A DNA stretch of 64,000 nucleotides from Candidatus Woesebacteria bacterium GW2011_GWB1_33_22 (lineage in GTDB: Bacteria > Patescibacteriota > Microgenomatia > UBA8517): the NCBI GenBank assembly GCA_000989765.1, contig LBOW01000001.1, positions 47,660 through 111,659 of the forward strand, given 5' to 3'. The position numbers and the translations under genes are program-made. Within the stretch, counting starts at the first letter, position 1, and each line of letters opens with the position of its first letter. The notes below the pieces were generated by a model that ran no database searches, was not told the origin of the DNA, and saw nothing but the letters and a program-made list of their open reading frames with translations. Positions 1-64,000 of the stretch are shown one piece after another.

Positions 1-201
1 ATTATTGGTTGTGGTGGTGTATTTAATGCAGAAGATGCTTGGGTTAAATTTACAAACGGCGCAAGTTTAGTTCAGCTTATAACAGGTATGATTTTTGAAG
101 GGCCTCAATTAATTGCACAAATAAATAGAGATTTGTCATATAAACTTTCTAAAGAAGGATACAAAAATATTGCCGAAATAGTTGGAATTAATGTAAACTA
201 A
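1..201 (+). CDS. pyrD: dihydroorotate dehydrogenase, C-terminal fragment (5' partial at window edge)
   Basis: Frame 1 reads [45 protein letters not shown], which matches the conserved PyrD C-terminus (IIGvGGI...GASLVQ.Y.G.i..GP.li..i). Stop codon at 199-201. Confidence 0.75.
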
Positions 202-207
202 ATATAT

Positions 208-924
208 ATGAAGACAGCAGTGATTACGGGTGCCGGTGGGGCTATGGGTAGTGAATTGGTCAAAGCTTTAGAAAAAGAAGACGTAACTTGTATTTTAATT
301 GAGAGAGAAAGGGATCTTCTAGGAGAATTGGTTCATATGCTGGATGGTAATAAACACTTTTTTTATAAAGCAGATTTTACCAATCAAAAAGATATTCAAA
401 ATATTATAAGCAATATTATCAGTAAGCATCAAAAAATTGACTATCTTTTTAATGTGGCAGGTATTGGAATTTATAAAAAACTAGAGGATTTAACACTTTC
501 CGAATGGAGAGCTTCAATGGATATAAATGTAAATTCTATATTTTTGTTTTCAAAAGGACTCTTACCTCTATTAAAAAATTCTAAAAATGCAATGGTACTC
601 TCTTTTGGTTCGGGAATGGGAATATATCCTAAAGAAAATAGAGTTGCCTACTGTGCTTCTAAATTTGCACTTCGAGGACTTTCTTTGACTTTATCTCGTG
701 AGTTTAAAGGGCGAGGTGTTGACTTTGTACTATTAACTCTTGGCTCTGTTATGACAGATTTTGGCACAGGCGGTTTAATTTATAGAAAAAAACTTGAAAC
801 TAACGGCAAAAAATATTTAAATGTAGAAGAAGTAATTTCTAAAGTAATAGAAATAATAAAATTATCTTCAAGGAAAGAGGAATATACCCTTTTCCCTGAA
901 GGATATGAAGAGGAAACTAAGTAG
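208..924 (+). CDS. short-chain dehydrogenase/reductase (classical SDR) family oxidoreductase
   Basis: N-terminal Rossmann motif ITGAGGAMG, catalytic YCASK (YxxxK) motif, about 238 aa as is typical for classical SDRs. Confidence 0.8.
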   Translation: MKTAVITGAGGAMGSELVKALEKEDVTCILIERERDLLGELVHMLDGNKHFFYKADFTNQKDIQNIISNIISKHQKIDYLFNVAGIGIYKKLEDLTLSEWRASMDINVNSIFLFSKGLLPLLKNSKNAMVLSFGSGMGIYPKENRVAYCASKFALRGLSLTLSREFKGRGVDFVLLTLGSVMTDFGTGGLIYRKKLETNGKKYLNVEEVISKVIEIIKLSSRKEEYTLFPEGYEEETK

Positions 925-938
925 GATATAATTACTTT

Positions 939-1349
939 GTGAATTATTATCAAACTAAATCAACTTTGTTGCATGGTTCAAATTACAAAGAAATTAAAAA
1001 AAACTCAGATAAGTTATTTGCATCACTTCAAAAACAAACTAAGCGTCAGCCTTATGTTCGATCAGCATATTTTAGTAAGCAAAAAATATTTTTCAATCTA
1101 TTTTGGATACACCTATTTGATAAACCTGATAAAATAAGGTCAGAGAGACTTAGATTTTTAAAATGTGGGATTGAATTGATTCAAAAATCGAGAAATCATC
1201 CTGAAAGCAAAGATAATCTAAATAACAAAGCTGAGATTTTGCATCGATTTATGGGAATTACAAAAAATAAAATAAAATTTGCTGTACAAATTAAAGAAAT
1301 AAAACGGACAGGAAAAAAGTATTTAATGTCTGTATTTTTATATGATTAG
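939..1349 (+). CDS. hypothetical basic (Lys/Arg-rich) protein
   Basis: 136-aa ORF with no recognisable motif. It is followed by a GC-rich hairpin, which suggests the end of a transcription unit. Confidence 0.4.
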   Translation: MNYYQTKSTLLHGSNYKEIKKNSDKLFASLQKQTKRQPYVRSAYFSKQKIFFNLFWIHLFDKPDKIRSERLRFLKCGIELIQKSRNHPESKDNLNNKAEILHRFMGITKNKIKFAVQIKEIKRTGKKYLMSVFLYD

Positions 1350-1362
1350 CAGATAAACAAGA

Positions 1363-1408
1363 AATTCCTCCGCCAGGTTGAAGTATATAAACTTCGGCCG
1401 AGGAATTA
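1363..1408 (+). terminator. GC-rich imperfect hairpin (AATTCCTCCGCC...GGCCGAGGAATT); putative terminator or attenuator between the SDR unit and the glycan cluster
   Basis: Inverted repeat of about 12 bp (one mismatch) around an AT-rich loop of about 20 nt, in an otherwise roughly 30% GC genome. There is no clean U-tract afterwards, so this could equally be regulatory. Confidence 0.25.
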
Positions 1409-1432
1409 TCTTAAAGAGTATAATAACATATT

Positions 1433-2422
1433 ATGTCAAGTAAATCAATCAAGATTGCGATTGTAAGTGGGGCATCCAAAAACGACGATGCCGTGAGGGG
1501 AATTGGAGTACACACTTCTCAACTGTTTGAACAGTTGAGACAATTATCAATTAACAATTATCAATTTTCAATTACCAAGAGTACTAGCCAAGCTGATATA
1601 GTTCATTTTACTGTTTTTAGACCGTTTTTTATTTCTTTACCATTTTTTAAATCAAAGAACCAAAAATTGGTTTTGACAATTCATGATTTGATTCCATTGA
1701 TCTACCCTAATCATTATCCTGCTGGAATTAGAGGTAAAATTAAATTTTTAATTAACAAGTTTTTGGTTTGGAAAAATATTGATCAAATTATAACTATTTC
1801 TGAAACTAGCAAAAAGGATATTTGCAGATTTTTACAAGTTGATCCAAAAATTGTCAATGTAATTTATCTTGCCCCAAAAGAAATTTATAAAAAATCTAAA
1901 GTTATTAATAATTATAAATTACCCAATAAATTTGTACTGTACACAGGGGATATTAATTATAATAAAAATATTCCTAATTTAATTAAAGCTTGTGAAATTG
2001 CAAAAATTCCCTTAGTTATTGCAGGTAAGCACGCTAAAGAAATTCAAAATATGGATTTAAAACATGCAGAATTAAAACACCTTAACAATATTGATTGGTC
2101 AGGTGTAATTAGGGTTGGTTTTGTCCCCGATGAAATTCTAGTTGATTTATATAATTTAGCAACAGTTTATGTACAGCCTTCTTTGTATGAAGGTTTTGGA
2201 TTGCCTGTTTTAGATGCTGTTGCTTGTGGTACACCAATTGTCGTTACGAAAACACAAGCGTTGGTTGAAATACTTGGAACAAATTTAAATTATGTTGATC
2301 CTAACGATCCAAAAGATATGGCACGAGGAATTTTAAATCCAAATAAAAATATAAAATTACCAAGAGAATATTCATGGCAGAAAACAGCTGAAGAAACATT
2401 AGAAGTCTATGTCAAAGCGTGA
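1433..2422 (+). CDS. glycosyltransferase, GT-B fold (GT4-like)
   Basis: C-terminal motif EGFGLPVLDAVACGTPIVVT is the classic GT4 E-x7-E region. N-terminal Rossmann-like half. Confidence 0.85.
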   Translation: MSSKSIKIAIVSGASKNDDAVRGIGVHTSQLFEQLRQLSINNYQFSITKSTSQADIVHFTVFRPFFISLPFFKSKNQKLVLTIHDLIPLIYPNHYPAGIRGKIKFLINKFLVWKNIDQIITISETSKKDICRFLQVDPKIVNVIYLAPKEIYKKSKVINNYKLPNKFVLYTGDINYNKNIPNLIKACEIAKIPLVIAGKHAKEIQNMDLKHAELKHLNNIDWSGVIRVGFVPDEILVDLYNLATVYVQPSLYEGFGLPVLDAVACGTPIVVTKTQALVEILGTNLNYVDPNDPKDMARGILNPNKNIKLPREYSWQKTAEETLEVYVKA

Positions 2423-3446
2423 TTATTGGTTTATTTTAAAAAGTTATTTGGTTTGGAGAATTGCAATAACGATTGTAGCTATATTGGCCATTAATTATAT
2501 ACCAAGATTTAGTGATAATTTTTTCGGGGGGAGATTATTAAATTACGAAGCTAATCCACTTCTTTGGGGATGGGCAAATTTTGACGGAGAACATTACCTT
2601 TCTATTGCTATAAACGGTTATAAAGATTTACAACAAGCTTATTTTCCCTTTTATCCCCTTTTAATAAGATTATTTGGTGGTTCTATCGTTGTGGCAATTC
2701 TAATTTCTAATATCTCATTTCTAGTTGCTATCGTAGGTTTATACAAATTAATTAGATTGGATTATTCAGAAAAAACAGCAGAATTAGCCATTATTTTACT
2801 TTTAATATTTCCAACCTCTTTCTTTTTTGCAACTGTCTATACAGAAAGTTTATTTTTAGCTCTTGTTGTTTGGAGTTTTTTTCTTTTTAGAAGGCAAAAG
2901 TATTTTTCTGGGTTAGTTTTAGGTACATTATCTTCTTTAACGCGTGCAATTGGTATTATTCCAATTGGGTTACTTTCATATATGACTTATTCAAAATATC
3001 GCTGGGGTGATTATCTTACTTTTTTTCATAATCAAACCTATTTTGGTGAGCATAGGAGTAACCAAATAATTTTATTGCCTCAAGTCTTATATAGGTATTT
3101 AGTTAAGATTATTCCTAATTTAAATTGGGAATATTTTCCAATAGTTTTTACAACCTTTCTTGAAGCAATTATTGCTATTATATTCTTAATTATAATCATT
3201 TATTCTTTCAAAAGAATTAGATTTGAATATTGGTTGTTTTTAGCCTTTGGATATTTATTACCAACGTTATCTGGAAGTTTTTCGTCACTCCCAAGATATG
3301 TTGTAGTCTTATTCCCAGCTTTTATATACATGGCAACAAGATTCAAAGATATTAAAAAAAGTTTTTTAATCGTAGGGCTATTCATAACAAGTTTGATTGC
3401 AATCGCTACAGAAATGATGTTTATTAGGGGTTATTTTGTGTCATAG
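2409..3446 (+). CDS. polytopic membrane glycosyltransferase-like protein (GT-C, PIG-V/DUF2029-like mannosyltransferase motif)
   Basis: About 10 TM helices. Motif WANFDGEHYLSIAINGY followed by FPFYPLL resembles the WDg.hYl.IA..GY / FPlyP signature of PIG-V-like mannosyltransferases. Start overlaps the upstream stop. Confidence 0.5.
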   Translation: MSKRDYWFILKSYLVWRIAITIVAILAINYIPRFSDNFFGGRLLNYEANPLLWGWANFDGEHYLSIAINGYKDLQQAYFPFYPLLIRLFGGSIVVAILISNISFLVAIVGLYKLIRLDYSEKTAELAIILLLIFPTSFFFATVYTESLFLALVVWSFFLFRRQKYFSGLVLGTLSSLTRAIGIIPIGLLSYMTYSKYRWGDYLTFFHNQTYFGEHRSNQIILLPQVLYRYLVKIIPNLNWEYFPIVFTTFLEAIIAIIFLIIIIYSFKRIRFEYWLFLAFGYLLPTLSGSFSSLPRYVVVLFPAFIYMATRFKDIKKSFLIVGLFITSLIAIATEMMFIRGYFVS

Positions 3447-3454
3447 AGCATAAT

Positions 3455-4705
3455 ATGAAAAAAATAAAAGATTTAATGAAACATCCACTTTTTTCGGGTA
3501 GTGCAATCATGTTTGTTGGGAGTATGGGAGCCAACGCAATTAATTATTTGTACCATTTAATTATGGGTAGGCTTCTTGGCCCTGTTGAATATGGAATTTT
3601 GGCGAGTCTCTATTCAATCATGTATTTAATTAGCATTATTCCGTCTTCTGCTAGTGTTTCTATAGTTAAATATATTTCTTCGTCTAAAAGTATAAATGTA
3701 TATTCGGTTTATTCAGAAATTAATAAATTTATTTTTAAAATTTCATTGATAATTTCATTATTAATTCTTTTCTCATCAAAAGTAATTGCAAATTTCTTAA
3801 ATATTGATAATTTATTATCAATAATACTTCTTGCTCCTGTTTTATTTTTATCTTTGGTTACATTAGTTAATCAGGCAACATCACAGGGGCTGATTAAATT
3901 TGTTGGACATATTGTTCCGAATTTAATATCTTCAGTATTTAAACTATTGCTTGGAATATTTTTTATTTATATTGGATGGTCGGTTGCTGGTGCGATGTTT
4001 GCAGTAACAATTGGTGCCCTTTTTGCTTATTTTTATAGTTTTAATTTTATAAAAAAACATATTTCTAAAACTAAATTACGAAAAATTGACATTATGCCAT
4101 TTATTAGATATTCGGCTCCAGTACTGTTACAGTCTTTGGCTTTTACATCTATATTTACAATCGATGTAATGTTGGCAAAACATTTTCTAGATCCTTTTTC
4201 GGCCGGAATTTATGCAGCTCTTTCAACATTAGGAAAAATAATCTTTTTTGCCACTTCTCCTGTTACTGCAACCATGTTTCCTGTAATCTCCAAAAGAATA
4301 AGTTTAAAACAAGAATATAAAAAAATATTTTTCCTATCACTTCTTGCCACTTTTGCTATCGCATTTGTAATAACCTGCTTTTATTGGATATTTCCAAATA
4401 TTGCCATTGGAGTATTGTATGGAAGAGAATACATTTCTGCTAAAACCGATTTAGTTTGGATGGGATTTTTTATTCTTTTTTATACTCTTTCAAACTTAAT
4501 TGTAAATTTCTTTCTTTCTATTGGCAAACTCAAAATTGTTATTATTCCAATTTTGGCTGCGCTGATTCAAATATTGGTTATTTGGACTAATCATGATAGT
4601 ATTACTGAAATTATACAGATATCTTTTTACACCACTTTAACAATGTTTATTTTGTTGATAGGATATACAGGCTACAATTTAATTTATGAACCAAAAAGAT
4701 TATAA
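3455..4705 (+). CDS. polysaccharide/oligosaccharide flippase (Wzx-like, MOP superfamily)
   Basis: 416 aa with about 12-14 TM helices. N-terminal region typical of polysaccharide biosynthesis (Wzx) proteins. Sits in a glycan locus. Confidence 0.7.
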   Translation: MKKIKDLMKHPLFSGSAIMFVGSMGANAINYLYHLIMGRLLGPVEYGILASLYSIMYLISIIPSSASVSIVKYISSSKSINVYSVYSEINKFIFKISLIISLLILFSSKVIANFLNIDNLLSIILLAPVLFLSLVTLVNQATSQGLIKFVGHIVPNLISSVFKLLLGIFFIYIGWSVAGAMFAVTIGALFAYFYSFNFIKKHISKTKLRKIDIMPFIRYSAPVLLQSLAFTSIFTIDVMLAKHFLDPFSAGIYAALSTLGKIIFFATSPVTATMFPVISKRISLKQEYKKIFFLSLLATFAIAFVITCFYWIFPNIAIGVLYGREYISAKTDLVWMGFFILFYTLSNLIVNFFLSIGKLKIVIIPILAALIQILVIWTNHDSITEIIQISFYTTLTMFILLIGYTGYNLIYEPKRL

Positions 4706-4717
4706 ATTAAAAAAATT

Positions 4718-5494
4718 ATGAACCAAAAAAATAAAGGCAAAAATCAATTTCTATCTGTTATTGTTCCAACTTATAAACAAGAAAGAACGATAAAAAAAGA
4801 TTTAGAAAATATTATTGACACACTTGATAGTGGTTTATCAAATATTGACTTTGAAATAATTTGTGTGATTGACGGTAAAATTGATAATACTTCAAAAGAA
4901 GCAAAAAAAATTAAATCAAACAAACTAAAAGTGTATGAATATAACAATAATCAGGGTAAGGGTTATGCTGTTAGATTTGGGATGAGTAAGGCAAAAGGTG
5001 ATTTGATATCTTTTCTAGATGCGGGTATGGATATTTCTCCAAAGGGAATAATGATGCTTATGGCACATATGGATTGGTACAACGCTGATATTATAGTAGG
5101 TAGTAAAAAACATCCAGTTTCTAAAGTTAACTACCCAATTTTAAGAAAAATATTAAGTTTGGGTTATCATCTAGGGGTTAGAATTCTTTTTGGACTTGAT
5201 CTTTCTGATACTCAAAGTGGTATAAAAATATTTAGAAGAGAAGTGGTGGAAAAAATACTTCCTAGACTTTTAGTTAAAACTTATGCAATGGATATTGAAA
5301 TGCTGGCTGTGGCTAAATACTTAGGCTTTGACAGAATTTACGAAGGTCCAATTGAAGTAACATTTAGTAAACTAACAAGTGCAGTTAGATGGAACACTAG
5401 TTTTAAGATGGCATGGGATACCTTAGCAGTTTTTTACCGATTAAAAGTTCTTCATTATTATGATGACAAAAATATAAACAACTGGATAAATTAG
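4718..5494 (+). CDS. glycosyltransferase family 2 (GT-A fold)
   Basis: N-terminal SVIVPTYKQE..., DGKIDNTS, and the DxD-like FLDAG motif. Confidence 0.8.
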   Translation: MNQKNKGKNQFLSVIVPTYKQERTIKKDLENIIDTLDSGLSNIDFEIICVIDGKIDNTSKEAKKIKSNKLKVYEYNNNQGKGYAVRFGMSKAKGDLISFLDAGMDISPKGIMMLMAHMDWYNADIIVGSKKHPVSKVNYPILRKILSLGYHLGVRILFGLDLSDTQSGIKIFRREVVEKILPRLLVKTYAMDIEMLAVAKYLGFDRIYEGPIEVTFSKLTSAVRWNTSFKMAWDTLAVFYRLKVLHYYDDKNINNWIN

Positions 5495-5509
5495 ATTATA
5501 ATACCGGTT

Positions 5510-6484
5510 ATGACTATTATAAGTATTGAAAGTATGAATAAAGGTATGAAAGTAGTAAATTCTGTTCGTACTGCAATGAACGACTTGATGCCTCCAATAG
5601 AAATTAAGGCCTCAAAAAGAGATTTAACTATCTCTCTGGGAATAGCAGTATCTGAAAAAGAGAATGATTGGTATGGTGCGTTAAGTATATTTGGGAATAT
5701 TTATAAAGATAATGATGGAAATCCAACAAATGATGAGCGTGTTAAAGCTGGAATATGGGCAAGTCAGATGCTTATAAATCTAGGTAGACTTAAACAGGCA
5801 ACTGGCATACTTGATGGATGTTCAAAATTGTTGGCTAAAATAAATGATGACGATTTAAAATTACAACTTGAAGCCTTCGTTTTAGAAAAAAGAGCATGGG
5901 TCTCCGATTATCGAGGAAAACCTAAAATGGCATTAAAATACTTAAATGATGCAAAAAATCTTTTTGATTCTCTTGGTGCGGGTTTGTCTGATGAATTTGT
6001 CGAGTCTCGATCAACAGTCGAACATTTTTTGGGACGAGTCAATTTCGAGTTAGGAAATTTTGATACTGCGATAATTCATTTTAATATAGATTTAGGTAAT
6101 TACAAAAGGGGTAGAAAAAATGGTAAACCTAAATCGTATGGTGAAGCATTTAATCTTGAATGGTTAGCTAGATGTTACGCATACAAAAACGAATTTCAAA
6201 GATCAAGGGAGCTTATTGATGAATCAATTCCATTTTTTGAGGAAGAATCAAAACTGAGAGGGAGTAGAGCAATAATTGCGCATTATTGCTTGACGAATGC
6301 AGAGATATCATTATTAGATTCAAAACCTACAGATGCTGTTTATTTTGCAAATGAAGCATTAAAACTGCGCGAGACGGAATTGCCAAAGTTTTCTAAAGGA
6401 AAAATAGAAGCTAGATTTGTTTTAGCGATCGCCCTATATTCTAGTATACCTTTTGTTTTTAAGGACCTTTTTGATCTTAACTAA
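5510..6484 (+). CDS. hypothetical soluble helical (TPR-like?) protein
   Basis: 324-aa ORF with no TM segments and noticeably less AT-skewed composition than its neighbours. No catalytic motif recognised. Confidence 0.5.
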   Translation: MTIISIESMNKGMKVVNSVRTAMNDLMPPIEIKASKRDLTISLGIAVSEKENDWYGALSIFGNIYKDNDGNPTNDERVKAGIWASQMLINLGRLKQATGILDGCSKLLAKINDDDLKLQLEAFVLEKRAWVSDYRGKPKMALKYLNDAKNLFDSLGAGLSDEFVESRSTVEHFLGRVNFELGNFDTAIIHFNIDLGNYKRGRKNGKPKSYGEAFNLEWLARCYAYKNEFQRSRELIDESIPFFEEESKLRGSRAIIAHYCLTNAEISLLDSKPTDAVYFANEALKLRETELPKFSKGKIEARFVLAIALYSSIPFVFKDLFDLN

Positions 6485-6496
6485 ATCTAGTACAAT

Positions 6497-7618
6497 ATGA
6501 TTTGCATGAATATTTTAGTTTTTTCTTGGCGTGATCCAAAACACCCGTTAGCTGGTGGTGCTGAGCAAGTGATGCATGAACACATGAAAGGGTGGATTGA
6601 AGTAGGTCATAATGTCACATTTTTTTCATCAAAGGTAAAAGGTCTTGTTGATTATGAGAAAATAGATGGAGTAGAAATAATTAGACAAGGAAATCAATAT
6701 TTAGGTGTCCAAATTAAAGGTTTTTTATATTACCTAAAAAATATAAATAATTTTGATTTGATAGTTGACCAGTTTCATGGTATTCCTTTTTTTACACCAC
6801 TGTACGTTAAAAAACCAATCCTCGCGGTTTTACAGGAAGTTGCCAAAGAGGTGTGGTTTAAAAATCCATTTAATTTTCCAATAAATGTAATTGTTGGTTT
6901 AATTGGTTATATTTTAGAGCCTGTAATTTTTCTTTTGTATAAAAATTGTAAATTTATGGTTGGCTCAAATTCTGCCAAAGAAGATTTAATTAAATTTATG
7001 ATACCTTCAAAAAATATTACAATAGTTCCGCATGGGGTATTGCTTCCCAAAAAATTGCCTGATCATAAAGTTACAAACCCCCAAATAGTTACCTATTTTG
7101 GGCCCCTAACGGGGGATAAGGGAATAATGGATGCAATAGAAACATTTAGTATTGTAAGTCTTTCAGGAGATTATAGATTTTACGTCATTGGTAGACCTGA
7201 AACCGACAATTATTATAGAAAAGTATTACAAAAGATTAACAAATACAAACTTAAAGAAAAAATCACATTTTATAAACGACCAGACGATGAAGAAAAGTTT
7301 AAGATTCTTTCAAAGTCGTATCTATTAATCAATCCGTCAATAAGAGAAGGGTGGGGACTTGTAAATATAGAAGCAAATTCTGTTGGTACTCCGGTAGTTG
7401 CATATAATTCAGCGGGTTTAGTAGATTCGGTTAAAGATGGGTATTCTGGGGTAATTGTTTCTGAAAATTCCCCTCAAAAAATAGCTGAAATAATTATCAA
7501 TCTCTTATTGAATAAGGATAAATATAAAAAACTTCAAAGGACGTCTATTCTCTGGAGCAAAAAATTTGATTGGAAGATATCAAAAAAAATATCTCAAAAA
7601 TTAATACCAAATATTTGA
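6497..7618 (+). CDS. glycosyltransferase, GT-B fold (GT4-like)
   Basis: MNILVFSWRDPKHPLAGGAEQ N-terminus; C-terminal EGWGLVNIEANSVGTPVVA...DGYSGV motif. An alternative start lies at Met4 (6506). Confidence 0.8.
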   Translation: MICMNILVFSWRDPKHPLAGGAEQVMHEHMKGWIEVGHNVTFFSSKVKGLVDYEKIDGVEIIRQGNQYLGVQIKGFLYYLKNINNFDLIVDQFHGIPFFTPLYVKKPILAVLQEVAKEVWFKNPFNFPINVIVGLIGYILEPVIFLLYKNCKFMVGSNSAKEDLIKFMIPSKNITIVPHGVLLPKKLPDHKVTNPQIVTYFGPLTGDKGIMDAIETFSIVSLSGDYRFYVIGRPETDNYYRKVLQKINKYKLKEKITFYKRPDDEEKFKILSKSYLLINPSIREGWGLVNIEANSVGTPVVAYNSAGLVDSVKDGYSGVIVSENSPQKIAEIIINLLLNKDKYKKLQRTSILWSKKFDWKISKKISQKLIPNI

Positions 7619-7640
7619 TAGAATACAAATAACAAAGTAT

Positions 7641-9167
7641 ATGAACAAAAAAGTAGTTTGGGTAGCAACACCAACATTTTTGTATAGAAATTATTTATAC
7701 CAGAAGATAATTTCTAAATTGCCTAGAAATTATAAGTTTCTATTAATAGGTACAGGTAGTGGATATTTTCTTGAAATTTTACAAAAAAGGGGTTTTCAGG
7801 GTACCGCTATTGACATATCTTCGGAATCTGTTTCTTGTGTTAAAAAAATATTAGATAAAAATAAAATACGAGTAAAAAAGGGAGATATTTTAAATTATCA
7901 AAGTAAAGAGAAATTTGATTTAATATTTTCCTTTGAGGTTATTGAGCATATCAAAGATGATCGCAAAGCCTTAAGTAATATGTACAAACTTTTAAAACCT
8001 GGAGGTAAGTTGATATTTTCGGTACCTGCACATATGAAAGCTTGGGGAAGGATGGATGAAATAGGTGGACATTTTCGTAGATACGAGAAGACAAGTTTAA
8101 CCGAATTGTTGTTAAAATGCGGTTTTAATATTGAAAATTTTTGGTCTTATGGTTTTCCATTTTTAAATGTTATTCAAAGGTTTAGTAAAACAGGCATGTT
8201 TGTTAAAAACTTTAATCATGGTATTTCGGTAAGTGAAAAAACTAAAAAATCTGGAATCAGAACTGATGCTGACCCAAGGTTTTCTTTTTTATATTCAAAC
8301 AAAATTCTATTATACCCATTTTTTTTAATTATGAATTTTTTTATTAAAACTGATTTAGGCTTTGGGTACCTAGTTGTTGCAGACAAAAAAATAAAAACAA
8401 AATTTTCAAACATATTAAAATCAATTCATAATAACTACGCAGTATTTAATGATGAAGTATTGGATGTCAAAGGTAGAACGATGATTGCTAGACAAATTAT
8501 AAAAGTTGTTTCAATATATAGAAATAATACTATTAAACCAAATTTAATGAAAATATTGGATATTGGTTGTTCTTCAGGTATAATTACAGACTATTTGTCT
8601 AAAGAATATGGTCAAGTTGTAGGGATTGATGTTGATAAAGAGTCAATAAATAGTGCCAAAAGTAAATTTAAAAATAAAAATTTAAATTTTTTAGTAAAAG
8701 ACGGTTCCAAAACTGGATTTCCTGATTCCTCCTTTGATGTAATAATTGCTAACCAAATTTATTATTGTTTTTTAAGACCAAAAGATTTTTTTGATGAAGT
8801 TTACCGACTATTAAAACCAGGAGGTATATGTTATTTTGGGGGAAGAAATAAATATACTCTTTGGGATGCACAATATAAACTTCCTCTCCTCTCGGTAATG
8901 CCAAGAAATTTGTCTGACTTTATGGTTAAAACAACGGGGCGTAGCGAAAAGTTTGAGGCTGAATATAGAACATATTGGCAATTGGAAAAAATGTGTAATA
9001 AATTTATAGTTGAAAAAATAACCCCCAAAGCGATTCATAATTATAAAAAATTCGGCTTTGAAAAATTTAAGAAATATAGATTGTTGTTCTCTTCGATACC
9101 TGAATTTGTATGGGCTATATTAGAACCGATACTACCGAATTTTGTTTGGATTTTGAAGAAAATGTAG
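7641..9167 (+). CDS. tandem (dual) class I SAM-dependent methyltransferase fusion
   Basis: Two complete MTase units. First: LLIGTGSGYF...FDLIFSFEVIEHIKDD...LKPGGKLIF. Second: ILDIGCSSGIITDYL...FDVIIANQ...LKPGGICYF. A hydrophobic linker (LLYPFFLIMNFFIKTDLGFGYLVV) lies between them. Confidence 0.75.
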   Translation: MNKKVVWVATPTFLYRNYLYQKIISKLPRNYKFLLIGTGSGYFLEILQKRGFQGTAIDISSESVSCVKKILDKNKIRVKKGDILNYQSKEKFDLIFSFEVIEHIKDDRKALSNMYKLLKPGGKLIFSVPAHMKAWGRMDEIGGHFRRYEKTSLTELLLKCGFNIENFWSYGFPFLNVIQRFSKTGMFVKNFNHGISVSEKTKKSGIRTDADPRFSFLYSNKILLYPFFLIMNFFIKTDLGFGYLVVADKKIKTKFSNILKSIHNNYAVFNDEVLDVKGRTMIARQIIKVVSIYRNNTIKPNLMKILDIGCSSGIITDYLSKEYGQVVGIDVDKESINSAKSKFKNKNLNFLVKDGSKTGFPDSSFDVIIANQIYYCFLRPKDFFDEVYRLLKPGGICYFGGRNKYTLWDAQYKLPLLSVMPRNLSDFMVKTTGRSEKFEAEYRTYWQLEKMCNKFIVEKITPKAIHNYKKFGFEKFKKYRLLFSSIPEFVWAILEPILPNFVWILKKM

Positions 9168-9181
9168 TAGAATACATTTAA

Positions 9182-10180
9182 ATGATAACAACCAAAAAGA
9201 AAGATTTTTATAAAAATAAAAAAGTTTTAGTTACAGGAGGGTTAGGTTTTATAGGAAGTACACTTTGTATTGAATTAGTTAAATTAGGTGCAGATGTAAC
9301 GCTTATTGATTCTCTTGTGCCAGATTACGGCGGTAATTTATTTAATATTGATCCAATTAAAAATAAAGTAAAAGTTAATATATCTGATGTGCGAGATAGA
9401 TACAGCATGAACTATTTAGTTCAGAATAAAGACATAATGTTTAATTTGGCTGGAACATTAAGTCATGTTGATAGTATGCGAGATCCATATACAGATTTAG
9501 AAATTAATGTTACAAGTCAAGTCTCTATTTTAGAAGCGTGTAGGAATAATAATCCTAAAATAAAAATAATATTTGCAGGAACAAGAAATCAATATGGGAA
9601 AGCACAATACTTACCTGTAGATGAAAAACACCCACTTGAACCAACAGATGTTAATGGAATAAATTGTAATGCAGGAGAATATTATCATTTACTTTACAAT
9701 AAAGTTTATGGAATTAGGGCTTGTTCATTAAGATTAAGTAATACTTACGGGCCAAGACATCAAATGAAACATGAACGACAAGGGATTCTAAATTGGTTTT
9801 TAAGGCAGATTATGAACGGAGAACAGATCACTCTTCATGGAACAGGTACTCAAATACGAGATGCTCATTATGTTGACGATGTAGTTAATGCATTTATTTT
9901 AGCTGGCGCCTCTGATAATGTGTGGGGAGAAGTATTCAATACAGGCTGTACACCGATTTCTTTAAAAGATTATGTAGAAGCAGCAATAAAAATATATAGG
10001 AAAGGTGGTTATAAAATTATACCCTTTCCAGAAAATAGAAAACCAATTGAAATAGGAGATTATATCGCAGATTATTCAAAGATTAATAAAATGATTGGGT
10101 GGAAACCTAAATTTAATCTTGACACAGGTTTAAAGAGGACTTTTGAATACTATGACAAATACAAAAAATTTTATTGGTAA
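9182..10180 (+). CDS. NAD-dependent nucleotide-sugar epimerase/dehydratase (extended SDR)
   Basis: VLVTGGLGFIGS Rossmann motif and an extended SDR C-terminal region (SNTYGPR). Confidence 0.8.
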   Translation: MITTKKKDFYKNKKVLVTGGLGFIGSTLCIELVKLGADVTLIDSLVPDYGGNLFNIDPIKNKVKVNISDVRDRYSMNYLVQNKDIMFNLAGTLSHVDSMRDPYTDLEINVTSQVSILEACRNNNPKIKIIFAGTRNQYGKAQYLPVDEKHPLEPTDVNGINCNAGEYYHLLYNKVYGIRACSLRLSNTYGPRHQMKHERQGILNWFLRQIMNGEQITLHGTGTQIRDAHYVDDVVNAFILAGASDNVWGEVFNTGCTPISLKDYVEAAIKIYRKGGYKIIPFPENRKPIEIGDYIADYSKINKMIGWKPKFNLDTGLKRTFEYYDKYKKFYW

Positions 10181-10198
10181 AATAATATTATCTCACTA

Positions 10199-11296
10199 AT
10201 GTCTTCAAAAATAATAAAATTTGTTGATTTAGCGGGAGAATATAGAAATATCAAAAAAGAAATTAACCAAAGTGTTCAAAGAGTTTTGAACAGTGGGGTT
10301 TACGTTTTAGGACAAGAAGTAGAAAATTTTGAAAATAAATTTGCCTCTTATATTGGTACAAAATATGCTGTTGGGTTGGCTTCAGGTACTGATGCCTTAA
10401 CACTTGCTATAAAATCATTGAGTTTAAAGGAAGGCGAATCAATTTTAGTACCTGCAAATGTCTATCCTACAATTTTTGGAGTTGCACTTTCGGGAATAAA
10501 AATAAAACTAACAGATGTTAATCCAAAAAGTTTAAATATTGATATTGAGAATATAAAAAAATATTACTCTAGAGAGGTAAAAGCAGTTTTAGTGGTTCAT
10601 TTGTATGGTAATCCTGTAGATATGTCTCCAATAGTTAAATTTTGCAAAGAGAAGAAGATATATCTGATTGAAGATTGTGCCCAAGCTACAGGTAGTATAT
10701 ATAAAAATAAAAAAGTTGGATCATTCGGAGACGTCTCCTGTTTTAGTTTTTATCCAACTAAAAATCTTGGAACTTATGGTGATGGTGGAGCAGTTTTAAC
10801 AAATAATAAAAAAATTTATGAGAAGGTAAAAAGTCTTAGAATGTATGGTGAACAAGGAAGATACAATAGTCTTGAGATTGGCCACAATAGCAGACTTGAT
10901 GAAATTCACGCTGCTATTTTATCTGTTAAATTAAAACATATTGATAAATGGAATTTGAAAAGGCGTAAAATAGCTAAACTTTACAATTTACTTTTAACAA
11001 AAAAGGGGATAGATGTGGTTGAAGAAAATAGATTAGGGAAATCAAATTATCACCTGTATGTTATAAAGATAAACAACAGGCAAAAATTGATGGATAATTT
11101 AAGAACTCATGGTATCCCTTCTGTTATTCATTATCCACTTCCAATACATTTTGTTAAATCATTTTCGTATTTAGGATATAAAAAAGGTAGTTTTCCCATT
11201 ACTGAAAAATATACGGAGCGTATTCTCACATTACCAATATATCCTGAAATAAAACAAGATGACATAATTAAAATATGCCAATTAATTAAAATATGA
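10199..11296 (+). CDS. DegT/DnrJ/EryC1/StrS-family PLP-dependent sugar aminotransferase
   Basis: SFYPTKNLGTYGDGGAV with the catalytic Lys; whole-length family architecture (about 365 aa). Confidence 0.85.
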   Translation: MSSKIIKFVDLAGEYRNIKKEINQSVQRVLNSGVYVLGQEVENFENKFASYIGTKYAVGLASGTDALTLAIKSLSLKEGESILVPANVYPTIFGVALSGIKIKLTDVNPKSLNIDIENIKKYYSREVKAVLVVHLYGNPVDMSPIVKFCKEKKIYLIEDCAQATGSIYKNKKVGSFGDVSCFSFYPTKNLGTYGDGGAVLTNNKKIYEKVKSLRMYGEQGRYNSLEIGHNSRLDEIHAAILSVKLKHIDKWNLKRRKIAKLYNLLLTKKGIDVVEENRLGKSNYHLYVIKINNRQKLMDNLRTHGIPSVIHYPLPIHFVKSFSYLGYKKGSFPITEKYTERILTLPIYPEIKQDDIIKICQLIKI

Positions 11297-12537
11297 AAAT
11301 TTGTATTCTCACACACACATTTCCAAGATTTGAAAAAGACGTTGCCGCACCATTTATGGATGGAGTAGCTACTGGAATGGTTGAAAATAAAAATGAAGTA
11401 ATTGTACTAACCCCATTTTCATCTAAATTTAGTAAGTTTTTAAAATCTAAAAAATATAAACTTGTGTTATATAAATACGCACCGTTTAAAAGTTGGCACA
11501 AGTTAGGTTATTCAGAGACACTAACTGATGATAAAACTTTAAAATTTACGAATCTTTTACTTTCTCCCTTTATGTTTACTTTTGGAATATTAGCTTTGTA
11601 TAAATTAGTGAAAAAAGAAAAAATTGATATTATTAATGCTCACTGGATCTTACCAAATGGATTTATTGCCTGCGTAGTGTCAAGATTAACAGGTGTTCCT
11701 GTGGTTTCAACTTTGCCTGGATCTGATGTTTATATGGCAGATAGAAATAATCTTTATAGATATATGGCAAAATTTGCATCCGAGACATCAAAGGCAATAT
11801 CGAGCAATAGTCCACAGTTATTGGTAGATTTAGCTAAAATTTGTGAAAAATTGGGAACTAAAAAAGGATTAATCCAAAAAAAATCTTATCCAATCATGTA
11901 TGGTGTTGATCCAAAGAAGTTTTATCCAACCACAAAAAATATTACATCAATTAGAAAAAAGCTAAAAATTTTAGGAGACAATATTATAATTTCTTCGGTA
12001 GGAAGACTAGTCTCCAAAAAAGGATATAAATATTTGGTTGAGGCAGCACCGAAAATTATTAAAGAAAATAAAAAGGTAACATTTGCAATATTTGGTGAGG
12101 GTGACCAAAGAAAAGAATTAGAAAAAAGAGTGTTAGAACTTGGTCTAGAAGATAATTTTCGTTTTCCTGGGTGGGTAAAATATGATGAAATCCTTTATTA
12201 TCAAAATCTTGGAGATATCTTTATACTACCTTCTATTCGTGACGAGGAAGGTAATCTAGATGACCAATCTGTTTCTGTTGTAGAAGCTATGGCTTGTGCA
12301 AAACCCATAATCACCACAGACTTTCCTGGATATAGGATAGTTATGAGAAATGGCAGAAATGGTTACCTTGTTCCTGAAAAAAATGCACAAAAAATGTCAC
12401 AGGCTATTATTAAATTAATTGGTTCGCCAAAACTAAGAGATGATATGGGAAAAACGTCTCGTGAACTTGTGCTAAATCATTTTTCGTGGGATTCGATTGG
12501 AAAAGAGTATACTTTTCTTTTTGAAAAACTGTTGTAG
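11293..12537 (+). CDS. glycosyltransferase, GT-B fold (GT4-like)
   Basis: C-terminal VVEAMACAKPIITTDFPGY...NGYLV motif; N-terminal MKICILTHTFP. ATGA overlap with the upstream gene. Confidence 0.8.
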   Translation: MKICILTHTFPRFEKDVAAPFMDGVATGMVENKNEVIVLTPFSSKFSKFLKSKKYKLVLYKYAPFKSWHKLGYSETLTDDKTLKFTNLLLSPFMFTFGILALYKLVKKEKIDIINAHWILPNGFIACVVSRLTGVPVVSTLPGSDVYMADRNNLYRYMAKFASETSKAISSNSPQLLVDLAKICEKLGTKKGLIQKKSYPIMYGVDPKKFYPTTKNITSIRKKLKILGDNIIISSVGRLVSKKGYKYLVEAAPKIIKENKKVTFAIFGEGDQRKELEKRVLELGLEDNFRFPGWVKYDEILYYQNLGDIFILPSIRDEEGNLDDQSVSVVEAMACAKPIITTDFPGYRIVMRNGRNGYLVPEKNAQKMSQAIIKLIGSPKLRDDMGKTSRELVLNHFSWDSIGKEYTFLFEKLL

Positions 12538-12549
12538 ATATATAATAAT

Positions 12550-14598
12550 ATGCAAAAAAAAATTTCTATTTTTATTGGTATAATCTTTTTTATTTTCGGT
12601 ATTTTAACTCTTCCAGACTATGGAATTAATTGGGATACGGTTAACCATATTCCAAGGGGTCAAATATACCTCCAATATTTGTTAACAGGTGAAAAAGATT
12701 ATTCAAAACTTCCTGCGTACAAAAAATATTGGCAAAAACCAGAGGAACTTTTGTTAGATAAAGGCCAGCGTAATTTAAAAGGTCCATTGAGAAGTTATTA
12801 TCAAAGCGATGCCTACACATTTGATTGGTATATGGAAATTGATGGTACTGGACATCCCCCCTTAAGTGATATTATTTCATCGATCTTTAACAGAGTATTG
12901 TTTGGTAGGTTGAAAATAATCAACGATATTGATTCCTATCGGGTATATGGAGTTTTTTTAGCTTCTATATTAGTCGGATTGATCTACTATTGGATTAGTG
13001 GTTTGTATGGTAAATTTGCAGGCATAATTGCCTCCCTATCATTAGCAACCTATCCATTGTTTTTTGCGGAAAGCCATTTTAATACAGAAAAAGATGTTCC
13101 CGAAACTGTTTATTGGTCATTATTTTTGTATTGTATCTGGAAAGGATTTACGAATAAAAATTGGAAGTGGATATTAGTCTCAGGACTTTTATTTGGTTTA
13201 GCACTAGGAACTAAGTTTAACATTCTATTCTCGATTTTTGTAATTTTACCTTGGTTGCTAATTTTTTTAAAGAAAAGATTATTTGATAAAGTTAATTTAA
13301 ATTTAATTTTTGTAGGTTTTATTGCCCTTTTTATTGGTATTTTAATATTTATTAGTTCTTGGCCATTTTTGTGGCAGGATATTATTTCAGGGGTACAAAA
13401 AGTGTTTGGATTTTATAAGACAATTGGCACCTCGGTAAAGTTTGACACCCAATTTACAGGACCATTTGGAATTAATACCTATCCTTTTTATTGGATAATT
13501 TATACAACTCCAGTTTTAGTTTTAATATTATCTTTTTTTGGTTTAATTTCTTTGTGGGTTGATAGGAAAAAAGATCAGTTTTCAACAGGTTTGCTATTTG
13601 TTTTGTGGTTTATGGTTCCGATTGTCAGAGTAATGATTCCGCATAGTAATGTCTATGGAGGTATAAGACAGGTTATGGAGTACATTCCAGCAATGGCAAT
13701 TCTGGCAGGTATTGGCGCCAGTAAAATTATAAATATAATGAAAGTTGCTTGGTGGAAAAAACTTTCAATCTTTAGTATTTTGTTTTGTTTTGTTTTGATT
13801 ATGTTTAATCTCGTTAAAATACATCCAAATGAAAATGCATTTTTTAATATTTTAATCGGAGGATTATCAGGAGCTAAACAAAGTAATATACCTTCTTGGG
13901 GTAATACATTTGGAGCTGCATATAGACAAGGTGTCGTTTGGATTAATCAAAATGCTAAACCAAATTCAAGATTAGCATATGCCCATGGACTTATGCCAGA
14001 TATACCTCTAATTTGGATCCGACCAGATATAGACACAAGTAACACTAATAGAAGTGGTTTTTTGAGAAATGGAGAATATGTTATTGGTCTTGTTTATGAA
14101 GGAATTTCGAATAGTTTTTATTTTGATGACTATTTAGAAAAAATAGTACAGCCTATGTATAAATCAGGTATTGATGGAGTAACTTTAGTTGGAGTTTGGA
14201 AAAACGAGGATGAACAAATAAAACCTGAATACAAAAAACAAAATATTATAAAAAATATTAGTTGGAAGAAAAGTGACAAAAATGGAGAAATTATAGTTGA
14301 TTTAAATAAAGTCTATACATTGTCATATTTAAAAATGGGTTACAGTGAAAGAGGATGCGCTTCACTAAAATATGGTATTGTTTATTTGTCATCAGATAAT
14401 AAGTTGTGGGTAGAGCTTCGTGATAAATTACCTATGGATGAAATACCACCCCTAAAAGCAATACAACCTTCTAAAGGTCAATTTTATTATCCGTTTGTTG
14501 CGGAGCAAGCTAGATATATTAAAATTAACGTTGATCCAATTACTTCATGTCTAACAAATAAGGCGACTTCAGTGGAAGTTTATAGTTTAGGTTATTGA
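12550..14598 (+). CDS. GT-C fold membrane glycosyltransferase (ArnT/PMT-like) with C-terminal beta-rich putative carbohydrate-binding domain; paralog of 40446-42527
   Basis: N-terminal TM followed by DYGINWD in the first extracytoplasmic loop; the paralog reads DYGINWDE, the ArnT/PMT DE motif. About 11 TM helices, then a roughly 230-aa C-terminal soluble region ending in a discoidin-like stretch. Shared blocks with 40446-42527: GHPPLSDI / GHPALNGV, TYPLFFAESHFN / TYPLFVGEQHFN, IHPNENAFFN / IHPNENVFFN. Confidence 0.6.
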   Translation: MQKKISIFIGIIFFIFGILTLPDYGINWDTVNHIPRGQIYLQYLLTGEKDYSKLPAYKKYWQKPEELLLDKGQRNLKGPLRSYYQSDAYTFDWYMEIDGTGHPPLSDIISSIFNRVLFGRLKIINDIDSYRVYGVFLASILVGLIYYWISGLYGKFAGIIASLSLATYPLFFAESHFNTEKDVPETVYWSLFLYCIWKGFTNKNWKWILVSGLLFGLALGTKFNILFSIFVILPWLLIFLKKRLFDKVNLNLIFVGFIALFIGILIFISSWPFLWQDIISGVQKVFGFYKTIGTSVKFDTQFTGPFGINTYPFYWIIYTTPVLVLILSFFGLISLWVDRKKDQFSTGLLFVLWFMVPIVRVMIPHSNVYGGIRQVMEYIPAMAILAGIGASKIINIMKVAWWKKLSIFSILFCFVLIMFNLVKIHPNENAFFNILIGGLSGAKQSNIPSWGNTFGAAYRQGVVWINQNAKPNSRLAYAHGLMPDIPLIWIRPDIDTSNTNRSGFLRNGEYVIGLVYEGISNSFYFDDYLEKIVQPMYKSGIDGVTLVGVWKNEDEQIKPEYKKQNIIKNISWKKSDKNGEIIVDLNKVYTLSYLKMGYSERGCASLKYGIVYLSSDNKLWVELRDKLPMDEIPPLKAIQPSKGQFYYPFVAEQARYIKINVDPITSCLTNKATSVEVYSLGY

Positions 14599-14632
14599 CA
14601 ATCACCTTTATAATAATTTATAGTATTAAAGT

Positions 14633-15178
14633 ATGAAAGTAGTCAAATTGATAACTATATTGGTGGCAGTGACTTTCTGTCTTTTTACATTAAATCTAAA
14701 GGCTCTAGCAGTATCTTCTGACCCAAGTCCTAATCCGACCAAGGTTGATTCATTCGAGCTATTTTGGCCAATTGTAGCAGGAAAAGTTCAAGGTGATTCG
14801 ATGTATCGTTTAAAAATTTTTAAGGAAAATATGCGTGGATATTTAATTTTGAGTAGTTTGAAAAAAGCAGAGTATCTTACTTTTATTTCGAGTAAACGAC
14901 TAGTAGAATTTGAAGAGCTCGCTTTATCGAGAAAAAATTTTGAGAACGCTACTAAGACTTTAGAAGTATATAGATCTACTCAAAAAAAGATTTTTTCTTA
15001 TCTTGATAAAGCAAAAAGCGAGGGTGTTATGATCACAAATACTCAAAGTATTATAGAGGATACACTCAATAGGCAGCTTACATTACTAAATTATATTCTT
15101 CTTGGTGTGGATAATTCACAAAAGACAGGTGTAGAGGGTGCTATATCTTTTATAAATTCAGAGTTAGAAAAGTTTTAA
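14633..15178 (+). CDS. secreted/N-terminally anchored protein, DUF5667-like
   Basis: Signal/anchor MKVVKLITILVAVTFCLF. The MYRLKIFKENMRGYLILSSLKKAEYLTFISSKRLVEFEEL region resembles the DUF5667 pattern common in CPR genomes. Confidence 0.45.
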   Translation: MKVVKLITILVAVTFCLFTLNLKALAVSSDPSPNPTKVDSFELFWPIVAGKVQGDSMYRLKIFKENMRGYLILSSLKKAEYLTFISSKRLVEFEELALSRKNFENATKTLEVYRSTQKKIFSYLDKAKSEGVMITNTQSIIEDTLNRQLTLLNYILLGVDNSQKTGVEGAISFINSELEKF

Positions 15179-16120
15179 TTAAAATAGTTTTTCTTCAATA
15201 TACTTTTCTGTCAGATTTTCTTTTTGATCTAAGTTAACCAGCATTTCAGCAAGAAGTCCTGTCGTAATTAATTGTATACCTATTATCATTAATAACATTC
15301 CTAGGAACAATAAAGGCTGTCTGTATTGTATTGTGCCTGTAAATACTCTCAAATAAGTAATATATACACCTATTAAAAATCCAATAAATGATAACATTAT
15401 TCCAATTGTTCCAAAAAAATGAGCTGGTTTTTTCATATATCCCGTAAGAAAAGTTACAGTTAGCATGTCTAAAAATCCTTTAATGTTTCTTTGCCAACCA
15501 AATTTACTTTTACCGTATTTTCTTGGTCTATGGATTACTATTATTTCACCTACTTTAAAATTTTGTTTTTCAGCTAAAACTGGAATATATTTATACAATT
15601 CTCCGTATAGGTGTAGATTCTCGACGACGACCCTTTTATAAGCTTTAAGGCCACAATTAAGGTCGTGAATTTTTATACCAGTTAATAATCTTGTTGTCCA
15701 ATTACCAAGTTTTGATGGTAAAGTCTTGGATATTGGATCATGACGGTTCTTTTTCCAACCAGATACTAAATCATACCCTTCACCAAGCATTTTGATAAGT
15801 TTAGGAATTTCTATCGGATTATCTTGTAGATCTGCATCCATAGTAATAATTATCTCTCCATTTGAGTTTTCGAAACCTGCTTGTAAGGCAATAGATTTAC
15901 CAAACCAACCTCTTAGTTTTACTATTTTAATTTTTTTATCCAACTTGTGGAGTTTTTCCAAAATTTGATATGATTTGTCAGTTGAGCCATCATCAACAAA
16001 AACAATTTGGTAATTTATTTTGTTCTTTTTAACTACATCAATAATTTCTAGATATAGTTTTTCTATAGACTCCTCCTCATTTTTAATTGGAATTACAATG
16101 GAAATTAGAAATTTGTTCAT
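15179..16120 (-). CDS. polyprenyl-phosphate glycosyltransferase (GT2, GtrB/ArnC/DPM1-like) with C-terminal TM helices
   Basis: MNKFLISIVIPIKNEE...VFVDDGSTDKS...MDADLQDNP plus two C-terminal TM helices, the typical Und-P-sugar synthase architecture. The six-frame ORF extends to 16132 with a TTG; the ATG at 16120 is the more likely start. Confidence 0.8.
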   Translation of the reverse strand: MNKFLISIVIPIKNEEESIEKLYLEIIDVVKKNKINYQIVFVDDGSTDKSYQILEKLHKLDKKIKIVKLRGWFGKSIALQAGFENSNGEIIITMDADLQDNPIEIPKLIKMLGEGYDLVSGWKKNRHDPISKTLPSKLGNWTTRLLTGIKIHDLNCGLKAYKRVVVENLHLYGELYKYIPVLAEKQNFKVGEIIVIHRPRKYGKSKFGWQRNIKGFLDMLTVTFLTGYMKKPAHFFGTIGIMLSFIGFLIGVYITYLRVFTGTIQYRQPLLFLGMLLMIIGIQLITTGLLAEMLVNLDQKENLTEKYIEEKLF

Positions 16121-16170
16121 TATAAAAACCAATTATACCTTATTAATGCAAAGTGTGATATATTTTCTTT

Positions 16171-16668
16171 ATGTTAAAGCAGTTTATTATTGTTTTTTTC
16201 ACAGTTATTTTTCTAATCTTTATTTCAAGCACGAAACCCTTTTTAGTCATAGGTTCTGATGAATATATATTTGATACTCAAATCACGCAAAAAACAACTT
16301 TAATAAATAAGATTTTTGAGAAGACAGGTTTTTTAATTCGGTTGAATAAATCTAGTAAGGCAAAATATTGGAGAAAACTTGTGGATAAAAGGTTGGCCGA
16401 ATTCAAACTTGTTGTCGAGAATGACGATAAGGGAGCTTTCGAGGAAACTTCATCAAGATATTCAACCTATGTTGCCAATTATTCAGATTATCTTTTAAAT
16501 TCAAATTTAGTTAATGAAAAAAGTATCACCAAGCAGCAATTTGATAAACATCAAGAAATCTTAAACACATTTAAGGATAAATATGAATACAATTCTGCTT
16601 GGTGGATTTTAGTTATGCACCCAATTAATACGTTGGAAATCTTCAAATTAAAGGTCGAAAAATTATGA
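16171..16668 (+). CDS. N-terminally anchored protein, DUF5667-like (second copy)
   Basis: N-terminal hydrophobic helix. FLIRLNKSSKAKYWRKLVDKRLAEFKLVVEND resembles the same pattern as 14633-15178. Confidence 0.4.
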   Translation: MLKQFIIVFFTVIFLIFISSTKPFLVIGSDEYIFDTQITQKTTLINKIFEKTGFLIRLNKSSKAKYWRKLVDKRLAEFKLVVENDDKGAFEETSSRYSTYVANYSDYLLNSNLVNEKSITKQQFDKHQEILNTFKDKYEYNSAWWILVMHPINTLEIFKLKVEKL

Positions 16669-17693
16669 CAAAAGGAAACGAGCCAAAAATTTCGATAATC
16701 ACACCAACATTAAATTCTTCGAGAACAATAAAATTATATTTTGAAGCAATAAAAATGCAAAAATATAATGGTAGTGTAGAAGTGTTAATTATAGATGGTG
16801 GAAGTATGGATGACACACTAGATTTCGCTAAAAAGTATAATAATAAAATATTTTTTAATAAATTAAAAACAGCAGAATCTGGTAAGGCCTTGGGTGTTAA
16901 AAAATCTACTGGTTCAATATGTGCTTTTATTGATTCAGATAATATTCTACCAGATAAAGACTGGTTAAGAAAAATGATTTTGCCGTTTATGATAGATTCT
17001 CAAATTATGGCAACTGAGCCGATAAAGTTCACATATCGCGTAAAGGACCATTGGCTTACTAGATATTTTGCATTAATAGGTATGGGAGATCCTATAAATT
17101 TATTTATTGGTAATTATGATAAATATAGTTACATTACAAATAAGTGGACGAACCTAAAACTTAAGGAAGAAAACAAAAATGGGTATAGAAAAGTAAAGCT
17201 TGAAAATAGAATACCCACAATTGGAGCAAATGGGTTTCTAATAAAAAAAGAAGCACTGACTAGCTACGAACTTGGTGACTATTTGTTTGATGTCGATTTA
17301 CTTGAAACGTTAACCAAAAGAAGCCCAATATTCATTTCTAAGGTTGATGTTGGGATTGTTCATCTTTTTTCAGGTGATATAAGCACATTTATTAGAAAAC
17401 AACGTAGAAGGATTAGAGATTATCTTTATCATTATTATTATAAAAATTCTAAAAAAACTGAAAATTCGCTTGAATCTCCATTCATTTTTTGGGGTATTGT
17501 AAAATTCATCGCATCTTGTATATCCGTATTTCCCTTAATATTTCAGTTATTTGTGGGTTTTACAAGAAAACGAGATGTTGTTTGGTTGTTTCATATACCT
17601 GCTTGTTATATTACTCTTTTTGTTTATACTTACGAAACAGTTAGATCGCTATTTATCAAAGAAGAGTATAGTCGAGTGAATTGGAAACAATGA
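16665..17693 (+). CDS. glycosyltransferase family 2 with C-terminal TM helices
   Basis: KISIITPTLNSSRTI...LIIDGGSMDDT...FIDSDN; C-terminal hydrophobic helices. Confidence 0.75.
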   Translation: MTKGNEPKISIITPTLNSSRTIKLYFEAIKMQKYNGSVEVLIIDGGSMDDTLDFAKKYNNKIFFNKLKTAESGKALGVKKSTGSICAFIDSDNILPDKDWLRKMILPFMIDSQIMATEPIKFTYRVKDHWLTRYFALIGMGDPINLFIGNYDKYSYITNKWTNLKLKEENKNGYRKVKLENRIPTIGANGFLIKKEALTSYELGDYLFDVDLLETLTKRSPIFISKVDVGIVHLFSGDISTFIRKQRRRIRDYLYHYYYKNSKKTENSLESPFIFWGIVKFIASCISVFPLIFQLFVGFTRKRDVVWLFHIPACYITLFVYTYETVRSLFIKEEYSRVNWKQ

Positions 17694-18736
17694 GAAAACT
17701 AAAACCCAAAGTATCAATTATTATAACCAATTATAACGGAGGTCAAATTCTTTTAGATTGTATCGAATCCGTCAAAAAAATTGATTACCCAAATTTCGAG
17801 GTTATTTTAATAGATGATAGGTCAAAGGATGATAGTTTTGAGATGGCAACAAAAAATAAAGGTAAATTAAAATTAATATCATCTCGTAACAAAGTTAATC
17901 TTGGATTTGCAGGTGCAAATAATGCTGGCTTAGAGTTGGCAACTGGTGATTATATATTACTTCTTAATAATGATACAAAGGTTGACAAAAACTTGTTGGC
18001 AAAATTGGTTGATAAATTTGAATCTGATTTGTCAATTGGAGCTGGTCAGTCAAAGATACGTTTTATGGATAAACCGGAATATTTAGACAATGCTGGTTCA
18101 TTTTTAACACGAACTGGTTTTTTGGTGCATTGGGGATTTGGGAGTCGAGATTCTAAAGAATTTAATTCAGAAAAAAAAATATTCTCTGCTAAGGGAGCCT
18201 GTTTATTTATAAGACGAAAAGTTATCGATACGGTAGGTCTTTTTGATGCTGACTTTGTAAGTTATATTGAAGAATCTGATTTTTGTTGGAGGGTGTGGTT
18301 GGCTGGATATAAAGTAATCTTTTACCCAGAAACTTATATATTACATAAGGTTGGATTTACTTTTAGTAAACAATTTAATCCAATTACGGTAAATTATAAT
18401 TCGTTTAAAAACAGAATTTTGTCGTTATATAAAAATCTTGAAACCAAAAATCTAATATTAATTTTAATACCACATTTATTTATAATTTTGGGTCTATCTC
18501 TTTATTATTTAATTAAATTACAGTTTGCAAAATCATCGATGATAATTAGAGCTATTTGGTGGAATGTAGTGAATTTTCAAAAATCCCTTAAGAAAAGAAT
18601 GATTGTTCAAAATTTAAGAGTTAAAACAGACGATGAATTATTTAAAACGATTATGAAAAAGTTTGTCTTTAAAGAAATGTTTTCTCATTTTCTTAAGGTA
18701 GAGGCTAATTTTGCCACAAAACGGACTACTAAATGA
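17681..18736 (+). CDS. glycosyltransferase family 2 (WbbL-like rhamnosyl/hexosyltransferase type)
   Basis: KVSIIITNYNGGQILLDCIESV...ILIDDRSKDDS...LLNNDT...; C-terminal TM. Confidence 0.8.
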   Translation: METMRKLKPKVSIIITNYNGGQILLDCIESVKKIDYPNFEVILIDDRSKDDSFEMATKNKGKLKLISSRNKVNLGFAGANNAGLELATGDYILLLNNDTKVDKNLLAKLVDKFESDLSIGAGQSKIRFMDKPEYLDNAGSFLTRTGFLVHWGFGSRDSKEFNSEKKIFSAKGACLFIRRKVIDTVGLFDADFVSYIEESDFCWRVWLAGYKVIFYPETYILHKVGFTFSKQFNPITVNYNSFKNRILSLYKNLETKNLILILIPHLFIILGLSLYYLIKLQFAKSSMIIRAIWWNVVNFQKSLKKRMIVQNLRVKTDDELFKTIMKKFVFKEMFSHFLKVEANFATKRTTK

Positions 18737-19413
18737 TTAAAAATTTCACTTTTAAAGTGCCGATTTCTGGAAGAGTTTTGGCATGTCTAAAACTTTTAAA
18801 TAAATTTAATGTTAATAATAAAACAATACTTGATGTTGGATCGTCTTTTGGTTGGCTAGAGAGAGAGATATTGAAAACTGGTAAATCAAATAAATTGATT
18901 GGTGTTGATCCTAATAAAGATGCAGTTATGTTTGCACAAAAAAAAGTCAAAGGGGCAAGGTTTTTGGTTGGAGACGCCTTAAATTTACCACTTAAGAATA
19001 ATCAGGTAGATGTGGTTACCTTGTTTGATGTAATTGAGCATGTTCCAGAGAACTTTGAGACTAAAGCTCTAAACGAAGTAAATAGGGTTTTAATGAAAGG
19101 TGGATTACTGTTTTTATCTACTCCTAATTCTAAATTTTTGTTAAATATTTTAGACGTAGCATACTTATTTGGTCATAGACACTATAAAAAAGAGCAATTG
19201 ATTAAATATTTAAAGAAATCTAAATTTAAGATCATTGAATCTAGAATTTTAGGGGGATACTGGTTTAGCATATATCTTATTTGGTTATATTTAACTAAAA
19301 GGATTACAGGAAACTTTCTCCCCAGAAATACTTTTTTAGAAAATAGGGAAGCGTCAGAATTTTTAAAAGATAATGGTATTCATACACATTTCATAGTTGC
19401 CAGGAAAATGTGA
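18733..19413 (+). CDS. class I SAM-dependent methyltransferase with C-terminal hydrophobic segment
   Basis: ILDVGSSFGW...VDVVTLFDVIEHVPE...MKGGLLFLSTPN; C-terminal hydrophobic stretch ILGGYWFSIYLIWLYL. Confidence 0.8.
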   Translation: MIKNFTFKVPISGRVLACLKLLNKFNVNNKTILDVGSSFGWLEREILKTGKSNKLIGVDPNKDAVMFAQKKVKGARFLVGDALNLPLKNNQVDVVTLFDVIEHVPENFETKALNEVNRVLMKGGLLFLSTPNSKFLLNILDVAYLFGHRHYKKEQLIKYLKKSKFKIIESRILGGYWFSIYLIWLYLTKRITGNFLPRNTFLENREASEFLKDNGIHTHFIVARKM

Positions 19414-19418
19414 ATAGT

Positions 19419-20345
19419 TTAGTGAAAACCAATTTTTTGGTGAATAAGGTATTCTGGTCTTTTTTTAACCTCATCATAAATACGTGCAAGATATTCACCT
19501 ATAATACCTAAGGTTATAAGTTGAACCCCGCCCATAAAAAGAATTGATGATATTGTTGATGTCCAACCCATAATTCCTAAATTAATAAAAAATTTGAGTA
19601 TAAAAAGTATAACAATTAAAACAAAAGCAAATCCGGAAAAAATAAAGCCTAATATGCTTGCGATTCTTAAAGGGACAAATGAGAAAGAAACAATTCCATC
19701 CATGGCTAGTTTAAAAAGCCTAGAAAAGCTTGCTTCATTTCCAGCATATCTTTTTGACCTTTCGTATATGACACCTGTTTGTTTAAAACCTGTCCAAGCT
19801 CTTAATCCACTAAAGTACTTATTTTTTTCAGGCAAATCAATAATTATGTTTACGATTTTTCTGTCTAATATTGAAAAAGTGCCAGCGTCAATTGGCATTT
19901 TTAAAAAAGATATTTTGTCAAATAGTTTATAAAAAGATTTAAATAAAAATTTTCTTACAAAACTCTCTTTTCTTTTTCGCTTAACACCATAAACTACATC
20001 ATACCCTTGTAATGATTTTTTATACATTTTTTCAATTATATGTGGTGGATCTTGCAAATCGGCATCCATTACGACCACTTTTTCACCTTTTGAATGGACT
20101 AATCCTGCTGTTATCGCGGGCATATGACCGAAATTTCTAGAAAAAGATATAATTTTAATATGATTATCTTTTTTGGAAATTGGGCGCAAAATGTTTAAAG
20201 AATTATCATAACTGCCATCATCAATAAAAATCACTTCATAGCTACTACTTATTTTCTGAAAAGTTGTTTTAATTTTCTCATAAAGAGTTTTGATGTTTCC
20301 TTCCTCATTGTAAATCGGAACAATAACTGATATCTTTAATTTCAT
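19419..20345 (-). CDS. polyprenyl-phosphate glycosyltransferase (GT2, GtrB/ArnC/DPM1-like), second copy
   Basis: MKLKISVIVPIYNEEGNI...VIFIDDGSYDNS...MDADLQDPP plus two C-terminal TM helices. The six-frame ORF extends to 20381; the start at 20345 is more plausible and relieves the overlap with the divergent gene. Confidence 0.8.
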   Translation of the reverse strand: MKLKISVIVPIYNEEGNIKTLYEKIKTTFQKISSSYEVIFIDDGSYDNSLNILRPISKKDNHIKIISFSRNFGHMPAITAGLVHSKGEKVVVMDADLQDPPHIIEKMYKKSLQGYDVVYGVKRKRKESFVRKFLFKSFYKLFDKISFLKMPIDAGTFSILDRKIVNIIIDLPEKNKYFSGLRAWTGFKQTGVIYERSKRYAGNEASFSRLFKLAMDGIVSFSFVPLRIASILGFIFSGFAFVLIVILFILKFFINLGIMGWTSTISSILFMGGVQLITLGIIGEYLARIYDEVKKRPEYLIHQKIGFH

Positions 20346-20363
20346 AAGTGCAATATTACTAGA

Positions 20364-21083
20364 ATGAAGTTGATTAAGCAAATTCTAATATTTTTTATAA
20401 CAATTTTCTTTAAGATTTTCTTTTTAGTGTTTGGCGAGCCTAAAATTTCTAGCAGATTAAGGTCTGTGGTTAATTTATACAAGGGAAATAGTTTTTCCTC
20501 ACTATTTAAAATTATAAGGGTTTGGGATGCTCCTTTTGAAGAAATCGAAAAAGCTGTGCCGGAAAACGGTAAAATTGTTGACTTGGGATGTGGTGATGGA
20601 ATTTTGGGAAATTATTTAGCTTTATCGTCCAAAAAAAGAAGTGTTGTTGGGATAGAATTTAATAAGAAAAGGATAAGTGAGGCAAATAAAGGCATAGTTA
20701 ATACTAAATTTGTCTATGGCGATATTTTAAAAAGTAACTTTACTAAAGCAGATGCAATTCTACTTATACACGTGCTTCATCATCTAGAATCCTATATAGA
20801 TCAAGAAAAGCTTCTAACTAAATGCAAAGAAAGATTAAATAGGGGGGGTAAGATAATTATTGCAGAGATAATAGAAAGACCTTTACATAAGTTTTTATTT
20901 ACAGCCTTAACAGATTTTTTAATTGTACCTATACTGTTTGAAGGAAGGTTAATGAATACAATGATACATTTTAGAACCTTAGACAAATGGAAAACATTAT
21001 TTAAGAGAATGGGATTTAAATATAAATACTCGTTAAATCATCAAAATATGCCTTTCTCACACGCCATTTTTACATTGGAGTAA
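20364..21083 (+). CDS. class I SAM-dependent methyltransferase with N-terminal hydrophobic helix
   Basis: IVDLGCGDGILGNYL...AILLIHVLHHL...LNRGGKIII; N-terminal helix ILIFFITIFFKIFFLVF. Confidence 0.75.
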   Translation: MKLIKQILIFFITIFFKIFFLVFGEPKISSRLRSVVNLYKGNSFSSLFKIIRVWDAPFEEIEKAVPENGKIVDLGCGDGILGNYLALSSKKRSVVGIEFNKKRISEANKGIVNTKFVYGDILKSNFTKADAILLIHVLHHLESYIDQEKLLTKCKERLNRGGKIIIAEIIERPLHKFLFTALTDFLIVPILFEGRLMNTMIHFRTLDKWKTLFKRMGFKYKYSLNHQNMPFSHAIFTLE

Positions 21084-22310
21084 CTAGATAAATTTTAATT
21101 TTTTAGCTGCAAAGAGAGTCATTTTCAGAAGCAACCATCCGTGAGAATAACGATTAATGTTTGTTTGACCATATGTTCTTTCTCGATATCTAGCAGGAAT
21201 TTCGCAAATTTTTAAATTGAGTTTGGTGGCGCCAAATAAAAGATCATAGTCTCCGAAAGGATCAAAATTGCCAAAGTAATTTCTATTATTACAAATTTTA
21301 ATGTAATCTTTACGGAACAAAGCTTTAGTTCCACAAAGCGTGTCATTTACTTTTTGATCTAATAAATAAGTAAAAATAAAACTAAATATTTTATTTCCAA
21401 AAAAGTTTAGCGTTTGCATTGCCTGTTTTTCTAATGGATAAACTAAACGAGAACCATTTGCAAAATCACAATATCCTTTCGAAATAGCTTCATAAAATTT
21501 GATTAAATCCTTAGGATTTACGGTCAGATCGGCATCAAGAATAATTAAGATATCGTTTTTGGCTTTTTTGAATCCTAATCTAACAGCATCTGCCTTACCT
21601 ACCCCCTGTTGTTTATATAATTTTGCTATATTTTTATTTTCTTTATTCTTATTAATCTCCTTCAAAATATAATCATAAGTTTTATCCTTAGATTTTCCTT
21701 CTACAAAAATAATTTCCATATTTTTACCTATTTTAGGTATTTTAGATATCATATTTGGGATATTTCCTTGTTCGTTTCTAGCTGGGATTATTATTGAAAC
21801 AGAATATTCCTTTGTTGGGGGACGCTTTTTAAAAATTATATAAGTAGTTAAACACAGATCGTTTATTAGTGGTAATTTTGCAACCAAAGTATTAATAAAT
21901 GAAGTTACGATGCCAAGATCGATAGGTAATAGAAATCTTTTACCTTTTCTAATAACATCAAATCCCTCTAGATTAAAAACATTTACAATATCATCAGTTG
22001 ATAACCAATTTGAAGGCTTATCTTCCTTTTTTCTTAAACCCAATTTTGTAGCAAAATTTAAAATAGGTTTCCAGAATTGATTAAAATAAATCACCACAAA
22101 CCTTGTATCTTTGTGTGAATATTTTTTTAATTTTTTTATCTCAAACTGTATATCATTCCAATGAGCAATTGTATTTGGAAGAACAATGTAATCATATCTC
22201 TGTGGCTGTATATTTGCGTTTGAATAAGTAAGTACTTTAGAACTCTTAGGTGTTAATTGACTTACTAACTTTTTAATATCTCGTTGGTAAAATTTAGAAA
22301 AAACCTTCAT
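21084..22310 (-). CDS. glycosyltransferase family 2 fused to an N-terminal about 160-aa methyltransferase-like remnant domain
   Basis: C-terminal SVSIIIPARNEQGNI...IFVEGKSKDKT...ILDADLTVNP (GT2). The N-terminal part (YDYIVLPNTIAHWNDIQ...) looks like MTase post-motif-II regions but lacks the GxGxG SAM motif. Confidence 0.7.
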   Translation of the reverse strand: MKVFSKFYQRDIKKLVSQLTPKSSKVLTYSNANIQPQRYDYIVLPNTIAHWNDIQFEIKKLKKYSHKDTRFVVIYFNQFWKPILNFATKLGLRKKEDKPSNWLSTDDIVNVFNLEGFDVIRKGKRFLLPIDLGIVTSFINTLVAKLPLINDLCLTTYIIFKKRPPTKEYSVSIIIPARNEQGNIPNMISKIPKIGKNMEIIFVEGKSKDKTYDYILKEINKNKENKNIAKLYKQQGVGKADAVRLGFKKAKNDILIILDADLTVNPKDLIKFYEAISKGYCDFANGSRLVYPLEKQAMQTLNFFGNKIFSFIFTYLLDQKVNDTLCGTKALFRKDYIKICNNRNYFGNFDPFGDYDLLFGATKLNLKICEIPARYRERTYGQTNINRYSHGWLLLKMTLFAAKKLKFI

Positions 22311-23248
22311 TTAAAGGTCTTTATATACCAATTAATTGTTTTGGTCAATCCTTCGCCAAGTTTTGTCTTAGCAACAAATCCAAATTCATTTTTTGCCTTT
22401 TGAATATTAAGTTTTCTTCTGATTTGACCATCGGGTCTGGTTTTATCCCAAATAATTTTTCCCTTATATTTCATTTTCGCAGCAATTAGAGCGACTAAAT
22501 CCTTGATCTTTATTTCGGAGTTTGATCCAATATTAATTGGATCAAGTTTATTATATCTTTGTGTTGCCATAACTATTGCCTCAGCGGCATCTTCTACATA
22601 CAAAAATTCTCTGGATGCTTTTCCTGTGCCCCATACTATTACGTTATTATTCGTTTTTTTAGCTTCATCTAGTTTTTTAATTAATGCGGGAATTACGTGT
22701 GAAGATTCTGGGTCAAAGTTGTCCCCTGGACCGTAAAGATTGACAGGTAATAGATATATTGAATTAAATCCAAATTGTTGTCTGTATGCTTGTGATTGTA
22801 CTAAAAGTATCTTTTTTGCTATTCCATAAGGTGCATTGGTTTCTTCAGGATATCCATTCCAAAGCGATTCTTCTTTAAACGGAACTGGTGTATTTTTGGG
22901 GTAAGAACAAACAGTTCCAATGCAAACAAATTTATGTACATGATTATTTTTAGCCGCCTCCATTAATTCTAAACCCATTATTGCATTATCATATAAAAGC
23001 GTACCAGGTAAGGAAGAGTTTTTTCCAATTCCACCAACATTTCCAGCTAAATGAATAACAATATCTATTCTTTTGGTCAATTTTTGGCAATTTATTCTAT
23101 CTCGTAAATCAAACTTATTACTGTCTGGTATAATAATGTTTCTTTCCTTTAATCCCTTTTTTAATAATATATTTTTAACATATTTTCCTAAAAAACCATT
23201 TCCACCTGTAAGCAAAATCTTATTATTTTTAAATTTAACTATTTTCAT
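22307..23248 (-). CDS. fcl: GDP-L-fucose synthase (GDP-4-keto-6-deoxy-D-mannose 3,5-epimerase/4-reductase)
   Basis: KILLTGGNGFLGKYV, EETNAPYGIAKK, NLYGPGDNFDPESSHVIPALIKK. These are the hallmark Fcl/WcaG motifs. Confidence 0.85.
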   Translation of the reverse strand: MKIVKFKNNKILLTGGNGFLGKYVKNILLKKGLKERNIIIPDSNKFDLRDRINCQKLTKRIDIVIHLAGNVGGIGKNSSLPGTLLYDNAIMGLELMEAAKNNHVHKFVCIGTVCSYPKNTPVPFKEESLWNGYPEETNAPYGIAKKILLVQSQAYRQQFGFNSIYLLPVNLYGPGDNFDPESSHVIPALIKKLDEAKKTNNNVIVWGTGKASREFLYVEDAAEAIVMATQRYNKLDPINIGSNSEIKIKDLVALIAAKMKYKGKIIWDKTRPDGQIRRKLNIQKAKNEFGFVAKTKLGEGLTKTINWYIKTFK

Positions 23249-24772
23249 TTAATATAAAAATTGTATCTTTTTACCACTTCTGTAATTTTTTGTTAAATCA
23301 ACAATATATCCCTTTTCCGAATCAAAATCTTTTGAAGGAATTCTATCATAGTTGTAATCAATAACCCACACTTTGTTTCTAATACTCCAATACTTATTTT
23401 CCCACCCATCGACAGGTATGGGAAAATCTACGTTTGGACTAACGAATTCTGTAATTAGAGCTGCAGGCCACTGTAAATATGAAGGTACAATTATTATAGA
23501 ATCTTTTTCAAATTGTGGTGATATATATTTAATATAGGAAATAAATTTTTTAAAGGCCTCAGATTTATATTGAATGGAATCAAAATGTCTCCATACCATA
23601 TTGGTATTGTTAGTCACAAATACAATTAATACAAATAATGTTGCTACTTTGTATGAAATTTCATTTTTTGTAAATAATGCTTTTAATAAAATCGCCCACA
23701 TAATAGCAGCAAAAAGGCTTGAAAAGATAAAATACCTGTCCTCTCCAAAATATTTGGTAACATCAAGTCTGGTGTCGACATACATATATAGAAACATTGT
23801 TGAAACCATTGACAATAATAACGAAATATATAAGGTTAATAGTCTGGGTGCTTTTTTAAAAACAAGCCATATTCCGCCAAAGTACATGACTAAGGTTATT
23901 GGTAAAAAAAACTTTACAACTGGTAAATAAGGATCTTTAATTGACGTAATCCAGTTTTGACCAATGAAACTAACTAAATTTAAAGGAATCGTAACTGTTG
24001 GTATTTGATATAAAAGTCTTTGGGTGAGATTTTCTTGGGTTTTCAAAAAATTTGCAAACCCCCCAAGAGGTTGTTGTTCGCTCTTGTTGGTTATATAAAA
24101 GGAAATTAAAAAAAATGTTGTACAAATTAAAATAACCCTAAAAATTTTATGTAAATTGGGTTTATCCTCAAACATTTTTACAATGGGATAAATAAGCAAA
24201 ATTGGTAGGGCGAGACTAGAAAAATGACCGGTAAATACTGCTAATCCCCAGAGTAAAAAGGCTACAATGAGATTTTTTATTTTTAAATTTTCTCCATATT
24301 TCCATAAAAAATAAAAAGAAAAAATAATTGGTATTATCCCTGGAAATCGTTGTGCAAATCTTTGATATGTTCCTGCACCCAAATACTCAAAAAGAGCTAT
24401 ATAATTAGTGGCAAAAAAAATGGTAGCAGAGAATGCTAATAACTTACTGTTAGTTATCCTATTTATTATTAGATAAAGGGAAATAAACAGGATATAAGCA
24501 ATTGTGAAAGAAAGAAGAAAATATGCAGTTATATTGTCACGAAATATTGGTGGAAGAATATCAAAAATTATTTTAGCAGAATTATCATAACCCCATACAT
24601 TTATACCGTTTTTAACAAAAAAGTTTAAATGAGGATTAAAATACATGTATCCTTCTCCCAGAAACACCTGTTTAAACATCTTATGCCAAACCAAAAAAGA
24701 TAATCCAAAAATTGCAGTAGTAGACACCCAATTTTTTTGATAGAATGATTTAATTTTAGATATGATTTTCAC
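23249..24772 (-). CDS. polytopic membrane protein with extracytoplasmic C-terminal domain (candidate GT-C-like glycosyltransferase/polymerase)
   Basis: About 12 TM helices followed by a roughly 120-aa hydrophilic C-terminus. GTG start inferred. No soluble catalytic motif. Confidence 0.5.
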   Translation of the reverse strand: MKIISKIKSFYQKNWVSTTAIFGLSFLVWHKMFKQVFLGEGYMYFNPHLNFFVKNGINVWGYDNSAKIIFDILPPIFRDNITAYFLLSFTIAYILFISLYLIINRITNSKLLAFSATIFFATNYIALFEYLGAGTYQRFAQRFPGIIPIIFSFYFLWKYGENLKIKNLIVAFLLWGLAVFTGHFSSLALPILLIYPIVKMFEDKPNLHKIFRVILICTTFFLISFYITNKSEQQPLGGFANFLKTQENLTQRLLYQIPTVTIPLNLVSFIGQNWITSIKDPYLPVVKFFLPITLVMYFGGIWLVFKKAPRLLTLYISLLLSMVSTMFLYMYVDTRLDVTKYFGEDRYFIFSSLFAAIMWAILLKALFTKNEISYKVATLFVLIVFVTNNTNMVWRHFDSIQYKSEAFKKFISYIKYISPQFEKDSIIIVPSYLQWPAALITEFVSPNVDFPIPVDGWENKYWSIRNKVWVIDYNYDRIPSKDFDSEKGYIVDLTKNYRSGKKIQFLY

Positions 24773-24799
24773 AAAAATATATTCTCATAATTCTACAAC

Positions 24800-25744
24800 A
24801 TGAACAAAGCTTTTTCAAAACTTTTACCAATACTTACGTGTCCTATCTGTCACAAAAATTTAAAGTTAATTAATAAAAATTTCGTGTGTACAGGAAATCA
24901 TAAATTTTCAGTCAAAAGTTATGTTCCAGTTTTTACCAAACTCAATGATTATCTTGAAATTGAATCCAATGCATGGGAGGAAGAATGGAAATCTAAAATT
25001 TCCAAAAAAGCCTTAAAAGCCTATGATATCAACATGGCAGTTTTTAAAAGTTTAGGCTATTGGGAAGAAAGTGGAAATGCTTCAAACCTAATACCAAGTA
25101 AGAAAGATAATATTGTTCTTGACTTAGGTTGCGGTAATGGTGTTTCAACGAGTAAACTCAAAGCAACACAAGCAGTAGGGTTGGATCTTTCTACTAAACA
25201 ATTGGTAAAATCCAAAAATAAATATCCAAACTGTAGTTTTATTGTAGGTGATGCAAGAAAACTTCCCTTTAAAGATTCATCATTTGATATGGTTGTTGCA
25301 ATAAATATGCTTCACCATGTCAAAAATCCTCAAGTTGTGATCAAAGAATGTTATAGAGTTTTAAAAAGTGGGGGACGTCTTTTAACTGTAGATCCGAACC
25401 TTTATAACCCTATTGGATTTATAGGTAGAGGTATGTATAAATTATTAAGACTTAAAAAGATTTTTCCAACATTTCCACAGTTTGCATTAGGAGAAGACGA
25501 ATATCAATTTTCAAAGAAAAATTATTACAATCTTTTTACCAAGTCACCATTTAAAAATTTTACGATTAGGCCACACAGACTTGAAAGAATATTTTTCTTT
25601 GCTAGTATTTTGATACCTAGTTTAATTATGTTTCCTTTCTATAAAAATATTATTTACATACTTAGTCGCATGGGAGAGGGCTTGGTTAAAATTCCACCGC
25701 TGGACAATATTTGTTATTTTTGGAAATGTGAGGCTATTAGGTGA
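24800..25744 (+). CDS. class I SAM methyltransferase with N-terminal Cys4-type zinc ribbon (RlmA-like architecture) and C-terminal hydrophobic segment
   Basis: LTCPICHKNL...CTGNHKF zinc-ribbon; VLDLGCGNGVST...FDMVVAINMLHHV...LKSGGRLL; C-terminal hydrophobic FFFASILIPSLIMFPFY. Confidence 0.75.
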   Translation: MNKAFSKLLPILTCPICHKNLKLINKNFVCTGNHKFSVKSYVPVFTKLNDYLEIESNAWEEEWKSKISKKALKAYDINMAVFKSLGYWEESGNASNLIPSKKDNIVLDLGCGNGVSTSKLKATQAVGLDLSTKQLVKSKNKYPNCSFIVGDARKLPFKDSSFDMVVAINMLHHVKNPQVVIKECYRVLKSGGRLLTVDPNLYNPIGFIGRGMYKLLRLKKIFPTFPQFALGEDEYQFSKKNYYNLFTKSPFKNFTIRPHRLERIFFFASILIPSLIMFPFYKNIIYILSRMGEGLVKIPPLDNICYFWKCEAIR

Positions 25745-27930
25745 AAAAATTGCTTTTTTGGTCAATTTTAATTCTGGCCTTTCTCTGGCGTATAATAGGG
25801 ATCTATCCTGGCTATCCGCTTCATGCAGATGAAGGAATGTCTTATTCACAAGGTATGGCCATGATAACAGAAAAAACTTTAGATGCTCATGGATATGCTT
25901 ACGCATATGCATATCCAAACCTTGTGCCAATAATAAATGCACTATTTTTTAAATTGTTTTTTATACCTTTATCTTGGTTTTGGTTTTTTTTAAATAGAAT
26001 ACCTGAACTTATTGATGGGGTTTTACAAATTATTCCATCACAACTTGAAAGAGAAAGAATCTTTCAAGTTTTTATATTAGGAAAAGGAGGAATTAATCCA
26101 CTATATTGGGGAAGATATGTGGCATCCTTTTTTGGTTTTGGTTCTGTAATTCTTTCTTATATTCTAGGAAAGAAAATATTTAGTAAAAATGTTGGATTAA
26201 TTTGGGCCTTTTTTATGGCTGCAAGTTGGCGTCTAGTTCTTGCAAGTCATTTGGATTTACCAGATATATATAATGTATTTTTTCTTATTTTGTCTATGAT
26301 TTTTTCTCTAAATATTAAAGACAAACCCACAATCAAAAATTATTTATTTGCAGGTTTATTTGCAGGTTTATCGTTTAATGTTAAGTTCCAGACGTTTTCT
26401 ATCATTATTATTGGTATTTGCTATCTATATTCAGTTTTTATACAGAAGAGACTAAACCTACCTTTTATATTAATTTCAGTTTTTTCCTTTTTATTAATTA
26501 CTTTAATAATGAATCCTTACCATCTTATCCAATGGAAGACGACTTATGAACAAATTTCATATGTTGCAATGAAATATGGAATGGGTAAGAAAAACTTATA
26601 TATTTATCCAATTTTTTATCTTTATTATTACGCTGTAGGAGTTCCTGCAGTCTGGGCATCCTTTTTGGGAATCATATACGTAATTTTTAAGAAAAAATAT
26701 TTTTATTTAATATTGATTTTGTCCCCAATTTTGTCAGGTTTGTATTTATTTGCTTATTATTCTGGAGGTGGTTTTTATACTCGTAATCTTTTAACAATTA
26801 GTACATTTGTATTACTTTTTTCTGCGTTAGGTGTAAATTTCATTTTCGAAATACTTGAGAAAATAATCAAAAATAAATTATTTTTAGTGGGTATTACTAT
26901 ACCCTTAATATTATTATTGTATTTTGATCAGATAATGGCTTCGACGTTAGTAGTATTAAATTATAAAGAAACGTGGAATATACATATTTTGGAAAACTGG
27001 TTAAGCAAAAATATTCCTACTGGTGCAAAAATAGCTGCTCACAGTAATGTTCCACTTCCCATAAAAGATGTAGTTAGACTTGATTTTGAGGATGGTATTT
27101 CTTTTTCTATCGACGAATTCAGAGAAAACGGTGCTAGCTATGCTATTGCTAATTTTGCGTGGGCCACTAACAGTTTTTATTGGTGGATGGGTGGCATACC
27201 ACAGAAATATCAACTAAATTATTTTAATAAGCCTGTTGATTTATTAGAATTTACCTATCAAGGGATTGCCTTAAGAGAGTTATCTGAATCAGCAATTTAC
27301 TTAATATCAAATTCCTGGCAAGCACCGGATACAACTTTTGTTGTAGCTAAAATTCCAGAATATAATTTAATAGATAAATCAGAGATAATTTATTATGATT
27401 TTCAAAAAGGTACCAATGGTTGGAAAAAGAGTGGTATTGCTTGGGAAGATAGCGATAATTTAAGTTGGGCAACAGAAGGTTTACTTTTAGAAGCAGAACC
27501 TGTTCTTCTTCCTTCAACAAGATGGGAGTCTCCAGTCCATAAAATTGAAGATGCAAAGGGATTTTACGTAGAGTACAAAGTCAACTCGATATCTGATACA
27601 AAGAATATAAAGGGCGCATATATCTTTGTAAGTTTTTATAAAAACCTTGAAGATGCTCAACAATCAGTAAATAGGGTTAGTGTTAGATTAAGTGAAAGAA
27701 AAGATGCAGATTCTATTTGGGAAATTAAGAATTTGATGGGTTTAATTCCCGATAATGCAAAATATATGACAATTGGTTATTCGAGTTATGACAACGTTAA
27801 AACTCGAAATATTCTAAGTTGGTTAAAAATATATAAATCAGATATAGAAGTTGATTACGGTAAAGAAAAGATTAAACCTGTTATGTTAGATATTAACGAT
27901 CTCTTCCCAAACAGTCATGGAAATTTGTAA
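25741..27930 (+). CDS. GT-C fold membrane glycosyltransferase (ArnT/PMT, GT39/83-like) with large extracytoplasmic C-terminal domain
   Basis: First-loop motif YPLHADEG (DE motif), about 12 TM helices, roughly 300-aa hydrophilic C-terminal region. Confidence 0.65.
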   Translation: MKKLLFWSILILAFLWRIIGIYPGYPLHADEGMSYSQGMAMITEKTLDAHGYAYAYAYPNLVPIINALFFKLFFIPLSWFWFFLNRIPELIDGVLQIIPSQLERERIFQVFILGKGGINPLYWGRYVASFFGFGSVILSYILGKKIFSKNVGLIWAFFMAASWRLVLASHLDLPDIYNVFFLILSMIFSLNIKDKPTIKNYLFAGLFAGLSFNVKFQTFSIIIIGICYLYSVFIQKRLNLPFILISVFSFLLITLIMNPYHLIQWKTTYEQISYVAMKYGMGKKNLYIYPIFYLYYYAVGVPAVWASFLGIIYVIFKKKYFYLILILSPILSGLYLFAYYSGGGFYTRNLLTISTFVLLFSALGVNFIFEILEKIIKNKLFLVGITIPLILLLYFDQIMASTLVVLNYKETWNIHILENWLSKNIPTGAKIAAHSNVPLPIKDVVRLDFEDGISFSIDEFRENGASYAIANFAWATNSFYWWMGGIPQKYQLNYFNKPVDLLEFTYQGIALRELSESAIYLISNSWQAPDTTFVVAKIPEYNLIDKSEIIYYDFQKGTNGWKKSGIAWEDSDNLSWATEGLLLEAEPVLLPSTRWESPVHKIEDAKGFYVEYKVNSISDTKNIKGAYIFVSFYKNLEDAQQSVNRVSVRLSERKDADSIWEIKNLMGLIPDNAKYMTIGYSSYDNVKTRNILSWLKIYKSDIEVDYGKEKIKPVMLDINDLFPNSHGNL

Positions 27931-27984
27931 AAAGACTGGAGACAATTTGCAATCTCAAATATTATTGGTAGAATAACTTCAATA

Positions 27985-28989
27985 ATGAAATATGTAGCTT
28001 TGGTAGGTTATGGTTATTGGGGAACAAACCTTTTGAGGAATTTTGTGGAGACTAAAAATTGTGAAGTTGTATATGTTTGTGATAATGATATCACTAGACT
28101 AAAACCAATTAGAAAAAGATATCCTTCAATTATTCTTACTTCGAATTATGATGAAATTCTTTTTGATAAAGAAATTGATGCAGTGATAATAGCTACTCCC
28201 ACAAGGTTTCATCACGATCTAGCTAAGAAAGCTATGGAGGCGGGAAAGGATGTTTTAATTGAAAAACCGATGGCTTTATCAATGTCCGAAGCAAAAGATT
28301 TAGTTGTGGTATCAAAAAAAACGAAGAGAATAATAATGGTTGACCATACATTTTTGTTTACACCAGCTGTAAGAAAGTTAAAAACAATTATTGATAACGG
28401 TGAAATCGGTGACATTGTTTATATTGATTCAGTAAGAACAAATCTCGGACTTTTTCAAACTGACTCCAATGTTTCCTTTGACTTAGCAACCCACGATATT
28501 GCAATACTACAATATTTATTAAATGCTAGTCCTACAGTAATTACCTCGGTGGCGGAGTCTTTCTATGGTACACAGGAAGAAATCTTTTACATTCATTTAA
28601 ATTACCCAAACAAAATAACTTGCCATTTACATGTAAGTTGGCTTTCCCCACTTAAGGTGAGGAAAATGATGATAGTTGGAACTAAAAAAATGATAGTGTA
28701 TGATGATGTTGAACAATCTGAAAAGATAAAAATTTATGATAAGGGAGTTGTGTTTGATCAAATAAGAATTGGGTATAGGTCAGGAGATGTCAATTCTCCC
28801 AATATTGATATTAAAGAGGCGTTAGGAACCATGGCATTAGAGTTTATAGATACTTTGGAAACCAGAAAAGAGCCTGTAAGTAACGGTCTTTTTGGTTTGT
28901 CAATTGTAAATATATTAGAAATGTCTAATAATTCTTCTCGAAGTAGTAAAACAATTATTATTAAAAATATAAATGACAATAAAAAATGA
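27985..28989 (+). CDS. Gfo/Idh/MocA-family NAD(P)-dependent sugar oxidoreductase (WbpB-like)
   Basis: MKYVALVGYGYWGTNLL Rossmann start; EKP motif; family length about 330 aa. Confidence 0.8.
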   Translation: MKYVALVGYGYWGTNLLRNFVETKNCEVVYVCDNDITRLKPIRKRYPSIILTSNYDEILFDKEIDAVIIATPTRFHHDLAKKAMEAGKDVLIEKPMALSMSEAKDLVVVSKKTKRIIMVDHTFLFTPAVRKLKTIIDNGEIGDIVYIDSVRTNLGLFQTDSNVSFDLATHDIAILQYLLNASPTVITSVAESFYGTQEEIFYIHLNYPNKITCHLHVSWLSPLKVRKMMIVGTKKMIVYDDVEQSEKIKIYDKGVVFDQIRIGYRSGDVNSPNIDIKEALGTMALEFIDTLETRKEPVSNGLFGLSIVNILEMSNNSSRSSKTIIIKNINDNKK

Positions 28990-29440
28990 TGTCAAAATAG
29001 GTAAAAGAGTAAAAATTTATCACAAAAATTTAGTTAATTTGTATGGTTGTAGCATAGGCGAAGATACAAAAATTGGAACTTTTGTTGAAATACAGGCGGG
29101 TGCAAAAATAGGTTCCAGATGTAAAATTTCATCACATACATTTATTTGTGAAGGAGTAACAATAGAAGACGAAGTGTTTATTGGTCATGGTGTTATGTTT
29201 ACAAATGATAAATATCCTAGGGCAGCAATCGGTGGGCATTTAAAGGAAAATGATGATTGGAAGCTCGAAAAAACAGTTATTAAAAAAGGTGCATCTGTTG
29301 GCAGTGGTGCAATTATTCTCCCTGGAATAATAGTAGGGGGAAATGCAATGGTGGGAGCCGGTTGTGTGGTCAGTAAAGATGTTCCATCAAACTCTCTAAT
29401 TTATGGAGTACCTGGTAAAATTGTTAAAAAATTAAAATGA
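28973..29440 (+). CDS. hexapeptide-repeat (left-handed beta-helix) N-acetyltransferase (WbpD/PglD-like)
   Basis: Repeated [LIV]-G-x-x-x-x hexads: IGEDTKIGTFVEIQAGAKIGSRCKISSHTFICEGVTIEDEVFIGHGV. Confidence 0.8.
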   Translation: MTIKNDVKIGKRVKIYHKNLVNLYGCSIGEDTKIGTFVEIQAGAKIGSRCKISSHTFICEGVTIEDEVFIGHGVMFTNDKYPRAAIGGHLKENDDWKLEKTVIKKGASVGSGAIILPGIIVGGNAMVGAGCVVSKDVPSNSLIYGVPGKIVKKLK

Positions 29441-31521
29441 TACCCTTTTTAGATTTAAAAAAGCAACACAACAGCATCAAAAAAGATATTGATCTTGCAG
29501 TTGGTAAAGTTCTAGAAGATTCAAATTTTATTCTTGGTTATGAAGTTGATGAATTTGAAAAAAATTTTGCTAATTATATAGGCGTTAAAAGATGTATTGG
29601 TGTTTCTACAGGAGAGTCGGCAATTTTATTGATATTAAAAGCTTTGGAAGTAGGACCTGGAGACGAAGTTATTACTGTTGCAAATACTTTTATTGCTACG
29701 GTTTTTCCAATAATTACACTTGGAGCAAAACCCGTTCTGATTGATATTGATCCTAAGACCTATCAGATGGATTTAAATATGTTGCAAAAATCAATAACAC
29801 CCAAAACTAAGGTTATACTTCCTGTACATCTGTTTGGTATACCTGCGCCGATAGCGGAAATCTTAAAAATTGCTAAGGAAAAAAATATATTTGTTGTTGA
29901 AGATGCATGTCAGGCTCATGGATCATCAATTGCTGGTAAGATGTGTGGATCTTTTGGCATAGCCTCGGCCTTCTCGTTTTATCCAGGAAAGAATCTTGGA
30001 GCTGCAGGAGATGCTGGCGCAATAACTACAAACGATGAAGATTTAGCAAATAAACTAATTGCAATGAGAAATATAGGCCAATTTGAAAAATATAAACATG
30101 ATTTATTTGGATACAACTTTAGAATGGATACGATCCAGGCCGCTTTTTTAAGTGTAAAGTTAAAACATCTTAACTTATGGAATAAAAAGAGAAGAGAAAT
30201 TGCAAATTACTATAATAAATTATTATCTGATTTACCCGTGGTTTTACCGCCAAAATTAAAAAATGGGTTGGTAGAAAATTATCATCTTTATGTAATAAAA
30301 AGCCAAAAAAGAAATGAGTTGTTGGAATTTCTGAAACAAAATGAAATTTCAACAGGTATTCATTATCCAATACCTCTTCATATGCAAAAATCACTTTCCT
30401 TTTTGTGTTATAATGAAGAAAGTTTTCCTGTAACTAAAAAATATGCAACAGAAATTTTATCACTTCCAATGTTTCCTGATATGACGAAAAACCAAGTGAA
30501 AGAAGTATCTGACAAAATTCATGAATTTTATCGAAACCTTGATAGATTGGGAAAAATTGTAATTACGGGTGGTGCTGGATTTATAGGTTCTTCAGTTGCT
30601 GATTATTTATTAGAACATTTTGCTGAAAAAATAGACAAAATTGTAGTTTTAGATAATTTTGTCAGAGGTAAAAAGGAAAATTTAATTAAGGCTCTAAAAA
30701 ATAAGAAAGTGGAACTAATTGAGGGTGATATTCGAGATAAAGAGTTGGTTGATAAGTTGATTAAAGGTGCAAATTATGTAATTCATGAGGCAGCTATCAA
30801 AAATATTTTATGCGATGAAGATCCACGGCTTTCCTTAGAAGTATTAGTTAATGGAACATTTAATGTTATGGAAGCCTGTGTTAAGCATAAAGTCAGAAAA
30901 TTGGTATTTAATTCATCAGCTTCAGTTTATGGACAACCTTTAAAAATACCAATGCAGGAAACAGATAATTATAATAATGAAGCATTTTATGGTGCAGGAA
31001 AAATTGCCAACGAACAAATGGCAAAAGCTTTTAATAAAATGTACGGCCTAAATTATGTTTGCCTACGACCTTTCAATATCTATGGACCCAGAATGGATAT
31101 ATCAGGCATATATACTGAAGTTTTTATTAGATGGTTGGACTCAATAGATAATGGAAAGGCGCCTGTTATCTTTGGAGATGGCACAAACACCTTAGACTTT
31201 GTTTACATCGAAGATGTAGTTAGGGCAACTATCACGGCATTATTAAGTGATATAAAACAAGGTTTTTATAATGTCGGATCTGGGGATGAAGTTAGCTTAA
31301 ACAAACTAGTAGAAGTACTTCTTAAATGTAATAAATCTGATCTTAAAGTAGAACACATTCAACAGATTAGAAAATCTAACTATGTAACTAGAAGAAAAGC
31401 TGATATAGTAAATGCAAAGAAAGATTTAGGGTTTATTGCCACCACCTCATTAGAAACTGGTGTTAAAAAACTTATTGAATGGAGGAAGAAAACAAAGAAA
31501 AATGAAAATACCGTTAATTAA
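29437..31521 (+). CDS. bifunctional fusion: DegT-family sugar aminotransferase (N) + NAD-dependent SDR epimerase (C, GalE/WbpP-like)
   Basis: N-domain has SFYPGKNLGAAGDAGAI (PLP Lys). C-domain starts KIVITGGAGFIGSS with a YGAGK catalytic motif and NSSASVYG (epimerase-like, no DEVYG dehydratase motif). Single uninterrupted 694-aa ORF. Confidence 0.75.
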   Translation: MIPFLDLKKQHNSIKKDIDLAVGKVLEDSNFILGYEVDEFEKNFANYIGVKRCIGVSTGESAILLILKALEVGPGDEVITVANTFIATVFPIITLGAKPVLIDIDPKTYQMDLNMLQKSITPKTKVILPVHLFGIPAPIAEILKIAKEKNIFVVEDACQAHGSSIAGKMCGSFGIASAFSFYPGKNLGAAGDAGAITTNDEDLANKLIAMRNIGQFEKYKHDLFGYNFRMDTIQAAFLSVKLKHLNLWNKKRREIANYYNKLLSDLPVVLPPKLKNGLVENYHLYVIKSQKRNELLEFLKQNEISTGIHYPIPLHMQKSLSFLCYNEESFPVTKKYATEILSLPMFPDMTKNQVKEVSDKIHEFYRNLDRLGKIVITGGAGFIGSSVADYLLEHFAEKIDKIVVLDNFVRGKKENLIKALKNKKVELIEGDIRDKELVDKLIKGANYVIHEAAIKNILCDEDPRLSLEVLVNGTFNVMEACVKHKVRKLVFNSSASVYGQPLKIPMQETDNYNNEAFYGAGKIANEQMAKAFNKMYGLNYVCLRPFNIYGPRMDISGIYTEVFIRWLDSIDNGKAPVIFGDGTNTLDFVYIEDVVRATITALLSDIKQGFYNVGSGDEVSLNKLVEVLLKCNKSDLKVEHIQQIRKSNYVTRRKADIVNAKKDLGFIATTSLETGVKKLIEWRKKTKKNENTVN

Positions 31522-32632
31522 ACCTAACTTTGACAAAAAGGAAGAAAAAGCCGTTATAGATGTATTAAGATCTGGTTGGGTCACTCAAGGACCTAAAGTT
31601 GAAGAATTTGAAAGAATGGTGGCTTCTTATGTTGGAGCAAGATATGCAGTAGCAGTTACTTCTGCAACAACAGGTTTGTTCTTAGCCCTTCATGTAAAGG
31701 GAATTGGTGCTGGAGATGAAGTTATAGTTCCGTCATTTTCCTTTATAGCAACAGCTAATGTAGTAGTTCACTCTCAAGCTAAACCCATTTTTGTTGATAT
31801 TGATCCAAATACTTTTAATATTGACCCGGAAAAAATTGAAAAGGCTATCTCTAGTAGAACAAAAGCAATTATTCCTGTAGATCAAGTTGGTTTACCATCT
31901 GATTTAGATAAGATTCATAAAATAGCCAAAGCTCATAATTTGATAGTTATTGAAGATGCGGCCTGTGCGATAGGAACTAAGTATAAAGGTAGAAAAATAG
32001 GGTCAATTAGTGAAATGACAGTTTTTTCGTTTCATCCGAGAAAGACTATAACCACGGGAGATGGAGGAATGATTACAACAAATGATAAAAAATTGGCTGA
32101 TCGATTAAAGCTTTTAAGAAACCAAGGTATGGGGGTATCCGATGTTAAAAGACATTCTTCTAAAAAAGTTGTTCAGGAGCAATATCCTGAAATAGGCTTT
32201 AATTTTAGAATGACAGATATTCAGGCTGCAATAGGAATAGAGCAAATGAAAAAGATAGATAGGATTTTGACAAAAAGAGAAAAATTAGCTAAAAGATATG
32301 ATAAGGCATTTTTGTCTTCGAAAAATATTATTCCTCCATATATTCCAAAAGGTTATGAGCACAATAGACAAAGTTATGTAGTTAGGGTAAAAAAGGAATC
32401 TAAAATTAGTAGAGATAATTTAATGCAAAAACTACTTGATTTGGGTATTGCCACAAGACGGGGTGTAATGGCATCTCATTTAGAAAAACCATATGTAAAA
32501 ATGCTTGGGAAAATTAAACTTCCCATTACGGAAGAGGCAACGGCAAATACTATGGTATTGCCACTTTTCCCCAAAATGACGATTTCTGAACAAGATTTTG
32601 TAATTAAAAACATATTGAATTTAACCCAATAG
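31502..32632 (+). CDS. DegT/DnrJ/EryC1/StrS-family sugar aminotransferase (second copy)
   Basis: MKIPLIKPNFDKKEEKAVIDV...SFHPRKTITTGDGGMI. Start chosen at the ATG at 31502; the six-frame ORF extends upstream to 31460. Confidence 0.85.
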   Translation: MKIPLIKPNFDKKEEKAVIDVLRSGWVTQGPKVEEFERMVASYVGARYAVAVTSATTGLFLALHVKGIGAGDEVIVPSFSFIATANVVVHSQAKPIFVDIDPNTFNIDPEKIEKAISSRTKAIIPVDQVGLPSDLDKIHKIAKAHNLIVIEDAACAIGTKYKGRKIGSISEMTVFSFHPRKTITTGDGGMITTNDKKLADRLKLLRNQGMGVSDVKRHSSKKVVQEQYPEIGFNFRMTDIQAAIGIEQMKKIDRILTKREKLAKRYDKAFLSSKNIIPPYIPKGYEHNRQSYVVRVKKESKISRDNLMQKLLDLGIATRRGVMASHLEKPYVKMLGKIKLPITEEATANTMVLPLFPKMTISEQDFVIKNILNLTQ

Positions 32633-32635
32633 TAA

Positions 32636-33760
32636 ATGCAAGATAGTGAATTTAATCATGGAATTGGAGATAACCCATATAATAAACACTCTTGGATTTT
32701 GGGAAATCCTAAAATTGCTAAAAATGTATGGATTGGAGCTTTTACTTTAATTGATGCTTTACACAACGAATTAGAAATTGGTGAAGGAACTGATGTTTCT
32801 TCTGGTGTACAGATATTAACTCACTCAACAGTAAAAAGAGCGATTTCTGAAAGAAGATTCATAGGCATTGAAAGTGCTCCAAGCAAAATAGGTAATTTTT
32901 GCTTTTTGGGAACTCACGCTACTATTTTAATGGGGGTAGAAATTGGTGATCATAGTGTAATCGCTGCTGGATCAGTTGTACCTCAATTTATGAAAATTCC
33001 TGCTTATTCAATGGTTGCAGGAGTCCCTGCAAAAATTATTGGTTCGAGTAAAAAACTCTTAAAAGATGTACCAGATGATTCACTTTCGATTACTATTCCT
33101 GCTTTTAATGAAGAAAAAACAATTGAAAAGGTTGTTAAAGAAGTGGTTCAAGAAGTTTCTAAATTATTTAAGGATTATGAAATACTATTAGTTAACGATG
33201 GGTCAAAAGATAAAACTGGTAAAATTATTGATTTTCTTGCTAAAAAGAATAAACATATTAAAGTTATCCATCATAAAATGAATAAAGGTTTTACTGGAGC
33301 AATGAAATCTTGCTTGTTTAACGCTCAGAAAAACTTAGTATTTTTAGCCCCCGCTGATGGACAATTTAATTTTAAGGAGCTTCATAAATTTATTGAAGCC
33401 ATAAAGGGCTATGATATGGTTATTGGGTATAAGAAAGAATCTAGTGAAGGCTTTTATAGAAAATTTAGCTCTAAATTAATTTATACTTTGTATCAAAAAC
33501 TATTTAATGTTCCTATCAGAGAAATTTCAACGGTATTTATGTGGAGAAAAAATGTAATAGATTCAATTAAGATTGAATCAGCTGATAGGGGATCAATGTT
33601 TTTATATGAATTTTTCTATAAAGCAATAAAAAATAAATTTAAATATGTTGAAATTCCAATTTCTTGGCATAAACGCCGTGGTGGTTTGGCAAAAGGAAGA
33701 AATTTAAAAAATATAATTAAAACCTTGGAGGGGATGATTAAACTAAGGTTGCAAAGTTAA
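32636..33760 (+). CDS. fusion: hexapeptide acetyltransferase (N) + glycosyltransferase family 2 (C)
   Basis: N-terminal LbH repeats (IGAFTLIDA...IGEGTDVSSGV...IGDHSVIAAGSVV), then SITIPAFNEEKTIEKV...LLVNDGSKDKTGKI (GT2). Confidence 0.7.
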   Translation: MQDSEFNHGIGDNPYNKHSWILGNPKIAKNVWIGAFTLIDALHNELEIGEGTDVSSGVQILTHSTVKRAISERRFIGIESAPSKIGNFCFLGTHATILMGVEIGDHSVIAAGSVVPQFMKIPAYSMVAGVPAKIIGSSKKLLKDVPDDSLSITIPAFNEEKTIEKVVKEVVQEVSKLFKDYEILLVNDGSKDKTGKIIDFLAKKNKHIKVIHHKMNKGFTGAMKSCLFNAQKNLVFLAPADGQFNFKELHKFIEAIKGYDMVIGYKKESSEGFYRKFSSKLIYTLYQKLFNVPIREISTVFMWRKNVIDSIKIESADRGSMFLYEFFYKAIKNKFKYVEIPISWHKRRGGLAKGRNLKNIIKTLEGMIKLRLQS

Positions 33761-34662
33761 TTTGAATTTGTTAATTTTTGTAATTCATTAACGATATTTT
33801 TATTTTTAGGTTTTCTAAATTTTTCTAGTGTTTTTATTTGTGTACGTCTAAAGTCGACTTTATATTCTTTATATAAAAAAGCCATTTCTTTCCTTAATAA
33901 TTCTATAGTCATATATTGGCCGTTTCTTTCTGAAAGTGCTCTTTTTGCAAGATCTTCATTTATCCAAACCCCACCAGTGTATCTTTGAGGTTGAGTTTTT
34001 GCAAATCCTATTATTTCATTTGTATCTTTTATTGTGATTTCACCGGAAAGATTCAATTTTGGCTGACCTAAATTATTTGCTACATCGGCAATAATTTGTT
34101 CAAGACTTAGTTTTTCTATTTCTGTAATGGTTTTTTTCGATATGCCTATAATATCTTCAACTGGAGGAATAAAATCCATGGTTCTTGAATCCACTCCGCA
34201 TCTTTTCAAAAACCTAGAAGCAATTTGATTACTAAGCATATATCTAAATTTAAAAAGTTTCCCAATATCATGAATAAGAAGACGAGATTTAATTAACCAC
34301 GGATTTAAATCCGGACCACCATTTTGTTTAATAACTTCTTCAATAGTTTCAGCATATTCTGCAGACATAATTGGATGTGCCCAGAAAATTGGTGAGACTT
34401 TTGTGTCACAATCAGTGGCTAAAAGTTTTAGTAACTTGGCTCCTACTTCAAAGTCTTTTTCAGTAAATTCTTTTTTATGATCTGTAAAAGCTGACCCCTT
34501 GAGGATAACTTTGGCAGGTACAACAAATTTTGCAAATCTATCATGTACTTGGGTAGCTTCCTCTCTAAGAAGATTATCACGTAATTTTTTTTTGTCCGGA
34601 GGCAGTTTTGAGATTATTTCTCGTTCGGTCAAAAAGTATGTATCAGCTATCTCATTTTTCAT
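33757..34662 (-). CDS. HD-domain (metal-dependent phosphohydrolase superfamily) protein
   Basis: WAHPIM ... LLIHDIGK (the HD motif); soluble, 301 aa. Confidence 0.55.
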   Translation of the reverse strand: MKNEIADTYFLTEREIISKLPPDKKKLRDNLLREEATQVHDRFAKFVVPAKVILKGSAFTDHKKEFTEKDFEVGAKLLKLLATDCDTKVSPIFWAHPIMSAEYAETIEEVIKQNGGPDLNPWLIKSRLLIHDIGKLFKFRYMLSNQIASRFLKRCGVDSRTMDFIPPVEDIIGISKKTITEIEKLSLEQIIADVANNLGQPKLNLSGEITIKDTNEIIGFAKTQPQRYTGGVWINEDLAKRALSERNGQYMTIELLRKEMAFLYKEYKVDFRRTQIKTLEKFRKPKNKNIVNELQKLTNSN

Positions 34663-34736
34663 TTGAGGAGAATTATAGGATATTAAAGTAAATATGGCAA
34701 TAATTGAGTTAATTTTATAGTAATATTAATAAACGG

Positions 34737-35093
34737 ATGAATATCTATACAATTGGGATTGTCTTAGTTGGAATGATTATCCTTCTTATTACTGCTGAGG
34801 TAATGAGTCATTATTTTAAAATTCACTCAGATAAATTTTACGTTATTTTTCATTTTGCAGGTGGTGCATTATCTTTCCTTTTATTTTTAAATTTATTTAA
34901 TAATAAACTTCTTGCTTTTTTCTTAGTTTTAGTAATTGGTATACTTTGGGAAATACATGAGTGGATATTATGGAAATTATATATTAAAACAAAATTATAT
35001 AAACCAAAGAGTAAGGATACAATTTGTGATTTGGTAATGGATATTTCCGGAGCGTTAATATTTTATGTTATTGAAATTTTACACATATTTTAA
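34737..35093 (+). CDS. small 3-4 TM membrane protein (GtrA-like size/topology)
   Basis: 118 aa with 3-4 hydrophobic helices, in a locus with GtrB-like enzymes. No motif-level proof. Confidence 0.4.
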   Translation: MNIYTIGIVLVGMIILLITAEVMSHYFKIHSDKFYVIFHFAGGALSFLLFLNLFNNKLLAFFLVLVIGILWEIHEWILWKLYIKTKLYKPKSKDTICDLVMDISGALIFYVIEILHIF

Positions 35094-37788
35094 AAACCTT
35101 TTAAAAAACCATTTTTGGGTTTTGTTAATTCTTGTTGTTTTTATCTCTTATGGCCAGATGCTTTGGATGCAACCGTGGGAAGATGATAACGCCTTGTTTG
35201 TTAAACTGGCAAGCATAGAGGATAGGGTTGGCTTTTTTGGTAAAGGCCCCCTAGGAGAAGGAGTTTATAGATTTGCAGCTGTCCCGTTTATATTAATATA
35301 TAAAATTTTCGGTACGTTTATACCAGCTTACTTTGCATTGCTTTTAATTCTTTATGTTTTAGCTACCTTAACAGTGTATAAAGTACTATCTAAAATTATT
35401 GGCGAGACTGGAGGGAGAGTTGTTGGTTTTATTTATGCTTGTGGTTATATTACCTCTGACAGTTTTTGGAGAATGGCAAATAGTGCAACCACAAGCATAA
35501 GTATAATACTTATTAGTTTGTTTACATTATTTTGTTGGCAATATTATAAGCAACAAAAAATTAAGTATTATTTATTGTCACTTTTTTTCTTCCTGATAGC
35601 TACAATAATTGCTGTTTCAAGAACTCACTATCTTGTTGCTGTGGCAATAATTTTTGAATTTACCCTTTTTACCTTTAGAAATTTCCCCAAAAATGTCATA
35701 AAGTTGGTTTTACGCCTAATTCCATTTTTGTATATTTTTTACAATTTAGTTTTATCTTCCAGTGATTCAAGGACCGATGGAGTAGGAAATTATATTATTT
35801 CAATCCTAAAAGGAAAATTGTATTTGACCTATGGATTTTTTTCATCAATTTCAAATTTATTTATTCCGGATTATTTAATTAATTTTATTTTTGATATTCA
35901 AAATAAGTTGACAGTGTTTTTACAAGCCAAAATTCCTATTGCTTATTTATTATTATTTGGTGTTTTTACAATTTTAATATTGTTATCTTTTAAAGGTTTA
36001 AAAAACAAAAAGTATCTTACAATTTTATTTTATTTTATACTTTTAATATGGTTCTTTGTTTCCAAAAAAGTTTTCTTGGAATCATCCTTAGGATTAGGAG
36101 AAAAAGGTATTTTTGTTGGAATACTTGGTGGAGTTATCCTAATTTTGTTAAGTGCATTTTTTATTATTCTTCGTAAAAATAGACAGATATTTTTATTTTT
36201 TATAAGCTGGCTTGTTATTAATTTGTTGGCTTATACTTCTTACTTTCCTACGGTTACCTATGAAACAATTAACCGTTATTTAGCTCACTCCTTTTTTTCT
36301 CTAACATGCGTTTTAGGTATATTATATATTTCACTACCAGACAAAAGTAAAATAAATTTTTTGGTCAAATTAATAATAATTTTATTTGGCATTGTTAATT
36401 TAATAAACGCTGTAATTTATCAAAATAAAATTCTTTATACAAGAAGTTTTCCAGTTAAAAGTTTTTATCAACAACTGTCTATTTTGCTACCTGAAATTAA
36501 GAAAGACGATGTTTTGTATTTTGATGTTTCAAACGATTCACAACGCTTATTTCGTGATGCAATTTCAGCGGCGATGATACCAGACACTGGATCGTTTGGT
36601 TGGCGTTATCAAATATATAGATATGATTTTAGTTTAGAAACAGATTTTTCAAGTTTATATAAAAGAATAACAGAGGAAAAAGTAAAAATAGATAACATCC
36701 ATGCTTTTTGGTATTCCAAAGGTATTCTTACTGATATATCCAAAAATGTGCAAGATTATTTCTTAAATAAAAATTCATATTATTATTCTCAATATAGTTT
36801 AGAAAAAACAAGTGAAGCGATTATAAACAGAAACAAGGATAAAACATTGTGGTTTCAGCCAGAACTTATTGCCGACATCAAATCTCCAATTGAAAGTTAT
36901 GCACCCATTGAATGTGGTATCACTTTTGTGGCCAATCCACTTAAGACTAATAAATTACTTTTTCCACTATATTGGGAATTATCTAATGACAAAACAAAAA
37001 ATGTATTTAATGACCCAGTACAAAAGAAACTTGCCTTACTATATAAGAAAGATATGGATAATTTTGTTAAAAATTCCATTTTTAGTACTAGTAGCCAATG
37101 GTCTGATCGAGTAACTGAAAATTTATATGACAATGATATTGGTACTGTATGGCAATCTGATAGAGTACTCTGGCAAGATAAAAGAGAATATCTAGAAGTT
37201 TTGTTACCTACTGTTCAAAACATAAATAGAATAGTTTGGACACCACCTTCATATCAAGCTAGCGTACCTACAAATTATGAAATTGAAATATCACTTGATG
37301 GAAAGAGTTGGAGAAAAATTAAAACAATAACTAATAAAGAAATAACCAGTCAGATTCAACAAGAGGTAAAATTTGAACCAATAACAGCAAAATACGTAAA
37401 GATGATAATAACTGAAACCCTAGGAGGCGATTCCCCGATGATATCCGAGTTTCGTGTAATACCTAGTAGCTTATCAACGCTTGATTTAAAAAGTGTAGAC
37501 ACATATCTTGAAAGGCCATTTATATTTATTGAAAATGAACAAATTTTTAATAACACGTTAACAAGTTTTGGACAAACAGGCGTTGCTCAATTGTATTACT
37601 TAGCAAATAAAGATAATGTTTGGATTAATACAAGTAAATTAAATATTGGAATTATTTATGATGGAAAAGCTCATTACTATAAAGTTAATTTTCCTGCAGG
37701 TGGGACTAGAATTGAAAATATCAAAGTTTCAAACTTTGCAGTTCCTGGTACAATAACTTTATATAACATCGAATGCAAAACAAACTGA
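35065..37788 (+). CDS. large polytopic membrane protein with C-terminal F5/8 type C (discoidin) domain; candidate GT-C glycosyltransferase (tandem paralog A)
   Basis: N-terminal motif QPWEDDNALFVKL, about 13 TM helices. C-terminal SQWSDRVTENLYDNDIGTVWQSD...YLEVLL...AKYVKMIITET...ISEFRV matches the discoidin/F5_F8_type_C pattern. Confidence 0.7.
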   Translation: MLLKFYTYFKNLLKNHFWVLLILVVFISYGQMLWMQPWEDDNALFVKLASIEDRVGFFGKGPLGEGVYRFAAVPFILIYKIFGTFIPAYFALLLILYVLATLTVYKVLSKIIGETGGRVVGFIYACGYITSDSFWRMANSATTSISIILISLFTLFCWQYYKQQKIKYYLLSLFFFLIATIIAVSRTHYLVAVAIIFEFTLFTFRNFPKNVIKLVLRLIPFLYIFYNLVLSSSDSRTDGVGNYIISILKGKLYLTYGFFSSISNLFIPDYLINFIFDIQNKLTVFLQAKIPIAYLLLFGVFTILILLSFKGLKNKKYLTILFYFILLIWFFVSKKVFLESSLGLGEKGIFVGILGGVILILLSAFFIILRKNRQIFLFFISWLVINLLAYTSYFPTVTYETINRYLAHSFFSLTCVLGILYISLPDKSKINFLVKLIIILFGIVNLINAVIYQNKILYTRSFPVKSFYQQLSILLPEIKKDDVLYFDVSNDSQRLFRDAISAAMIPDTGSFGWRYQIYRYDFSLETDFSSLYKRITEEKVKIDNIHAFWYSKGILTDISKNVQDYFLNKNSYYYSQYSLEKTSEAIINRNKDKTLWFQPELIADIKSPIESYAPIECGITFVANPLKTNKLLFPLYWELSNDKTKNVFNDPVQKKLALLYKKDMDNFVKNSIFSTSSQWSDRVTENLYDNDIGTVWQSDRVLWQDKREYLEVLLPTVQNINRIVWTPPSYQASVPTNYEIEISLDGKSWRKIKTITNKEITSQIQQEVKFEPITAKYVKMIITETLGGDSPMISEFRVIPSSLSTLDLKSVDTYLERPFIFIENEQIFNNTLTSFGQTGVAQLYYLANKDNVWINTSKLNIGIIYDGKAHYYKVNFPAGGTRIENIKVSNFAVPGTITLYNIECKTN

Positions 37789-40442
37789 TTAAGTTTATCT
37801 TTAAATATTACTTAGCAATTATATTATTGATATTAGTTATATCATTTGGACAGACCTTATTAATGATTCCATGGCAAGACGATAATGCCCTCTTTTTTAA
37901 GTTAACTCATATCCAAGAAAGAGCAGGTTTTTTAGGTTCAGGAATATTTGGCGAAAGAGCCTATAAGTATACTGCCTTTTTTTATTATCCTATCTATTTA
38001 ATTTTTAAATTTCAGCCAGTATATTATTTTGGTATTAATTTTATTCTGTACGGAGTTTCAGTTTATATTTTATATAGAATAATTTCAAAAATGATAAATA
38101 ATCAGGTTGGGATGATGACAGGTTTTTTATATGCATGTGGATTTATTGGTTCAGATAGCTTTATCAGATTGTTTAACTCTCAAATTACTAGTCTAAGTAT
38201 AATCTTAGTTAGTACTTTCATCTATACATATTGGGTTTTTTACAAACAGAAGAAGAACGTGTGGTATTTTATTTCACTTTTTATTTTTTTTCTGGCGGCT
38301 GAGTTTGCAAGAGCTAGAACTCATTATATGATTGCAGTTCCTGTTGTTTTCGAATTACTATTTTTAACTTTTAATAAACCTATAATTAAATCAATATTTT
38401 TTTCTATTTTAAGAATATTTCCATTTGTACCGATTTTTTACCGTTATGTTATTTTAGAAGATTATCGTTCGGGAGGTGTGGGAGATTTATTAAACTCTTT
38501 ATTAAAAGGCGAGATCTATAAAATTTTTGGCTTTTTGTCGTCATTTTCTAATATGATTCTTCCTGACTGGTTTACCAAAAACTCCTTAAATAGTACAAAT
38601 GGTGTGTTTTATTCCTGGGGATTTGCTTTAGTAATGTTAATTATGTGTATATTCGTTTTTGTTAAATTCAAAAGACAAAGACTATATTCTTTGTCCCTTT
38701 TAACAACTAGTTTAATATGGGGGTATTTATCGTTAAATATTTTTATTCATCCAGCATTACATGTCACACAGGAGCAAATTTACTTAGCATTTATAGGTGG
38801 ACAATTGATTTTGCTATTTATTTTTGGATTTTTTTTGATTGATAAAAGTAAAAAACTATTGTATATATTTTTTTTGGCCGGAATATTTATAAATTTAGCA
38901 GCTTATTGGGCGTATAGCCCAACTCTGGTATACGAAAAAATTAATAGATATCTTTCACACTCCTTTCTTTATTTAGTGATATTACTTCCACTACTAGTCT
39001 ATTCAATAAAAAACAATAAAATATCAAATATATTTTTTGTAATTGTATTCTTTTGGGGATTGGGAAATATGTATGGTTCCTTTTTATATCAAAGACAAAT
39101 TTATTTAAACAGAGTTGTGCCCGTAAACTCGTTTTATAAAAAACTTGACGATTATCTTGTTACAATTGAAAAAGGAGATATTCTATTTTTTGATGTAGCG
39201 GATGACGCGCGAAGTTATTTTTCTGACGCCTTTTCTGTTGCTCAAATGCCAGATTCGACAGCAATTGCATGGAGGTATGGTATTGATAGATATGATTTTG
39301 AGATGTTTCAAACCTCTTCAGATTTTTTTAATTATTTACAAAAAAATACAGTTGATAAACAAAAAATTCATACATTTTTTTATTCAAAGGCAGGATTAAT
39401 TGAGACAACTAATGATTTTATTTTATATTTAGATAGTAATAAAATTGATGATTTGGATATTAAGATAAGTGACTCTTATCCTATTTTTGATAATATTATA
39501 ATTAATAACCAGATAGATAAATCTAGCATTAATTTTACTAAAGATCTATCCTTTTTTAGCCTTATACCTTTAGATTTACTTGTTCAAATTTCTGGTTACC
39601 CTCTATCAACGAAAGAAATTAAATTCCCTTTTAGTTATGGATTAGAAAATACAATGAGAAATAATTTTAGGGATAATCAGGATATATATTTGACATCCCG
39701 ATATAAAAAATATAAAGAAGAATTTAAAAAAACAAAAGTTAGTGTAAGTAGCGATTGGCAAGATAGAGTAGTAAGTAATTTAATTGATGGAGACTACAAT
39801 ACTTCATGGCAGGCCAATAGACTTTTGTGGTTAAAGGATGCTCAATTCATTTTTATTGAATCTGACAACAAGACGTTATTTAATAAGTTAGTTTTTGTAA
39901 ATTCTTATTCTGATAATACTCCACTTGAATTTGACATTTTAGGCTCAGACAATAATAGCGATTGGTTTTTGATTAAAGCATATAAGTCAGATCTCAGACT
40001 TAAAAACGGAGATATGCAAATTGTTGACTTTATACCACAAAGTTTTAAATTTTTAAAAATAAATTTTAAAAAAACATTAAATGATGATTCTCCTGCACTT
40101 TCTGAATTATGGCTTGTGCCATCAGAATTTGATGATTTGAATATTATTCAAACAGAGAAGTATTTAGAAAATTCATTCAAAAACATACCAGATGCTAATT
40201 TTTATAATCAATTATTAAAAGATAATGATTACGTTGGTACAATAGAGCTTTCTTGGTGGAATAATAAAAATTTTGGCTGGCAAACATCTTTTGATTCAAC
40301 CGCAAAGGTAATTTTTGATGGTAAATCTAGGTGGTATAAAATAAAAGTAACTCCCGGTGGGACAAAAATAAATCAACTTAAGTTTTTACTAAAAGATTTT
40401 CCCGCAAAATTTAAGATTCATGCAATCAAAGTTTTATATTAA
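37773..40442 (+). CDS. large polytopic membrane protein with C-terminal discoidin-like domain (tandem paralog B)
   Basis: IPWQDDNALFFKL, GFLYACGFIGSDSF, ARTHYMIAV blocks are shared with paralog A. C-terminal SSDWQDRVVSNLIDGDYNTSWQAN... discoidin-like. Confidence 0.7.
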   Translation: MQNKLIKFIFKYYLAIILLILVISFGQTLLMIPWQDDNALFFKLTHIQERAGFLGSGIFGERAYKYTAFFYYPIYLIFKFQPVYYFGINFILYGVSVYILYRIISKMINNQVGMMTGFLYACGFIGSDSFIRLFNSQITSLSIILVSTFIYTYWVFYKQKKNVWYFISLFIFFLAAEFARARTHYMIAVPVVFELLFLTFNKPIIKSIFFSILRIFPFVPIFYRYVILEDYRSGGVGDLLNSLLKGEIYKIFGFLSSFSNMILPDWFTKNSLNSTNGVFYSWGFALVMLIMCIFVFVKFKRQRLYSLSLLTTSLIWGYLSLNIFIHPALHVTQEQIYLAFIGGQLILLFIFGFFLIDKSKKLLYIFFLAGIFINLAAYWAYSPTLVYEKINRYLSHSFLYLVILLPLLVYSIKNNKISNIFFVIVFFWGLGNMYGSFLYQRQIYLNRVVPVNSFYKKLDDYLVTIEKGDILFFDVADDARSYFSDAFSVAQMPDSTAIAWRYGIDRYDFEMFQTSSDFFNYLQKNTVDKQKIHTFFYSKAGLIETTNDFILYLDSNKIDDLDIKISDSYPIFDNIIINNQIDKSSINFTKDLSFFSLIPLDLLVQISGYPLSTKEIKFPFSYGLENTMRNNFRDNQDIYLTSRYKKYKEEFKKTKVSVSSDWQDRVVSNLIDGDYNTSWQANRLLWLKDAQFIFIESDNKTLFNKLVFVNSYSDNTPLEFDILGSDNNSDWFLIKAYKSDLRLKNGDMQIVDFIPQSFKFLKINFKKTLNDDSPALSELWLVPSEFDDLNIIQTEKYLENSFKNIPDANFYNQLLKDNDYVGTIELSWWNNKNFGWQTSFDSTAKVIFDGKSRWYKIKVTPGGTKINQLKFLLKDFPAKFKIHAIKVLY

Positions 40443-40445
40443 ATG

Positions 40446-42527
40446 TTATTCAAGTACAGTAACAATTGCACTTTTACTTTTGGTTAAGCATGTATCACCA
40501 TTTTCCATCTCAAAGACAATAACTTTAGCTTCTCTGGCAACAAAGTAAAAATCAAAGTTAGAAGTTAAGGTTTTTAATTCTGCATGTTTTAGTTGATTTT
40601 GAGCAATATCTTCATTTTCTCTTATCCAATCGCTATTATTCGTACTTGTGCGCACATATCCAGTTTGAACTAATGAACAATTCTTAGTTGGTATAATAAA
40701 TGAAGTCTTCATTATTTTTTCAGTCTTGGGTAATGTTATGGTTATATTTTTTTTATCTTTTTGAGTATTGACAGAAATAATTAATTTTTTTTGGTTTTTA
40801 AACATTTCTTTTACATACTTTTCATCGTTTTTCCAAACTTTAGCAATTGCTACTCCATCAACCTTAACTTCATACAGGGGATTCATAACAGTGTTTAGGT
40901 AGTTTAGGTTGTACCAGTGCATCGGAGAATAATCATATGTAAGTTCTAATACATATTCACCTTTATGCTCAGGTCCAGACCAATAATTTGGAGATAGAGA
41001 GATATCAGGTCTTAATTTAAATCTTGGAATGTTGCTTATTGAACCTACTGGTAAAGTCAAATATGCATTTTGCTCTGCATATTGATTTAACCATAAAATA
41101 GCAGGGTAATAGGCATTCCCATTTGAGTTGCCCCAAGAATTAATATTCTTTTCTTTAGCACCAGCTAAGCCTCCAACTATTTTGTTAAAAAAAACATTTT
41201 CATTAGGATGAATATTAACCAGTTTAATAATTACAGGTATAAAAATAATATTAGTTATTAATATAAAAATATAAATGTTTAATTTACCTAATTTTTTATA
41301 AACTAATCCAGCAGTTATACCACAAAGCATCGCCAATATTGGTATAAATTCCATTATTAACCTTACTCCACCATAACTTAGAGCTCCAAAAAAAGATATT
41401 CTTCCGACAATTGTAATTAATGACAAAATCAACAAAAGCGAAAAACTTTTACTTTTCAATAAACTTCTAACAAAGAATAATGAGAATATAGAAATGATTA
41501 TTGTGGGAATCGGAGTTGTGTAAAATATCCAAGTAATTGGGTAAGTATTAAATATTTTTAAAAGATAATAATTTTGAGGTTGAGATGGTGCTGAATAACC
41601 CACCTCAAGATAGAAATCTATAATTCTTTTTATTCCTAAAATTGGATCTTTCCAAAGAGTTGGAAAACTACCAATTAAGATTGTAAAAACAATAACCGGG
41701 AGTATTATTAGTAGAATCCAAAATTTAGTCAAAAATCTTAAAAAGTCTTTTGTTTTGTAAAAATAAAAAAACAGCCATATAGATAATGGAATAATAATGA
41801 AAATAATATTTAATTTAGTTGAGAGACCCATTGCAAAAAATAAAATTGTTAATATTCCCCAAAAATATTTTTGCTTTTTAATGAAAATATAAAAAGAAAT
41901 CAATGTAAGGGAATAAAAGCAGGTAATGATTGGATCTTTAATATTAAAATGTTGCTCACCAACAAAAAGAGGGTAAGTTGTAAGAACTAATGATGAAACA
42001 ATAGATTGAATTATGCCAAATTCTTTCCACATAAATATAGCAATAGTAAAAACTAGTAATGATGCGACTGTAATTTCAAATAAATGATAACTTTCTAAAT
42101 CATCTAAAATACCAATTTTTTGATAGAAGATTTTATTAAAAAAAGCAGCCAAAACTCCATTTAAGGCAGGATGACCGTAAGTATTATCAATATCGATGTG
42201 ATACTCGCCATTCCAGTCTTCATCTTGATAATAACTTCTTCGGAATTTAGAATCAGATAAGTAGGGGTTGTTATTAACTTCTTGAAAATGTTTTTCAGAG
42301 TCGCGAAAATCTGAACTATCCGAAGTTCCCTTAAGAGCTTTGTATTTAGGAATATCGTTGTAATTTTTTTGTCCAGTTAAAAAATAATGGAGAAATGCTT
42401 GTCCTCGACGAAAATGAAAAGGTTCATCCCAATTTATTCCATAATCACCCAATGTTTTAAATGCTATTAGAAAAAACAATATTGGAATAATTAAAATTAA
42501 TAAAAATATTAAAAAACTTTTTTTCAT
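40446..42527 (-). CDS. GT-C fold membrane glycosyltransferase (ArnT/PMT-like), paralog of 12550-14598
   Basis: DYGINWDEPFHFRRGQ (DE motif), about 11 TM helices, conserved blocks shared with 12550-14598, C-terminal soluble domain. Confidence 0.65.
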   Translation of the reverse strand: MKKSFLIFLLILIIPILFFLIAFKTLGDYGINWDEPFHFRRGQAFLHYFLTGQKNYNDIPKYKALKGTSDSSDFRDSEKHFQEVNNNPYLSDSKFRRSYYQDEDWNGEYHIDIDNTYGHPALNGVLAAFFNKIFYQKIGILDDLESYHLFEITVASLLVFTIAIFMWKEFGIIQSIVSSLVLTTYPLFVGEQHFNIKDPIITCFYSLTLISFYIFIKKQKYFWGILTILFFAMGLSTKLNIIFIIIPLSIWLFFYFYKTKDFLRFLTKFWILLIILPVIVFTILIGSFPTLWKDPILGIKRIIDFYLEVGYSAPSQPQNYYLLKIFNTYPITWIFYTTPIPTIIISIFSLFFVRSLLKSKSFSLLLILSLITIVGRISFFGALSYGGVRLIMEFIPILAMLCGITAGLVYKKLGKLNIYIFILITNIIFIPVIIKLVNIHPNENVFFNKIVGGLAGAKEKNINSWGNSNGNAYYPAILWLNQYAEQNAYLTLPVGSISNIPRFKLRPDISLSPNYWSGPEHKGEYVLELTYDYSPMHWYNLNYLNTVMNPLYEVKVDGVAIAKVWKNDEKYVKEMFKNQKKLIISVNTQKDKKNITITLPKTEKIMKTSFIIPTKNCSLVQTGYVRTSTNNSDWIRENEDIAQNQLKHAELKTLTSNFDFYFVAREAKVIVFEMENGDTCLTKSKSAIVTVLE

Positions 42528-42556
42528 TTAGTTGCTGTTTATTCAATGATATAAAT

Positions 42557-43387
42557 ATGGTAACATATTTTGTGCTTAACAATATTTCTAATCGTTTTCT
42601 AGGATCGGTTTTGAGTGAAGCTGATACAAAAGTTATGAACGCTTATGGTTGGGGTGTTCAGTTTCATAAAAATAGCTCCATAAATTTATTTGTTAAGTTT
42701 TTTGGTGTTCCCCACCTTGGTGCGCGCATGAGAAATCGGATCCTAGAAAATATAATTAACAAAAGAAACCATAAAAATTCTACACTTTTTGATGCTGGGT
42801 GTGGAATAGGCCTAACTAGTATGTATTTATCAAATAAATTTGAAAAAATTTATGCAGTCGATGTTGAAGAACAAAAAATTAAAGTAGCTAAAATGATTGC
42901 TAAGAATAATCACATTAATAATATAGAATTTAGAAAGGTTGATGTTTTGAAGGACAAAATAGCTTCGAAAACTTTCGATTTTGTGATTTGTTTTGAAGTG
43001 CTAGAACATGTAAATAACGAAGAGGAATTTATTTATAAACTCTCAAAATTGGTTAAGAAAAATGGAGTTATGATTCTATCATTTCCTTCGAAGACACTGC
43101 TTTCCCGTATGGCACAGAAATCACTCGATCACCATAAATCAGGCTATTCATCAGATGAGATTAATAAAATAGCTAAAAAATTTAAACTTAAAGTTGTTGA
43201 AGAACAATCTTTTGGTAAGAGCCTCTTGGGAAAATTAGTCGTCGGTTGCGATTTTATTTTTAGAATAACTTTTACACCATTAGCAAGTTTATTTTTCCCA
43301 GTTTTTTATCCATTATTGATACTGGATTATTATTTGCCAAAATTTGGAATTCCAAGAGGATATATATTAGTAATACACAAAAACTAA
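42557..43387 (+). CDS. class I SAM-dependent methyltransferase with C-terminal hydrophobic segment
   Basis: LFDAGCGIGLTSMYL...FDFVICFEVLEHV...KKNGVMILSFP; C-terminal FFPVFYPLLILDYYL. Confidence 0.75.
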   Translation: MVTYFVLNNISNRFLGSVLSEADTKVMNAYGWGVQFHKNSSINLFVKFFGVPHLGARMRNRILENIINKRNHKNSTLFDAGCGIGLTSMYLSNKFEKIYAVDVEEQKIKVAKMIAKNNHINNIEFRKVDVLKDKIASKTFDFVICFEVLEHVNNEEEFIYKLSKLVKKNGVMILSFPSKTLLSRMAQKSLDHHKSGYSSDEINKIAKKFKLKVVEEQSFGKSLLGKLVVGCDFIFRITFTPLASLFFPVFYPLLILDYYLPKFGIPRGYILVIHKN

Positions 43388-43391
43388 AAAT

Positions 43392-45113
43392 ATGAAAATT
43401 ATTGGTTTAACATATCACAAAAGTGGAGTACATGATAATTCTGTTGCTCTTTTGGAGAACGGAAAAGTGTTATTTGCAGAAGCAGAGGAAAGAATTTCAA
43501 GAATAAAGCATGATGGAAGATTTCCATACCTTGCGTTAAAAGAAGGTTTAAATTTAACTAAAAATAAATTAAAAAATATTAATTATTTTGTATCTGCTAC
43601 ACCAAACGAAAATTATATTCAAATGTTTTTAACAACAGTTAAATTTTTACCAACCGTAGGTTTGGGAAATTATTTAGAACAAATGATTGGTGCACTTACA
43701 CATAAAATAGATAAAGTTTCAGATGATGACAGACCAAAAAATATACAGGAGATGGGAATATCGGAAAGTAAGTTTTTTACAGTTTCCCATTATTTTGCTC
43801 ATGCCGTTGCCGCTTATTATACTTGTCCATTTGATAAGTGTTTAGTAATTAATATGGATGGGTTTGGTCCCGGGGATAAGGGAGAGCCTTTGAGTGGACA
43901 AATTTATTTAGGTGAAAATAATAAATTAATAGGACTTGAGGTTGTGCCTGTTCATGCATCACTAGGGCTATATTACGGGGTTATAACAATGGCATTAGGA
44001 TTTAAATTAAATGACGGGGAAGGTAAAACCATGGGTCTGGCAGCATACGGAGATCCAGCAAAGTGTTACAAAAAAGTCAAAAATTTTTTCCCGAGATTTA
44101 TCGATAATGATTGGATAGTTAAAAGTTCAATAATGGACATTCTTAATGTTTCAAGGAAGAAAGTCTATGTGAAGTCAAGTACTTATAAATATCTTAAAAA
44201 GTTAGTAGAGGATTATGGTAAAGAAGATGTTGCTGCCGCCTGCCAATTGGTTTTTGAAGAGGAATTAGTAACTTACATTTCTCATCTTATCAAAAAGTAT
44301 AAAGTTTCAAAAGTTGCTTTAAACGGTGGTATCTTTTTAAATGTCAAGGCAAATATGAGACTTTTGGAGGAAAAAGTTGTTGATGATCTTTATGTTTATC
44401 CTAACCCTTCTGATGGGGGAACTGCTATGGGAGCTGCTCTTGCCGGATTCATAACTAAGGGTCAAAAAATAAAGCGACAAGAGCTACTGCATCCTGCATA
44501 CAGTAGAGAATATAAAAATTCAGAAATTATTACAGAACTCAAAAAGACAAAAGGAATAGAATACAAAAAATTAGGTACTAATCTTCCACGAATTGGGGCA
44601 AAACTACTTTTTGACGGAAAAGTAGTGGGTTGGTTTGAAGGCAGAGGAGAGTGGGGTCCTAGAGCGTTGGGGCAAAGAAGTGTAATAGCTGATCCAAGGC
44701 ATTTGGAAACTAAGAACAGAATAAATAATATATTGAAAGGAAGGGAGTGGTTTATGCCATTCGCTCCAAGCATGGCAATCGAGGGGGCTCCAAAGTATTT
44801 GAAGATGTTGAGAAAGGCACCATTTATGATAATTGGAGATAGAATCATGCCAGGAATGGAAAAAGATCTAAAGGCGGCGGCCCATATTGACGAGACTGTT
44901 CGCCCCCACCTCGTAACAAGAGAAGCAAACAAACTCTATTATCAAGTAATTAAGGAATTTGAGAAATTAACTGGTGTACCTACTATTTTAAATACTAGTT
45001 TTAATAAACATGGACTTCCAATAGTTTACACTCCAAGACAGGCTGTTGAGCATTTATTATGGGGTGCAATTGACGAACTAATAATTGGTAGTTATCATGT
45101 TTGGAGAAAATGA
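43392..45113 (+). CDS. carbamoyltransferase, NodU/CmcH family
   Basis: MKIIGLTYHKSGVHDNSVALLENGKVLFAEAEERISRIKHDGRFP matches the NodU/CmcH N-terminus; about 570 aa, Kae1/HypF-like fold length. Confidence 0.85.
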   Translation: MKIIGLTYHKSGVHDNSVALLENGKVLFAEAEERISRIKHDGRFPYLALKEGLNLTKNKLKNINYFVSATPNENYIQMFLTTVKFLPTVGLGNYLEQMIGALTHKIDKVSDDDRPKNIQEMGISESKFFTVSHYFAHAVAAYYTCPFDKCLVINMDGFGPGDKGEPLSGQIYLGENNKLIGLEVVPVHASLGLYYGVITMALGFKLNDGEGKTMGLAAYGDPAKCYKKVKNFFPRFIDNDWIVKSSIMDILNVSRKKVYVKSSTYKYLKKLVEDYGKEDVAAACQLVFEEELVTYISHLIKKYKVSKVALNGGIFLNVKANMRLLEEKVVDDLYVYPNPSDGGTAMGAALAGFITKGQKIKRQELLHPAYSREYKNSEIITELKKTKGIEYKKLGTNLPRIGAKLLFDGKVVGWFEGRGEWGPRALGQRSVIADPRHLETKNRINNILKGREWFMPFAPSMAIEGAPKYLKMLRKAPFMIIGDRIMPGMEKDLKAAAHIDETVRPHLVTREANKLYYQVIKEFEKLTGVPTILNTSFNKHGLPIVYTPRQAVEHLLWGAIDELIIGSYHVWRK

Positions 45114-45835
45114 AATATCAAACCAAGAATCTTCAGCCACACAGCAAAATCGGTTTATCTTTTATAAGTTTATTAAAACATTATTATCATGTTAGTAATT
45201 TAGATAATTTGAGACAATCTTTGAAAGATGACTTAATCGCCACCATATTTATGGGGTCTGGGAGTGGTATATTTGGATCGTTCATAAGGGGTATGTATTT
45301 TAAGTTATTTTTAAACTATAAACTTCCATCTATGATTGGAAATCGCTTTCGTATTATAAATTCGTCAATGGTTAAGGTTGGTAAGAACTTGTGGATTAAA
45401 GATGATGTTACGATATTTGCGGGGGACAAGATGACAATTGGCGATGGCTGTGTTTTGTGTGATAGATCAAGTATTTGGTCCAGTAAAGACGGTTTAAAAA
45501 TTGGAGATGGATTTTCATTAGGTATAGGTGGATATATCTGTGGAACTGAAGGAAGGATAGCTATAGGTAATAAAGTAATTATGGCTGATAATGTACGTTT
45601 ATACAGTTGGAATCATAGTTTATATTCCAGTTTAAAAACGTTTTCAGAGAATGAAATTTCTCATCGAGGTATTACGATTGGTAACAATTGCTGGCTTGGA
45701 TCTGGATGTGTAATATTAGATGGTGTGAATTTAGGTGATAACTGTGTTGTAGGTGCGGGAGCTGTAGTTACAAAGTCATTTCCTAAAAATTCGTTAATCG
45801 CGGGGGTCCCAGCAAAAGTTGTTAAAACAATATGA
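45101..45835 (+). CDS. hexapeptide-repeat O-acetyltransferase (WcaF/maltose O-acetyltransferase-like)
   Basis: C-terminal GITIGNNCWLGSGCVILDGVNLGDNCVVGAGAVV LbH repeats. Confidence 0.75.
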   Translation: MEKMKYQTKNLQPHSKIGLSFISLLKHYYHVSNLDNLRQSLKDDLIATIFMGSGSGIFGSFIRGMYFKLFLNYKLPSMIGNRFRIINSSMVKVGKNLWIKDDVTIFAGDKMTIGDGCVLCDRSSIWSSKDGLKIGDGFSLGIGGYICGTEGRIAIGNKVIMADNVRLYSWNHSLYSSLKTFSENEISHRGITIGNNCWLGSGCVILDGVNLGDNCVVGAGAVVTKSFPKNSLIAGVPAKVVKTI

Positions 45836-47496
45836 CTAAATTACTAGAATCTTATTTTATATATATTTTATTAGTCGTATCAGTTTTAGTTTGGTTTGTA
45901 TCCTATTCAAAAGTTCCATTTATTTTTTTTCAGCAAGATGAGTTAATGGGGTTTGGTCTTTTTATTCTAAACAGGGTTGATATGTTGTATACGGGCCTTG
46001 GATTTAAAGGAATGGTACATTTTGTGCCGGTCACAATGTCACTTTCCTTCGGAATTTTTAATATTTTTGGCCTAAATCATATTCCTTACAATATATTTGG
46101 GTTGATATTTCACACAATTAATGGACTCCTTGTTTATCTATTGGGTCAAAAGATATTTAAGAATCGTTTATATTCACTCCTTGCTCTGATAATGTTTTTT
46201 TCAAGTAGCTCTGGCGCAGAGTTGGTTATGTGGCCTGTTATAAATTTAAACACAATTTCACTGTCCTTTTCACTCCTTGCTATGTATGTTTTAATCTCAT
46301 CGTATATAAAAGATGGGTATTTACAAATTAAGAAGTCTATTTACATTTCTATATTATTTTTACTCTCTGTTTTCTCAGTAGAATACGCAGCTGGACTTAT
46401 TTTTATCATTCCTGTCACCGCATTTTTAATGGATAGAAAAAATAGTGGAATAAAAAAACTAACTCAAATCTGGCCATTTTATTTAACGGTAATGATATTT
46501 TTAATACTTAGATTTGTTCCCTCTCTTTTTTTAAGAGAATTGAATACCTTAAATTCTGTCCTTGAGACTGGGGTTTTTAGTAGAGCCATGGGTTTAATTC
46601 GATTGCCACTTATTTATGTTTCCCAGACCTTTTTGGGTCAAAATGCATTAATAAACATTTCTCAACTTATATCTAGTGTTTTTTGGGGAAACACAACAAA
46701 CACTCAATTTGCAGAGGGGGTCATTTATAAATATGTAGCGTCCGTATTGGGAGTATTTATTGTTATTATTTTTCTAAAGTTGTTTTCGAAATTTACTAAA
46801 TTAGATAAAAAATATTTATTAATTTTCCTAAGTTTTATTATCTTCTCTTCGCTACCTTTTATCTTAGTTCCTGGACAGTTGTTTTCAATATTTTCATCTA
46901 GGTATTTATATTTTGGTGGTGTTGGGTATGCTTTTATTTTGGTCTTGATATTGCAATTAATTGTAAATCTCAAAAAAAATAGAATTACCCTATTCTATAT
47001 AATATTTTTAGTTTCAATGATCCTCGGTGGAGTATATGGTAATTATAAAAAAGGCAATGCTCTTTATAACATTGGGAACCTGAGGGTTCAAATTTTAAGA
47101 AGTATTAAAAAAGACCATCCAACACTTCCACAAAAAGTTATTTTTTATACAGATAGCAACAAAAGTTATTATGGTTTGCCTGACGAGGATAAGATTCTAC
47201 CTTTTCAGTCTGGTCTAGGGCAAACACTACTTTTATGGTATTATTCAGACGAAAAGTTTTCAAAAAGTTTTTTTAAAAATGAATACCTTTGGGGCATTCT
47301 TTCAGAAGGCTATAAGGAAATTGATGACAGGGGATTAGGGTATTTTAGAGATTTTGAGAGACTTAAAAATGCAGTTAATGATAATAATCTAAATCCCGAA
47401 TCAGTTATAGCATTTAAGTGGGATTATTATACTAATACATTAACTGACACAACAAACGAAGTTAGAAATAAACTTAAGAATGAAAATTATAAATAA
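45832..47496 (+). CDS. polytopic membrane protein, candidate GT-C glycosyltransferase
   Basis: About 13 TM helices; N-terminal loop with FFQQDELMGFG (DE motif); hydrophilic C-terminal about 130 aa. Confidence 0.5.
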   Translation: MTKLLESYFIYILLVVSVLVWFVSYSKVPFIFFQQDELMGFGLFILNRVDMLYTGLGFKGMVHFVPVTMSLSFGIFNIFGLNHIPYNIFGLIFHTINGLLVYLLGQKIFKNRLYSLLALIMFFSSSSGAELVMWPVINLNTISLSFSLLAMYVLISSYIKDGYLQIKKSIYISILFLLSVFSVEYAAGLIFIIPVTAFLMDRKNSGIKKLTQIWPFYLTVMIFLILRFVPSLFLRELNTLNSVLETGVFSRAMGLIRLPLIYVSQTFLGQNALINISQLISSVFWGNTTNTQFAEGVIYKYVASVLGVFIVIIFLKLFSKFTKLDKKYLLIFLSFIIFSSLPFILVPGQLFSIFSSRYLYFGGVGYAFILVLILQLIVNLKKNRITLFYIIFLVSMILGGVYGNYKKGNALYNIGNLRVQILRSIKKDHPTLPQKVIFYTDSNKSYYGLPDEDKILPFQSGLGQTLLLWYYSDEKFSKSFFKNEYLWGILSEGYKEIDDRGLGYFRDFERLKNAVNDNNLNPESVIAFKWDYYTNTLTDTTNEVRNKLKNENYK

Positions 47497-50455
47497 AATT
47501 TGGAATAATTGGCACACAGTAATACTTGTTGCCTTATGTCTTGTTCCAATTATATGGTTTATTGGTAGGGGTGATGTTCTAATTACTGGATTAGACACCA
47601 ATTTCCCACTTGATCCATTAGTTTGGTTTCAGCGGAGATTTTATGTTTGGAATGGCATTAATAATGCTGGAATTGATTTTAGTTCATCAGTTGCAGGAGT
47701 TTTTTTTCATTTTGTTCAACTTGCTCCATATTTATTAGGTTTATCCTTAAAAAATGTAGAAATTGTAAGTTTGGTTTTTTGGTTTTCTGCGATTGTTTCC
47801 TCTTCATATCTTTTAGCAAAGACTATTCTACCTAAAAACAAAACACCTCAATTGATTGTTGTCATTCTTTATATTTTAAACATCTATCTTTTCAATACTT
47901 GGGAGAATGTAAAAGTATCTAACTTAGCTTTGGTCACTGCGTTACCTTTAATTATATCAATTGTCTACAATTGGTTTTCAGAAAAAATAAATTCAAAAAA
48001 AGCAATGATATACCTTTGTCTTGGTTCAATTCTTGCTTCAGGAGCTGGAATAAACCCCGCATATTTTTTAGTAATAATTTTAGCTCTGATAATTGAAACT
48101 GTTGTATATCTTTTTTTAAACCTATCTACAAAAACAGAAATAAAGAAGATTTTAGTAAAAGGGTTAACATCCTTTTTTATATTGATTTTAGTTAATATAT
48201 TTTGGATATTTCCACTTTTAAATTTTTTATATTCTACTAATACCATTAGTTTGGTTGATATAGGACTAACCAATTGGATTACTAGTTTATCTCAAAATAC
48301 ATCGATAATTAATGTTATACGCTTACAAGGGGCATGGGATTGGTATGCCTTAGATAGTAGCGGAATACCTCAATATCTTTCTTACACACTAAATTATTTG
48401 TATAAATTTCCGTTTATTATTTTTAGCTTTGCTGTTCCAATATTGGTATTATTTTCATTTGTTTTTTTTGATAAAGAACAAAAATTTTGGTATATTTTTT
48501 TTGGAATACTAACGGTATTGGGAATATTTTTTGGTGTGGGGTCACACCCACCAACAGGATCCTTTTTCATTTTCCTATTTGAACATGTACCATTCTTATC
48601 TTTTTTTAGAAGCCCTTGGTACATTTTTACTCCACTTTTAACTCTTTCATATGCAGCTTTAGTGGGATTATTAACATATTCGTTCTTTCAAAAATATAAA
48701 GAAGGAATGATTAAACATATATTTAATTTTTTAATTATTATATTTTTGATAGCTTATGGATTATATAATTATCCATTAATTACTGGAAAAATTTTTAGAC
48801 CTGAAAGTAAAAATAGTTTCTATGTTTATTTTCCAGAATATGTATGGGATACAAAAGATTGGTTGAGTAACAAACATGATTCAACTGATGAAAGAATAAT
48901 TTCATATCCCGACGATCAATTAGAGTCATTTAATTGGGGCTATCAAGGTACTGAATCAATTTTAAGTTTATATTCTAACAGAGAAATTATTACACCATCA
49001 TTTAATATGACATCAAAAGTTTTTTCAGAAATGTTAGGTTCCTTTTATGCACATATAAAAAGAGGTGAATATAAATCTGCTATTTCGTTAATGGAATTTT
49101 TTGGTGCTAATGAAATTTTTTATAAAAAAGACTCTTCAACTTTATCCTCCCCGATAGGAGATAAAATAAATGATTTGGTTGAGACAACTAAATTTGGAGA
49201 ATGGTATTTTATGCGTCCAAAAGACGAGATGAATAAAAAAATATTTATTGCGGAAGCAGTTTACAAGAATTTATCTAATCCGGAAGATTTTATTCCTGTA
49301 ATTCCATTTTTAAAACCCAAGAGTGTTGTTGTTAACAATAAAGATACTGAAATTGGACAAATTAAATCAAATGAAAGATTTTTTTCGATTATTAAAACTG
49401 GAATATTGGACCAAGATAAAAGTATATTAACTAATGTTAACAAATATGGACTAGATATATTACGCAATGGAACATTTAATATTCTGATTGAAAGAAATTA
49501 TTTAGATCGAAATAGTCTCATTGTAAAAATTGATTCAAATGTAATTAGTAATTCATTGATTCAATATGATCAAAGTTTGATTAGTGTAGGCCCAGTTAAA
49601 CTATTTTCAGGAACACATACTATTGAAATTGTTTATCCAGTACAAGAAAATTTATTGGCAATTTCTGATTTCGAAAATATTTCAAAAAACCAAAATCTAA
49701 GAAAAGAAGAATTTCCAGAGAATATTCAAAAAACTTTATTAGTATACAATGAAAGTAAAGAAGCTCAAAAAATAATTTTACCAGTAAATGAATTTAATCC
49801 CTATTTAAGGTATGCTGTAGGATTTGATTATAAATATGTGTATGGAAAAGTGCCATTTGTTGAAGTTTTACAATCTGCCCCGACTTCTCCAGTAAAAAAT
49901 CATTCGATTTATCCAGGTTCTTCTACTGATTGGCAGACTCGTTATGACATTTTCAGACCGGTTGAAACAAATTCTAAATTAGAACTTCTGATTAAAGCTG
50001 GACCAAATGAATTTTCTGGTAGAAGTAAATCTTTTATAGAAAATATATTTATAAAAAGAATTTATGACAATAATGTATATCTTGTAGAATCTAATTCTGA
50101 TACTTCTTTTAAATATTTGTCTAAAGGTGAACTAAAGTATAAAAAAATTAATTCGGTAAAGTATGAAGTTGAGTTGAAAAGTGATGGGGATAATCAATTG
50201 GGTAGTGTAATAGCATTTTTAGATAATTACAACAAAGGTTGGGTTTTAAAGTCTTCTGATTCAAAAATAGAAAATAAATTTAGTCACTTTACGATTAACG
50301 GTTATGCAAACGGTTGGTATGTACCTGCAGGAATGAATACTGGTAAGTTTATTATCTATTATCGTCCACAGACTTTATATATATTCGCAGTTTTAGTCTC
50401 AGTTTGTACAATTATGTTATTAATTATTTACAGTTTACATAAAAAGAAATCTTAA
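47480..50455 (+). CDS. AftD/DUF3367-like large GT-C membrane glycosyltransferase (alpha-(1->3)-arabinofuranosyltransferase family architecture)
   Basis: N-terminal GLDTNFPLDPLVWFQRRFYVWNGINNAGIDFSS resembles the DTK.DL..DP...l.r...W signature of DUF3367/AftD proteins. About 13 TM helices, a roughly 550-aa extracytoplasmic region and a C-terminal TM anchor. Confidence 0.6.
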   Translation: MKIINKIWNNWHTVILVALCLVPIIWFIGRGDVLITGLDTNFPLDPLVWFQRRFYVWNGINNAGIDFSSSVAGVFFHFVQLAPYLLGLSLKNVEIVSLVFWFSAIVSSSYLLAKTILPKNKTPQLIVVILYILNIYLFNTWENVKVSNLALVTALPLIISIVYNWFSEKINSKKAMIYLCLGSILASGAGINPAYFLVIILALIIETVVYLFLNLSTKTEIKKILVKGLTSFFILILVNIFWIFPLLNFLYSTNTISLVDIGLTNWITSLSQNTSIINVIRLQGAWDWYALDSSGIPQYLSYTLNYLYKFPFIIFSFAVPILVLFSFVFFDKEQKFWYIFFGILTVLGIFFGVGSHPPTGSFFIFLFEHVPFLSFFRSPWYIFTPLLTLSYAALVGLLTYSFFQKYKEGMIKHIFNFLIIIFLIAYGLYNYPLITGKIFRPESKNSFYVYFPEYVWDTKDWLSNKHDSTDERIISYPDDQLESFNWGYQGTESILSLYSNREIITPSFNMTSKVFSEMLGSFYAHIKRGEYKSAISLMEFFGANEIFYKKDSSTLSSPIGDKINDLVETTKFGEWYFMRPKDEMNKKIFIAEAVYKNLSNPEDFIPVIPFLKPKSVVVNNKDTEIGQIKSNERFFSIIKTGILDQDKSILTNVNKYGLDILRNGTFNILIERNYLDRNSLIVKIDSNVISNSLIQYDQSLISVGPVKLFSGTHTIEIVYPVQENLLAISDFENISKNQNLRKEEFPENIQKTLLVYNESKEAQKIILPVNEFNPYLRYAVGFDYKYVYGKVPFVEVLQSAPTSPVKNHSIYPGSSTDWQTRYDIFRPVETNSKLELLIKAGPNEFSGRSKSFIENIFIKRIYDNNVYLVESNSDTSFKYLSKGELKYKKINSVKYEVELKSDGDNQLGSVIAFLDNYNKGWVLKSSDSKIENKFSHFTINGYANGWYVPAGMNTGKFIIYYRPQTLYIFAVLVSVCTIMLLIIYSLHKKKS

Positions 50456-50839
50456 ATGATTAGATCTTATTTATTTAAATTATTTAATAAAAAGTATGAC
50501 AATTTAAATCAATGGGCAATAGACCATTTGGTTGGATTATTTATTTTTAATATAATCATGTCTTTGCTTGTGTTGCTTAACACTGCTGAATATTTCAAAC
50601 CATTTTTTTTCTTAGGAATAAATGTAATTTTTTTCATTGGGCTGATATTATCCATACCTCTTCTCGGAGCAAGGTCAAAATCTATGTTTTTTATATCAAT
50701 AATTTTTTTAGTTTTTGCTATTTTTTTAAAAATATTAAAGATTGAAATTTGGGCAGAGAGAACAGCTGTTTATACTTTTCAATCTTTACTTATAGGAGTT
50801 ATTTTACTAACAAGGGAATCAATCAATAAACATTGGTAA
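50456..50839 (+). CDS. small 4-TM membrane protein
   Basis: 127 aa with four hydrophobic helices; start immediately after the upstream stop. Confidence 0.4.
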   Translation: MIRSYLFKLFNKKYDNLNQWAIDHLVGLFIFNIIMSLLVLLNTAEYFKPFFFLGINVIFFIGLILSIPLLGARSKSMFFISIIFLVFAIFLKILKIEIWAERTAVYTFQSLLIGVILLTRESINKHW

Positions 50840-52170
50840 AATTTATTGTAAATAATTACAAAAAATATATTTTTGTTTTTTTTATTGTTTATTTACTTAT
50901 TTTTACCGTATTTTACTCTGAAACGACTAAACCAAAAGGTGATGAAGTTCATTATTTAATTGCCACAGAAAGCATAGTGAGAGATAACGATATTTACCTA
51001 GAAAATAATTATCCAGATGGTGTTACAAGCATGTTTGGTTATTTAAAATTAGATAAACATACAGTAATAGGGAGGGGAAATCATGAAATTTTAGGTCACG
51101 GTTTAACAATATTTCCTTTTATAATTGCACCCTTTTACTTTGCGGCTGGAAAATTAGGTGCAAGTTTGTTTTTTTGCTTGATTACTGTTATTTTGTTTCA
51201 ACAAACTATTAAATTTTCTGAGTTGGTAACTAATAGTCACTTAACTAGTTGGGTTGTGTGCCCAGGTTTGTTTTTAACACTTCCATTGTCACAATATTCA
51301 CTTCTTTTATTTCCAGAGGTCATTGCTGGTTTATTGATTGTTTATAATCTATGCGAAGTTATTACTAAAAATAAACTAGGCATTTTATCAGCTATTCTTA
51401 TAGGATTATTGCCCTGGATACATTTTAGGTTTTTGACTGTGTCAATATTTTTTTTATTATTCTGGTTTAGTAGGCAGTTTAAAAAAATCACTAAGCAATT
51501 TTTCTTGCCATTAATATTGATTTTTGTTTATTTTCTCTCGATATTTTTAATATACGGCAGTTTCGATTTTAATAAAACTTTTATGAACTCTGGGAGCGCG
51601 TATTCAGGTAATATTATATCTAATATTATTAATTTATTGATAGATAGACAATATGGTTTGATTCCAAATAACCCCATATTTTTATTAGTACTTCCCGGAT
51701 TTTATTTTTTGTTTAGAAGTAATAAAAAAAAGGCTTTATTAATTATTGCTCTTATATTTTTTGAGATTATGCCATTTATTAATTCAAATGATTGGCATGG
51801 AGGTTTTGCACCACCAGGAAGGTATTTAACAGCGGTAGTTCCAATTATTATACCTTTAATTGTTTTATCTATTACTAAAAGTAGATATTTTTTAACAAAA
51901 ACGATATTTTTATTAGGGTTTATGTGGGGGTATTTTGTATATATTATTAATTTGTTACAGTCTCCAAACTATGGGTATTTATATAAAGATGGTTTTACTC
52001 CGTATTTAAATAAAATATCAATTTGGTCAAATTTATATTTTTATTATTTGTTTCCAAGTTATTTTCCGGATGGAAAGATAACTGTTCTTCATTGGATTTG
52101 GATTTGCACAATACTAATAATTAGTTATCTGGTATTTAAAAAAGGAGGGAAAGTTAAGACAAAAGCTTAA
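50833..52170 (+). CDS. GT-C fold membrane glycosyltransferase (ArnT/PMT_2-like)
   Basis: KPKGDEVHYLIATESIVRDND (DE motif of PMT_2/ArnT-type GT-C) in the first loop; about 12 TM helices. Confidence 0.55.
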   Translation: MVKFIVNNYKKYIFVFFIVYLLIFTVFYSETTKPKGDEVHYLIATESIVRDNDIYLENNYPDGVTSMFGYLKLDKHTVIGRGNHEILGHGLTIFPFIIAPFYFAAGKLGASLFFCLITVILFQQTIKFSELVTNSHLTSWVVCPGLFLTLPLSQYSLLLFPEVIAGLLIVYNLCEVITKNKLGILSAILIGLLPWIHFRFLTVSIFFLLFWFSRQFKKITKQFFLPLILIFVYFLSIFLIYGSFDFNKTFMNSGSAYSGNIISNIINLLIDRQYGLIPNNPIFLLVLPGFYFLFRSNKKKALLIIALIFFEIMPFINSNDWHGGFAPPGRYLTAVVPIIIPLIVLSITKSRYFLTKTIFLLGFMWGYFVYIINLLQSPNYGYLYKDGFTPYLNKISIWSNLYFYYLFPSYFPDGKITVLHWIWICTILIISYLVFKKGGKVKTKA

Positions 52171-52182
52171 TCTTAATTATTT

Positions 52183-52353
52183 ATGTATAATTGTAGTGTG
52201 AATAATATCTCAAAAATATTAATAGGCTTATCTTTTTTAGGTTTTTTAATAATAGGCTTTTTACTTTTAACTAACCACCTCGGATTAGCGACCAAAATAT
52301 CTGGTTATATATTTTTTATATTGATTCTTGGTATATGCTTAAAAACAAACTAA
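52183..52353 (+). CDS. possible small two-TM peptide (56 aa), unannotated in the ORF track
   Basis: ATG at 52183 gives MYNCSVNNISKILIGLSFLGFLIIGFLLLTNHLGLATKISGYIFFILILGICLKTN, with two clear hydrophobic helices. It fills the only sizeable gap (52171-52334) in a run of same-strand genes. No strong RBS. Confidence 0.2.
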   Translation: MYNCSVNNISKILIGLSFLGFLIIGFLLLTNHLGLATKISGYIFFILILGICLKTN

Positions 52354-54836
52354 CTCAAATCTTATATATATTATTAATTATTTTACCAGTTATTGTTGTT
52401 TTTAAAAATATTTTTTATATTTACCCCTTTAGTTTTGGAGATGCGCCATATTTTTATACGGACACTTTAGCAAGTCTATTATCAGAACCTTTAATATGGG
52501 TAACTCGAGGTGTTAATTTTGGAGGTATTAACCAATTTCTATGGCTTTCGCCCATTATGGCTATTTATGGCTTTTTAGGTAAATACTTACTATTAGACAA
52601 TCAAATAATTGTTCGTATTCTTTTTTATATACCAGCAGTAATATTGTCTATTCTCGGTCCATATATTTTAACTAAATATTTGAACTTTTCAAAAACAGTT
52701 TCATTTTTTTCATCTTTGTTTTATTGCTTAAACACGTATTTTATATTACTAATTGATGGTGGACAGGTGGGCGTAGCTTTGGCTTATGGAATTTTTCCTA
52801 TTGTTTTGTATTTTATTAAAAAATATATTGATGTTTCAAATACAACGAACTTTTTTTGGGCATATGTTTTTGGAATGTTACTTTGCATAATTGATCCCAG
52901 AATATATATCATTTTGTTTTCTTTATTAGCAATATGGAGTTTTTTAAGAAGAGAGTCTTTAAAGCCATTATTTGTTTTACAAATTCCAATATTACTATCC
53001 AATTTATATTGGCTTTATCCAATGATCAAAATAAAGCCAATAAATGTAAGTTATTCGGTACTGGATCTACAGACATCTTCTTTAATAAATTCGCTTTTGC
53101 TTTATGCCCCCCATTGGCCAAATAATATTTTTGGTAAAATAGTACCTCCCTTATTTTACTTTTCTATTATCCCCATTTTAGTGTTTGGGTTTTTGTTTTT
53201 TAAAGACAGACACAAAGATATTAAGAAGCTAGTAATATTATTTCTAATTTTTGCCTTTTTGGCTAAAGGTACGACACCTCCATTTGGAGAGATATATGAT
53301 TTTATTTTGACCAAGATACCCTTGATGGTAGCTTTTCGTGACTCTAGTAAATTTTTTATACCCTTAACATTGTTGGGTGGAATTTTAATAGGAGAAACTA
53401 TCGATAAGTTGAAAATGATAAAATTCATTAAAATAATTACTTATACAATAATATTATTACTTGTTTGGCAAGCTATATTCGGAAAATTGAATTTTAATTT
53501 GTCGGGAAGAATCTTAAACGATGATATGGGTAAAATTTATTCTAATTTAAAAAATGAACAAGGAGAATATAAAACATTATGGTTTCCTGAAAAGCACCCT
53601 ATGGCATATGAATCTTTTGATAAACCAGCTCTAGACGCAAGAGACCTTATTAAAATTAATACTATTTCGTCTGTCAATGTCTCCGAGGACCCTTTTAATT
53701 TCTTAAATGATATAAATTTTCCGATAAAATTAGCTAAACTTGGAATTAAATATATATTTTTATCAGGAGATCCGAGGAATGTTTATCCAAGTGAAGATGA
53801 TCTAAAAAGATGGTCTACAGTTTCAAAATTAATAAGCAACAACCCCAACCTTAAGCCAGTAAATTGGAATACAAGTTTTCAAATATTTGAAGTTCCTGAT
53901 TTTTTACCTAAGTTTTATAAAGTTCACGATTTAATTGGAGCTGTTGGACCTCATCTTCCCTCAGATATGCCAGCTGTTTATTTTGAAGACGGGAAATTTG
54001 ATCCGAGGTTTCTAGAAAATAAAGACTCAAATTCAGTTAAATTATTATTTAATAATTCTGTAGAACAGGATCTTACTATGAGTTTTCTACAAAAATATTT
54101 CGTTGATACTGGTAATGCAAAAACAAATGAATGGGCATATTATTCAGCGGATAAGTATCTCAAGGCAAAATACGAATTATTAATCCGGAATTTTATATAT
54201 GATGATTTTGATTACAGCAAAGGACTATCATTTTCAACAAAAATGGGTGAAAAAATTGAATTTAATTTTAAAAACTTAGACTTAGGAGAATATGTTTTAG
54301 CTGTTCGCAGGATGAATGAATTAAACAAATTTGAATGGAAAATAATTAATCATTCACTTAATATTAAAGATAAAGATTTTAGTTACGAATATATAAATGA
54401 AAAAGATTTTGATGCCGTAAATGTTATAGCATTAATTCCTAAAAAAGATTTTGAAGAAGCAGAAAAATTAGGTCAACACCATATAGCCTATTTTGGAGTG
54501 ATCAAAAACGATAAAAACTATAGTTATAAATGGGATACTGTTTCTATAGTTAATGAAGACACTTCCAAATATTTGTTAACGACAGACAAATATGGTTTTT
54601 GGTTAATTCTAAATGAAAATTATAATCCATTATGGACTATTCGTAATGGGGAAAAATATTCTAATTCTATTCCAATTAATTCAGAAGTTAATGGTTTCTA
54701 TTTTGAACCAACATGGAATGATTTACATATTGAATTTAAAGGTCAGGAGTATTTTAGATGGGGATTATATTATGCATTTATTTCTGTATCATTAACGTTG
54801 ATAATATTATTATATTTACATATTAAGAATGAATAA
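52335..54836 (+). CDS. large polytopic membrane protein with about 470-aa extracytoplasmic C-terminal domain and C-terminal TM anchor; candidate GT-C-like
   Basis: About 12 N-terminal TM helices (SFGDAPYFYTD first loop), long hydrophilic region, final TM helix YYAFISVSLTLIILLYL. Confidence 0.5.
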   Translation: MLKNKLTQILYILLIILPVIVVFKNIFYIYPFSFGDAPYFYTDTLASLLSEPLIWVTRGVNFGGINQFLWLSPIMAIYGFLGKYLLLDNQIIVRILFYIPAVILSILGPYILTKYLNFSKTVSFFSSLFYCLNTYFILLIDGGQVGVALAYGIFPIVLYFIKKYIDVSNTTNFFWAYVFGMLLCIIDPRIYIILFSLLAIWSFLRRESLKPLFVLQIPILLSNLYWLYPMIKIKPINVSYSVLDLQTSSLINSLLLYAPHWPNNIFGKIVPPLFYFSIIPILVFGFLFFKDRHKDIKKLVILFLIFAFLAKGTTPPFGEIYDFILTKIPLMVAFRDSSKFFIPLTLLGGILIGETIDKLKMIKFIKIITYTIILLLVWQAIFGKLNFNLSGRILNDDMGKIYSNLKNEQGEYKTLWFPEKHPMAYESFDKPALDARDLIKINTISSVNVSEDPFNFLNDINFPIKLAKLGIKYIFLSGDPRNVYPSEDDLKRWSTVSKLISNNPNLKPVNWNTSFQIFEVPDFLPKFYKVHDLIGAVGPHLPSDMPAVYFEDGKFDPRFLENKDSNSVKLLFNNSVEQDLTMSFLQKYFVDTGNAKTNEWAYYSADKYLKAKYELLIRNFIYDDFDYSKGLSFSTKMGEKIEFNFKNLDLGEYVLAVRRMNELNKFEWKIINHSLNIKDKDFSYEYINEKDFDAVNVIALIPKKDFEEAEKLGQHHIAYFGVIKNDKNYSYKWDTVSIVNEDTSKYLLTTDKYGFWLILNENYNPLWTIRNGEKYSNSIPINSEVNGFYFEPTWNDLHIEFKGQEYFRWGLYYAFISVSLTLIILLYLHIKNE

Positions 54837-56109
54837 ATTTTTTAAAAAAGCTTTTTTACTAACAAAATCAGCAACAGCCAGAGATACATATGTTTTATTT
54901 CTTGGGAATTTAGGCTCTGCCTTTTTGGGGTTTCTTTTCACTTTTTTTGTTGCACGAGCTTTAAATAGGGAAGACTTTGGGATTTTTTCTGCAGCTATGA
55001 ATCTTGTGGTAATAATCTCATCATTATCTGATGTTGGTATAACTACAGGTCTTGTTAATTTTATTTCAGAGTCTGACTCAGAAGGAAACGAAAAAAAATC
55101 ACTTGAATATCAAAAAGCTGGTTTAACGATAAGAGTCGGGATAATTTTAATTCTTACTACTTTAATTATTATCTTTTCTCCTTATATATCTAAATTAATG
55201 TTGGCAACAACAGATCCATTTGTTGCTATATGGGCAGCTATTGTCTCGCTTGTATCTTTTGTTCCAATGTATTTTCCATATATATTACAGGCTAAAAAAC
55301 AATTTTTGAAATCTGTGATTGTCGATAACACTTACTATTTATTTAGATTGATTGGTCTTCTTGGTTTAATATATTTTGGGGCAATGACACTATACACTTC
55401 TCTTTCGACAGCTATAGTAGGTTTTGTGTTTAGTCTGATCGCTAGTATATCTTTATTGAAATTTAAATTTTTATTTTCCAGACCAGAGAAAAATATATAT
55501 ACTAGTTTGATTAAGTTTTCTGGATGGATTGGTGTGAATAGAATTATCTCATCTATTTCAGGACGTTTGGATATTCAAATGCTTGCTAGTATGGCGGGTG
55601 CAACTACTACAGCTCTTTATTCTATACCTGCGAGGCTTTCTTCAATTGTAATAATATTAACATCAAGTTTTTCAGCAGTATTGGCTCCTAGATTTGCTTC
55701 AATGGGTGACAAAGAAAGAGAAAAAAAATATTTAATTAAATCGTGCTTCGCTTTACTTCCCATCATTTTAATAATTTTGGTTTGGGTCATTATGGCAAAA
55801 CCATTTATGCAGGTAATCTTTCCAAATTATATTGATTCGGTCCCAGTGTTTCAGGCATTAACTCTGTCAATGATCCCTTTTATTTTGACAGCACCATCGG
55901 TTGTTGTAATTATTTATGCAATGAAAAAAAATGTTTATATAGGGGCATATAGTTTTTTTCAGATTGTTGCAATATTTATACTTAATTGGATTTTTATTCC
56001 TAAGTTTGGTCCATTTGGACCCACTCTTACTTTTGGTATAACAAATACAATATTGGCAATTTATACTTGGGTAATAGTAATTAAACATTATTGGGGTCAA
56101 GAAAAATAA
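54829..56109 (+). CDS. oligosaccharide flippase (Wzx/MOP superfamily), second copy
   Basis: 426 aa, about 12 TM helices; N-terminus ARDTYVLFLGNLGSAFLGFLFTFFVARAL typical of polysaccharide biosynthesis/Wzx proteins. Confidence 0.7.
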   Translation: MNKFFKKAFLLTKSATARDTYVLFLGNLGSAFLGFLFTFFVARALNREDFGIFSAAMNLVVIISSLSDVGITTGLVNFISESDSEGNEKKSLEYQKAGLTIRVGIILILTTLIIIFSPYISKLMLATTDPFVAIWAAIVSLVSFVPMYFPYILQAKKQFLKSVIVDNTYYLFRLIGLLGLIYFGAMTLYTSLSTAIVGFVFSLIASISLLKFKFLFSRPEKNIYTSLIKFSGWIGVNRIISSISGRLDIQMLASMAGATTTALYSIPARLSSIVIILTSSFSAVLAPRFASMGDKEREKKYLIKSCFALLPIILIILVWVIMAKPFMQVIFPNYIDSVPVFQALTLSMIPFILTAPSVVVIIYAMKKNVYIGAYSFFQIVAIFILNWIFIPKFGPFGPTLTFGITNTILAIYTWVIVIKHYWGQEK

Positions 56110-57920
56110 CATCCTAGCCAAAGCTCAAGCATTAAAAGACTCCATTTTTTTTGGTCAGTGTCAAGATTAATTTTTGAAAGGTCAATAAAATCCTTTATCT
56201 TTGAGTTTTTAGTAAAAAGCTTGTCTTTATAATAATTGTTTAAATCTCCCCTAAACCATTCATCAAGGGGTATTGTAAAGCCCATTTTAGGTCTATAAAG
56301 ATTTTCTTTAGGCACGATTTTTTCAAGAGCCCTTTTAAATATATATTTAGTTTCTCCATTTTTGACCTTTAGATTAAATGGGATTTGACAGGCTAATTCA
56401 ACCATTTTTTGATCTAAAATTGGAGATCTTGCTTCTAATCCATAATACATGGTGGCGATATCCATCTTGGTTAATAATTGATCAGGTAAAAAATATAGAA
56501 GATCAAATTTTAAACCAGCGTCTTTTAAATCTTTACCATTAAATCTTTGAAAAGTTCTTCTGACATATTGATACAAATTATTTGTTGTTAATGTCTTAGA
56601 TAAAGGTTTTTGAGCCATTCTAAAAATTTCATCTAAAGAAAAAATTTGATTATATGAAGAAAATCTTTCATAAAGGGGAAGTTTGGACTTGTCTAAAAAT
56701 TTAGAAACTCTTTGTATTTTTAGTGCATCTAATGGTCTTAATTTACTGATCCAATAGGCATAATCAACATCTCTTTTAAGTCTTAAATATCTATTTGGAT
56801 AGCCTGCAAAATTTTCATCTCCACCATCACCATTTAGAATAACCTTGACATGTTTTTTAGCCTCTTTGCTTACTTGAAACGAAATTACGCAACTATTATC
56901 AGCAAAAGGTTCTTCATAGGCGTTGGCAATTTCAGGTAGTAGTGAAATATTAGTAGGTTTGGCTAAAATTTCGGTGTGGTCAGTTTTATATCTTTTAACT
57001 ATCAATTCTGCATATTTTTTTTCCGAATATTTTTCGTTTTCAAAATTAACAGTAAAAGTTTTTACACGATTTTGTGTGCTTAGTGCCATCATGGCTACAA
57101 CTGCGCTTGAATCCACCCCTCCAGAAAGAAATGCACCTATAGGAACGTCAGAAATCATTCTAAGTTTTGTCGATTCTTCAAGGGTCTCAAGTATTTTTTC
57201 TGACCATTCTTTTTCTGAAAGCAGAAGCTTATCTTTAAATCTAGGCTCCCAATATTTTCTTTTTAAAAATATTTTTCTTTTAATATCAATATAAATATAA
57301 TGACCAGGCTCTAATTTTTTAATATTTTTAAATCCTGTAAGAGGTGCGGGTACATATCCATAGAGAAAATACTTTTGGATAGCTAGGTTGTCTGGAATTT
57401 TTGCCACTTCAGACTGTGTAAGTATTGCCTTTAGCTCTGAAGCAAATATAAAACAATTTTCATTAAAAAAATATTTCAAAGGTTTCTTACCAATTCTGTC
57501 TCTAGCTAAAAACAATGTTTCTTCGTGTGTATCAAATATTGCAAACGCATACATACCTCTTAAATGTTTAACACAGTTTTTCTTGTATCTTGCATAGAGA
57601 GCTAGAATTACCTCAGTGTCAGAAGTAGAAACAAATTTATAGCCTTCTTGTTCAAGTTTTAATTTTTCCTCTTTAAAATTATAGATTTCATTATTCGAAA
57701 CTATGACATATCTATTCATATAAATCATTGGTTGATTGCCATTTTTTGAAAGGTCTATAATTGCAAGTCTATTGTGGCCGAAACCCACATTTCTATGAGA
57801 AGAAATATAATATCCAGTTGAATCTGGTCCGCGGTGGCTAATTTTATTGGCCATCAATTTAAGTTGATACTCGTTAACCTTTTGATTATTAAAATAAACT
57901 TTTCCGGAAATTCCACACAT
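56097..57920 (-). CDS. asnB: asparagine synthetase B-type glutamine amidotransferase (WbpS-like candidate sugar amidotransferase)
   Basis: N-terminal MCGISG (Ntn Cys), HRGPDSTG, and the PP-loop AFLSGGVDSSAVVAMMA. Confidence 0.85.
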   Translation of the reverse strand: MCGISGKVYFNNQKVNEYQLKLMANKISHRGPDSTGYYISSHRNVGFGHNRLAIIDLSKNGNQPMIYMNRYVIVSNNEIYNFKEEKLKLEQEGYKFVSTSDTEVILALYARYKKNCVKHLRGMYAFAIFDTHEETLFLARDRIGKKPLKYFFNENCFIFASELKAILTQSEVAKIPDNLAIQKYFLYGYVPAPLTGFKNIKKLEPGHYIYIDIKRKIFLKRKYWEPRFKDKLLLSEKEWSEKILETLEESTKLRMISDVPIGAFLSGGVDSSAVVAMMALSTQNRVKTFTVNFENEKYSEKKYAELIVKRYKTDHTEILAKPTNISLLPEIANAYEEPFADNSCVISFQVSKEAKKHVKVILNGDGGDENFAGYPNRYLRLKRDVDYAYWISKLRPLDALKIQRVSKFLDKSKLPLYERFSSYNQIFSLDEIFRMAQKPLSKTLTTNNLYQYVRRTFQRFNGKDLKDAGLKFDLLYFLPDQLLTKMDIATMYYGLEARSPILDQKMVELACQIPFNLKVKNGETKYIFKRALEKIVPKENLYRPKMGFTIPLDEWFRGDLNNYYKDKLFTKNSKIKDFIDLSKINLDTDQKKWSLLMLELWLGCYFS

Positions 57921-57921
57921 A

Positions 57922-59424
57922 TTATTTTTCTAATTCCAGATTATCATAAATCCTAGAAAGGACAACTCCATGCCAATCGTTTATATAAATTGGTTTTTTA
58001 TTATTAAAATAAATTATTTCTTCCAAATTTGGGCTTAATAATTTCATTGATTCTTCAACAATTACAAACCTTTCTGTTTTCCAATCTGTTGAAATAGTAA
58101 CATTTGTGTAGTAAGGCAAAGTACTTTTACTACATCCCAAGTATGCAACAGATTTGATATCAGGGTATTTATTTATGAGATTTAAAATTGAAGATCGTGC
58201 TCCCATACATAAACCTATTACTTCATTAGATTGTACAATTTTAGGTCCTCCAGAAAATATGTTTCTATAAATATAGTAATTGGGGAAGTAAAAAAGTGAG
58301 ACTGTAGATGAGATCGCAAATATGCTTATTATAGCTATAGTTTTATAAAACTTATGTAATTTATTTAGAAAATAATATATTGAAATTCCAGAAAATAGGT
58401 ATAACCAAGGAATAACTGGGAAGATGTATCTAATTCCAAGTTTTTTTGCTGGAATAGAAAGTATGAGTATATATGAGATTACAAATAACGGAATAATAAT
58501 AGTTAATAACTTTTTGTTCTTTAATATCTTTTTTTTAACAAATATCGGGTAAAAAAGTAGTGAGCTAATTATTATTATGGGTAATCTAGTTAAGATCTGT
58601 TGTACATAGTAATAAAAAGGTGGATTACTTGTTATTTTCCCATTAAAAAAAGTTATAAAAGAGTTATTTGATAATTGAAATTGGTTAAAAATATATGAAT
58701 ACATATCAATTATAATATTTCCTTCCTGCCCAAGCCAAAGTAATTTTGCAAAAACTAAAAAGCAAAAAAAAGTAATTATTGTTTTGTACTGTTTAGATAA
58801 AAAAAGAGGAATAAATAAGATTAAACCAGTAGGTTTAGTTAAAAAGGCAAGACTTATAAATATCGATGAGACAATAATAGATATTTTTATATTTTTTATT
58901 AAAAAAAAGCTTGATATTGCTAAAAACATCCAAATAGTAAGCGGATAGTCAACAAGTAACCACCTGGATAATGCGATCGATGTAGGATCAATTGATAAAA
59001 GAAGACTGGCAAGTAGTGCAATATATTTATTATTGGTTATCCTTTTTGTTATGAAATAAAAAATTGCTATAAAAATAGAAGTTAAAAATACAATCGGAAT
59101 TCTGGCGGCAATGAAGTCGCTAAATAATTCAAGTGAATAATGTGTTGGTTGACCCTTAGCTAATAAGAATATTGATGCACCAGATATAATAGTTTGTGGC
59201 AAATTAATAGCTTCTGTATCGGTATCTTTTGTCCACCATGCTGACTTGAAATAGTCAAAATTATTAGTTTTAATTGCTAAAAATGCCTCTCTACTTCTGA
59301 CTGTCCAAGTGATTTCATCGGGATATATCTCAGTTGACGTTAGATTATATGAACGAAAAAGAAGAGAAATCAAGAAAATTGCAGTAGGAAATATCACATT
59401 TGACAAAAGTTTTCTCTTTTTCAT
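57922..59424 (-). CDS. GT-C fold membrane glycosyltransferase (ArnT/PMT_2-like)
   Basis: EIYPDEITWTVRSREAFLAI DE motif after the first TM helix; about 12 TM helices. Confidence 0.6.
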   Translation of the reverse strand: MKKRKLLSNVIFPTAIFLISLLFRSYNLTSTEIYPDEITWTVRSREAFLAIKTNNFDYFKSAWWTKDTDTEAINLPQTIISGASIFLLAKGQPTHYSLELFSDFIAARIPIVFLTSIFIAIFYFITKRITNNKYIALLASLLLSIDPTSIALSRWLLVDYPLTIWMFLAISSFFLIKNIKISIIVSSIFISLAFLTKPTGLILFIPLFLSKQYKTIITFFCFLVFAKLLWLGQEGNIIIDMYSYIFNQFQLSNNSFITFFNGKITSNPPFYYYVQQILTRLPIIIISSLLFYPIFVKKKILKNKKLLTIIIPLFVISYILILSIPAKKLGIRYIFPVIPWLYLFSGISIYYFLNKLHKFYKTIAIISIFAISSTVSLFYFPNYYIYRNIFSGGPKIVQSNEVIGLCMGARSSILNLINKYPDIKSVAYLGCSKSTLPYYTNVTISTDWKTERFVIVEESMKLLSPNLEEIIYFNNKKPIYINDWHGVVLSRIYDNLELEK

Positions 59425-59451
59425 TTAAATAAATTATACTATTAACTTAAG

Positions 59452-60273
59452 ATGAAGATTTGGGCACATACATTAGTTAAAAACGAGGAAAAGTTTGTAT
59501 GGTATTCAGTCATGTCAATTATTAGTCATGTGGAGAAAGTTTTACTTTGGGACACTGGGAGTACTGACAATACACCTGAAATTTTAAAAGAATTAAAAAG
59601 AAGATATCCAAATAAAATTGACCTTAATTTTTTAGGTAATGTTACAGTAGATGAATTTACTGAAATTAGACAGCAAATGTTAAATGTTACTAAATCGGAT
59701 TGGTTTATAGTTTCCGATGCTGATGAAATTTGGTGGCAGGATTCAATTGCGACATTATCAACAGCAATTCGTGATAGAGGGTTAAGTGTTGAATCAATTT
59801 ACACTCCTGCAGTTTTATTAGTAGGTGATATGTTTCATTTTCAAGAAGAACGTGCGGGAAATTATAAATTAGGGGGTCAAAAAGGCCATTTTGGACTAAA
59901 AGCCATTAATAGAAATATTTCAGGGCTTTCCTCACTAAATCCTCACGGTTCTTGGGGTTGGGTTGATGGAGATAAAAAAATGGTACAGGATAGAGATCCA
60001 CAAAAACTATTGTTTGTTAATGCACCGTTTATGCATGCTTCTTTTTTGCAAAGATCTCAGAGTAGATTGTTAGATAACAAAGTTCCCAAAAGGAAAAAAA
60101 AGTATAAATTTGAATTTGGTGATAGGTTTCCATTGGACTATTTCTATCCTGAAGTTTTTTTTCAACCAAGGCCAGATTTTGTTGATAGTGTTTGGCAAAC
60201 AACAAATTTTGGCTTTAAATTTAAAGCTTTTTTTCAAACACCATTTAAAAAGATTAAAAGAAGACTAATATGA
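59452..60273 (+). CDS. GT-A fold (family 2-like) glycosyltransferase, soluble
   Basis: HTLVKNEEKFV...LLWDTGSTDNTPEIL...IVSDADEIW (NEE / DxGSxD / DAD motifs). Confidence 0.5.
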   Translation: MKIWAHTLVKNEEKFVWYSVMSIISHVEKVLLWDTGSTDNTPEILKELKRRYPNKIDLNFLGNVTVDEFTEIRQQMLNVTKSDWFIVSDADEIWWQDSIATLSTAIRDRGLSVESIYTPAVLLVGDMFHFQEERAGNYKLGGQKGHFGLKAINRNISGLSSLNPHGSWGWVDGDKKMVQDRDPQKLLFVNAPFMHASFLQRSQSRLLDNKVPKRKKKYKFEFGDRFPLDYFYPEVFFQPRPDFVDSVWQTTNFGFKFKAFFQTPFKKIKRRLI

Positions 60274-60953
60274 ATAAGACCAATTATAAAAAATACCACA
60301 GAGATGACACATATTTGGAAAATGAAAGTCTTTTTAGGAATATTTTTCAAAAAAGATATACCTTAATTTCAAAATATATCGAAAGTCCTTCAAAAGTATT
60401 AGATATTGGTTGCTCAAATGGGGTATTTTTAGATTTGTATATGGAGAGTGAAACTTGGGGGGTAGAGCCTTCACAAAATGCTCATAAAATAAATAAAAAA
60501 CATAAAGTTATTAATTCAACTTTTGAGATAGCAAAACTGCCATTAAATTATTTTGACTTGGTAATAATGAATCACACACTGGAACATCTAAAAAGACCAA
60601 GTGATGTTTTAACAAAGATTAAATCATTACTTAAAAAAGACGGCATAGTATTTATAGATGTGCCTAATGTCGGGAGTTTATCCTCCAAAATTTTGGGCAA
60701 TAAATGGCCATATTTATTGCCAGAGGAACATCTTTGGCAATTTGATAAAAAAAGTATTACTAAACTTACTAAAGATGCTGGATTTGAAGTTCTTCATTGG
60801 GAATCAAGATCCGGAATTTTTGAATATACAAATCCTTTTCTGGAATTAAAAAGGAAGAGATTTTTAATTGATATTTTAACTATTCCTTATGCTTTAATTG
60901 CTACCATTTTTAATATGGGGGATAGTATGAGTATCGTTGCAATGAAACAATGA
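60270..60953 (+). CDS. class I SAM-dependent methyltransferase with C-terminal hydrophobic segment
   Basis: VLDIGCSNGVFLD...FDLVIMNHTLEHL...LKKDGIVFIDVPN; C-terminal LIDILTIPYALIATIF. Confidence 0.75.
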   Translation: MNKTNYKKYHRDDTYLENESLFRNIFQKRYTLISKYIESPSKVLDIGCSNGVFLDLYMESETWGVEPSQNAHKINKKHKVINSTFEIAKLPLNYFDLVIMNHTLEHLKRPSDVLTKIKSLLKKDGIVFIDVPNVGSLSSKILGNKWPYLLPEEHLWQFDKKSITKLTKDAGFEVLHWESRSGIFEYTNPFLELKRKRFLIDILTIPYALIATIFNMGDSMSIVAMKQ

Positions 60954-61171
60954 AAAAAGTAAAAAAATGCGATTTTCAAATAGAAGGTGAATGGGGGAGC
61001 AGACATCAGTTATGTTCTTGTGTAGGAAAGGAAGGTGAAGAAGGTAACTGTTTAAAACAACAAATCGCTGAAGGTAAAGTTAAGTTAGTTAAAGGACATG
61101 GTCCATACGATGAAGTGTGCGAAGGCCGTTGTTTACAAGAACAAATTAAACGAAGAACTCAGGAAGGTTAA
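60950..61171 (+). CDS. small Cys-rich, Glu/Gly/Lys-rich protein (73 aa), unknown function
   Basis: ORF in ATGA overlap with the upstream MTase. Six Cys (CDF, CSC, NC, VC, RC). Local GC content and codon choice are visibly different from surrounding genes. Confidence 0.4.
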   Translation: MKKVKKCDFQIEGEWGSRHQLCSCVGKEGEEGNCLKQQIAEGKVKLVKGHGPYDEVCEGRCLQEQIKRRTQEG

Positions 61172-61743
61172 TCATAAGTTTATCTATGGTTGAAAACAAT
61201 ATTGTATTTATATTTAATTTTTTAGCTGATTCAATATTATTATCTTGATTATCAATAAATAACATTTCCCTCGGTTTAATTTTAAGATCATCTAATACAT
61301 ATTTAAAAATTCTCGAATTTGGCTTTGAAATTCCAAGTTGTGAAGAACAATAAAGTTTGTCAAATATTCTTTCTAATTTAAATTTTTGAATTTTTGACAA
61401 ATAAATATCATCAGAATCATTAGCTATCATTACTATTTTATAATTTTTAATTAATTTTTTAATTATATTTAATAGTTTTTTGTCTATCCATATCGCTTCA
61501 TAATATTTGTTACTTAAAATAACTGGATTTATTTTTTTGAGAGATATTTTTGATACTTCAACCCAAAATTGTTTCATCGTTTTTACCCCAATCTTTAATT
61601 CGGGCCAATGATCCTCAAAAATTTTTTGAAGAATGATCTTTGTCAAAACCTGTTAATTTGAGGATATTTTTAAAAGTATTATTCCAGTCATTAGCATCAG
61701 GACCTAGTACTCCACCAAAATCAAAAGCAATAACTTTTATCAT
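61146..61743 (-). pseudogene. HAD-superfamily hydrolase interrupted by a frameshift in an A5/T6 homopolymer run (or sequencing error)
   Basis: Minus-strand ATG at 61743 encodes MIKVIAFDFGGVLGPDAND (HAD motif I, DxG) and runs to a stop at 61615-61617. The main ORF 61146-61646, in a different frame, carries the distal HAD motifs (GISKPNSRIF, FIDNQDNN). The frames meet at caaaaatttttt (61616-61627). Confidence 0.5.
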
Positions 61744-61766
61744 TTTGATGTTAAATTATACTATAA

Positions 61767-63440
61767 TTAATATTTAAATGGTTCGTATTTAAAATCGACA
61801 AATTTAGTATCATTTTTTATATTTACTTGTCTTGTTTTTTCTGTTGTTTCAAGTACTTTAGTTTTTTCTTTGCCATTTAAATAAGCATTCCAATTTGGAT
61901 TATAAACTTCTGGAATTACTAGTTTGTCAGTTTCGTTTTGTATTATTACCCGTATAAAATTTGGTTTATATATTTCATAATTTGGTTTTTTATATAGTAA
62001 ATTTTCATAAATATCATAATTATCAATTGTTTTTACTAATTTTAGATTATCTCTGCTAATTTTATATGGAGATATTATATATTTAATACGATATTCAGCT
62101 AGAACTGGTGGATATGGCTTGAATTTTTCATGCAAATAATTTTGAAAAGGTGGAATTGATAAAGAGTATTTTTTATCCCAGTAGCCTTGTGTAATTTGTT
62201 GGCTGTATTCAAAATAATTTTTTTGCTGTAAAGTGCCATATCCTTCGACCAATTCAATATTATTAATTGCTGCGTCTTTTTGTCGAATACATTTTGTTAA
62301 ACAAAAAACACGATATATATCCACATCCTCTGTTAAGAATGCAATAATTCCAGGTGGTGTTGATTCTACAAGTTTAATAGGCTTACTAAATATATATTTT
62401 CCTATTAATAAATATTCGATTAATGAAAGTAATCCGAACACAAGAAGTAGCTTCTTATTTTTAGAAGTCAAATAATCTAACCCTTTTGCAGCTAAATACA
62501 TAGTAATTATTATTATAGGAAACCAAAATCTAGTCGAAACTCTAAATAATATAAACCAATCAAAAGTTAAGATATTTAATGCTAAAATCGAAATGGTAGC
62601 CACAGAAATAAAAACATAAATTTTATTTTTAGTAGTTGACTTAATATATCCCAGAGTTGCAAGTATAAATACGACGATACCAAAAGTTATATTTTTTTCT
62701 GTATCCCTAGTTGCAATAAATATATTTTTAATAAATTCTCTTTTACCATTCCAAACAGGATAAGTTTCTGGGCTCTGTAGTAAAAACTCTCTGGTAGTCA
62801 ATTCTTGCCATCTAAGTTGCGGAGTCAATATAGGTAAACTTATCAATAGCAATATTAAATGGCTAAGTAAGAACAACGAAAATGATTTTTTGTTTCTATA
62901 TAAAAAGAATACCCCATTGGTTACGAGTAAAATTAGAAAAATTAATATATGGCTGGTATAAACTAAATATAAAAAGAGTGATAAAAGAAGGATTGATTTT
63001 AAACTCTTCTTTTGAATTAGGTTTATTGTTGACCAGTAAACCCAAGGTATAAATGCCCATGATTGAATAAGACCAAGGTGTCCAGCTTCTAAATATGAAA
63101 AGAATTTTGGAGAGAGAGAAAACAATATTGCGATAATAAGACTGGTTTTTTGTGTAACACTGTTTATTTTAAGCAAGAAATACATACCAAGACCGGCAAT
63201 AATCATGTGAATTAAGATTGAAATTAAAATTCCAGTATCAATCGGAAGAAGCAAGAAAATAATATTTAGCGGGTAAATAAATAAATTTTGAGGATCAGGT
63301 AAAAGTGGTGTACCTGAAAAAAACATCTTGTTCCATAAGGGAATTCCGTCTCCAGATAACAATTGTTCTTTTATGTAATAAATTAATGGCCAGAAAAACT
63401 CAGTTAGGTCATTATTTCGATTTAGTATAAAATTAAACAT
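61767..63440 (-). CDS. YfhO-family polytopic membrane protein (GT-C-like glycosyltransferase)
   Basis: N-terminal FWPLIYYIKEQLLSGDGIPLWNKMFFSGTPLLPDPQNLFIYPLN...IHMIIAGLGMYFLLK resembles the YfhO signature. About 14 TM helices, hydrophilic C-terminus. Confidence 0.6.
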   Translation of the reverse strand: MFNFILNRNNDLTEFFWPLIYYIKEQLLSGDGIPLWNKMFFSGTPLLPDPQNLFIYPLNIIFLLLPIDTGILISILIHMIIAGLGMYFLLKINSVTQKTSLIIAILFSLSPKFFSYLEAGHLGLIQSWAFIPWVYWSTINLIQKKSLKSILLLSLFLYLVYTSHILIFLILLVTNGVFFLYRNKKSFSLFLLSHLILLLISLPILTPQLRWQELTTREFLLQSPETYPVWNGKREFIKNIFIATRDTEKNITFGIVVFILATLGYIKSTTKNKIYVFISVATISILALNILTFDWFILFRVSTRFWFPIIIITMYLAAKGLDYLTSKNKKLLLVFGLLSLIEYLLIGKYIFSKPIKLVESTPPGIIAFLTEDVDIYRVFCLTKCIRQKDAAINNIELVEGYGTLQQKNYFEYSQQITQGYWDKKYSLSIPPFQNYLHEKFKPYPPVLAEYRIKYIISPYKISRDNLKLVKTIDNYDIYENLLYKKPNYEIYKPNFIRVIIQNETDKLVIPEVYNPNWNAYLNGKEKTKVLETTEKTRQVNIKNDTKFVDFKYEPFKY

Positions 63441-63443
63441 TTA

Positions 63444-63472
63444 TTGCTAGAATTAATATTACCACTTACAAT
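63444..63472 (+). promoter_or_regulatory. sigma70-like promoter TTGCTA-17 bp-TACAAT upstream of 63483 gene
   Basis: -35 TTGCTA (63444-63449), 17-nt spacer, -10 TACAAT (63467-63472), in the 42-bp divergent intergenic region. AGGA lies immediately before the ATG. Confidence 0.3.
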
Positions 63473-63482
63473 ATTAAATAGG

Positions 63483-64000
63483 ATGAAAAAAGTTATTTTA
63501 ATTAGCCTTATTTTTATACATTTATATTTACTTTTAAACTTGAAGTTTACACCTTGGCCAGAAATGCTATCTTTCCCATATCTTTTCTCAAATGGGTTTA
63601 CTTTGTATAAAGACTTTATAATTCCATATCCTCCATTTTTAGTTATTTTATTAAGTATAATTTATAAAATATTTGGTTATAAAATATTGGTTTTGAAAAT
63701 ATTTACATGGGCTTTAATATTATTGACTGACCTATTTATTTACAAGATTGTAGATCTTGTGACAAAGAAAAAGTCTTTTGCACTCATTTCAGTTGCAGTT
63801 TTTGTTTTTATTCAGCCCTTTTTGGATGGTAATATGCTTTGGTTTGATACTTTTTTAGTATTACCTGTTTTAGTTTCAGTCTTTTTTTTGCTACAGGATA
63901 AAAATATTAACAAAAACATTTTATTAGCTGGTGTTTTTTTGGCAATTTCAATTTTTAGTAAACAAACTGCCTTAATATATCTTTTAGTTTCCACAATATT
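63483..64000 (+). CDS. polytopic membrane protein, GT-C-like (3' partial at window edge)
   Basis: MKKVILISLIFIHLYLLLNLKFTPWPEM... with multiple TM helices; the ORF runs off the window. Confidence 0.5.
   Translation, partial: MKKVILISLIFIHLYLLLNLKFTPWPEMLSFPYLFSNGFTLYKDFIIPYPPFLVILLSIIYKIFGYKILVLKIFTWALILLTDLFIYKIVDLVTKKKSFALISVAVFVFIQPFLDGNMLWFDTFLVLPVLVSVFFLLQDKNINKNILLAGVFLAISIFSKQTALIYLLVSTI

Follow-up and report, generated by a model that had tools for sequence, protein, structure and literature searches.

Do the SAM-dependent methyltransferases (MTases) of a bacterial sugar-coat locus carry membrane anchors, and are their substrates lipid-linked sugars? The question is raised by a stretch of 64,000 nucleotides (the window; GC about 29%) from an uncultured Microgenomates/Woesebacteria-like CPR (Patescibacteria) bacterium, whose preliminary description counted seven MTases, saw terminal hydrophobic anchor segments in six of them, and took these as a sign that lipid-linked intermediates are methylated. 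By Pfam, the window holds six class I SAM MTase genes in a very large CPR glycan-assembly (sugar-coat) cluster, and its gene order recurs in relatives. The features referred to below are named by their first coordinate.

7641 to 9167, plus strand: tandem double class I SAM MTase, 508 aa (Pfam, two stretches of Methyltransf_11/25/23).
17681 to 18736, plus strand: GT2 glycosyltransferase, 351 aa (Pfam), with one C-terminal TM segment (253-280).
18733 to 19413, plus strand: class I SAM MTase of the 'GHRHY' family, 226 aa (Pfam).
19419 to 20381, minus strand: ArnC/GtrB/PgfS-like GT2 of the polyprenyl-phosphate sugar synthase type (NCBIfam), with two C-terminal TM helices (TM segments 229-298).
20364 to 21083, plus strand: COMT-like class I O-MTase, 239 aa (Pfam, including Methyltransf_2).
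21084 to 22310, minus strand: truncated MTase-like N-domain (about 1-165) fused to an AglJ/dolichyl-phosphate-hexose-transferase-like GT2 (Pfam GT2 at 172-337; NCBIfam AglJ, 1.7e-27).
24800 to 25744, plus strand: class I SAM MTase, 314 aa, with an N-terminal Zn-ribbon-like motif (Pfam).
42557 to 43387, plus strand: class I SAM MTase, 276 aa (Pfam).
60270 to 60953, plus strand: class I SAM MTase, Methyltransf_23, 227 aa (Pfam).

Since two MTases are fused in tandem in 7641, the six genes account for seven intact catalytic domains. All six exceed the Pfam gathering cut-off for Methyltransf_11, 23, 25 or 31 (7641 does so twice), and they have the seven-stranded sheet with terminal antiparallel β7 of the class I fold. 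Motif I (D/E-x-G-x-G-x-G, after β1) reads DVGSSFG in 18733, DLGCGDG in 20364, DLGCGNG in 24800, DAGCGIG in 42557, DIGCSNG in 60270, and IGTGSG and DIGCSSG in the two halves of 7641. We found no seventh MTase gene in a six-frame HMM scan of the window or in a lenient-threshold Pfam scan of its unassigned ORFs. The earlier count thus holds for seven intact domains, or for six genes plus the degenerate 21084 domain, but not for seven genes. The 21084 protein had been described as a degenerate MTase-like N-domain fused to a GT2; the GT2 fusion is borne out by the Pfam and AglJ matches, but the MTase likeness is weak. Its N-domain lacks SAM motif I, its match to Methyltransf_23 is below the cut-off (E 0.0023, 18 bits) and covers only the C-terminal half (profile 80-162), and hhalign found no significant similarity to the family profiles of 18733 (E 0.27) or 42557 (E 0.056).

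Among NCBIfam models, no glycan-specific one reached its cut-off for any MTase in the window, and the best matches were the generic BioC, UbiG or UbiE. The sole score above a cut-off was that of UbiG for 7641 (105.0 vs 102.95); since this is a two-domain protein with a higher score for BioC, we did not count the score as identity and treated 7641 as generic.

The hydrophobic stretches are real, and all peptides quoted in the preliminary description were found in the genes to which it assigned them. In an AlphaFold2 model of 18733, the stretch is a helix (176-192; nt 19258-19308) inserted between β6 (165-173) and β7 (218-225), with the quoted peptide at residues 172-187. In the model of 20364 (pLDDT 94.2), there is an extra N-terminal hydrophobic helix (residues 2-23, nt 20367-20432), which includes the quoted peptide (residues 7-23), and a second hydrophobic helix (174-193; nt 20883-20942) that follows β5. 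The 18733 and 20364 helices lie outside the β sheet, with pLDDT of 88-93 over the helices. Alignment places stretches of 7641, 24800, 42557, 60270 and the truncated 21084 domain in the same β6-β7 insert as that of 18733; in the usual class I MTase fold, the β6-β7 connection lies on the side of the sheet where the substrate binds. In 7641, the insert of the N-domain contains LLYPFFLIMNFF (nt 8307-8342), and a second hydrophobic stretch, FVWAILEPILPNFVWIL, is found at the end of the C-domain (nt 9105-9155). The corresponding stretches are RIFFFASILIPSLIMFPFY in 24800 (residues 263-281, nt 25586-25642, before the terminal strand), LIDILTIPYALIATIF, the quoted peptide, in 60270 (residues 199-214, nt 60864-60911), LGIVTSFINTLVAKLPLI in 21084 (nt 21864-21917) and, in 42557, residues 238-262 (nt 43268-43342; quoted peptide at 246-260), a nearly invariant proline/aromatic-rich motif, FFPxFYPLxxLDxxLP. 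The word terminal was therefore used loosely, as five stretches stop 3-39 residues short of the C terminus, before the last β strand, and one in 7641 is in mid-protein. Because the stretches are extra helical segments, they are not the buried core β strands that the preliminary description had named as the finding that would overturn it. In having an extra hydrophobic or amphipathic segment beyond the catalytic core, these MTases resemble enzymes of the UbiG/PmtA type.

How hydrophobic these elements are depends upon the scale, and we compared the MTases with 20 other cytoplasmic enzymes of the locus. On the Wimley-White octanol scale (19-mers), the MTases ranged from -8.0 to -15.6, compared to +0.4 to -12.0 for the other enzymes (Mann-Whitney p = 3e-5), while Kyte-Doolittle (KD) values did not differ between the same two sets (p = 0.11). 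Only on the Wimley-White scale, which gives weight to aromatic residues, are the MTase stretches set apart from the soluble enzymes of the locus, and there they resemble segments of membrane proteins. Five of the six MTases had Wimley-White interfacial values between -6.8 and -9.7, which is at most suggestive of membrane binding. The weakest case is 60270 (octanol -8.0), which falls inside the soluble-enzyme range.

A TM-grade segment (about 19 residues or more) was found only in 20364, where residues 6-24 (KD19 2.39; Hessa -0.3) are within the range of the real TM segments of the locus. The remaining five MTases have KD values of 1.15-1.77, and their segments score +4.3 to +5.9 on the Hessa-type translocon scale, like soluble enzymes (7641, for example, has a KD19 maximum of 1.48, an octanol value of -12.8 and a Hessa value of +5.9). 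We consider it very unlikely that these are true bitopic proteins, each anchored by one transmembrane helix; the N terminus of 20364 would suit such an arrangement, but elsewhere the stretches span 12-19 residues and contain Pro, Asp or Lys, and the core β strand that follows each stretch must return to the domain. Even for 20364, the N-terminal helix is amphipathic in the homologues, where on average some 3.8 of 22 residues are charged, and it is missing from the more distant members of the set. Thus, the stretches are not bilayer-spanning anchors, with the N-terminal helix of 20364, which could span a bilayer, as one possible exception; the other five segments for which an anchor had been claimed are below TM grade by both KD and Hessa.

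A proteome encoded at 29% GC is rich in F, I, L and Y, and such runs might occur by chance and have no specific function. Within-protein shuffles gave p = 0.017 for 20364, 0.027 for 42557 and 0.031 for 24800, and weaker results, as a composition artefact would predict, for 7641 (0.083), 18733 (0.089) and 60270 (0.22); moreover, KD19 reaches 1.86 among soluble enzymes of the locus. A pure artefact is nevertheless highly improbable and is largely refuted by the common structural position of the stretches in seven paralogous domains and by their conservation, with partial invariance, in homologues that share 30-60% identity; the Wimley-White contrast with the other cytoplasmic enzymes also argues against it.

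The conservation is of a particular kind. Outside 20364, the stretches are aromatic- and proline-rich and conserved in sequence, and hydrophobic character is kept in homologues of 18733, 20364, 42557 and 24800 (for 24800, four close representatives keep it, whereas P0258 does not). The 42557 family pattern extends to FFPxFYPLxxLDxxLPxFGxPRG, with F247, P252, D257, L260, P261 and P266 invariant, and W184 and Y186 are invariant across the 18733 family. The 18733 helix occurs family-wide, in bacteria and archaea, and is usually only moderately hydrophobic there; outside Microgenomates it bears a conserved Glu and is far less hydrophobic, with Wimley-White interfacial values of -2 to -5, compared to -10, and its aromatic content is specifically raised in the Microgenomates clade. 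When the 18733 family profile was compared with the PDB, solved homologues aligned by sequence only over the Rossmann core (approximately residues 20-138). Judged from the alignments, such a pattern is more readily explained by a functional cap beside the active site than by a generic anchor, and the invariant Asp, Pro, Trp and Tyr would be equally in keeping with a catalytic or substrate cap and with a membrane-docking element.

If the helices are caps, the enzymes might be soluble cytoplasmic MTases that make no membrane contact, in which the helix forms a substrate cap or lid, or a dimer interface, and the substrates are nucleotide sugars, soluble oligosaccharides or some other hydrophobic small molecule. 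Strong conservation with invariant polar and proline residues, the moderate hydrophobicity and conserved Glu of the 18733 helix across its family, the soluble-type Kyte-Doolittle and Hessa values, and the pLDDT of the helices, which suggests defined packing on the domain, are all consistent with this arrangement. We regard it as possible but rather unlikely, given the Wimley-White values of five MTases, which equal those of membrane segments, the aromatic enrichment of the 18733 helix in Microgenomates, the TM-grade helix of 20364, and the tight coupling of the MTase genes to genes for membrane-anchored GT2s and polyprenyl-phosphate sugar synthases.

This coupling is clearest for 18733, the start of which overlaps the stop of 17681 (ATGA). 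A 17681-type GT2 homologue directly adjoins an 18733-type MTase homologue in approximately 24 of 81 loci, as read off the start coordinates, archaeal loci included, and the adjacency recurs across CPR, DPANN and Thermoplasmatota. Next to this pair is 19419 (its true ATG, from start context, is probably at 20345), which aligns over its full length with PgfS (1e-77) and ArnC (1e-53) in NCBIfam, and 15179 is a second ArnC/PgfS-like synthase with two TM helices; the full-length E values of the two synthases span 1e-53 to 1e-77, with scores below the curated equivalog cut-offs. The locus therefore contains both a polyprenyl-phosphate sugar synthase (a GT2 with a C-terminal TM hairpin) and a GT-C transferase, and the MTases lie in a glycan locus beside enzymes of the polyprenyl-phosphate carrier. 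The synthases are surrounded by TM-anchored GT2s and many GT-C/PMT_2 proteins (PMT_2 or PMT matches in Pfam at 12550, 25741, 40446 and 57922). Wzx-like flippases are also present, alongside which two small 3-4 TM proteins that have no Pfam match (34737-35093 and 50456-50839) are candidate flippases. The context, with its ArnC/PgfS-like synthases, membrane-anchored GT2s and GT-C proteins, fits lipid-linked chemistry.

We think there is roughly an even chance (about 0.5) that the stretches are interfacial cap helices of MTases that work at the membrane on polyprenyl-phosphate-linked sugars. The aromatic caps would dock the enzymes at the cytoplasmic face of the membrane and contribute to the acceptor site, and we propose that MTases so placed would therefore O-methylate sugars already carried on polyprenyl phosphate or diphosphate. 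These sugars would come from neighboring membrane-bound GT2s, namely 17681, whose translation is coupled to that of 18733, and the two ArnC/PgfS-like synthases, 19419 and 15179. Methylation would precede both flipping and the transfer reactions of the locus's many GT-C enzymes. Lipid-linked intermediates, as had been suggested, are thus a reasonable inference for the methylation substrate, and a heavily methylated glycan is a plausible product. Our analysis mainly corrects an over-reading: the extra helices are, for the most part, conserved aromatic caps beside the active site, which makes these enzymes a fairly ordinary variant of known glycan-modifying class I MTases rather than proteins with terminal anchors. 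Should the caps indeed bring the enzymes to the membrane, these CPR bacteria, which are uncultured and depend on hosts, would methylate lipid-linked intermediates. The conserved GT2-MTase pair could then be regarded as a reusable module for O-methylated surface glycans that extends from CPR to DPANN and Thermoplasmatota, and this would aid predictions of surface chemistry for organisms that resist cultivation.

Several known systems resemble parts of this locus; our searches of the literature on CPR glycan methylation and lipid-linked sugar MTases found general precedents only. UbiG is among the PDB and NCBIfam matches of the MTases in the window. We know of no quinone synthesis in the CPR group, and UbiG differs in that its substrate is a polyprenyl quinone rather than a glycan, while the genes described here are in a glycan locus and, except for 7641, score below the curated UbiG cut-off. 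UbiG (E. coli; Coq3 in yeast) is similarly a class I SAM O-MTase with an insertion outside the Rossmann core, near the cofactor/substrate pocket, and this insertion, beside the SAM pocket, is used for membrane binding and lipid interaction and lies at β4/α10 rather than at β6-β7 or the N terminus (PMC4796655).

WbdD of E. coli O8/O9a is likewise a class I MTase encoded in a glycan locus, and it methylates polyprenol-linked O-antigen at the cytoplasmic membrane (PMC3482155). It is brought together with the WbdA mannosyltransferase through a non-catalytic C-terminal coiled-coil region that recruits WbdA to the membrane, and the study mentions no cap helix within the MTase fold that would serve this purpose (PMC3482155). 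WbdD is, in addition, a chain terminator coupled to an ABC transporter, and we detected by NCBIfam no orthology between the MTases of the window and characterized lipid-linked-glycan MTases of the WbdD/AglP type. AglP of Haloferax volcanii methylates a hexuronic acid, and according to Magidovich et al. 2010 it reportedly acts on the dolichol-phosphate-linked glycan. As the SAM MTase of the Agl N-glycosylation pathway, in which the glycan is assembled on a lipid carrier, AglP is comparable in its role (PMC3871713); archaeal relatives of the 18733 family adjoin GT2 genes.

On-lipid sugar modification before flipping is carried out by ArnD, but we neither know of nor found, in the literature searched, an earlier case in which a polyprenyl-phosphate monosaccharide donor is methylated. 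In three-component systems, polyprenyl-phosphate donors feed GT-C enzymes, and DprE1/E2 modifies its sugar on the lipid before flipping (PMC11127046). With its ArnC/GtrB-like 19419 and 15179 and many GT-C proteins, the locus resembles the GtrA/GtrB/GT-C systems and the Arn pathway (ArnC, ArnD, ArnE/F, ArnT), but its candidate flippases are small 3-4 TM proteins and Wzx-like proteins. One could extend this likeness, although we hold the extension to be a long shot, to a 'four-component' Gtr/Arn variant that delivers O-methyl sugars in Microgenomates-type CPR: docked MTases would methylate the polyprenyl-phosphate monosaccharide donors of the adjacent ArnC/GtrB-like synthases, GT-C enzymes would add the flipped sugars extracellularly, and the MTase half of 21084, on its DPM1-like GT2, would be a non-catalytic module for docking or substrate handover. 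Finally, the 17681-18733 pair recalls MftF and MftM, a GT2 and a class I MTase that build the methylated oligosaccharide of mycofactocin. The NCBIfam matches of 17681 to MftF (8e-18) and of 18733 to MftM (2.4e-10) are weak and far below the cut-offs, the window contains no mycofactocin genes and the acceptor differs, but in both systems a GT2 is paired with a class I MTase.

Class I SAM methyltransferase (MTase) domains were assigned by Pfam to six genes of the window, which we name by their start coordinates:

7641-9167 (+ strand): one 508-aa protein, two complete class I MTase domains in tandem
18733-19413: class I MTase
20364-21083 (+ strand): class I MTase
24800-25744: class I MTase
42557-43387: class I MTase
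60270-60953: class I MTase

The preliminary description had counted seven MTases, and there are indeed seven intact domains, but in only six genes, with motif I and a hydrophobic β6-β7 insert present separately in each domain of the 7641 protein. No further MTase-like frame was found in a six-frame translation of the window with an HMM built from the MTase domains, and lenient Pfam scans of its unassigned ORFs found no MTase; all peptides quoted in that description were recovered at the genes to which it had assigned them. The focal enzymes are ordinary class I MTases from subfamilies that have yet to be characterised. The 20364 protein matches Methyltransf_2 (COMT-type) in Pfam and the HVLHHL segment after β4 is invariant in its family; as judged from sequence, both fit O-methylation, with a putative catalytic role for the segment.

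To locate the hydrophobic stretches of these enzymes, which had been read as terminal anchors, we built AlphaFold2 models of the 18733 and 20364 proteins on family alignments (pLDDT 92.9 and 94.2, pTM 0.90). The 18733 stretch YWFSIYLIWLYLTKRIT forms helix 176-192, in the order β6 (165-173), helix 176-192, a polar helix (200-209) and terminal β7 (218-225). The 20364 stretch forms an extra N-terminal helix (2-23), and another hydrophobic helix (174-193) comes after β5 (158-169), with β6 and β7 ending the protein. A MAFFT alignment of all eight domains, with the motifs FDxVxxxxVxEH (β4) and LKxGGxLxxxxP (β5) and the β6 region as anchors, assigned the stretches of both 7641 domains, 24800, 42557, 60270 and 21084N (the N-domain of the GT2 at 21084) to one shared β6-β7 insert, after which each domain has a short terminal strand of xYxVVAxK type. 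Standard class I MTase topology puts the β6-β7 connection on the side of the sheet where the substrate binds. Thus, the helices of the models and the paralogue alignment rule out buried core β strands as the identity of the stretches, which are extra segments: conserved aromatic-rich helices outside the sheet at a common position.

A sequence profile search of the PDB aligned the Rossmann core alone (about residues 20-138), with UbiG among the matches. In 18733, residues 1-12 form coil and the β6-β7 insert spans 44 residues; by these counts, a 196-residue alignment implies that crystallised soluble enzymes have a structural equivalent of part of the insert.

We compared the stretches with other proteins of the locus on several hydrophobicity scales. 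By Kyte-Doolittle 19-mers, the 20364 N terminus (2.39) was the only MTase stretch at the level of the true TM segments of the locus (2.0-3.4); 24800, 42557 and 60270 scored 1.74-1.77, 7641 scored 1.48 and 18733 scored 1.15, with soluble enzymes of the locus reaching 1.86. Likewise, on a Hessa-type translocon scale only 20364 (-0.3) fell where the TM segments do (-6.2 to +1.9); at +4.3 to +5.9, the remaining MTases were akin to soluble enzymes (+2.6 to +12). On the Wimley-White scales, which reward aromatics, the MTases ranged from -8.0 to -15.6 (octanol 19-mer) and from -3.7 to -9.7 (interface 18-mer); all except 60270 (-8.0, -3.7) overlapped membrane proteins and differed from 20 other cytoplasmic enzymes of the locus (Mann-Whitney P = 3e-5 for the MTases against these enzymes; P = 0.11 by Kyte-Doolittle). 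Within-protein shuffling gave P values of 0.017 (20364), 0.031 (24800), 0.027 (42557), 0.083 (7641), 0.089 (18733) and 0.22 (60270). The stretches are real, aromatic-rich and interfacial in character rather than membrane-spanning, although that of 60270 is not convincing (octanol -8.0, shuffle P 0.22). The preliminary description thus holds in part, and its anchor reading finds partial support: the hydrophobic helices stood, but TM-grade hydrophobicity by Kyte-Doolittle and Hessa was confined to the 20364 N terminus.

That all these MTases are TM-anchored is highly improbable; a true TM anchor is plausible for 20364 alone, and even there the helix looks amphipathic in homologues: it is conserved in sequence (MKxIKQFLxxLIxxFFKxYF), with means of 3.8 charged residues per 22 and a hydrophobic moment of 0.38, and by eye the charges of the listed sequences are spaced roughly i, i+4, i+8. 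About 10 more distant homologues lack this helix. In helix 174-193 of the same family, D184 is invariant and K176 nearly so.

The other families are similarly constrained. Among 39 sequences of the 18733 family (43-88% identity), G174, W184 and Y186 of the helix are invariant, as is the GHRHY motif, and Y181 and K189 are nearly so. With one genome scanned per species, this family was found in CPR, DPANN archaea, Thermoplasmatota, Halobacteriota, Actinomycetota, Eremiobacterota, Chloroflexota and Brachyspira, and the helix (consensus GGFxExxxxxLLYxFKWxF) was present throughout; a Glu is usually conserved in it, with Wimley-White interfacial values of -2 to -5, and values near -10 are confined to the clade of the window itself. 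The 42557 stretch is a nearly invariant FFPxFYPLxxLDxxLPxFGxPRG, which holds four prolines and whose Asp is invariant. The 24800 insert is hydrophobic in all four of the close representatives drawn from 1.84 billion proteins, and is not in a 32%-identical one. Such sequence-specific conservation is unlike that of a generic anchor and points to a functional cap. The main rival to a membrane-proximal role is that the helices cap the substrate in soluble enzymes, as the family-wide distribution of the helix, its polar invariant residues and the Kyte-Doolittle and Hessa results would suggest; we regard this as possible, if rather unlikely.

The MTase genes lie in tight linkage with membrane-bound GT2s. 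The GT2 genes of interest here are:

15179: GT2 aligning full-length to PgfS/ArnC, two TM helices
17681-18736: TM-anchored GT2, its stop codon overlapping the 18733 start (ATGA)
19419-20381 (- strand): GT2 between 18733 and 20364, aligning full-length to PgfS (1e-77) and ArnC (1e-53), two C-terminal TM helices
21084-22310 (- strand): AglJ/dolichyl-phosphate-hexose-transferase-like GT2 with a ~165-aa N-domain

The 19419 and 15179 proteins are of polyprenyl-phosphate sugar synthase type, although with scores below the equivalog cut-offs. A 17681 homologue adjoins the 18733 homologue, upstream or downstream, in ~24 of 82 loci, Thermoplasmatota included, and relatives with at least 6 MTases within 20 kb repeat the order GT-C, ArnC-like, GT2, MTase, ArnC-like, MTase, more MTase/GT2, second GT-C. 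The likely ATG of the ArnC-like GT2 (- strand, 20345) and that of the 20364 MTase (+ strand) are divergent and 18 bp apart (22 bp in the relative's locus L001), so both promoters must fall inside neighbouring coding sequences. The same GT2-MTase module as in CPR loci occurs in records labelled 'uncultured Gammaproteobacteria' (L004, L007-L010, L050), in L004, L007-L009 and L050 together with the ArnC-like GT2 and 60-69% identical to proteins of the window, in L010 only weakly; these MAGs have probably been mislabelled taxonomically. The GHRHY-bearing 18733-type family also occurs widely across archaea, including DPANN, Thermoplasmatota and Halobacteriota (L012, L013, L015, L017-L019, L021-L023, L025-L027, L051, L073); a GT2 lies directly downstream of the MTase in Thermoplasmatota L018, L019, L021 and L023, and within a few kb, or not at all, in the other archaeal loci. 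A conserved uncharacterised GT2-MTase pair may be common to bacteria and archaea.

The degenerate MTase-like domain proposed at 21084 is reasonable yet weak. With the whole protein scanned (Pfam, E up to 0.01), residues 1-165 had no MTase match; scanned alone, 21084N had MTase families as its top three matches, the best being Methyltransf_23 (E 0.0023, 18 bits, profile positions 80-162 only), and hhalign against two MTase family profiles aligned the β4-β5-β6 register without significance. It resembles a C-terminal MTase half (β4-β7 plus insert) and, in the alignment, lacks β1-β3 and the glycine-rich SAM-binding motif I; if truly MTase-like, it could not bind SAM in the usual way. The fusion is kept in relatives at 49-57% identity (L001 14486-15601, L002 11503-12618).

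Glycan-assembly genes are densely packed in the window: three GT4 and eight GT2 glycosyltransferases, DegT-type aminotransferases, epimerases/dehydratases, acyltransferases, one carbamoyltransferase, one AsnB-type amidotransferase, two Wzx-like flippases and, in 64 kb, at least 10 large multi-TM proteins, of which several match PMT_2/PMT (GT-C). The focal proteins have homologues with names such as Candidatus Woesebacteria, Microgenomates and Patescibacteria group, which marks the source as a CPR bacterium of Microgenomates type. GC is ~29% along the window, with a sole bump at 44000-46000 (0.349 vs ~0.29) coincident with the carbamoyltransferase. Other genes of the locus include:

14633-15178 and 16171-16668 (+ strand): small proteins, N-terminal TM segment and DUF5667 domain, interleaved with GT2 genes
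29437-31521 (+ strand): DegT-type aminotransferase fused to NAD-dependent epimerase/dehydratase, 694 aa
32636-33760 (+ strand): hexapeptide acyltransferase fused to GT2, 374 aa
35065-37788 and 37773-40442 (+ strand): adjacent paralogues, ~900 aa each, at least 12 TM segments, C-terminal F5/8 type C (discoidin, carbohydrate-binding) domain, resembling GT-C-type transferases with a lectin module
43392-45113 (+ strand): NodU/CmcH-type carbamoyltransferase, hinting at carbamoylated sugars

We consider a membrane-proximal role of the focal MTases likely, if unproven. The helices would form an interfacial cap by which the enzymes dock on the cytoplasmic face of the membrane and which would assist in binding acceptors linked to polyprenyl; if so, methylation would precede flipping and GT-C transfer. 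That polyprenyl-phosphate monosaccharide donors are methylated and then fed to GT-C enzymes is a long shot. Precedents exist among known enzymes: PmtA binds the membrane through an amphipathic helix. It methylates phospholipids and both binds and remodels membranes (PMC5312082), and UbiG has a lipid-binding insertion beside the SAM pocket (PMC4796655). WbdD takes polyprenol-linked O-antigen as its substrate (PMC3482155), AglP is the methyltransferase in the Agl pathway of Haloferax (PMC3871713), and lipid-linked donors are remodelled while on the lipid, ahead of GT-C transfer (PMC11127046).

Follow-up and report, generated by a model that had tools for sequence, protein, structure and literature searches.

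A Microgenomates operon with two enzyme fusions is predicted to supply a lipid-linked N-acetylated diamino sugar

The operon described here, found in a 64-kb stretch of bacterial DNA (the whole of which we call the window), is best explained as the Microgenomates (candidate phyla radiation, CPR) form of a cassette that also occurs in other phyla, whose two enzyme triads would build one diacetamido sugar that is loaded on polyprenyl phosphate and used outside; to this explanation as a whole we assign a probability of about 55%. The operon represents an uncharacterised variant of known pathways and not a new kind of system, and the evidence supports the proposal, made in a preliminary description of this DNA, that its product is an N-acetylated diamino sugar. 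In the proposed pathway, the first gene product (g1) would oxidise C3 of a common UDP-hexose, which is most likely UDP-GlcNAc because the window encodes no nucleotidyltransferase or 6-dehydrogenase. The DegT domain of g3 would transaminate the 3-keto sugar, and g2, a small left-handed beta-helix (LbH) protein, would acetylate the C3 amine. The SDR domain of g3 would then supply a second keto group, at C4, for transamination by the ArnB-like DegT protein g4 and acetylation of the resulting amine by the LbH half of g5, to yield a 3,4-diacetamido sugar (2,3,4-triacetamido-2,3,4-trideoxyhexose if the start is UDP-GlcNAc). On the cytoplasmic side, the GT2 half of g5 would put the finished sugar on polyprenyl phosphate; the resulting lipid-linked monosaccharide would be flipped across the membrane, and an adjacent GT-C (PMT_2), possibly with two discoidin-domain proteins, would transfer the sugar to a surface acceptor.

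Open reading frame calls in the 64-kb window recovered all five genes and both fusions where the preliminary description had placed them, tightly packed and all on the + strand: g1 (27985-28989), g2 (28973-29440), g3 (29437-31521, one protein of 694 aa), g4 (31460/31502-32632) and g5 (32636-33760, one protein of 374 aa). The description of all five genes as overlapping was slightly overstated. Three of the four junctions do overlap, namely g1/g2 by 17 nt, g2/g3 by 4 nt and g3/g4 by 20 nt (taking as the start of g4 the ATG at 31502, which matches the orthologues in alignment), but g4 and g5 are separated by a gap of 3 nt. These tightly packed genes form a genuine operon. Likewise, the two fusions, which had both been called unusual, are genuine and not assembly errors, though only one of them is rare: the joining of DegT to a GalE-like SDR in g3 was found again in five independent protein clusters (69-93% identity), while the LbH-GT2 fusion of g5 recurs in >110 clusters and constitutes a large Microgenomates family. 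In the 694-aa protein the fusion had been noted with its C-terminal half left unnamed; this half proves to be an SDR of the extended type that carries a GalE-like motif.

The first triad comprises g1, g2 and the N-terminal domain of g3 (g3N). The product of g1 (27985..28989, +; Pfam GFO_IDH_MocA, 4.5e-28) is a predicted NAD-dependent sugar-nucleotide dehydrogenase of the Gfo/Idh/MocA family that would act at C3, like WbpB, GnnA and the archaeal UDP-GlcNAc 3-dehydrogenase. It aligns over its full length with the NCBIfam model of the latter (NF040723) at 177 bits, short of the model cut-off of 450 bits, as indeed all specific NCBIfam matches of the operon genes fall below curated cut-offs. Inositol 2-dehydrogenase, the identity named beforehand as speaking against this assignment, follows only as the next-best family at 93 bits. 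No entry named WbpB or WlbA occurs among the best 60 PDB matches of g1, which is nearer to the archaeal model and to GnnA (7bvj). For g2 (28973..29440, +; Pfam Hexapep, 2e-21), a predicted N-acetyltransferase of the 3-amino group (WlbB/QdtC/FdtD class), the closest solved structures are FdtD-like 4mzu (108 bits), 7s43, WlbB 3mqg (81 bits) and QdtC 3fs8. The domain g3N (aa 1-370; 29437..30546, +; Pfam DegT, 3.6e-114) is a PLP-dependent sugar aminotransferase, predicted to be of the C3 type, with its PLP lysine at K185 in the motif FSFYPGK; its closest PDB matches are 7b0d, QdtB (327 bits), 5u1z, DesV and WbpE (253 bits). Fusions elsewhere join parts of this same triad: the halves of an LbH-DegT fusion (P0008) are 56% identical to g2 and 63% to g3N, and those of a Gfo-DegT fusion (P0033) are 37% identical to g1, over its full length, and 51% to g3N. 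These comparisons support the assignment of g1, g3N and g2 as a triad for oxidation, transamination and N-acetylation at C3, with the regiochemistry, as for the second triad, predicted from the best homologues. The preliminary description had identified the three as WbpB, WbpE and WbpD, which is right as to the kind of triad, but the proteins are not Wbp equivalogs: they resemble Wbp proteins less than they do the archaeal UDP-GlcNAc 3-dehydrogenase and enzymes of the QdtB/FdtD type.

The SDR domain of g3, the ArnB-like g4 and the N-terminal domain of g5 (g5N) make up the second triad. A second aminotransferase had been proposed at 31502, and g4 (31502..32632, +) indeed matches Pfam DegT at 1.9e-121 and is assigned to the PLP-dependent C4 type (ArnB/perosamine synthase/PseC-like), with K181 as PLP lysine. 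Its closest PDB matches are ArnB 1mdo (263 bits) and perosamine synthase (262 bits), and in NCBIfam PseC scores 353 bits and ArnB 333 bits, both below cut-off. The second DegT proteins of clusters from other phyla are 51-57% identical to g4 versus 33-34% to g3N. The domain g5N (aa 1-145; 32636..33070, +; Pfam Hexapep, 7.5e-11) is an LbH N-acetyltransferase predicted to act on the second amino group, in which H63 and H106 are invariant among 110 sequences. Its closest solved relative is the N-acetyltransferase Pcryo_0619 of Psychrobacter cryohalolentis K5 (8vr6/8vr7/8vrm; 79 bits, 38% identity, rmsd 1.1-1.7 A). At one related locus (L013) a free-standing orthologue of 145 aa (60% identity) adjoins the orthologues of the SDR and of the second DegT.

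Related loci keep these genes together. Within the Microgenomates, the order Gfo-LbH-DegT-SDR-DegT-LbH/GT2 is retained in L001, L002, L005 and L007, the SDR has moved upstream in L006 and L009, and L008 holds a variant without Gfo and the first LbH. Outside the CPR, orthologues occur together in L010, L011, L012 (an Acidobacteriota MAG, in which the cassette adjoins Bac_transf and Wzx) and L013, which lacks the first DegT. Identities to the window are 40-43% for Gfo, 51-60% for the first LbH, 42-49% and 51-57% for the first and second DegT, and 50-54% for the SDR, so that, with identities of 40-60%, five of the six activities are orthologous in these other phyla. L005 also carries a formyltransferase at the point of N-acylation before lipid loading, and the second triad of L011 includes an LbH that is PglD-like.

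The second amination hinges on the SDR domain (aa 371-694 of g3; 30547..31521, +; Pfam Epimerase, 7e-52), for which a role in C4 redox chemistry is predicted. In relatives it is a gene of its own that overlaps the end of the first DegT gene. Its catalytic residues are GalE-like (S494-A495-S496, Y518 and K522, with Glu561 invariant in the family), the motif S-A-S being an epimerase signature (S-A-T in GalE); the closest sequences are UDP-GlcNAc/Glc 4-epimerases (6dnt at 172 bits), and Foldseek ranks 1-22 are all C4 epimerases (TM 0.83-0.90). The domain lacks the Asp/Glu or Asp/Lys pair of known 4,6-dehydratases and decarboxylases, and comparisons with NCBIfam and PDB place it outside both the Polysacc_synt_2/PglF-type and the RmlB-type dehydratases. 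No GalE-like enzyme characterised so far is known to us to release a 4-keto hexose as an aminotransferase substrate. Gene context points the other way. In L007 and L008 the slot between both DegT genes, and in L006 the slot just upstream of the Gfo gene, is filled by a non-orthologous SDR (30-40% identity to that of the window); those of L006 and L007 score best on dTDP-glucose 4,6-dehydratase (183 and 222 bits), and all three, together with the upstream SDR of L009, carry the motif S/T-x-E. Because such dehydratase-like SDRs fill the slot in relatives, its job would be the making of a 4-keto sugar. The domain is thus predicted to be either a supplier of the 4-keto sugar, as context suggests, or a 4-epimerase, as motif and fold suggest.

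If it were a true epimerase, the operon could serve two sugars. The first triad would make UDP-GlcNAc3NAc, the fused SDR would turn UDP-GlcNAc3NAc (or UDP-GlcNAc) into the galacto form for a cytoplasmic glycosyltransferase, and g4 with the LbH-GT2 protein would aminate, acetylate and lipid-load a 4-keto sugar from a dehydratase encoded elsewhere in the genome. This would agree with the epimerase-like residues and relatives, with the separation of the genes in L010 and L012 into two contiguous blocks (Gfo-LbH-DegT and LbH-SDR-DegT), and with an island in which many other glycosyltransferases could use a second donor. We nevertheless consider it unlikely, since cassettes of the SSASVYG type (window, L001, L002, L005, L010-L013) have no other plausible generator of a keto sugar beside the second DegT, the other SDRs of the window being one GDP-fucose-synthase-like protein and one without the Tyr/Lys residues. 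In addition, sister cassettes carry a dehydratase-like SDR in or beside the SDR position, and both the fusion of the first DegT to the SDR and the orthology of five genes across phyla suit one pathway better. We therefore favour the single diacetamido sugar.

The predicted fate of this sugar follows from the C-terminal domain of g5 (aa 146-374; 33071..33760, +; Pfam Glycos_transf_2, 3e-24), a putative polyprenyl-phosphate glycosyltransferase of the ArnC/GtrB/DPMS type. The acetyltransferase fused to a GT2 that had been proposed at 32636 is borne out by the Hexapep and Glycos_transf_2 matches within one 374-aa protein, both halves of which are strongly conserved among 110 sequences. PDB sequence matches of the GT2 half are GtrB sll0501, ArnC and DPMS, and its AF2 model (pLDDT 89.9) shows the fold of polyprenyl-phosphate glycosyltransferases: Foldseek ranks 1-16 are ArnC, DPMS and GtrB, with other GT2 enzymes appearing only from rank 36. 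D188, D192, D241 and R304 are invariant in the 110 sequences, while W303 is invariant in an alignment of 20 sequences and at least 90% conserved in the 110. That the domain is instead an ordinary glycan-elongating glycosyltransferase, whose GT-C neighbours have nothing to do with the sugar, seems to us quite improbable. Such a role would fit the lack of transmembrane helices (hydropathy shows no hydrophobic segment, whereas ArnC and GtrB have C-terminal membrane helices), the degenerate D-x-D motif (a single invariant Asp, D241 in A-P-A/G-D-G, where ArnC and GtrB have D-x-D), and partial NCBIfam matches to PgaC and TuaG that score like the match to ArnC. However, some polyprenyl-phosphate mannose synthases (Ppm1, DPM1) likewise lack TM helices, polyprenyl-phosphate glycosyltransferases account for every full-domain alignment and for all of the top 16 structural matches, other GT2 enzymes scoring about 1,000-fold worse, and GT-C genes recur beside the cassette in distant relatives. 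The type of GT2 and the GT-C neighbours shift the reading from an O-antigen-like sugar to a lipid-carrier donor for extracytoplasmic glycosylation.

The flanking genes would provide the remaining steps. The + strand unit begins with a SAM-dependent methyltransferase with an N-terminal Zn-ribbon (24800..25744, +; Pfam Methyltransf_11, 1.8e-26, and Zn_ribbon_RlmA), which overlaps by 4 nt the start of a GT-C membrane glycosyltransferase of the PMT_2/ArnT-like superfamily (25741..27930, +; Pfam PMT_2, 3.9e-08) directly upstream of g1; L001, L002 and L007 also have a methyltransferase directly upstream of the GT-C. The GT-C, with about 10 hydrophobic segments in its N-terminal 400 aa and a soluble C-terminal part of about 330 aa, is proposed as the extracytoplasmic transferase that uses the lipid-linked sugar. 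Orthologues (63% identical) lie at the same place in L001 and L002, and PMT_2 genes adjoin the cassette also in L006, L007, L011 and L013. Downstream of g5, a membrane protein of 118 aa (34737..35093, +; about four hydrophobic segments by hydropathy, no Pfam family) might perhaps be the flippase; clearly similar proteins occur in two related loci, L001 and L002, in the latter immediately behind the LbH-GT2 gene, and L007 has an EamA transporter at this position. It is followed by two paralogous proteins of 907 and 889 aa (35065..40442, +) with 11-13 TM segments and a C-terminal F5/8 type C (discoidin) domain (Pfam F5_F8_type_C, 9.7e-15 and 3.2e-06), which share an invariant W-x-D-D-N loop motif and are conserved downstream of the cassette in L001, L002, L005, L006 and L007. 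Their similarity to PMT_2 GT-Cs in hhalign (probability 82%, E 1e-5, 107 columns) makes it probable that they work outside the membrane, as GT-C-like transferases or polymerases.

The preliminary description had also linked to the operon an AsnB-type amidotransferase (56097-57920, -; identified by Pfam), and predicted an acetamidino or amidated diacetamido sugar. Under such a model a WbpB/D/E-type pathway would lead to a UDP-2,3-diacetamido-2,3-dideoxy uronic or hexose sugar, which this enzyme would then convert. In certain pathways for O-antigens and flagellin glycans, AsnB-family enzymes (WbpS, WbpG, PseA) are responsible for amides or acetamidino groups. Although the gene is present in the same glycan island as a triad of the WbpB/E/D kind, neither the link nor the predicted product finds support, and we regard this model as very improbable. 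The gene and the operon are separated by 22 kb and lie on opposite strands, the AsnB gene being paired with a different GT-C in a unit of two genes, and no Asn_synthase was found within 7-10 kb of the cassette in 11 of 11 related loci. Neither a UDP-GlcNAc 6-dehydrogenase (UDPG_MGDP_dh, WbpA/WbpO-type) nor a 2-epimerase was found anywhere in the 64 kb. A WbpA-dependent route through a uronic acid is therefore unsupported, as is an amidated uronate, and given the missing 6-dehydrogenase there is no carboxyl group to amidate. The model also takes no account of the SDR, of an aminotransferase of the C4 type or of a GT2 with polyprenyl-phosphate character.

Parts of the proposed pathway are familiar from several known systems. 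The C3 logic and its three families (Gfo/Idh/MocA, DegT and small LbH) are the same as in the WbpB/WbpE/WbpD (WlbA/WlbC/WlbB), archaeal NF040723 and GnnA/GnnB routes. The Wbp pathway, which leads to UDP-2,3-diacetamido-2,3-dideoxy-glucuronic acid, has in addition the WbpA 6-dehydrogenase and the WbpI 2-epimerase, both absent from the operon, and g3N and g2 score higher on QdtB/FdtD-type enzymes than on WbpE/WlbB, with all scores below equivalog cut-offs. The order SDR, C4 aminotransferase and LbH N-acetyltransferase is that of PglF/PglE/PglD (UDP-diNAcBac), but the SDR is of another type than PglF and RmlB, and g5N is not PglD-like. The O-antigen enzymes of P. cryohalolentis K5 (PDB 8vr2-8vr7, 8vrm) include, besides the best solved relative of g5N, matches to g4 (8vr3/8vr5, 207 bits) and to the SDR (8vr2, 100 bits). 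That pathway passes through a uronic acid and ends in a pentose by way of an ArnA-like oxidative decarboxylase; with no 6-dehydrogenase, and with an SDR that is missing the decarboxylase Glu, the operon is expected to make a hexose instead. The Psychrobacter product serves as a UDP-sugar in O-antigen assembly, whereas that of the operon is proposed to be carried on polyprenyl phosphate. The Psychrobacter sugar is a natural 2,3,4-triacetamido sugar, 2,3,4-triacetamido-2,3,4-trideoxy-L-arabinose (PMC8040287), and the only one with acetamido groups at C2, C3 and C4 that we found in the literature.

For the later steps, a GT2 lipid-phosphate synthase, a flippase and a GT-C form a known three-component concept (PMC11127046). 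In such systems (GtrA/GtrB/Gtr*, GT136 pentofuranose, CsbB/YfhO), as here, the genes for a polyprenyl-phosphate sugar synthase of family GT2, for a transporter or small membrane protein, and for a GT-C are grouped; the donor sugars there are simple ones that come straight from UDP-Glc, UDP-GlcNAc or PRPP, whereas the operon adds a tailoring pathway of six activities, the last enzyme of which is fused to the synthase, and its candidate flippase has no recognisable family. The Arn (PmrHFIJKLM) pathway, which places 4-amino-4-deoxy-L-arabinose on lipid A, has the same order of C4 SDR, ArnB-like 4-aminotransferase, N-acylation, ArnC-type GT2 acting on undecaprenyl phosphate, flippase and PMT_2/ArnT-type GT-C. 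The operon differs in that its SDR is not a decarboxylase, in its extra C3 triad and in the absence of an ArnD-type deacylase. As the host probably belongs to the CPR and has no lipid A, the acceptor must also be a different one. In both systems the N-acyl group is added immediately before lipid loading, in Arn through formylation by ArnA ahead of ArnC, but ArnA fuses the formyltransferase to the SDR while the operon fuses the LbH acetyltransferase to the GT2. With a GT2 fold like that of ArnC, DPMS and GtrB and a GT-C directly upstream, the operon resembles the cytoplasmic half of an Arn/Gtr-like system for lipid-carrier glycosylation, which it would probably supply with the 3,4-diacetamido sugar.

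Five forward-strand genes, g1 to g5, occupy positions 27985-33760 exactly where the preliminary description had placed them, and its observation of a five-gene operon with two enzyme fusions is confirmed. According to Pfam, g1 (27985-28989, 334 aa) belongs to GFO_IDH_MocA, g2 (28973-29440, 155 aa) is a hexapeptide (LbH) protein, g3 (29437-31521, 694 aa) combines DegT (residues 13-361) with an NAD-dependent epimerase/dehydratase (residues 374-614, hereafter the SDR domain), g4 (31502-32632 from its ATG, 376 aa) is a second DegT protein, and g5 (32636-33760, 374 aa) joins a hexapeptide region (N-terminal ~145 aa) to Glycos_transf_2 (residues 151-291). The further claim that all five genes overlap holds for three junctions (17, 4 and 20 nt) but fails for g4 and g5, which are separated by a 3-nt gap. 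The operon starts not at g1 but with two upstream genes on the same strand, a methyltransferase gene (24800-25744) and, overlapping it by 4 nt, the gene of a 729-aa PMT_2/GT-C membrane protein (25741-27930), after which g1 begins 54 nt later. A scan for promoters and terminators was uninformative in this AT-rich DNA, with fewer sites than in shuffled sequence. Following g5, a convergent reverse-strand ORF (33757-34662, 301 aa), whose stop overlaps that of g5 by 4 nt, shows a weak HD signature (LLIHDIGK; Pfam HD E 0.034). This ORF is missing from the same place in the related locus L002, other convergent ORFs stand there in L001 and L005, and it looks like a variable insertion between the operon and the membrane-protein genes downstream. 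Beyond it the forward-strand genes continue: first comes a four-TM protein of 118 aa, then a pair of polytopic proteins of ~900 aa, both of which end in F5/8 type C domains.

The reading of g1, the DegT half of g3 (g3N) and g2 as a WbpB/WbpE/WbpD triad acting at C3 proved right in kind, as judged by family matches. The best specific NCBIfam model for g1 is NF040723, the archaeal UDP-N-acetylglucosamine 3-dehydrogenase (177 bits, end-to-end; cut-off 450), and the second family, inositol 2-dehydrogenase, which likewise stays under its curated cut-off, reaches only 93 bits; the inositol dehydrogenase that would have undone the triad is thus rejected. None of the top 60 PDB matches of g1 is named WbpB or WlbA, and among them is 7bvj (6e-11), which we take to be GnnA-like. 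For g3N the best PDB matches are the C3 aminotransferases 7b0d, QdtB (327 bits), 5u1z, DesV and WbpE (253 bits), and it has the features expected of a DegT-family C3 aminotransferase, including the PLP lysine, K185, within FSFYPGK. Similarly, g2 is closest to the 3-amino-sugar N-acetyltransferases FdtD-like 4mzu, 7s43, WlbB 3mqg and QdtC, and aligns with WlbB over residues 6-150 (80.7 bits) as a small LbH protein of the WlbB/WbpD class. Independent fusions elsewhere link the three activities: LbH-DegT proteins match g2 and g3N with their respective halves at 56% and 63% identity, and the halves of a Gfo-DegT protein match g1 and g3N at 37% and 51%.

Within the DegT clade of g3N, further fusions (P0006-P0016, P0033, P0068) comprise LbH-DegT proteins of 519-536 aa, a Gfo-DegT protein of 691 aa, a DegT-formyltransferase of 702 aa and a DegT-methyltransferase-like protein of 683 aa; the clade seems unusually prone to fusion with pathway partners. 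The three enzymes are nevertheless not Wbp equivalogs, in that non-nested ORFs of at least 100 aa in the 64-kb window include neither a 6-dehydrogenase (UDPG_MGDP_dh, as in WbpA) nor a 2-epimerase domain (Epimerase_2, as in WbpI). UDP-GlcNAc is therefore a likelier substrate for the first triad than the corresponding uronic acid.

A second triad, predicted to act at C4, consists of the SDR domain, g4 and the LbH half of g5 (g5N). The PDB entries nearest to g4 are C4 aminotransferases, with ArnB best (262.8 bits) and perosamine synthase tied (262 bits); NCBIfam gives PseC at 353 bits (cut-off 423.5) and ArnB at 333 bits (cut-off 631). For PDB entries 8vr2-8vr5 we assume the enzyme functions suggested by their titles. 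The nearest solved relative of g5N is the N-acetyltransferase Pcryo_0619 of Psychrobacter cryohalolentis K5 (38% identity; rmsd 1.1-1.7 A for the AF2 model), a strain whose O-antigen contains 2,3,4-triacetamido-2,3,4-trideoxy-L-arabinose (PMC8040287). In the literature searched for other triamino or triacetamido sugars, this Psychrobacter case was the single one, the remaining hits being explosives chemistry.

The two fusions differ in their distribution. LbH-GT2 proteins form a large family, with over 110 clusters at 50-93% identity and strong conservation of both halves; H63, H106, D188, D192, D241 and R304 of g5 are invariant in an alignment of 110 sequences, in which W303 reaches at least 90% conservation. 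Fusions of the DegT-SDR kind are rare: in a set of 5.8 billion proteins, those that cover the full length fall into only five clusters (69-93% identity). A GTDB genome scan with g3 returned no close relative, only one further such fusion (38% identical) in a Bacteroidetes MAG and one irrelevant SDR. More distant Microgenomates have the first aminotransferase (DegT1) and the SDR as separate genes with overlapping ends, whereas the junction in g3 is seamless (...EFYRNLDRLGK followed directly by IVITGGAGFIGS), which argues that the fusion arose recently from adjacent genes; the same features, with its recurrence in five clusters, dismiss a frameshift artefact. Candidatus Woesebacteria and Microgenomates MAGs contain homologues, at 55-62% identity, of both g5 and the SDR domain; the closest relatives reach 90-93%. 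With two DUF5667 proteins in the window, these homologues make a Microgenomates (CPR/Patescibacteria) genome the most likely source. One homologous protein, P0144 (539 aa, from a 3.7-kb ENA contig), matches the C-terminal 64% of g5 at 99% identity and has HisKA/HATPase_c domains where g5 has its LbH region; the chimera is probably an artefact of assembly or gene calling, but it places a near-identical organism in a public ENA sample.

The cassette recurs in other genomes. Among the 11 related loci, the order Gfo-LbH-DegT-SDR-DegT-LbH/GT2 is retained in four from Microgenomates (L001, L002, L005 and L007), while the SDR is displaced upstream in L006 and L009. In the variant L008, LuxC/LuxE-type genes take the place of Gfo and of the small first acetyltransferase (LbH1). 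There, AMP-binding, Fe-ADH, LuxE and LuxC genes (L008 85-5705) lie upstream of DegT-SDR-DegT-LbH/GT2, which may point to another kind of N-acyl group (fatty?) or another route of oxidation. Homologues of the window-type SDR at 50-55% identity also occur well outside the candidate phyla radiation (CPR), and all four non-CPR contexts opened hold the same gene set, L013 without DegT1. L010 reads Gfo-LbH-DegT-LbH-SDR-DegT; L011 shares this set, its second LbH being PglD-like, and has a PMT_2 gene close by; in L012, an Acidobacteriota MAG, the cassette is flanked by genes for a Bac_transf initiating transferase and Wzx; and the marine L013 carries a free-standing 145-aa LbH that is 60% identical to g5N. 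In these four loci reciprocal identity to the window amounts to 40-43% for Gfo, 51-60% for LbH1, 42-49% for DegT1, 50-54% for the SDR and 51-57% for the second aminotransferase (DegT2), against only 33-40% for DegT1/DegT2 cross-pairs. By sequence comparison, five of the six activities are orthologous across phyla, and the second acyltransferase alone varies. No description of this cassette was found in the literature searched.

By sequence and modelled structure, the SDR domain is predicted to be a C4 epimerase. As in the GalE/WbpP type, it has S494-A495-S496 (S-A-T in GalE), Y518 and K522 and no dehydratase acid/base residues; its best PDB match is the UDP-GlcNAc 4-epimerase 6dnt (172 bits), and a Foldseek search with the model (pLDDT 92) placed 4-epimerases at all of ranks 1-22 (TM 0.83-0.90) and dehydratases from rank 23. 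E561 (in Y-T-E-V) is invariant in the family and aligned with Ala209 of WbpP, a residue that lines the sugar pocket of that enzyme. Automatic pipelines label the SSASVYG...YTEV family UDP-glucose 4-epimerase, and that the domain is a true 4-epimerase is the main alternative to the reading proposed here. Gene context argues against epimerisation as the net reaction, because in the SSASVYG-type cassettes examined no other enzyme able to make the keto substrate of DegT2 was found. The window, L001, L002 and L005 have SDRs without the acid/base pair that follows the catalytic Ser/Thr in known 4,6-dehydratases and decarboxylases (T-D-E, T-S-E, T-D-K). In L006-L009, the SDRs that occupy the equivalent slot or adjoin the cassette do have such a motif (S-S-E or T-S-E). 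In L007 and L008 a non-orthologous S-S-E-bearing SDR (39-40% identity to that of the window) sits between the two DegT genes, and in L006 and L009 an S-S-E or T-S-E SDR (30% identity) lies just upstream of the Gfo gene; dTDP-glucose 4,6-dehydratase is the best-scoring model for the proteins of L006 and L007 (183 and 222 bits). We put at about even odds that this slot serves to supply a 4-keto sugar, and that the window-type SDR does so without dehydration, leading to a 4-amino sugar that keeps its C6-OH.

An ArnA/UXS-type decarboxylase is rejected, since the domain lacks the Glu (S-A-S, not T-S-E), scores 46 bits with the ArnA model and has no uronate source in the window. Two other SDRs of the window fail as a missing dehydratase, the one at 22307-23248 being GDP-fucose-synthase-like and the one at 9182-10180 being apparently without the catalytic Tyr/Lys and having its own DegT partner. 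The latter (+, in the gene pair 9182-11296) has LegB/RmlB-type dehydratases as its top-scoring models; by eye it reads V-N-G-I-N-C-N-A-G-E for P-Y-G-x-S-K-x-x-x-E and T-R-N for T-D-E, Tyr and Lys apparently missing, and the adjacent DegT (10199-11296) is PseC-like.

Tentatively, and with a probability of roughly 0.3, we propose that SSASVYG...YTEV SDRs are non-dehydrating UDP-sugar C4 dehydrogenases which, with DegT2, an LbH enzyme and the C3 triad, make UDP-2,3,4-triacetamido-2,3,4-trideoxyhexose, lipid-phosphate-linked in Microgenomates. The C4 dehydrogenase, the ArnB-like aminotransferase and the acetyltransferase would install a 4-acetamido group and keep the C6-OH, and joined to the C3 triad they would constitute a widespread multi-phylum route, not previously described, to a UDP-sugar that to our knowledge has not yet been reported. 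In Microgenomates, where the last enzyme is fused to a putative polyprenyl-phosphate glycosyltransferase, the product would be the first lipid-phosphate-linked triacetamido sugar donor.

A different product, an amidated or acetamidino sugar, had been predicted from the AsnB-type gene at 56097-57920. This gene passes the TIGR01536 asparagine synthase cut-off (448 vs 267 bits) and is similar to EPS-associated amidotransferases. It lies 22 kb from the operon, on the other strand and directly after a different GT-C gene; no Asn_synthase gene occurs within 7-10 kb of the cassette in any of the 11 related loci, and the window holds no uronic acid source. Nothing here supports the proposed link or acetamidino formation, though the latter is conceivable in principle; the earlier interpretation as a whole is partly supported, its amino-sugar triad being of the Wbp kind.

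The operon is embedded in a glycan-assembly island: the window (~29% GC) holds many GT2 and GT4 enzymes, methyltransferases, two Wzx-like flippases, a carbamoyltransferase, a GDP-fucose-synthase-like SDR and the AsnB-type amidotransferase. Pfam identifies four PMT/PMT_2 proteins (12550-14598; 25741-27930; 40446-42527, -; 57922-59424, -), and about eight polytopic proteins with 6-13 TM segments have no Pfam family (e.g. 23249-24772, 45832-47496, 47480-50455, 50833-52170, 52335-54836 and 61767-63440), so that the density of GT-C-like proteins is unusually high. At 21084-24772 (-) three genes form a divergent module. Their products are a polytopic membrane protein of 507 aa that belongs to no recognised class, an SDR resembling GDP-L-fucose synthase (267 bits) and a GT2 extended by 170 aa at its N terminus; comparable modules occupy the equivalent position in L001 and L002, and this one may be a second module for a lipid-linked sugar. 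Ten kb downstream of the operon, a carbamoyltransferase gene is followed by that of a 244-aa LbH protein (43392-45835, +). In L013 the cassette itself contains a carbamoyltransferase, 33% identical to that of the window and flanked by the SDR and the g5N-like LbH (L013 8107-9798); O-carbamoylation would need a free hydroxyl, e.g. the C6-OH. Small DUF5667 proteins with an N-terminal hydrophobic segment (14633-15178 and 16171-16668, +) are found amid glycosyltransferase genes, and a 1179-aa protein upstream of the L005 cassette has weak DUF5667 and GT-C_AftD matches.

The features of most interest are the two-triad cassette shared across phyla, an epimerase-like SDR where a generator of a 4-keto sugar is needed, and the acetyltransferase-glycosyltransferase fusion. 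We are aware of no experimental knowledge of CPR envelope glycans, yet all 64 kb of this window are given over to them, and the products encoded there include four or more GT-C enzymes along with many other membrane proteins that are GT-C-like. The operon, with its six soluble activities, offers a testable biochemical entry point. If the SDR step is as proposed, a family routinely annotated as UDP-glucose 4-epimerase would gain a new reaction type, a new tri-N-acetylated hexose would come to light, and the triacetamido donor would provide a handle on CPR surface glycans; if the enzymes act as their ordinary homologues do, this is one more amino-sugar cluster.

Several lines of evidence point to lipid-carrier loading as the next step. 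The PDB sequence matches of the GT2 half of g5 are GtrB (sll0501), ArnC and DPMS, and the same three enzymes make up its best 16 Foldseek hits (E 1e-14 to 4e-11), other GT2 enzymes following from rank 36 (E of at least 1e-8). In contrast to ArnC and GtrB, only one Asp of its D-x-D motif is invariant; the NCBIfam ArnC model scores 67 bits (cut-off 529). Upstream on the same strand, the PMT_2 GT-C is conserved in synteny and resembles ArnT at the superfamily level only, with no PDB sequence match; GT-C genes also adjoin the cassette in L006, L007, L011 and L013. For the flippase there is only a candidate, the 118-aa four-TM protein after g5, whose position is taken by an EamA transporter in L007; EamA/SMR (ArnE/ArnF) and Polysacc_deac_1 (ArnD) domains are absent from the operon, and Pfam at E<=1 returned nothing for this unclassified protein or eight other polytopic membrane proteins. 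The two discoidin-domain (F5/8 type C) membrane proteins share an invariant W-x-D-D-N loop motif and show weak profile similarity to PMT_2 (hhalign probability 82%, E 1e-5).

All of the chemistry considered here draws on homology and gene context, from which the operon of this uncultivated lineage is best described as an amino-sugar tailoring pathway coupled to lipid-carrier glycosylation of an Arn/Gtr-like type. Three-component systems such as Gtr and Arn combine a lipid-phosphate sugar synthase, a flippase and a GT-C (PMC11127046). The GT2 half, the candidate flippase and the GT-C would together fit this layout, and of them the synthase-like GT2 and the GT-C are both present and syntenic. 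Unlike ArnC and GtrB, which have transmembrane helices, the GT2 half of g5 has none. In the Arn pathway of polymyxin resistance the amino sugar must be N-formylated before ArnC accepts it; here the last N-acetyltransferase is fused to the synthase, which by analogy suggests that N-acylation gates lipid-carrier loading. In L005 a formyltransferase gene (Formyl_trans_N/C, 317 aa; L005 8046-8999) lies between the second DegT gene and the LbH-GT2 gene, an arrangement that recalls the formyltransferase domain of ArnA acting before ArnC.

Follow-up and report, generated by a model that had tools for sequence, protein, structure and literature searches.

Tandem discoidin-domain membrane proteins in a Woesebacteria glycan island as predicted GT-C glycosyltransferases

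Relation to described GT-C systems

GT-C glycosyltransferases that carry a carbohydrate-binding module (CBM) are known from the Emb proteins, AftD and family GT136. Solved GT-C enzymes carry their proposed catalytic Asp just after the first transmembrane helix (TM1), and hold the donor phosphate by basic and aromatic residues (PMC11127046). The founder of GT136, ORF12 of Citrobacter youngae, is encoded in a surface-glycan locus together with a polyprenyl-phosphate sugar synthase, has its proposed catalytic Asp after TM1, and ends in a β-rich CBM for acceptor binding (PMC11127046).

Our results concern two adjacent genes, ORF A and ORF B, in a 64-kb stretch of DNA (hereafter the window) from Candidatus Woesebacteria bacterium GW2011_GWB1_33_22. 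We predict that both encode GT-C-fold membrane glycosyltransferases that use a polyprenyl-phosphate-linked sugar as donor and a surface glycan, bound by the CBM, as acceptor, a reading to which we assign a probability of about 0.75. Like the GT136 system, the locus pairs a GT-C gene with that of a (here putative) polyprenyl-phosphate sugar synthase; further resemblances are the position of the candidate catalytic Asp after TM1, the C-terminal β-rich CBM (here predicted to bind the acceptor), and the surface-glycan setting. In contrast to GT136, to which sequence similarity is undetectable, the proteins have 13 instead of 11 TM helices, and their CBM is of the discoidin/CBM32 type within a multi-domain tail of ~430 residues. 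Moreover, the putative synthase is an acetyltransferase–GT2 fusion whereas that of GT136 is of the phosphoribosyl type, no MATE or GtrA flippase gene adjoins the pair, and the host belongs to the Patescibacteria.

The combination of a GT-C domain with a CBM is likewise shared with Emb and AftD, and the gene context in part matches that of three-component systems. The parallel with Emb drawn in an earlier, sequence-only reading of this DNA was apt. AftD pairs with our full-length model along its whole length (Foldseek E = 2e-8). Yet, the likeness to EmbA, EmbB, EmbC and AftD is confined to the level of the fold. The Pfam models Arabinose_trans and GT-C_AftD did not match ORF A, ORF B or any of 46 relatives, while CBM_AftD was touched weakly by 9 of these relatives. 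Furthermore, the CBM is a CBM32, and an arabinofuranose donor pathway is not indicated.

The acceptor of ArnT is lipid A, which to our knowledge Patescibacteria are not expected to make. ArnT also differs from ORF A and ORF B by lacking a CBM. Neither of the two proteins matched the ArnT-related model PMT_2 (PF13231; gathering score 26.1 bits) at E ≤ 0.1, and a profile–profile comparison with alignments on both sides linked their TM domain to a neighbouring PMT_2 family at a probability of only 74%.

ORF A (35065–37788, 907 aa) consists of a 13-TM GT-C domain, extracytoplasmic α/β and β-sandwich domains, a CBM32 and a terminal β-sandwich. ORF B (37773–40442, 889 aa) is its full-length paralog; both genes and all of their domains lie on the plus strand. 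BLASTP aligned the two proteins in a single collinear alignment from TM1 to the C-terminus, with 34% identity over ~890 residues (E = 2e-149). This similarity is far past chance, and hence the two are true full-length paralogs. The genes overlap by 16 nt (37773–37788), as read directly from the ATG of ORF B at 37773 and the TGA of ORF A at 37786–37788. We accepted this start of ORF B because the N-terminus so obtained lines up with TM1 in every member of the family. The sequence-only reading had described the same two paralogous ORFs and the same overlap; both ORFs are intact at exactly the coordinates it gave, and all peptide strings it quoted were found in their translations.

Membrane domain and C-terminal module

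The TM domain of ORF A spans aa 1–475 (35065–36489). Its PWEDDNALF motif (aa 37–45; 35173–35199) opens outer loop 1 and contains the putative catalytic acid pair; in ORF B the corresponding motif is PWQDDNALF (aa 33–41; 37869–37895). The surrounding stretch, GQxLxMxPW[QE]DDNALFFKL, is conserved in all 46 family sequences. D41 is invariant and D40 is conserved in at least 90% of them, and both are kept in ORF A as well as ORF B.

Both proteins have 13 predicted TM helices. With the helices of the predicted model taken as TM segments, the family-wide mean number of Lys and Arg in short loops was 10.3 on the predicted inner side versus 2.6 on the outer side. According to this positive-inside count, the N-terminus is cytoplasmic, and both the DD loop and the C-terminal domains face outward. 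Together with the 46-sequence alignment, the count puts D40 and D41 directly after TM1 on the outer face. Acidic residues in the first extracytoplasmic loop, right after TM1, are one of the traits by which members of the GT-C superfamily are recognized. The other polar residues that are invariant or nearly so (K47, R136, R186, H188, Y189, R236, R404 and H408) are all found on the outer side, in loops or at the ends of helices. ORF B retains the equivalents of all of these residues and of D40 and D41. Judging from their positions, the conserved polar residues may cluster in one pocket.

The AlphaFold2 model, built from the 46-sequence alignment (pLDDT 89.4, pTM 0.78), shows 13 long helices up to residue 474, followed by an α/β region, a β-sandwich, the CBM32 and a last β-sandwich. 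Its structural matches to GT-C glycosyltransferases span 316–384 residues and include Pmt4 (score 19.8), AftA (18.4), ALG12 (18.4), STT3B (17.5), Pmt2 (17.1), AglB (17.1), ArnT (16.5), PglB (15.6) and GPI mannosyltransferase I (15.1). Since CBM32 matches dominated the full-length Foldseek search, we built a separate model of the TM domain (pLDDT 87.5, pTM 0.88). The top 17 matches of this TM-only model in the PDB were all GT-C enzymes (STT3A/B, PglB, ALG12, AglB, ArnT), and DPY19 followed at rank 20. These matches were consistent but weak, with E-values of 4e-3 to 3e-2 and TM-scores of at most 0.44. The list indicates that the fold is GT-C, with no close relative among the solved enzymes. The domain thus has the other trait of the superfamily, a multi-pass arrangement of 7–13 TM helices that resembles solved GT-C structures. 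These results bear out the ~13 TM helices that the sequence-only reading had counted, in agreement with the AlphaFold helices and the positive-inside count, and its placement of the DD pair after TM1.

An alternative explanation might be that ORF A and ORF B are PMT-like enzymes that glycosylate Ser/Thr residues of S-layer proteins, pilins or other surface proteins instead of modifying a polysaccharide. We consider this unlikely.

Our preferred reading, in which the CBM holds the surface glycan that receives the sugar, draws on the C-terminal part of the proteins. In ORF A, extracytoplasmic α/β and β-sandwich linker domains (aa 480–670; 36502–37074) lead to an F5/8 type C domain (CBM32, discoidin; aa 675–796; 37087–37452), and a terminal β-sandwich follows (aa 838–906; 37576–37782), whose resemblance to CBM_6 is weak (E = 0.04). 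The F5/8 type C domain of ORF A scored 55 bits in Pfam (E = 1e-14; cutoff 28.2 bits). The F5/8 type C-like domain of ORF B (aa 657–770; 39741–40082) came just below this cutoff (27.7 bits, E = 3e-6), and is further backed by its collinearity with the CBM32 of ORF A and by a match to YeCBM32 (E = 0.002). The profile of the 46-sequence family matched solved CBM32 structures in the PDB (4lks, E = 5e-13; 2j7m and 2j1a, 2e-11). The module thus combines a PF00754 match, above the gathering score in ORF A, with a β-sandwich that can be superposed on solved CBM32s, and the C-terminal discoidin modules noticed earlier are supported for both proteins. The F5/8 type C domain was retained in all 46 relatives and in all 10 distant relatives. 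Because the distant relatives keep it too, the fusion of GT-C and CBM32 is a trait of the family.

Sequence family and tandem copies

The first ~480 residues of ORF A and ORF B had no match in Pfam, and neither protein had a match in NCBIfam; both stay below every curated GT family threshold of these two collections. Searches of PDB sequences with the TM domain (as single sequence, full profile and TM-only profile) returned nothing, with the TM-only profile even at E ≤ 10. PMT_2 was matched weakly (E ≤ 0.1) by 13 of the 46 relatives, with a best E-value of 6.6e-6, and by none of the 10 distant relatives. These weak matches, together with the profile–profile link to the neighbouring PMT_2 family, indicate that the family is a divergent branch of a known superfamily. 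A comparison by hhalign of the family profile with single neighbouring PMT_2 sequences was uninformative. Two further membrane proteins of the window, both unannotated and encoded at 23249–24772 (minus strand) and 45832–47496 (plus strand), were connected to the TM domain with profile–profile probabilities of 96–97%. The latter carries FFQQDE after TM1.

A word-indexed search retrieved 60 relatives, nearly all of 830–920 aa with an F5/8 type C domain, which were deposited as 'discoidin domain-containing protein' with Microgenomates or the Patescibacteria group given as source. Out of 1.84 billion representatives, an exhaustive HMMER run with the TM-only profile picked out 189 sequences at E ≤ 1e-30; relaxing the threshold to 1e-10 raised the number to 311, and to 1e-3 it rose to 609. 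The family comprises ~190–310 clusters at 50% identity. A motif-seeded scan of 185,579 species genomes yielded only 20 loci, whose titles, where informative, name Microgenomates, Woesebacteria or Patescibacteria. Literature searches on GT-C with Patescibacteria, and on discoidin with GT-C, gave no account of the family, and one on CPR, S-layer and mannosyltransferase returned nothing specific.

The sequence-only reading had proposed a new GT-C family, and suggested a motif search by which to define it; the motif was present in all 46 sequences. As a sequence family the proposal stands, because the TM domain has no Pfam, NCBIfam or PDB sequence match. Its novelty is reduced by the weak links to PMT_2, by the records already deposited, and by the fact that both the GT-C plus CBM architecture and the type of pathway were known. 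Hence, we place the family in the GT-C superfamily as a branch that is uncharacterised, distinct in sequence and seen in Patescibacteria (Microgenomates, Woesebacteria).

Besides the window, tandem pairs occur at 5 of the 20 other loci (L001, L002, L003, L004 and L006), a number that falls to 4 if the near-identical L003 and L004, which are 92–93% identical to the window at the DNA level, are taken once. The A–B pair of L004 shows the same 16-nt overlap as the window, and in that of L002 the genes share 41 nt. This overlap or close spacing suggests that the pair forms one operon, and the 16-nt overlap possibly couples their translation. Neighbour-joining placed A and B in two separate deep clades, the former together with the first gene of L002 and the latter together with its second gene. 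The pairs of L001 and L006 represent a separate, younger duplication within the A clade (51–53% identity), and tandem pairs therefore arose at least twice.

The gene overlap in the window led the sequence-only reading to suggest a heterodimer. A and B might indeed form an obligate complex like EmbA–EmbB or Pmt1–Pmt2, in which the overlapping genes would secure stoichiometric co-production. Such a complex would agree with the 16-nt overlap, with the conservation of an overlapping pair of A type and B type in L002 and L003/L004, and with the heterodimers formed by known GT-C paralog pairs, namely Pmt1–Pmt2 (PDB 6p2r, among our structural matches) and EmbA–EmbB (PMC11127046). However, 15 of the 20 other loci have only a single copy within ±10 kb; B-clade genes are solitary in L013 and L021, and A-clade genes in L005, L007 and L008. 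In contrast to Emb, the copy number of the family does not indicate a heterodimer. Moreover, the recurrence of tandem copies, as in the younger duplication of L001 and L006, is expected for diversification of specificity, and every catalytic-type residue is kept in both proteins, so that neither resembles a degenerate scaffold subunit. We therefore regard an obligate heterodimer as quite improbable. Repeated duplication and diversification fits the pattern of pairs better.

Gene neighbourhood and proposed function

The whole window is a glycan-biosynthesis island with at least 8 GT-C-type genes. It contains GT4s, GT2s, methyltransferases, Wzx-type flippases, a carbamoyltransferase, AsnB and several PMT/PMT_2 GT-C genes, and no tRNA gene was found in its 64 kb. 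A block of nucleotide-amino-sugar genes (27985–32632, plus strand) is conserved upstream in L002, L003, L005 and L008. The genes upstream of ORF A encode, in order, a UDP-GlcNAc 3-dehydrogenase-like protein, an N-acetyltransferase, a DegT–epimerase fusion, a PseC/ArnB-like aminotransferase (E = 2e-99 to ArnB), and a fusion of a hexapeptide acyltransferase with a GT2 (32636–33760, plus strand).

This fusion is a candidate for making the lipid-linked donor. The best matches of its GT2 half are the polyprenyl-phosphate sugar synthases PgfS, ArnC, PpgS and AglJ, all far under the curated cutoffs, and it does not have the C-terminal TM helices of ArnC. In L003, L005, L007 and L008, a copy with 57–92% identity stands on the same strand as the A-clade gene and ends 0–55 nt ahead of it; in the window, an insertion of 1.3 kb lies between the GT2 gene and ORF A. 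Members of other clades have a PMT_2-type GT-C gene as immediate neighbour instead of the fusion, and in the window such a gene lies convergent with ORF B (40446–42527, minus strand). An EamA gene follows the fusion in L002, and a formyltransferase gene precedes it in L001. The arrangement recalls that of ArnB/ArnA/ArnC/ArnEF/ArnT.

Two putative parts of a three-component system, a synthase-like GT2 and the predicted GT-C enzyme, are present and linked. No clear flippase gene adjoins the A–B pair in the window. The one candidate, the EamA gene, occurs in L002; the window itself offers just a 118-aa membrane ORF with no family match and distant Wzx-like genes. That the 118-aa ORF (34737–35093) acts as a GtrA-type flippase was considered and rejected, as it matches no family and is missing from the closest relatives.

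We infer donor, acceptor and activity of ORF A and ORF B from these comparisons as follows. A cytoplasmic pathway would yield an N-acylated amino sugar, which the adjacent acetyltransferase–GT2 fusion, the probable maker of the lipid-linked donor, would put on polyprenyl phosphate. After the lipid-linked sugar has been flipped across the membrane, the GT-C domain would transfer the sugar on the extracytoplasmic side, where D41 (or D40 and D41) may act as base or position the acceptor, while the CBM32 would hold the acceptor glycan of the cell surface in place. The two paralogs, which come from two old clades, would most likely add different sugars or form different linkages in successive steps, without an obligate complex.

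It is very unlikely that the two proteins make no use of a lipid-phosphate sugar and are instead membrane-anchored lectins or adhesins, or another GT-C-like class such as a polymerase or ligase with polyprenyl-diphosphate-linked oligosaccharides as donor. In favour of such readings, the curated GT models are not reached, the C-terminal lectin-type domains are large, and the best structural matches include STT3, PglB and AglB, whose donors are diphosphate-linked. Against them, the invariant DD after TM1 with Arg, Lys, His and Tyr on the outer face is the hallmark of catalytic GT-C enzymes, and no Pfam match to Wzy_C or O-antigen ligase was found. Moreover, 13 conserved TM helices would be superfluous in a pure adhesin, and a monophosphate donor is indicated by the adjacent ArnC/PgfS-type GT2. 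Ligases or polymerases of the WaaL/Wzy type are also missing from the top structural matches, and were rejected.

Glycosyl transfer by a GT-C enzyme remains our preferred reading. It leaves the known principles of GT-C catalysis unchanged, and both architecture and type of pathway have precedents. What is gained is a defined family, with a conserved motif, a topology, a fusion to CBM32 and a linkage to an acetyltransferase–GT2 fusion, which curated models recognize in this island only via its lectin domain. It should help annotators to interpret several hundred proteins now listed as 'discoidin domain-containing', and offers glycobiologists a candidate new GT family and a candidate new, CBM32-guided mode of acceptor selection.

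Patescibacteria (CPR) are abundant and mostly uncultured, and their surface, the site of contact with the host, is poorly understood. A bolder reading, less likely than not, is that the family would be a new, Patescibacteria-specific GT-C family at the level of CAZy, in which a discoidin-type lectin directs an unusual N-acylated amino sugar, loaded on polyprenyl phosphate by a dedicated acetyltransferase–synthase fusion, onto a surface glycan or glycoprotein coat. If so, this family and those of the membrane proteins at 23249–24772 and 45832–47496 would represent a radiation of GT-C enzymes specific to the lineage, one that shapes the encounter of these ultra-small episymbionts with their hosts.

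Unannotated membrane proteins resembling the discoidin GT-C family

Two membrane proteins of the window had no match in Pfam or NCBIfam: one of 506 aa, encoded on the minus strand at 23249-24772, and one of 554 aa, encoded on the plus strand at 45832-47496. When their family alignments were compared by hhalign with the profile of the membrane domain of the discoidin GT-C family (the relatives of ORF A and ORF B), the former matched with a probability of 96.8% over 384 columns and the latter with a probability of 96.0% over 158 columns. The 554-aa protein also carries FFQQDE after its first TM helix. The 20 other loci used for comparison include 11 with a homologue of the 45832 gene and 6 with a homologue of the 23249 gene. 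Both proteins are probably additional unannotated GT-C-type enzymes.

Family genes at other loci and an extra segment upstream of ORF A

In L003 and L004, loci of relatives 92–93% identical to the window, the counterpart of ORF A immediately adjoins the acetyltransferase-GT2 gene, and the ~1.32 kb at 33745-35064 is missing. This stretch, which seems to have been inserted or deleted recently within the operon, holds an HD-domain-like ORF (33757-34662, minus strand; Pfam HD at an E-value of only 0.03) and a hydrophobic ORF of 118 aa (34737-35093).

At the single-cell genome locus L010, the tblastn match to the family extends 3.8 kb (region 7961-13835). The full gene (11166-13835) is preceded by a weak partial match to the TM domain (7961-10279, 52 bits), which may represent a second copy, degraded, or a disrupted gene.

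Among the public MAG records with this Patescibacteria-type gene, many bear the title 'uncultured Gammaproteobacteria bacterium' and one, that of L017, bears 'Candidatus Woesearchaeota archaeon'. The titles in question (L005, L007-L009, L012, L013, L016, L017 and L019-L022) look like placeholders or wrong taxonomy.

The glycan island

At 29437-31521 a DegT aminotransferase is fused to an SDR epimerase/dehydratase in one protein of 694 aa; at locus L002 the two activities are encoded by neighbouring separate genes (372 and 316 aa). Two small DUF5667 proteins (14633-15178 and 16171-16668) are encoded on either side of an ArnC-like GT2 gene (15179-16132, minus strand). For an 833-aa ORF (52335-54836), Pfam gave no match and NCBIfam only a faint one, to the trehalose-lipid delivery protein MmpA, at an E-value of 1e-4 and far under the cutoff.

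The window has a GC content of ~29%, and no tRNA was found in its 64 kb. It contains at least eight GT-C-type genes: a PIG-V-like gene (2409), PMT_2 genes (12550, 25741 and 40446), a PMT gene (57922), ORF A and ORF B (35065 and 37773), and a gene at 47480, a close homologue of which has a weak GT-C_AftD match. There are also three GT2 genes resembling ArnC/PgfS, many methyltransferase genes and two Wzx-like flippases. The window is, over its entire length (1-64000), a single glycan island.
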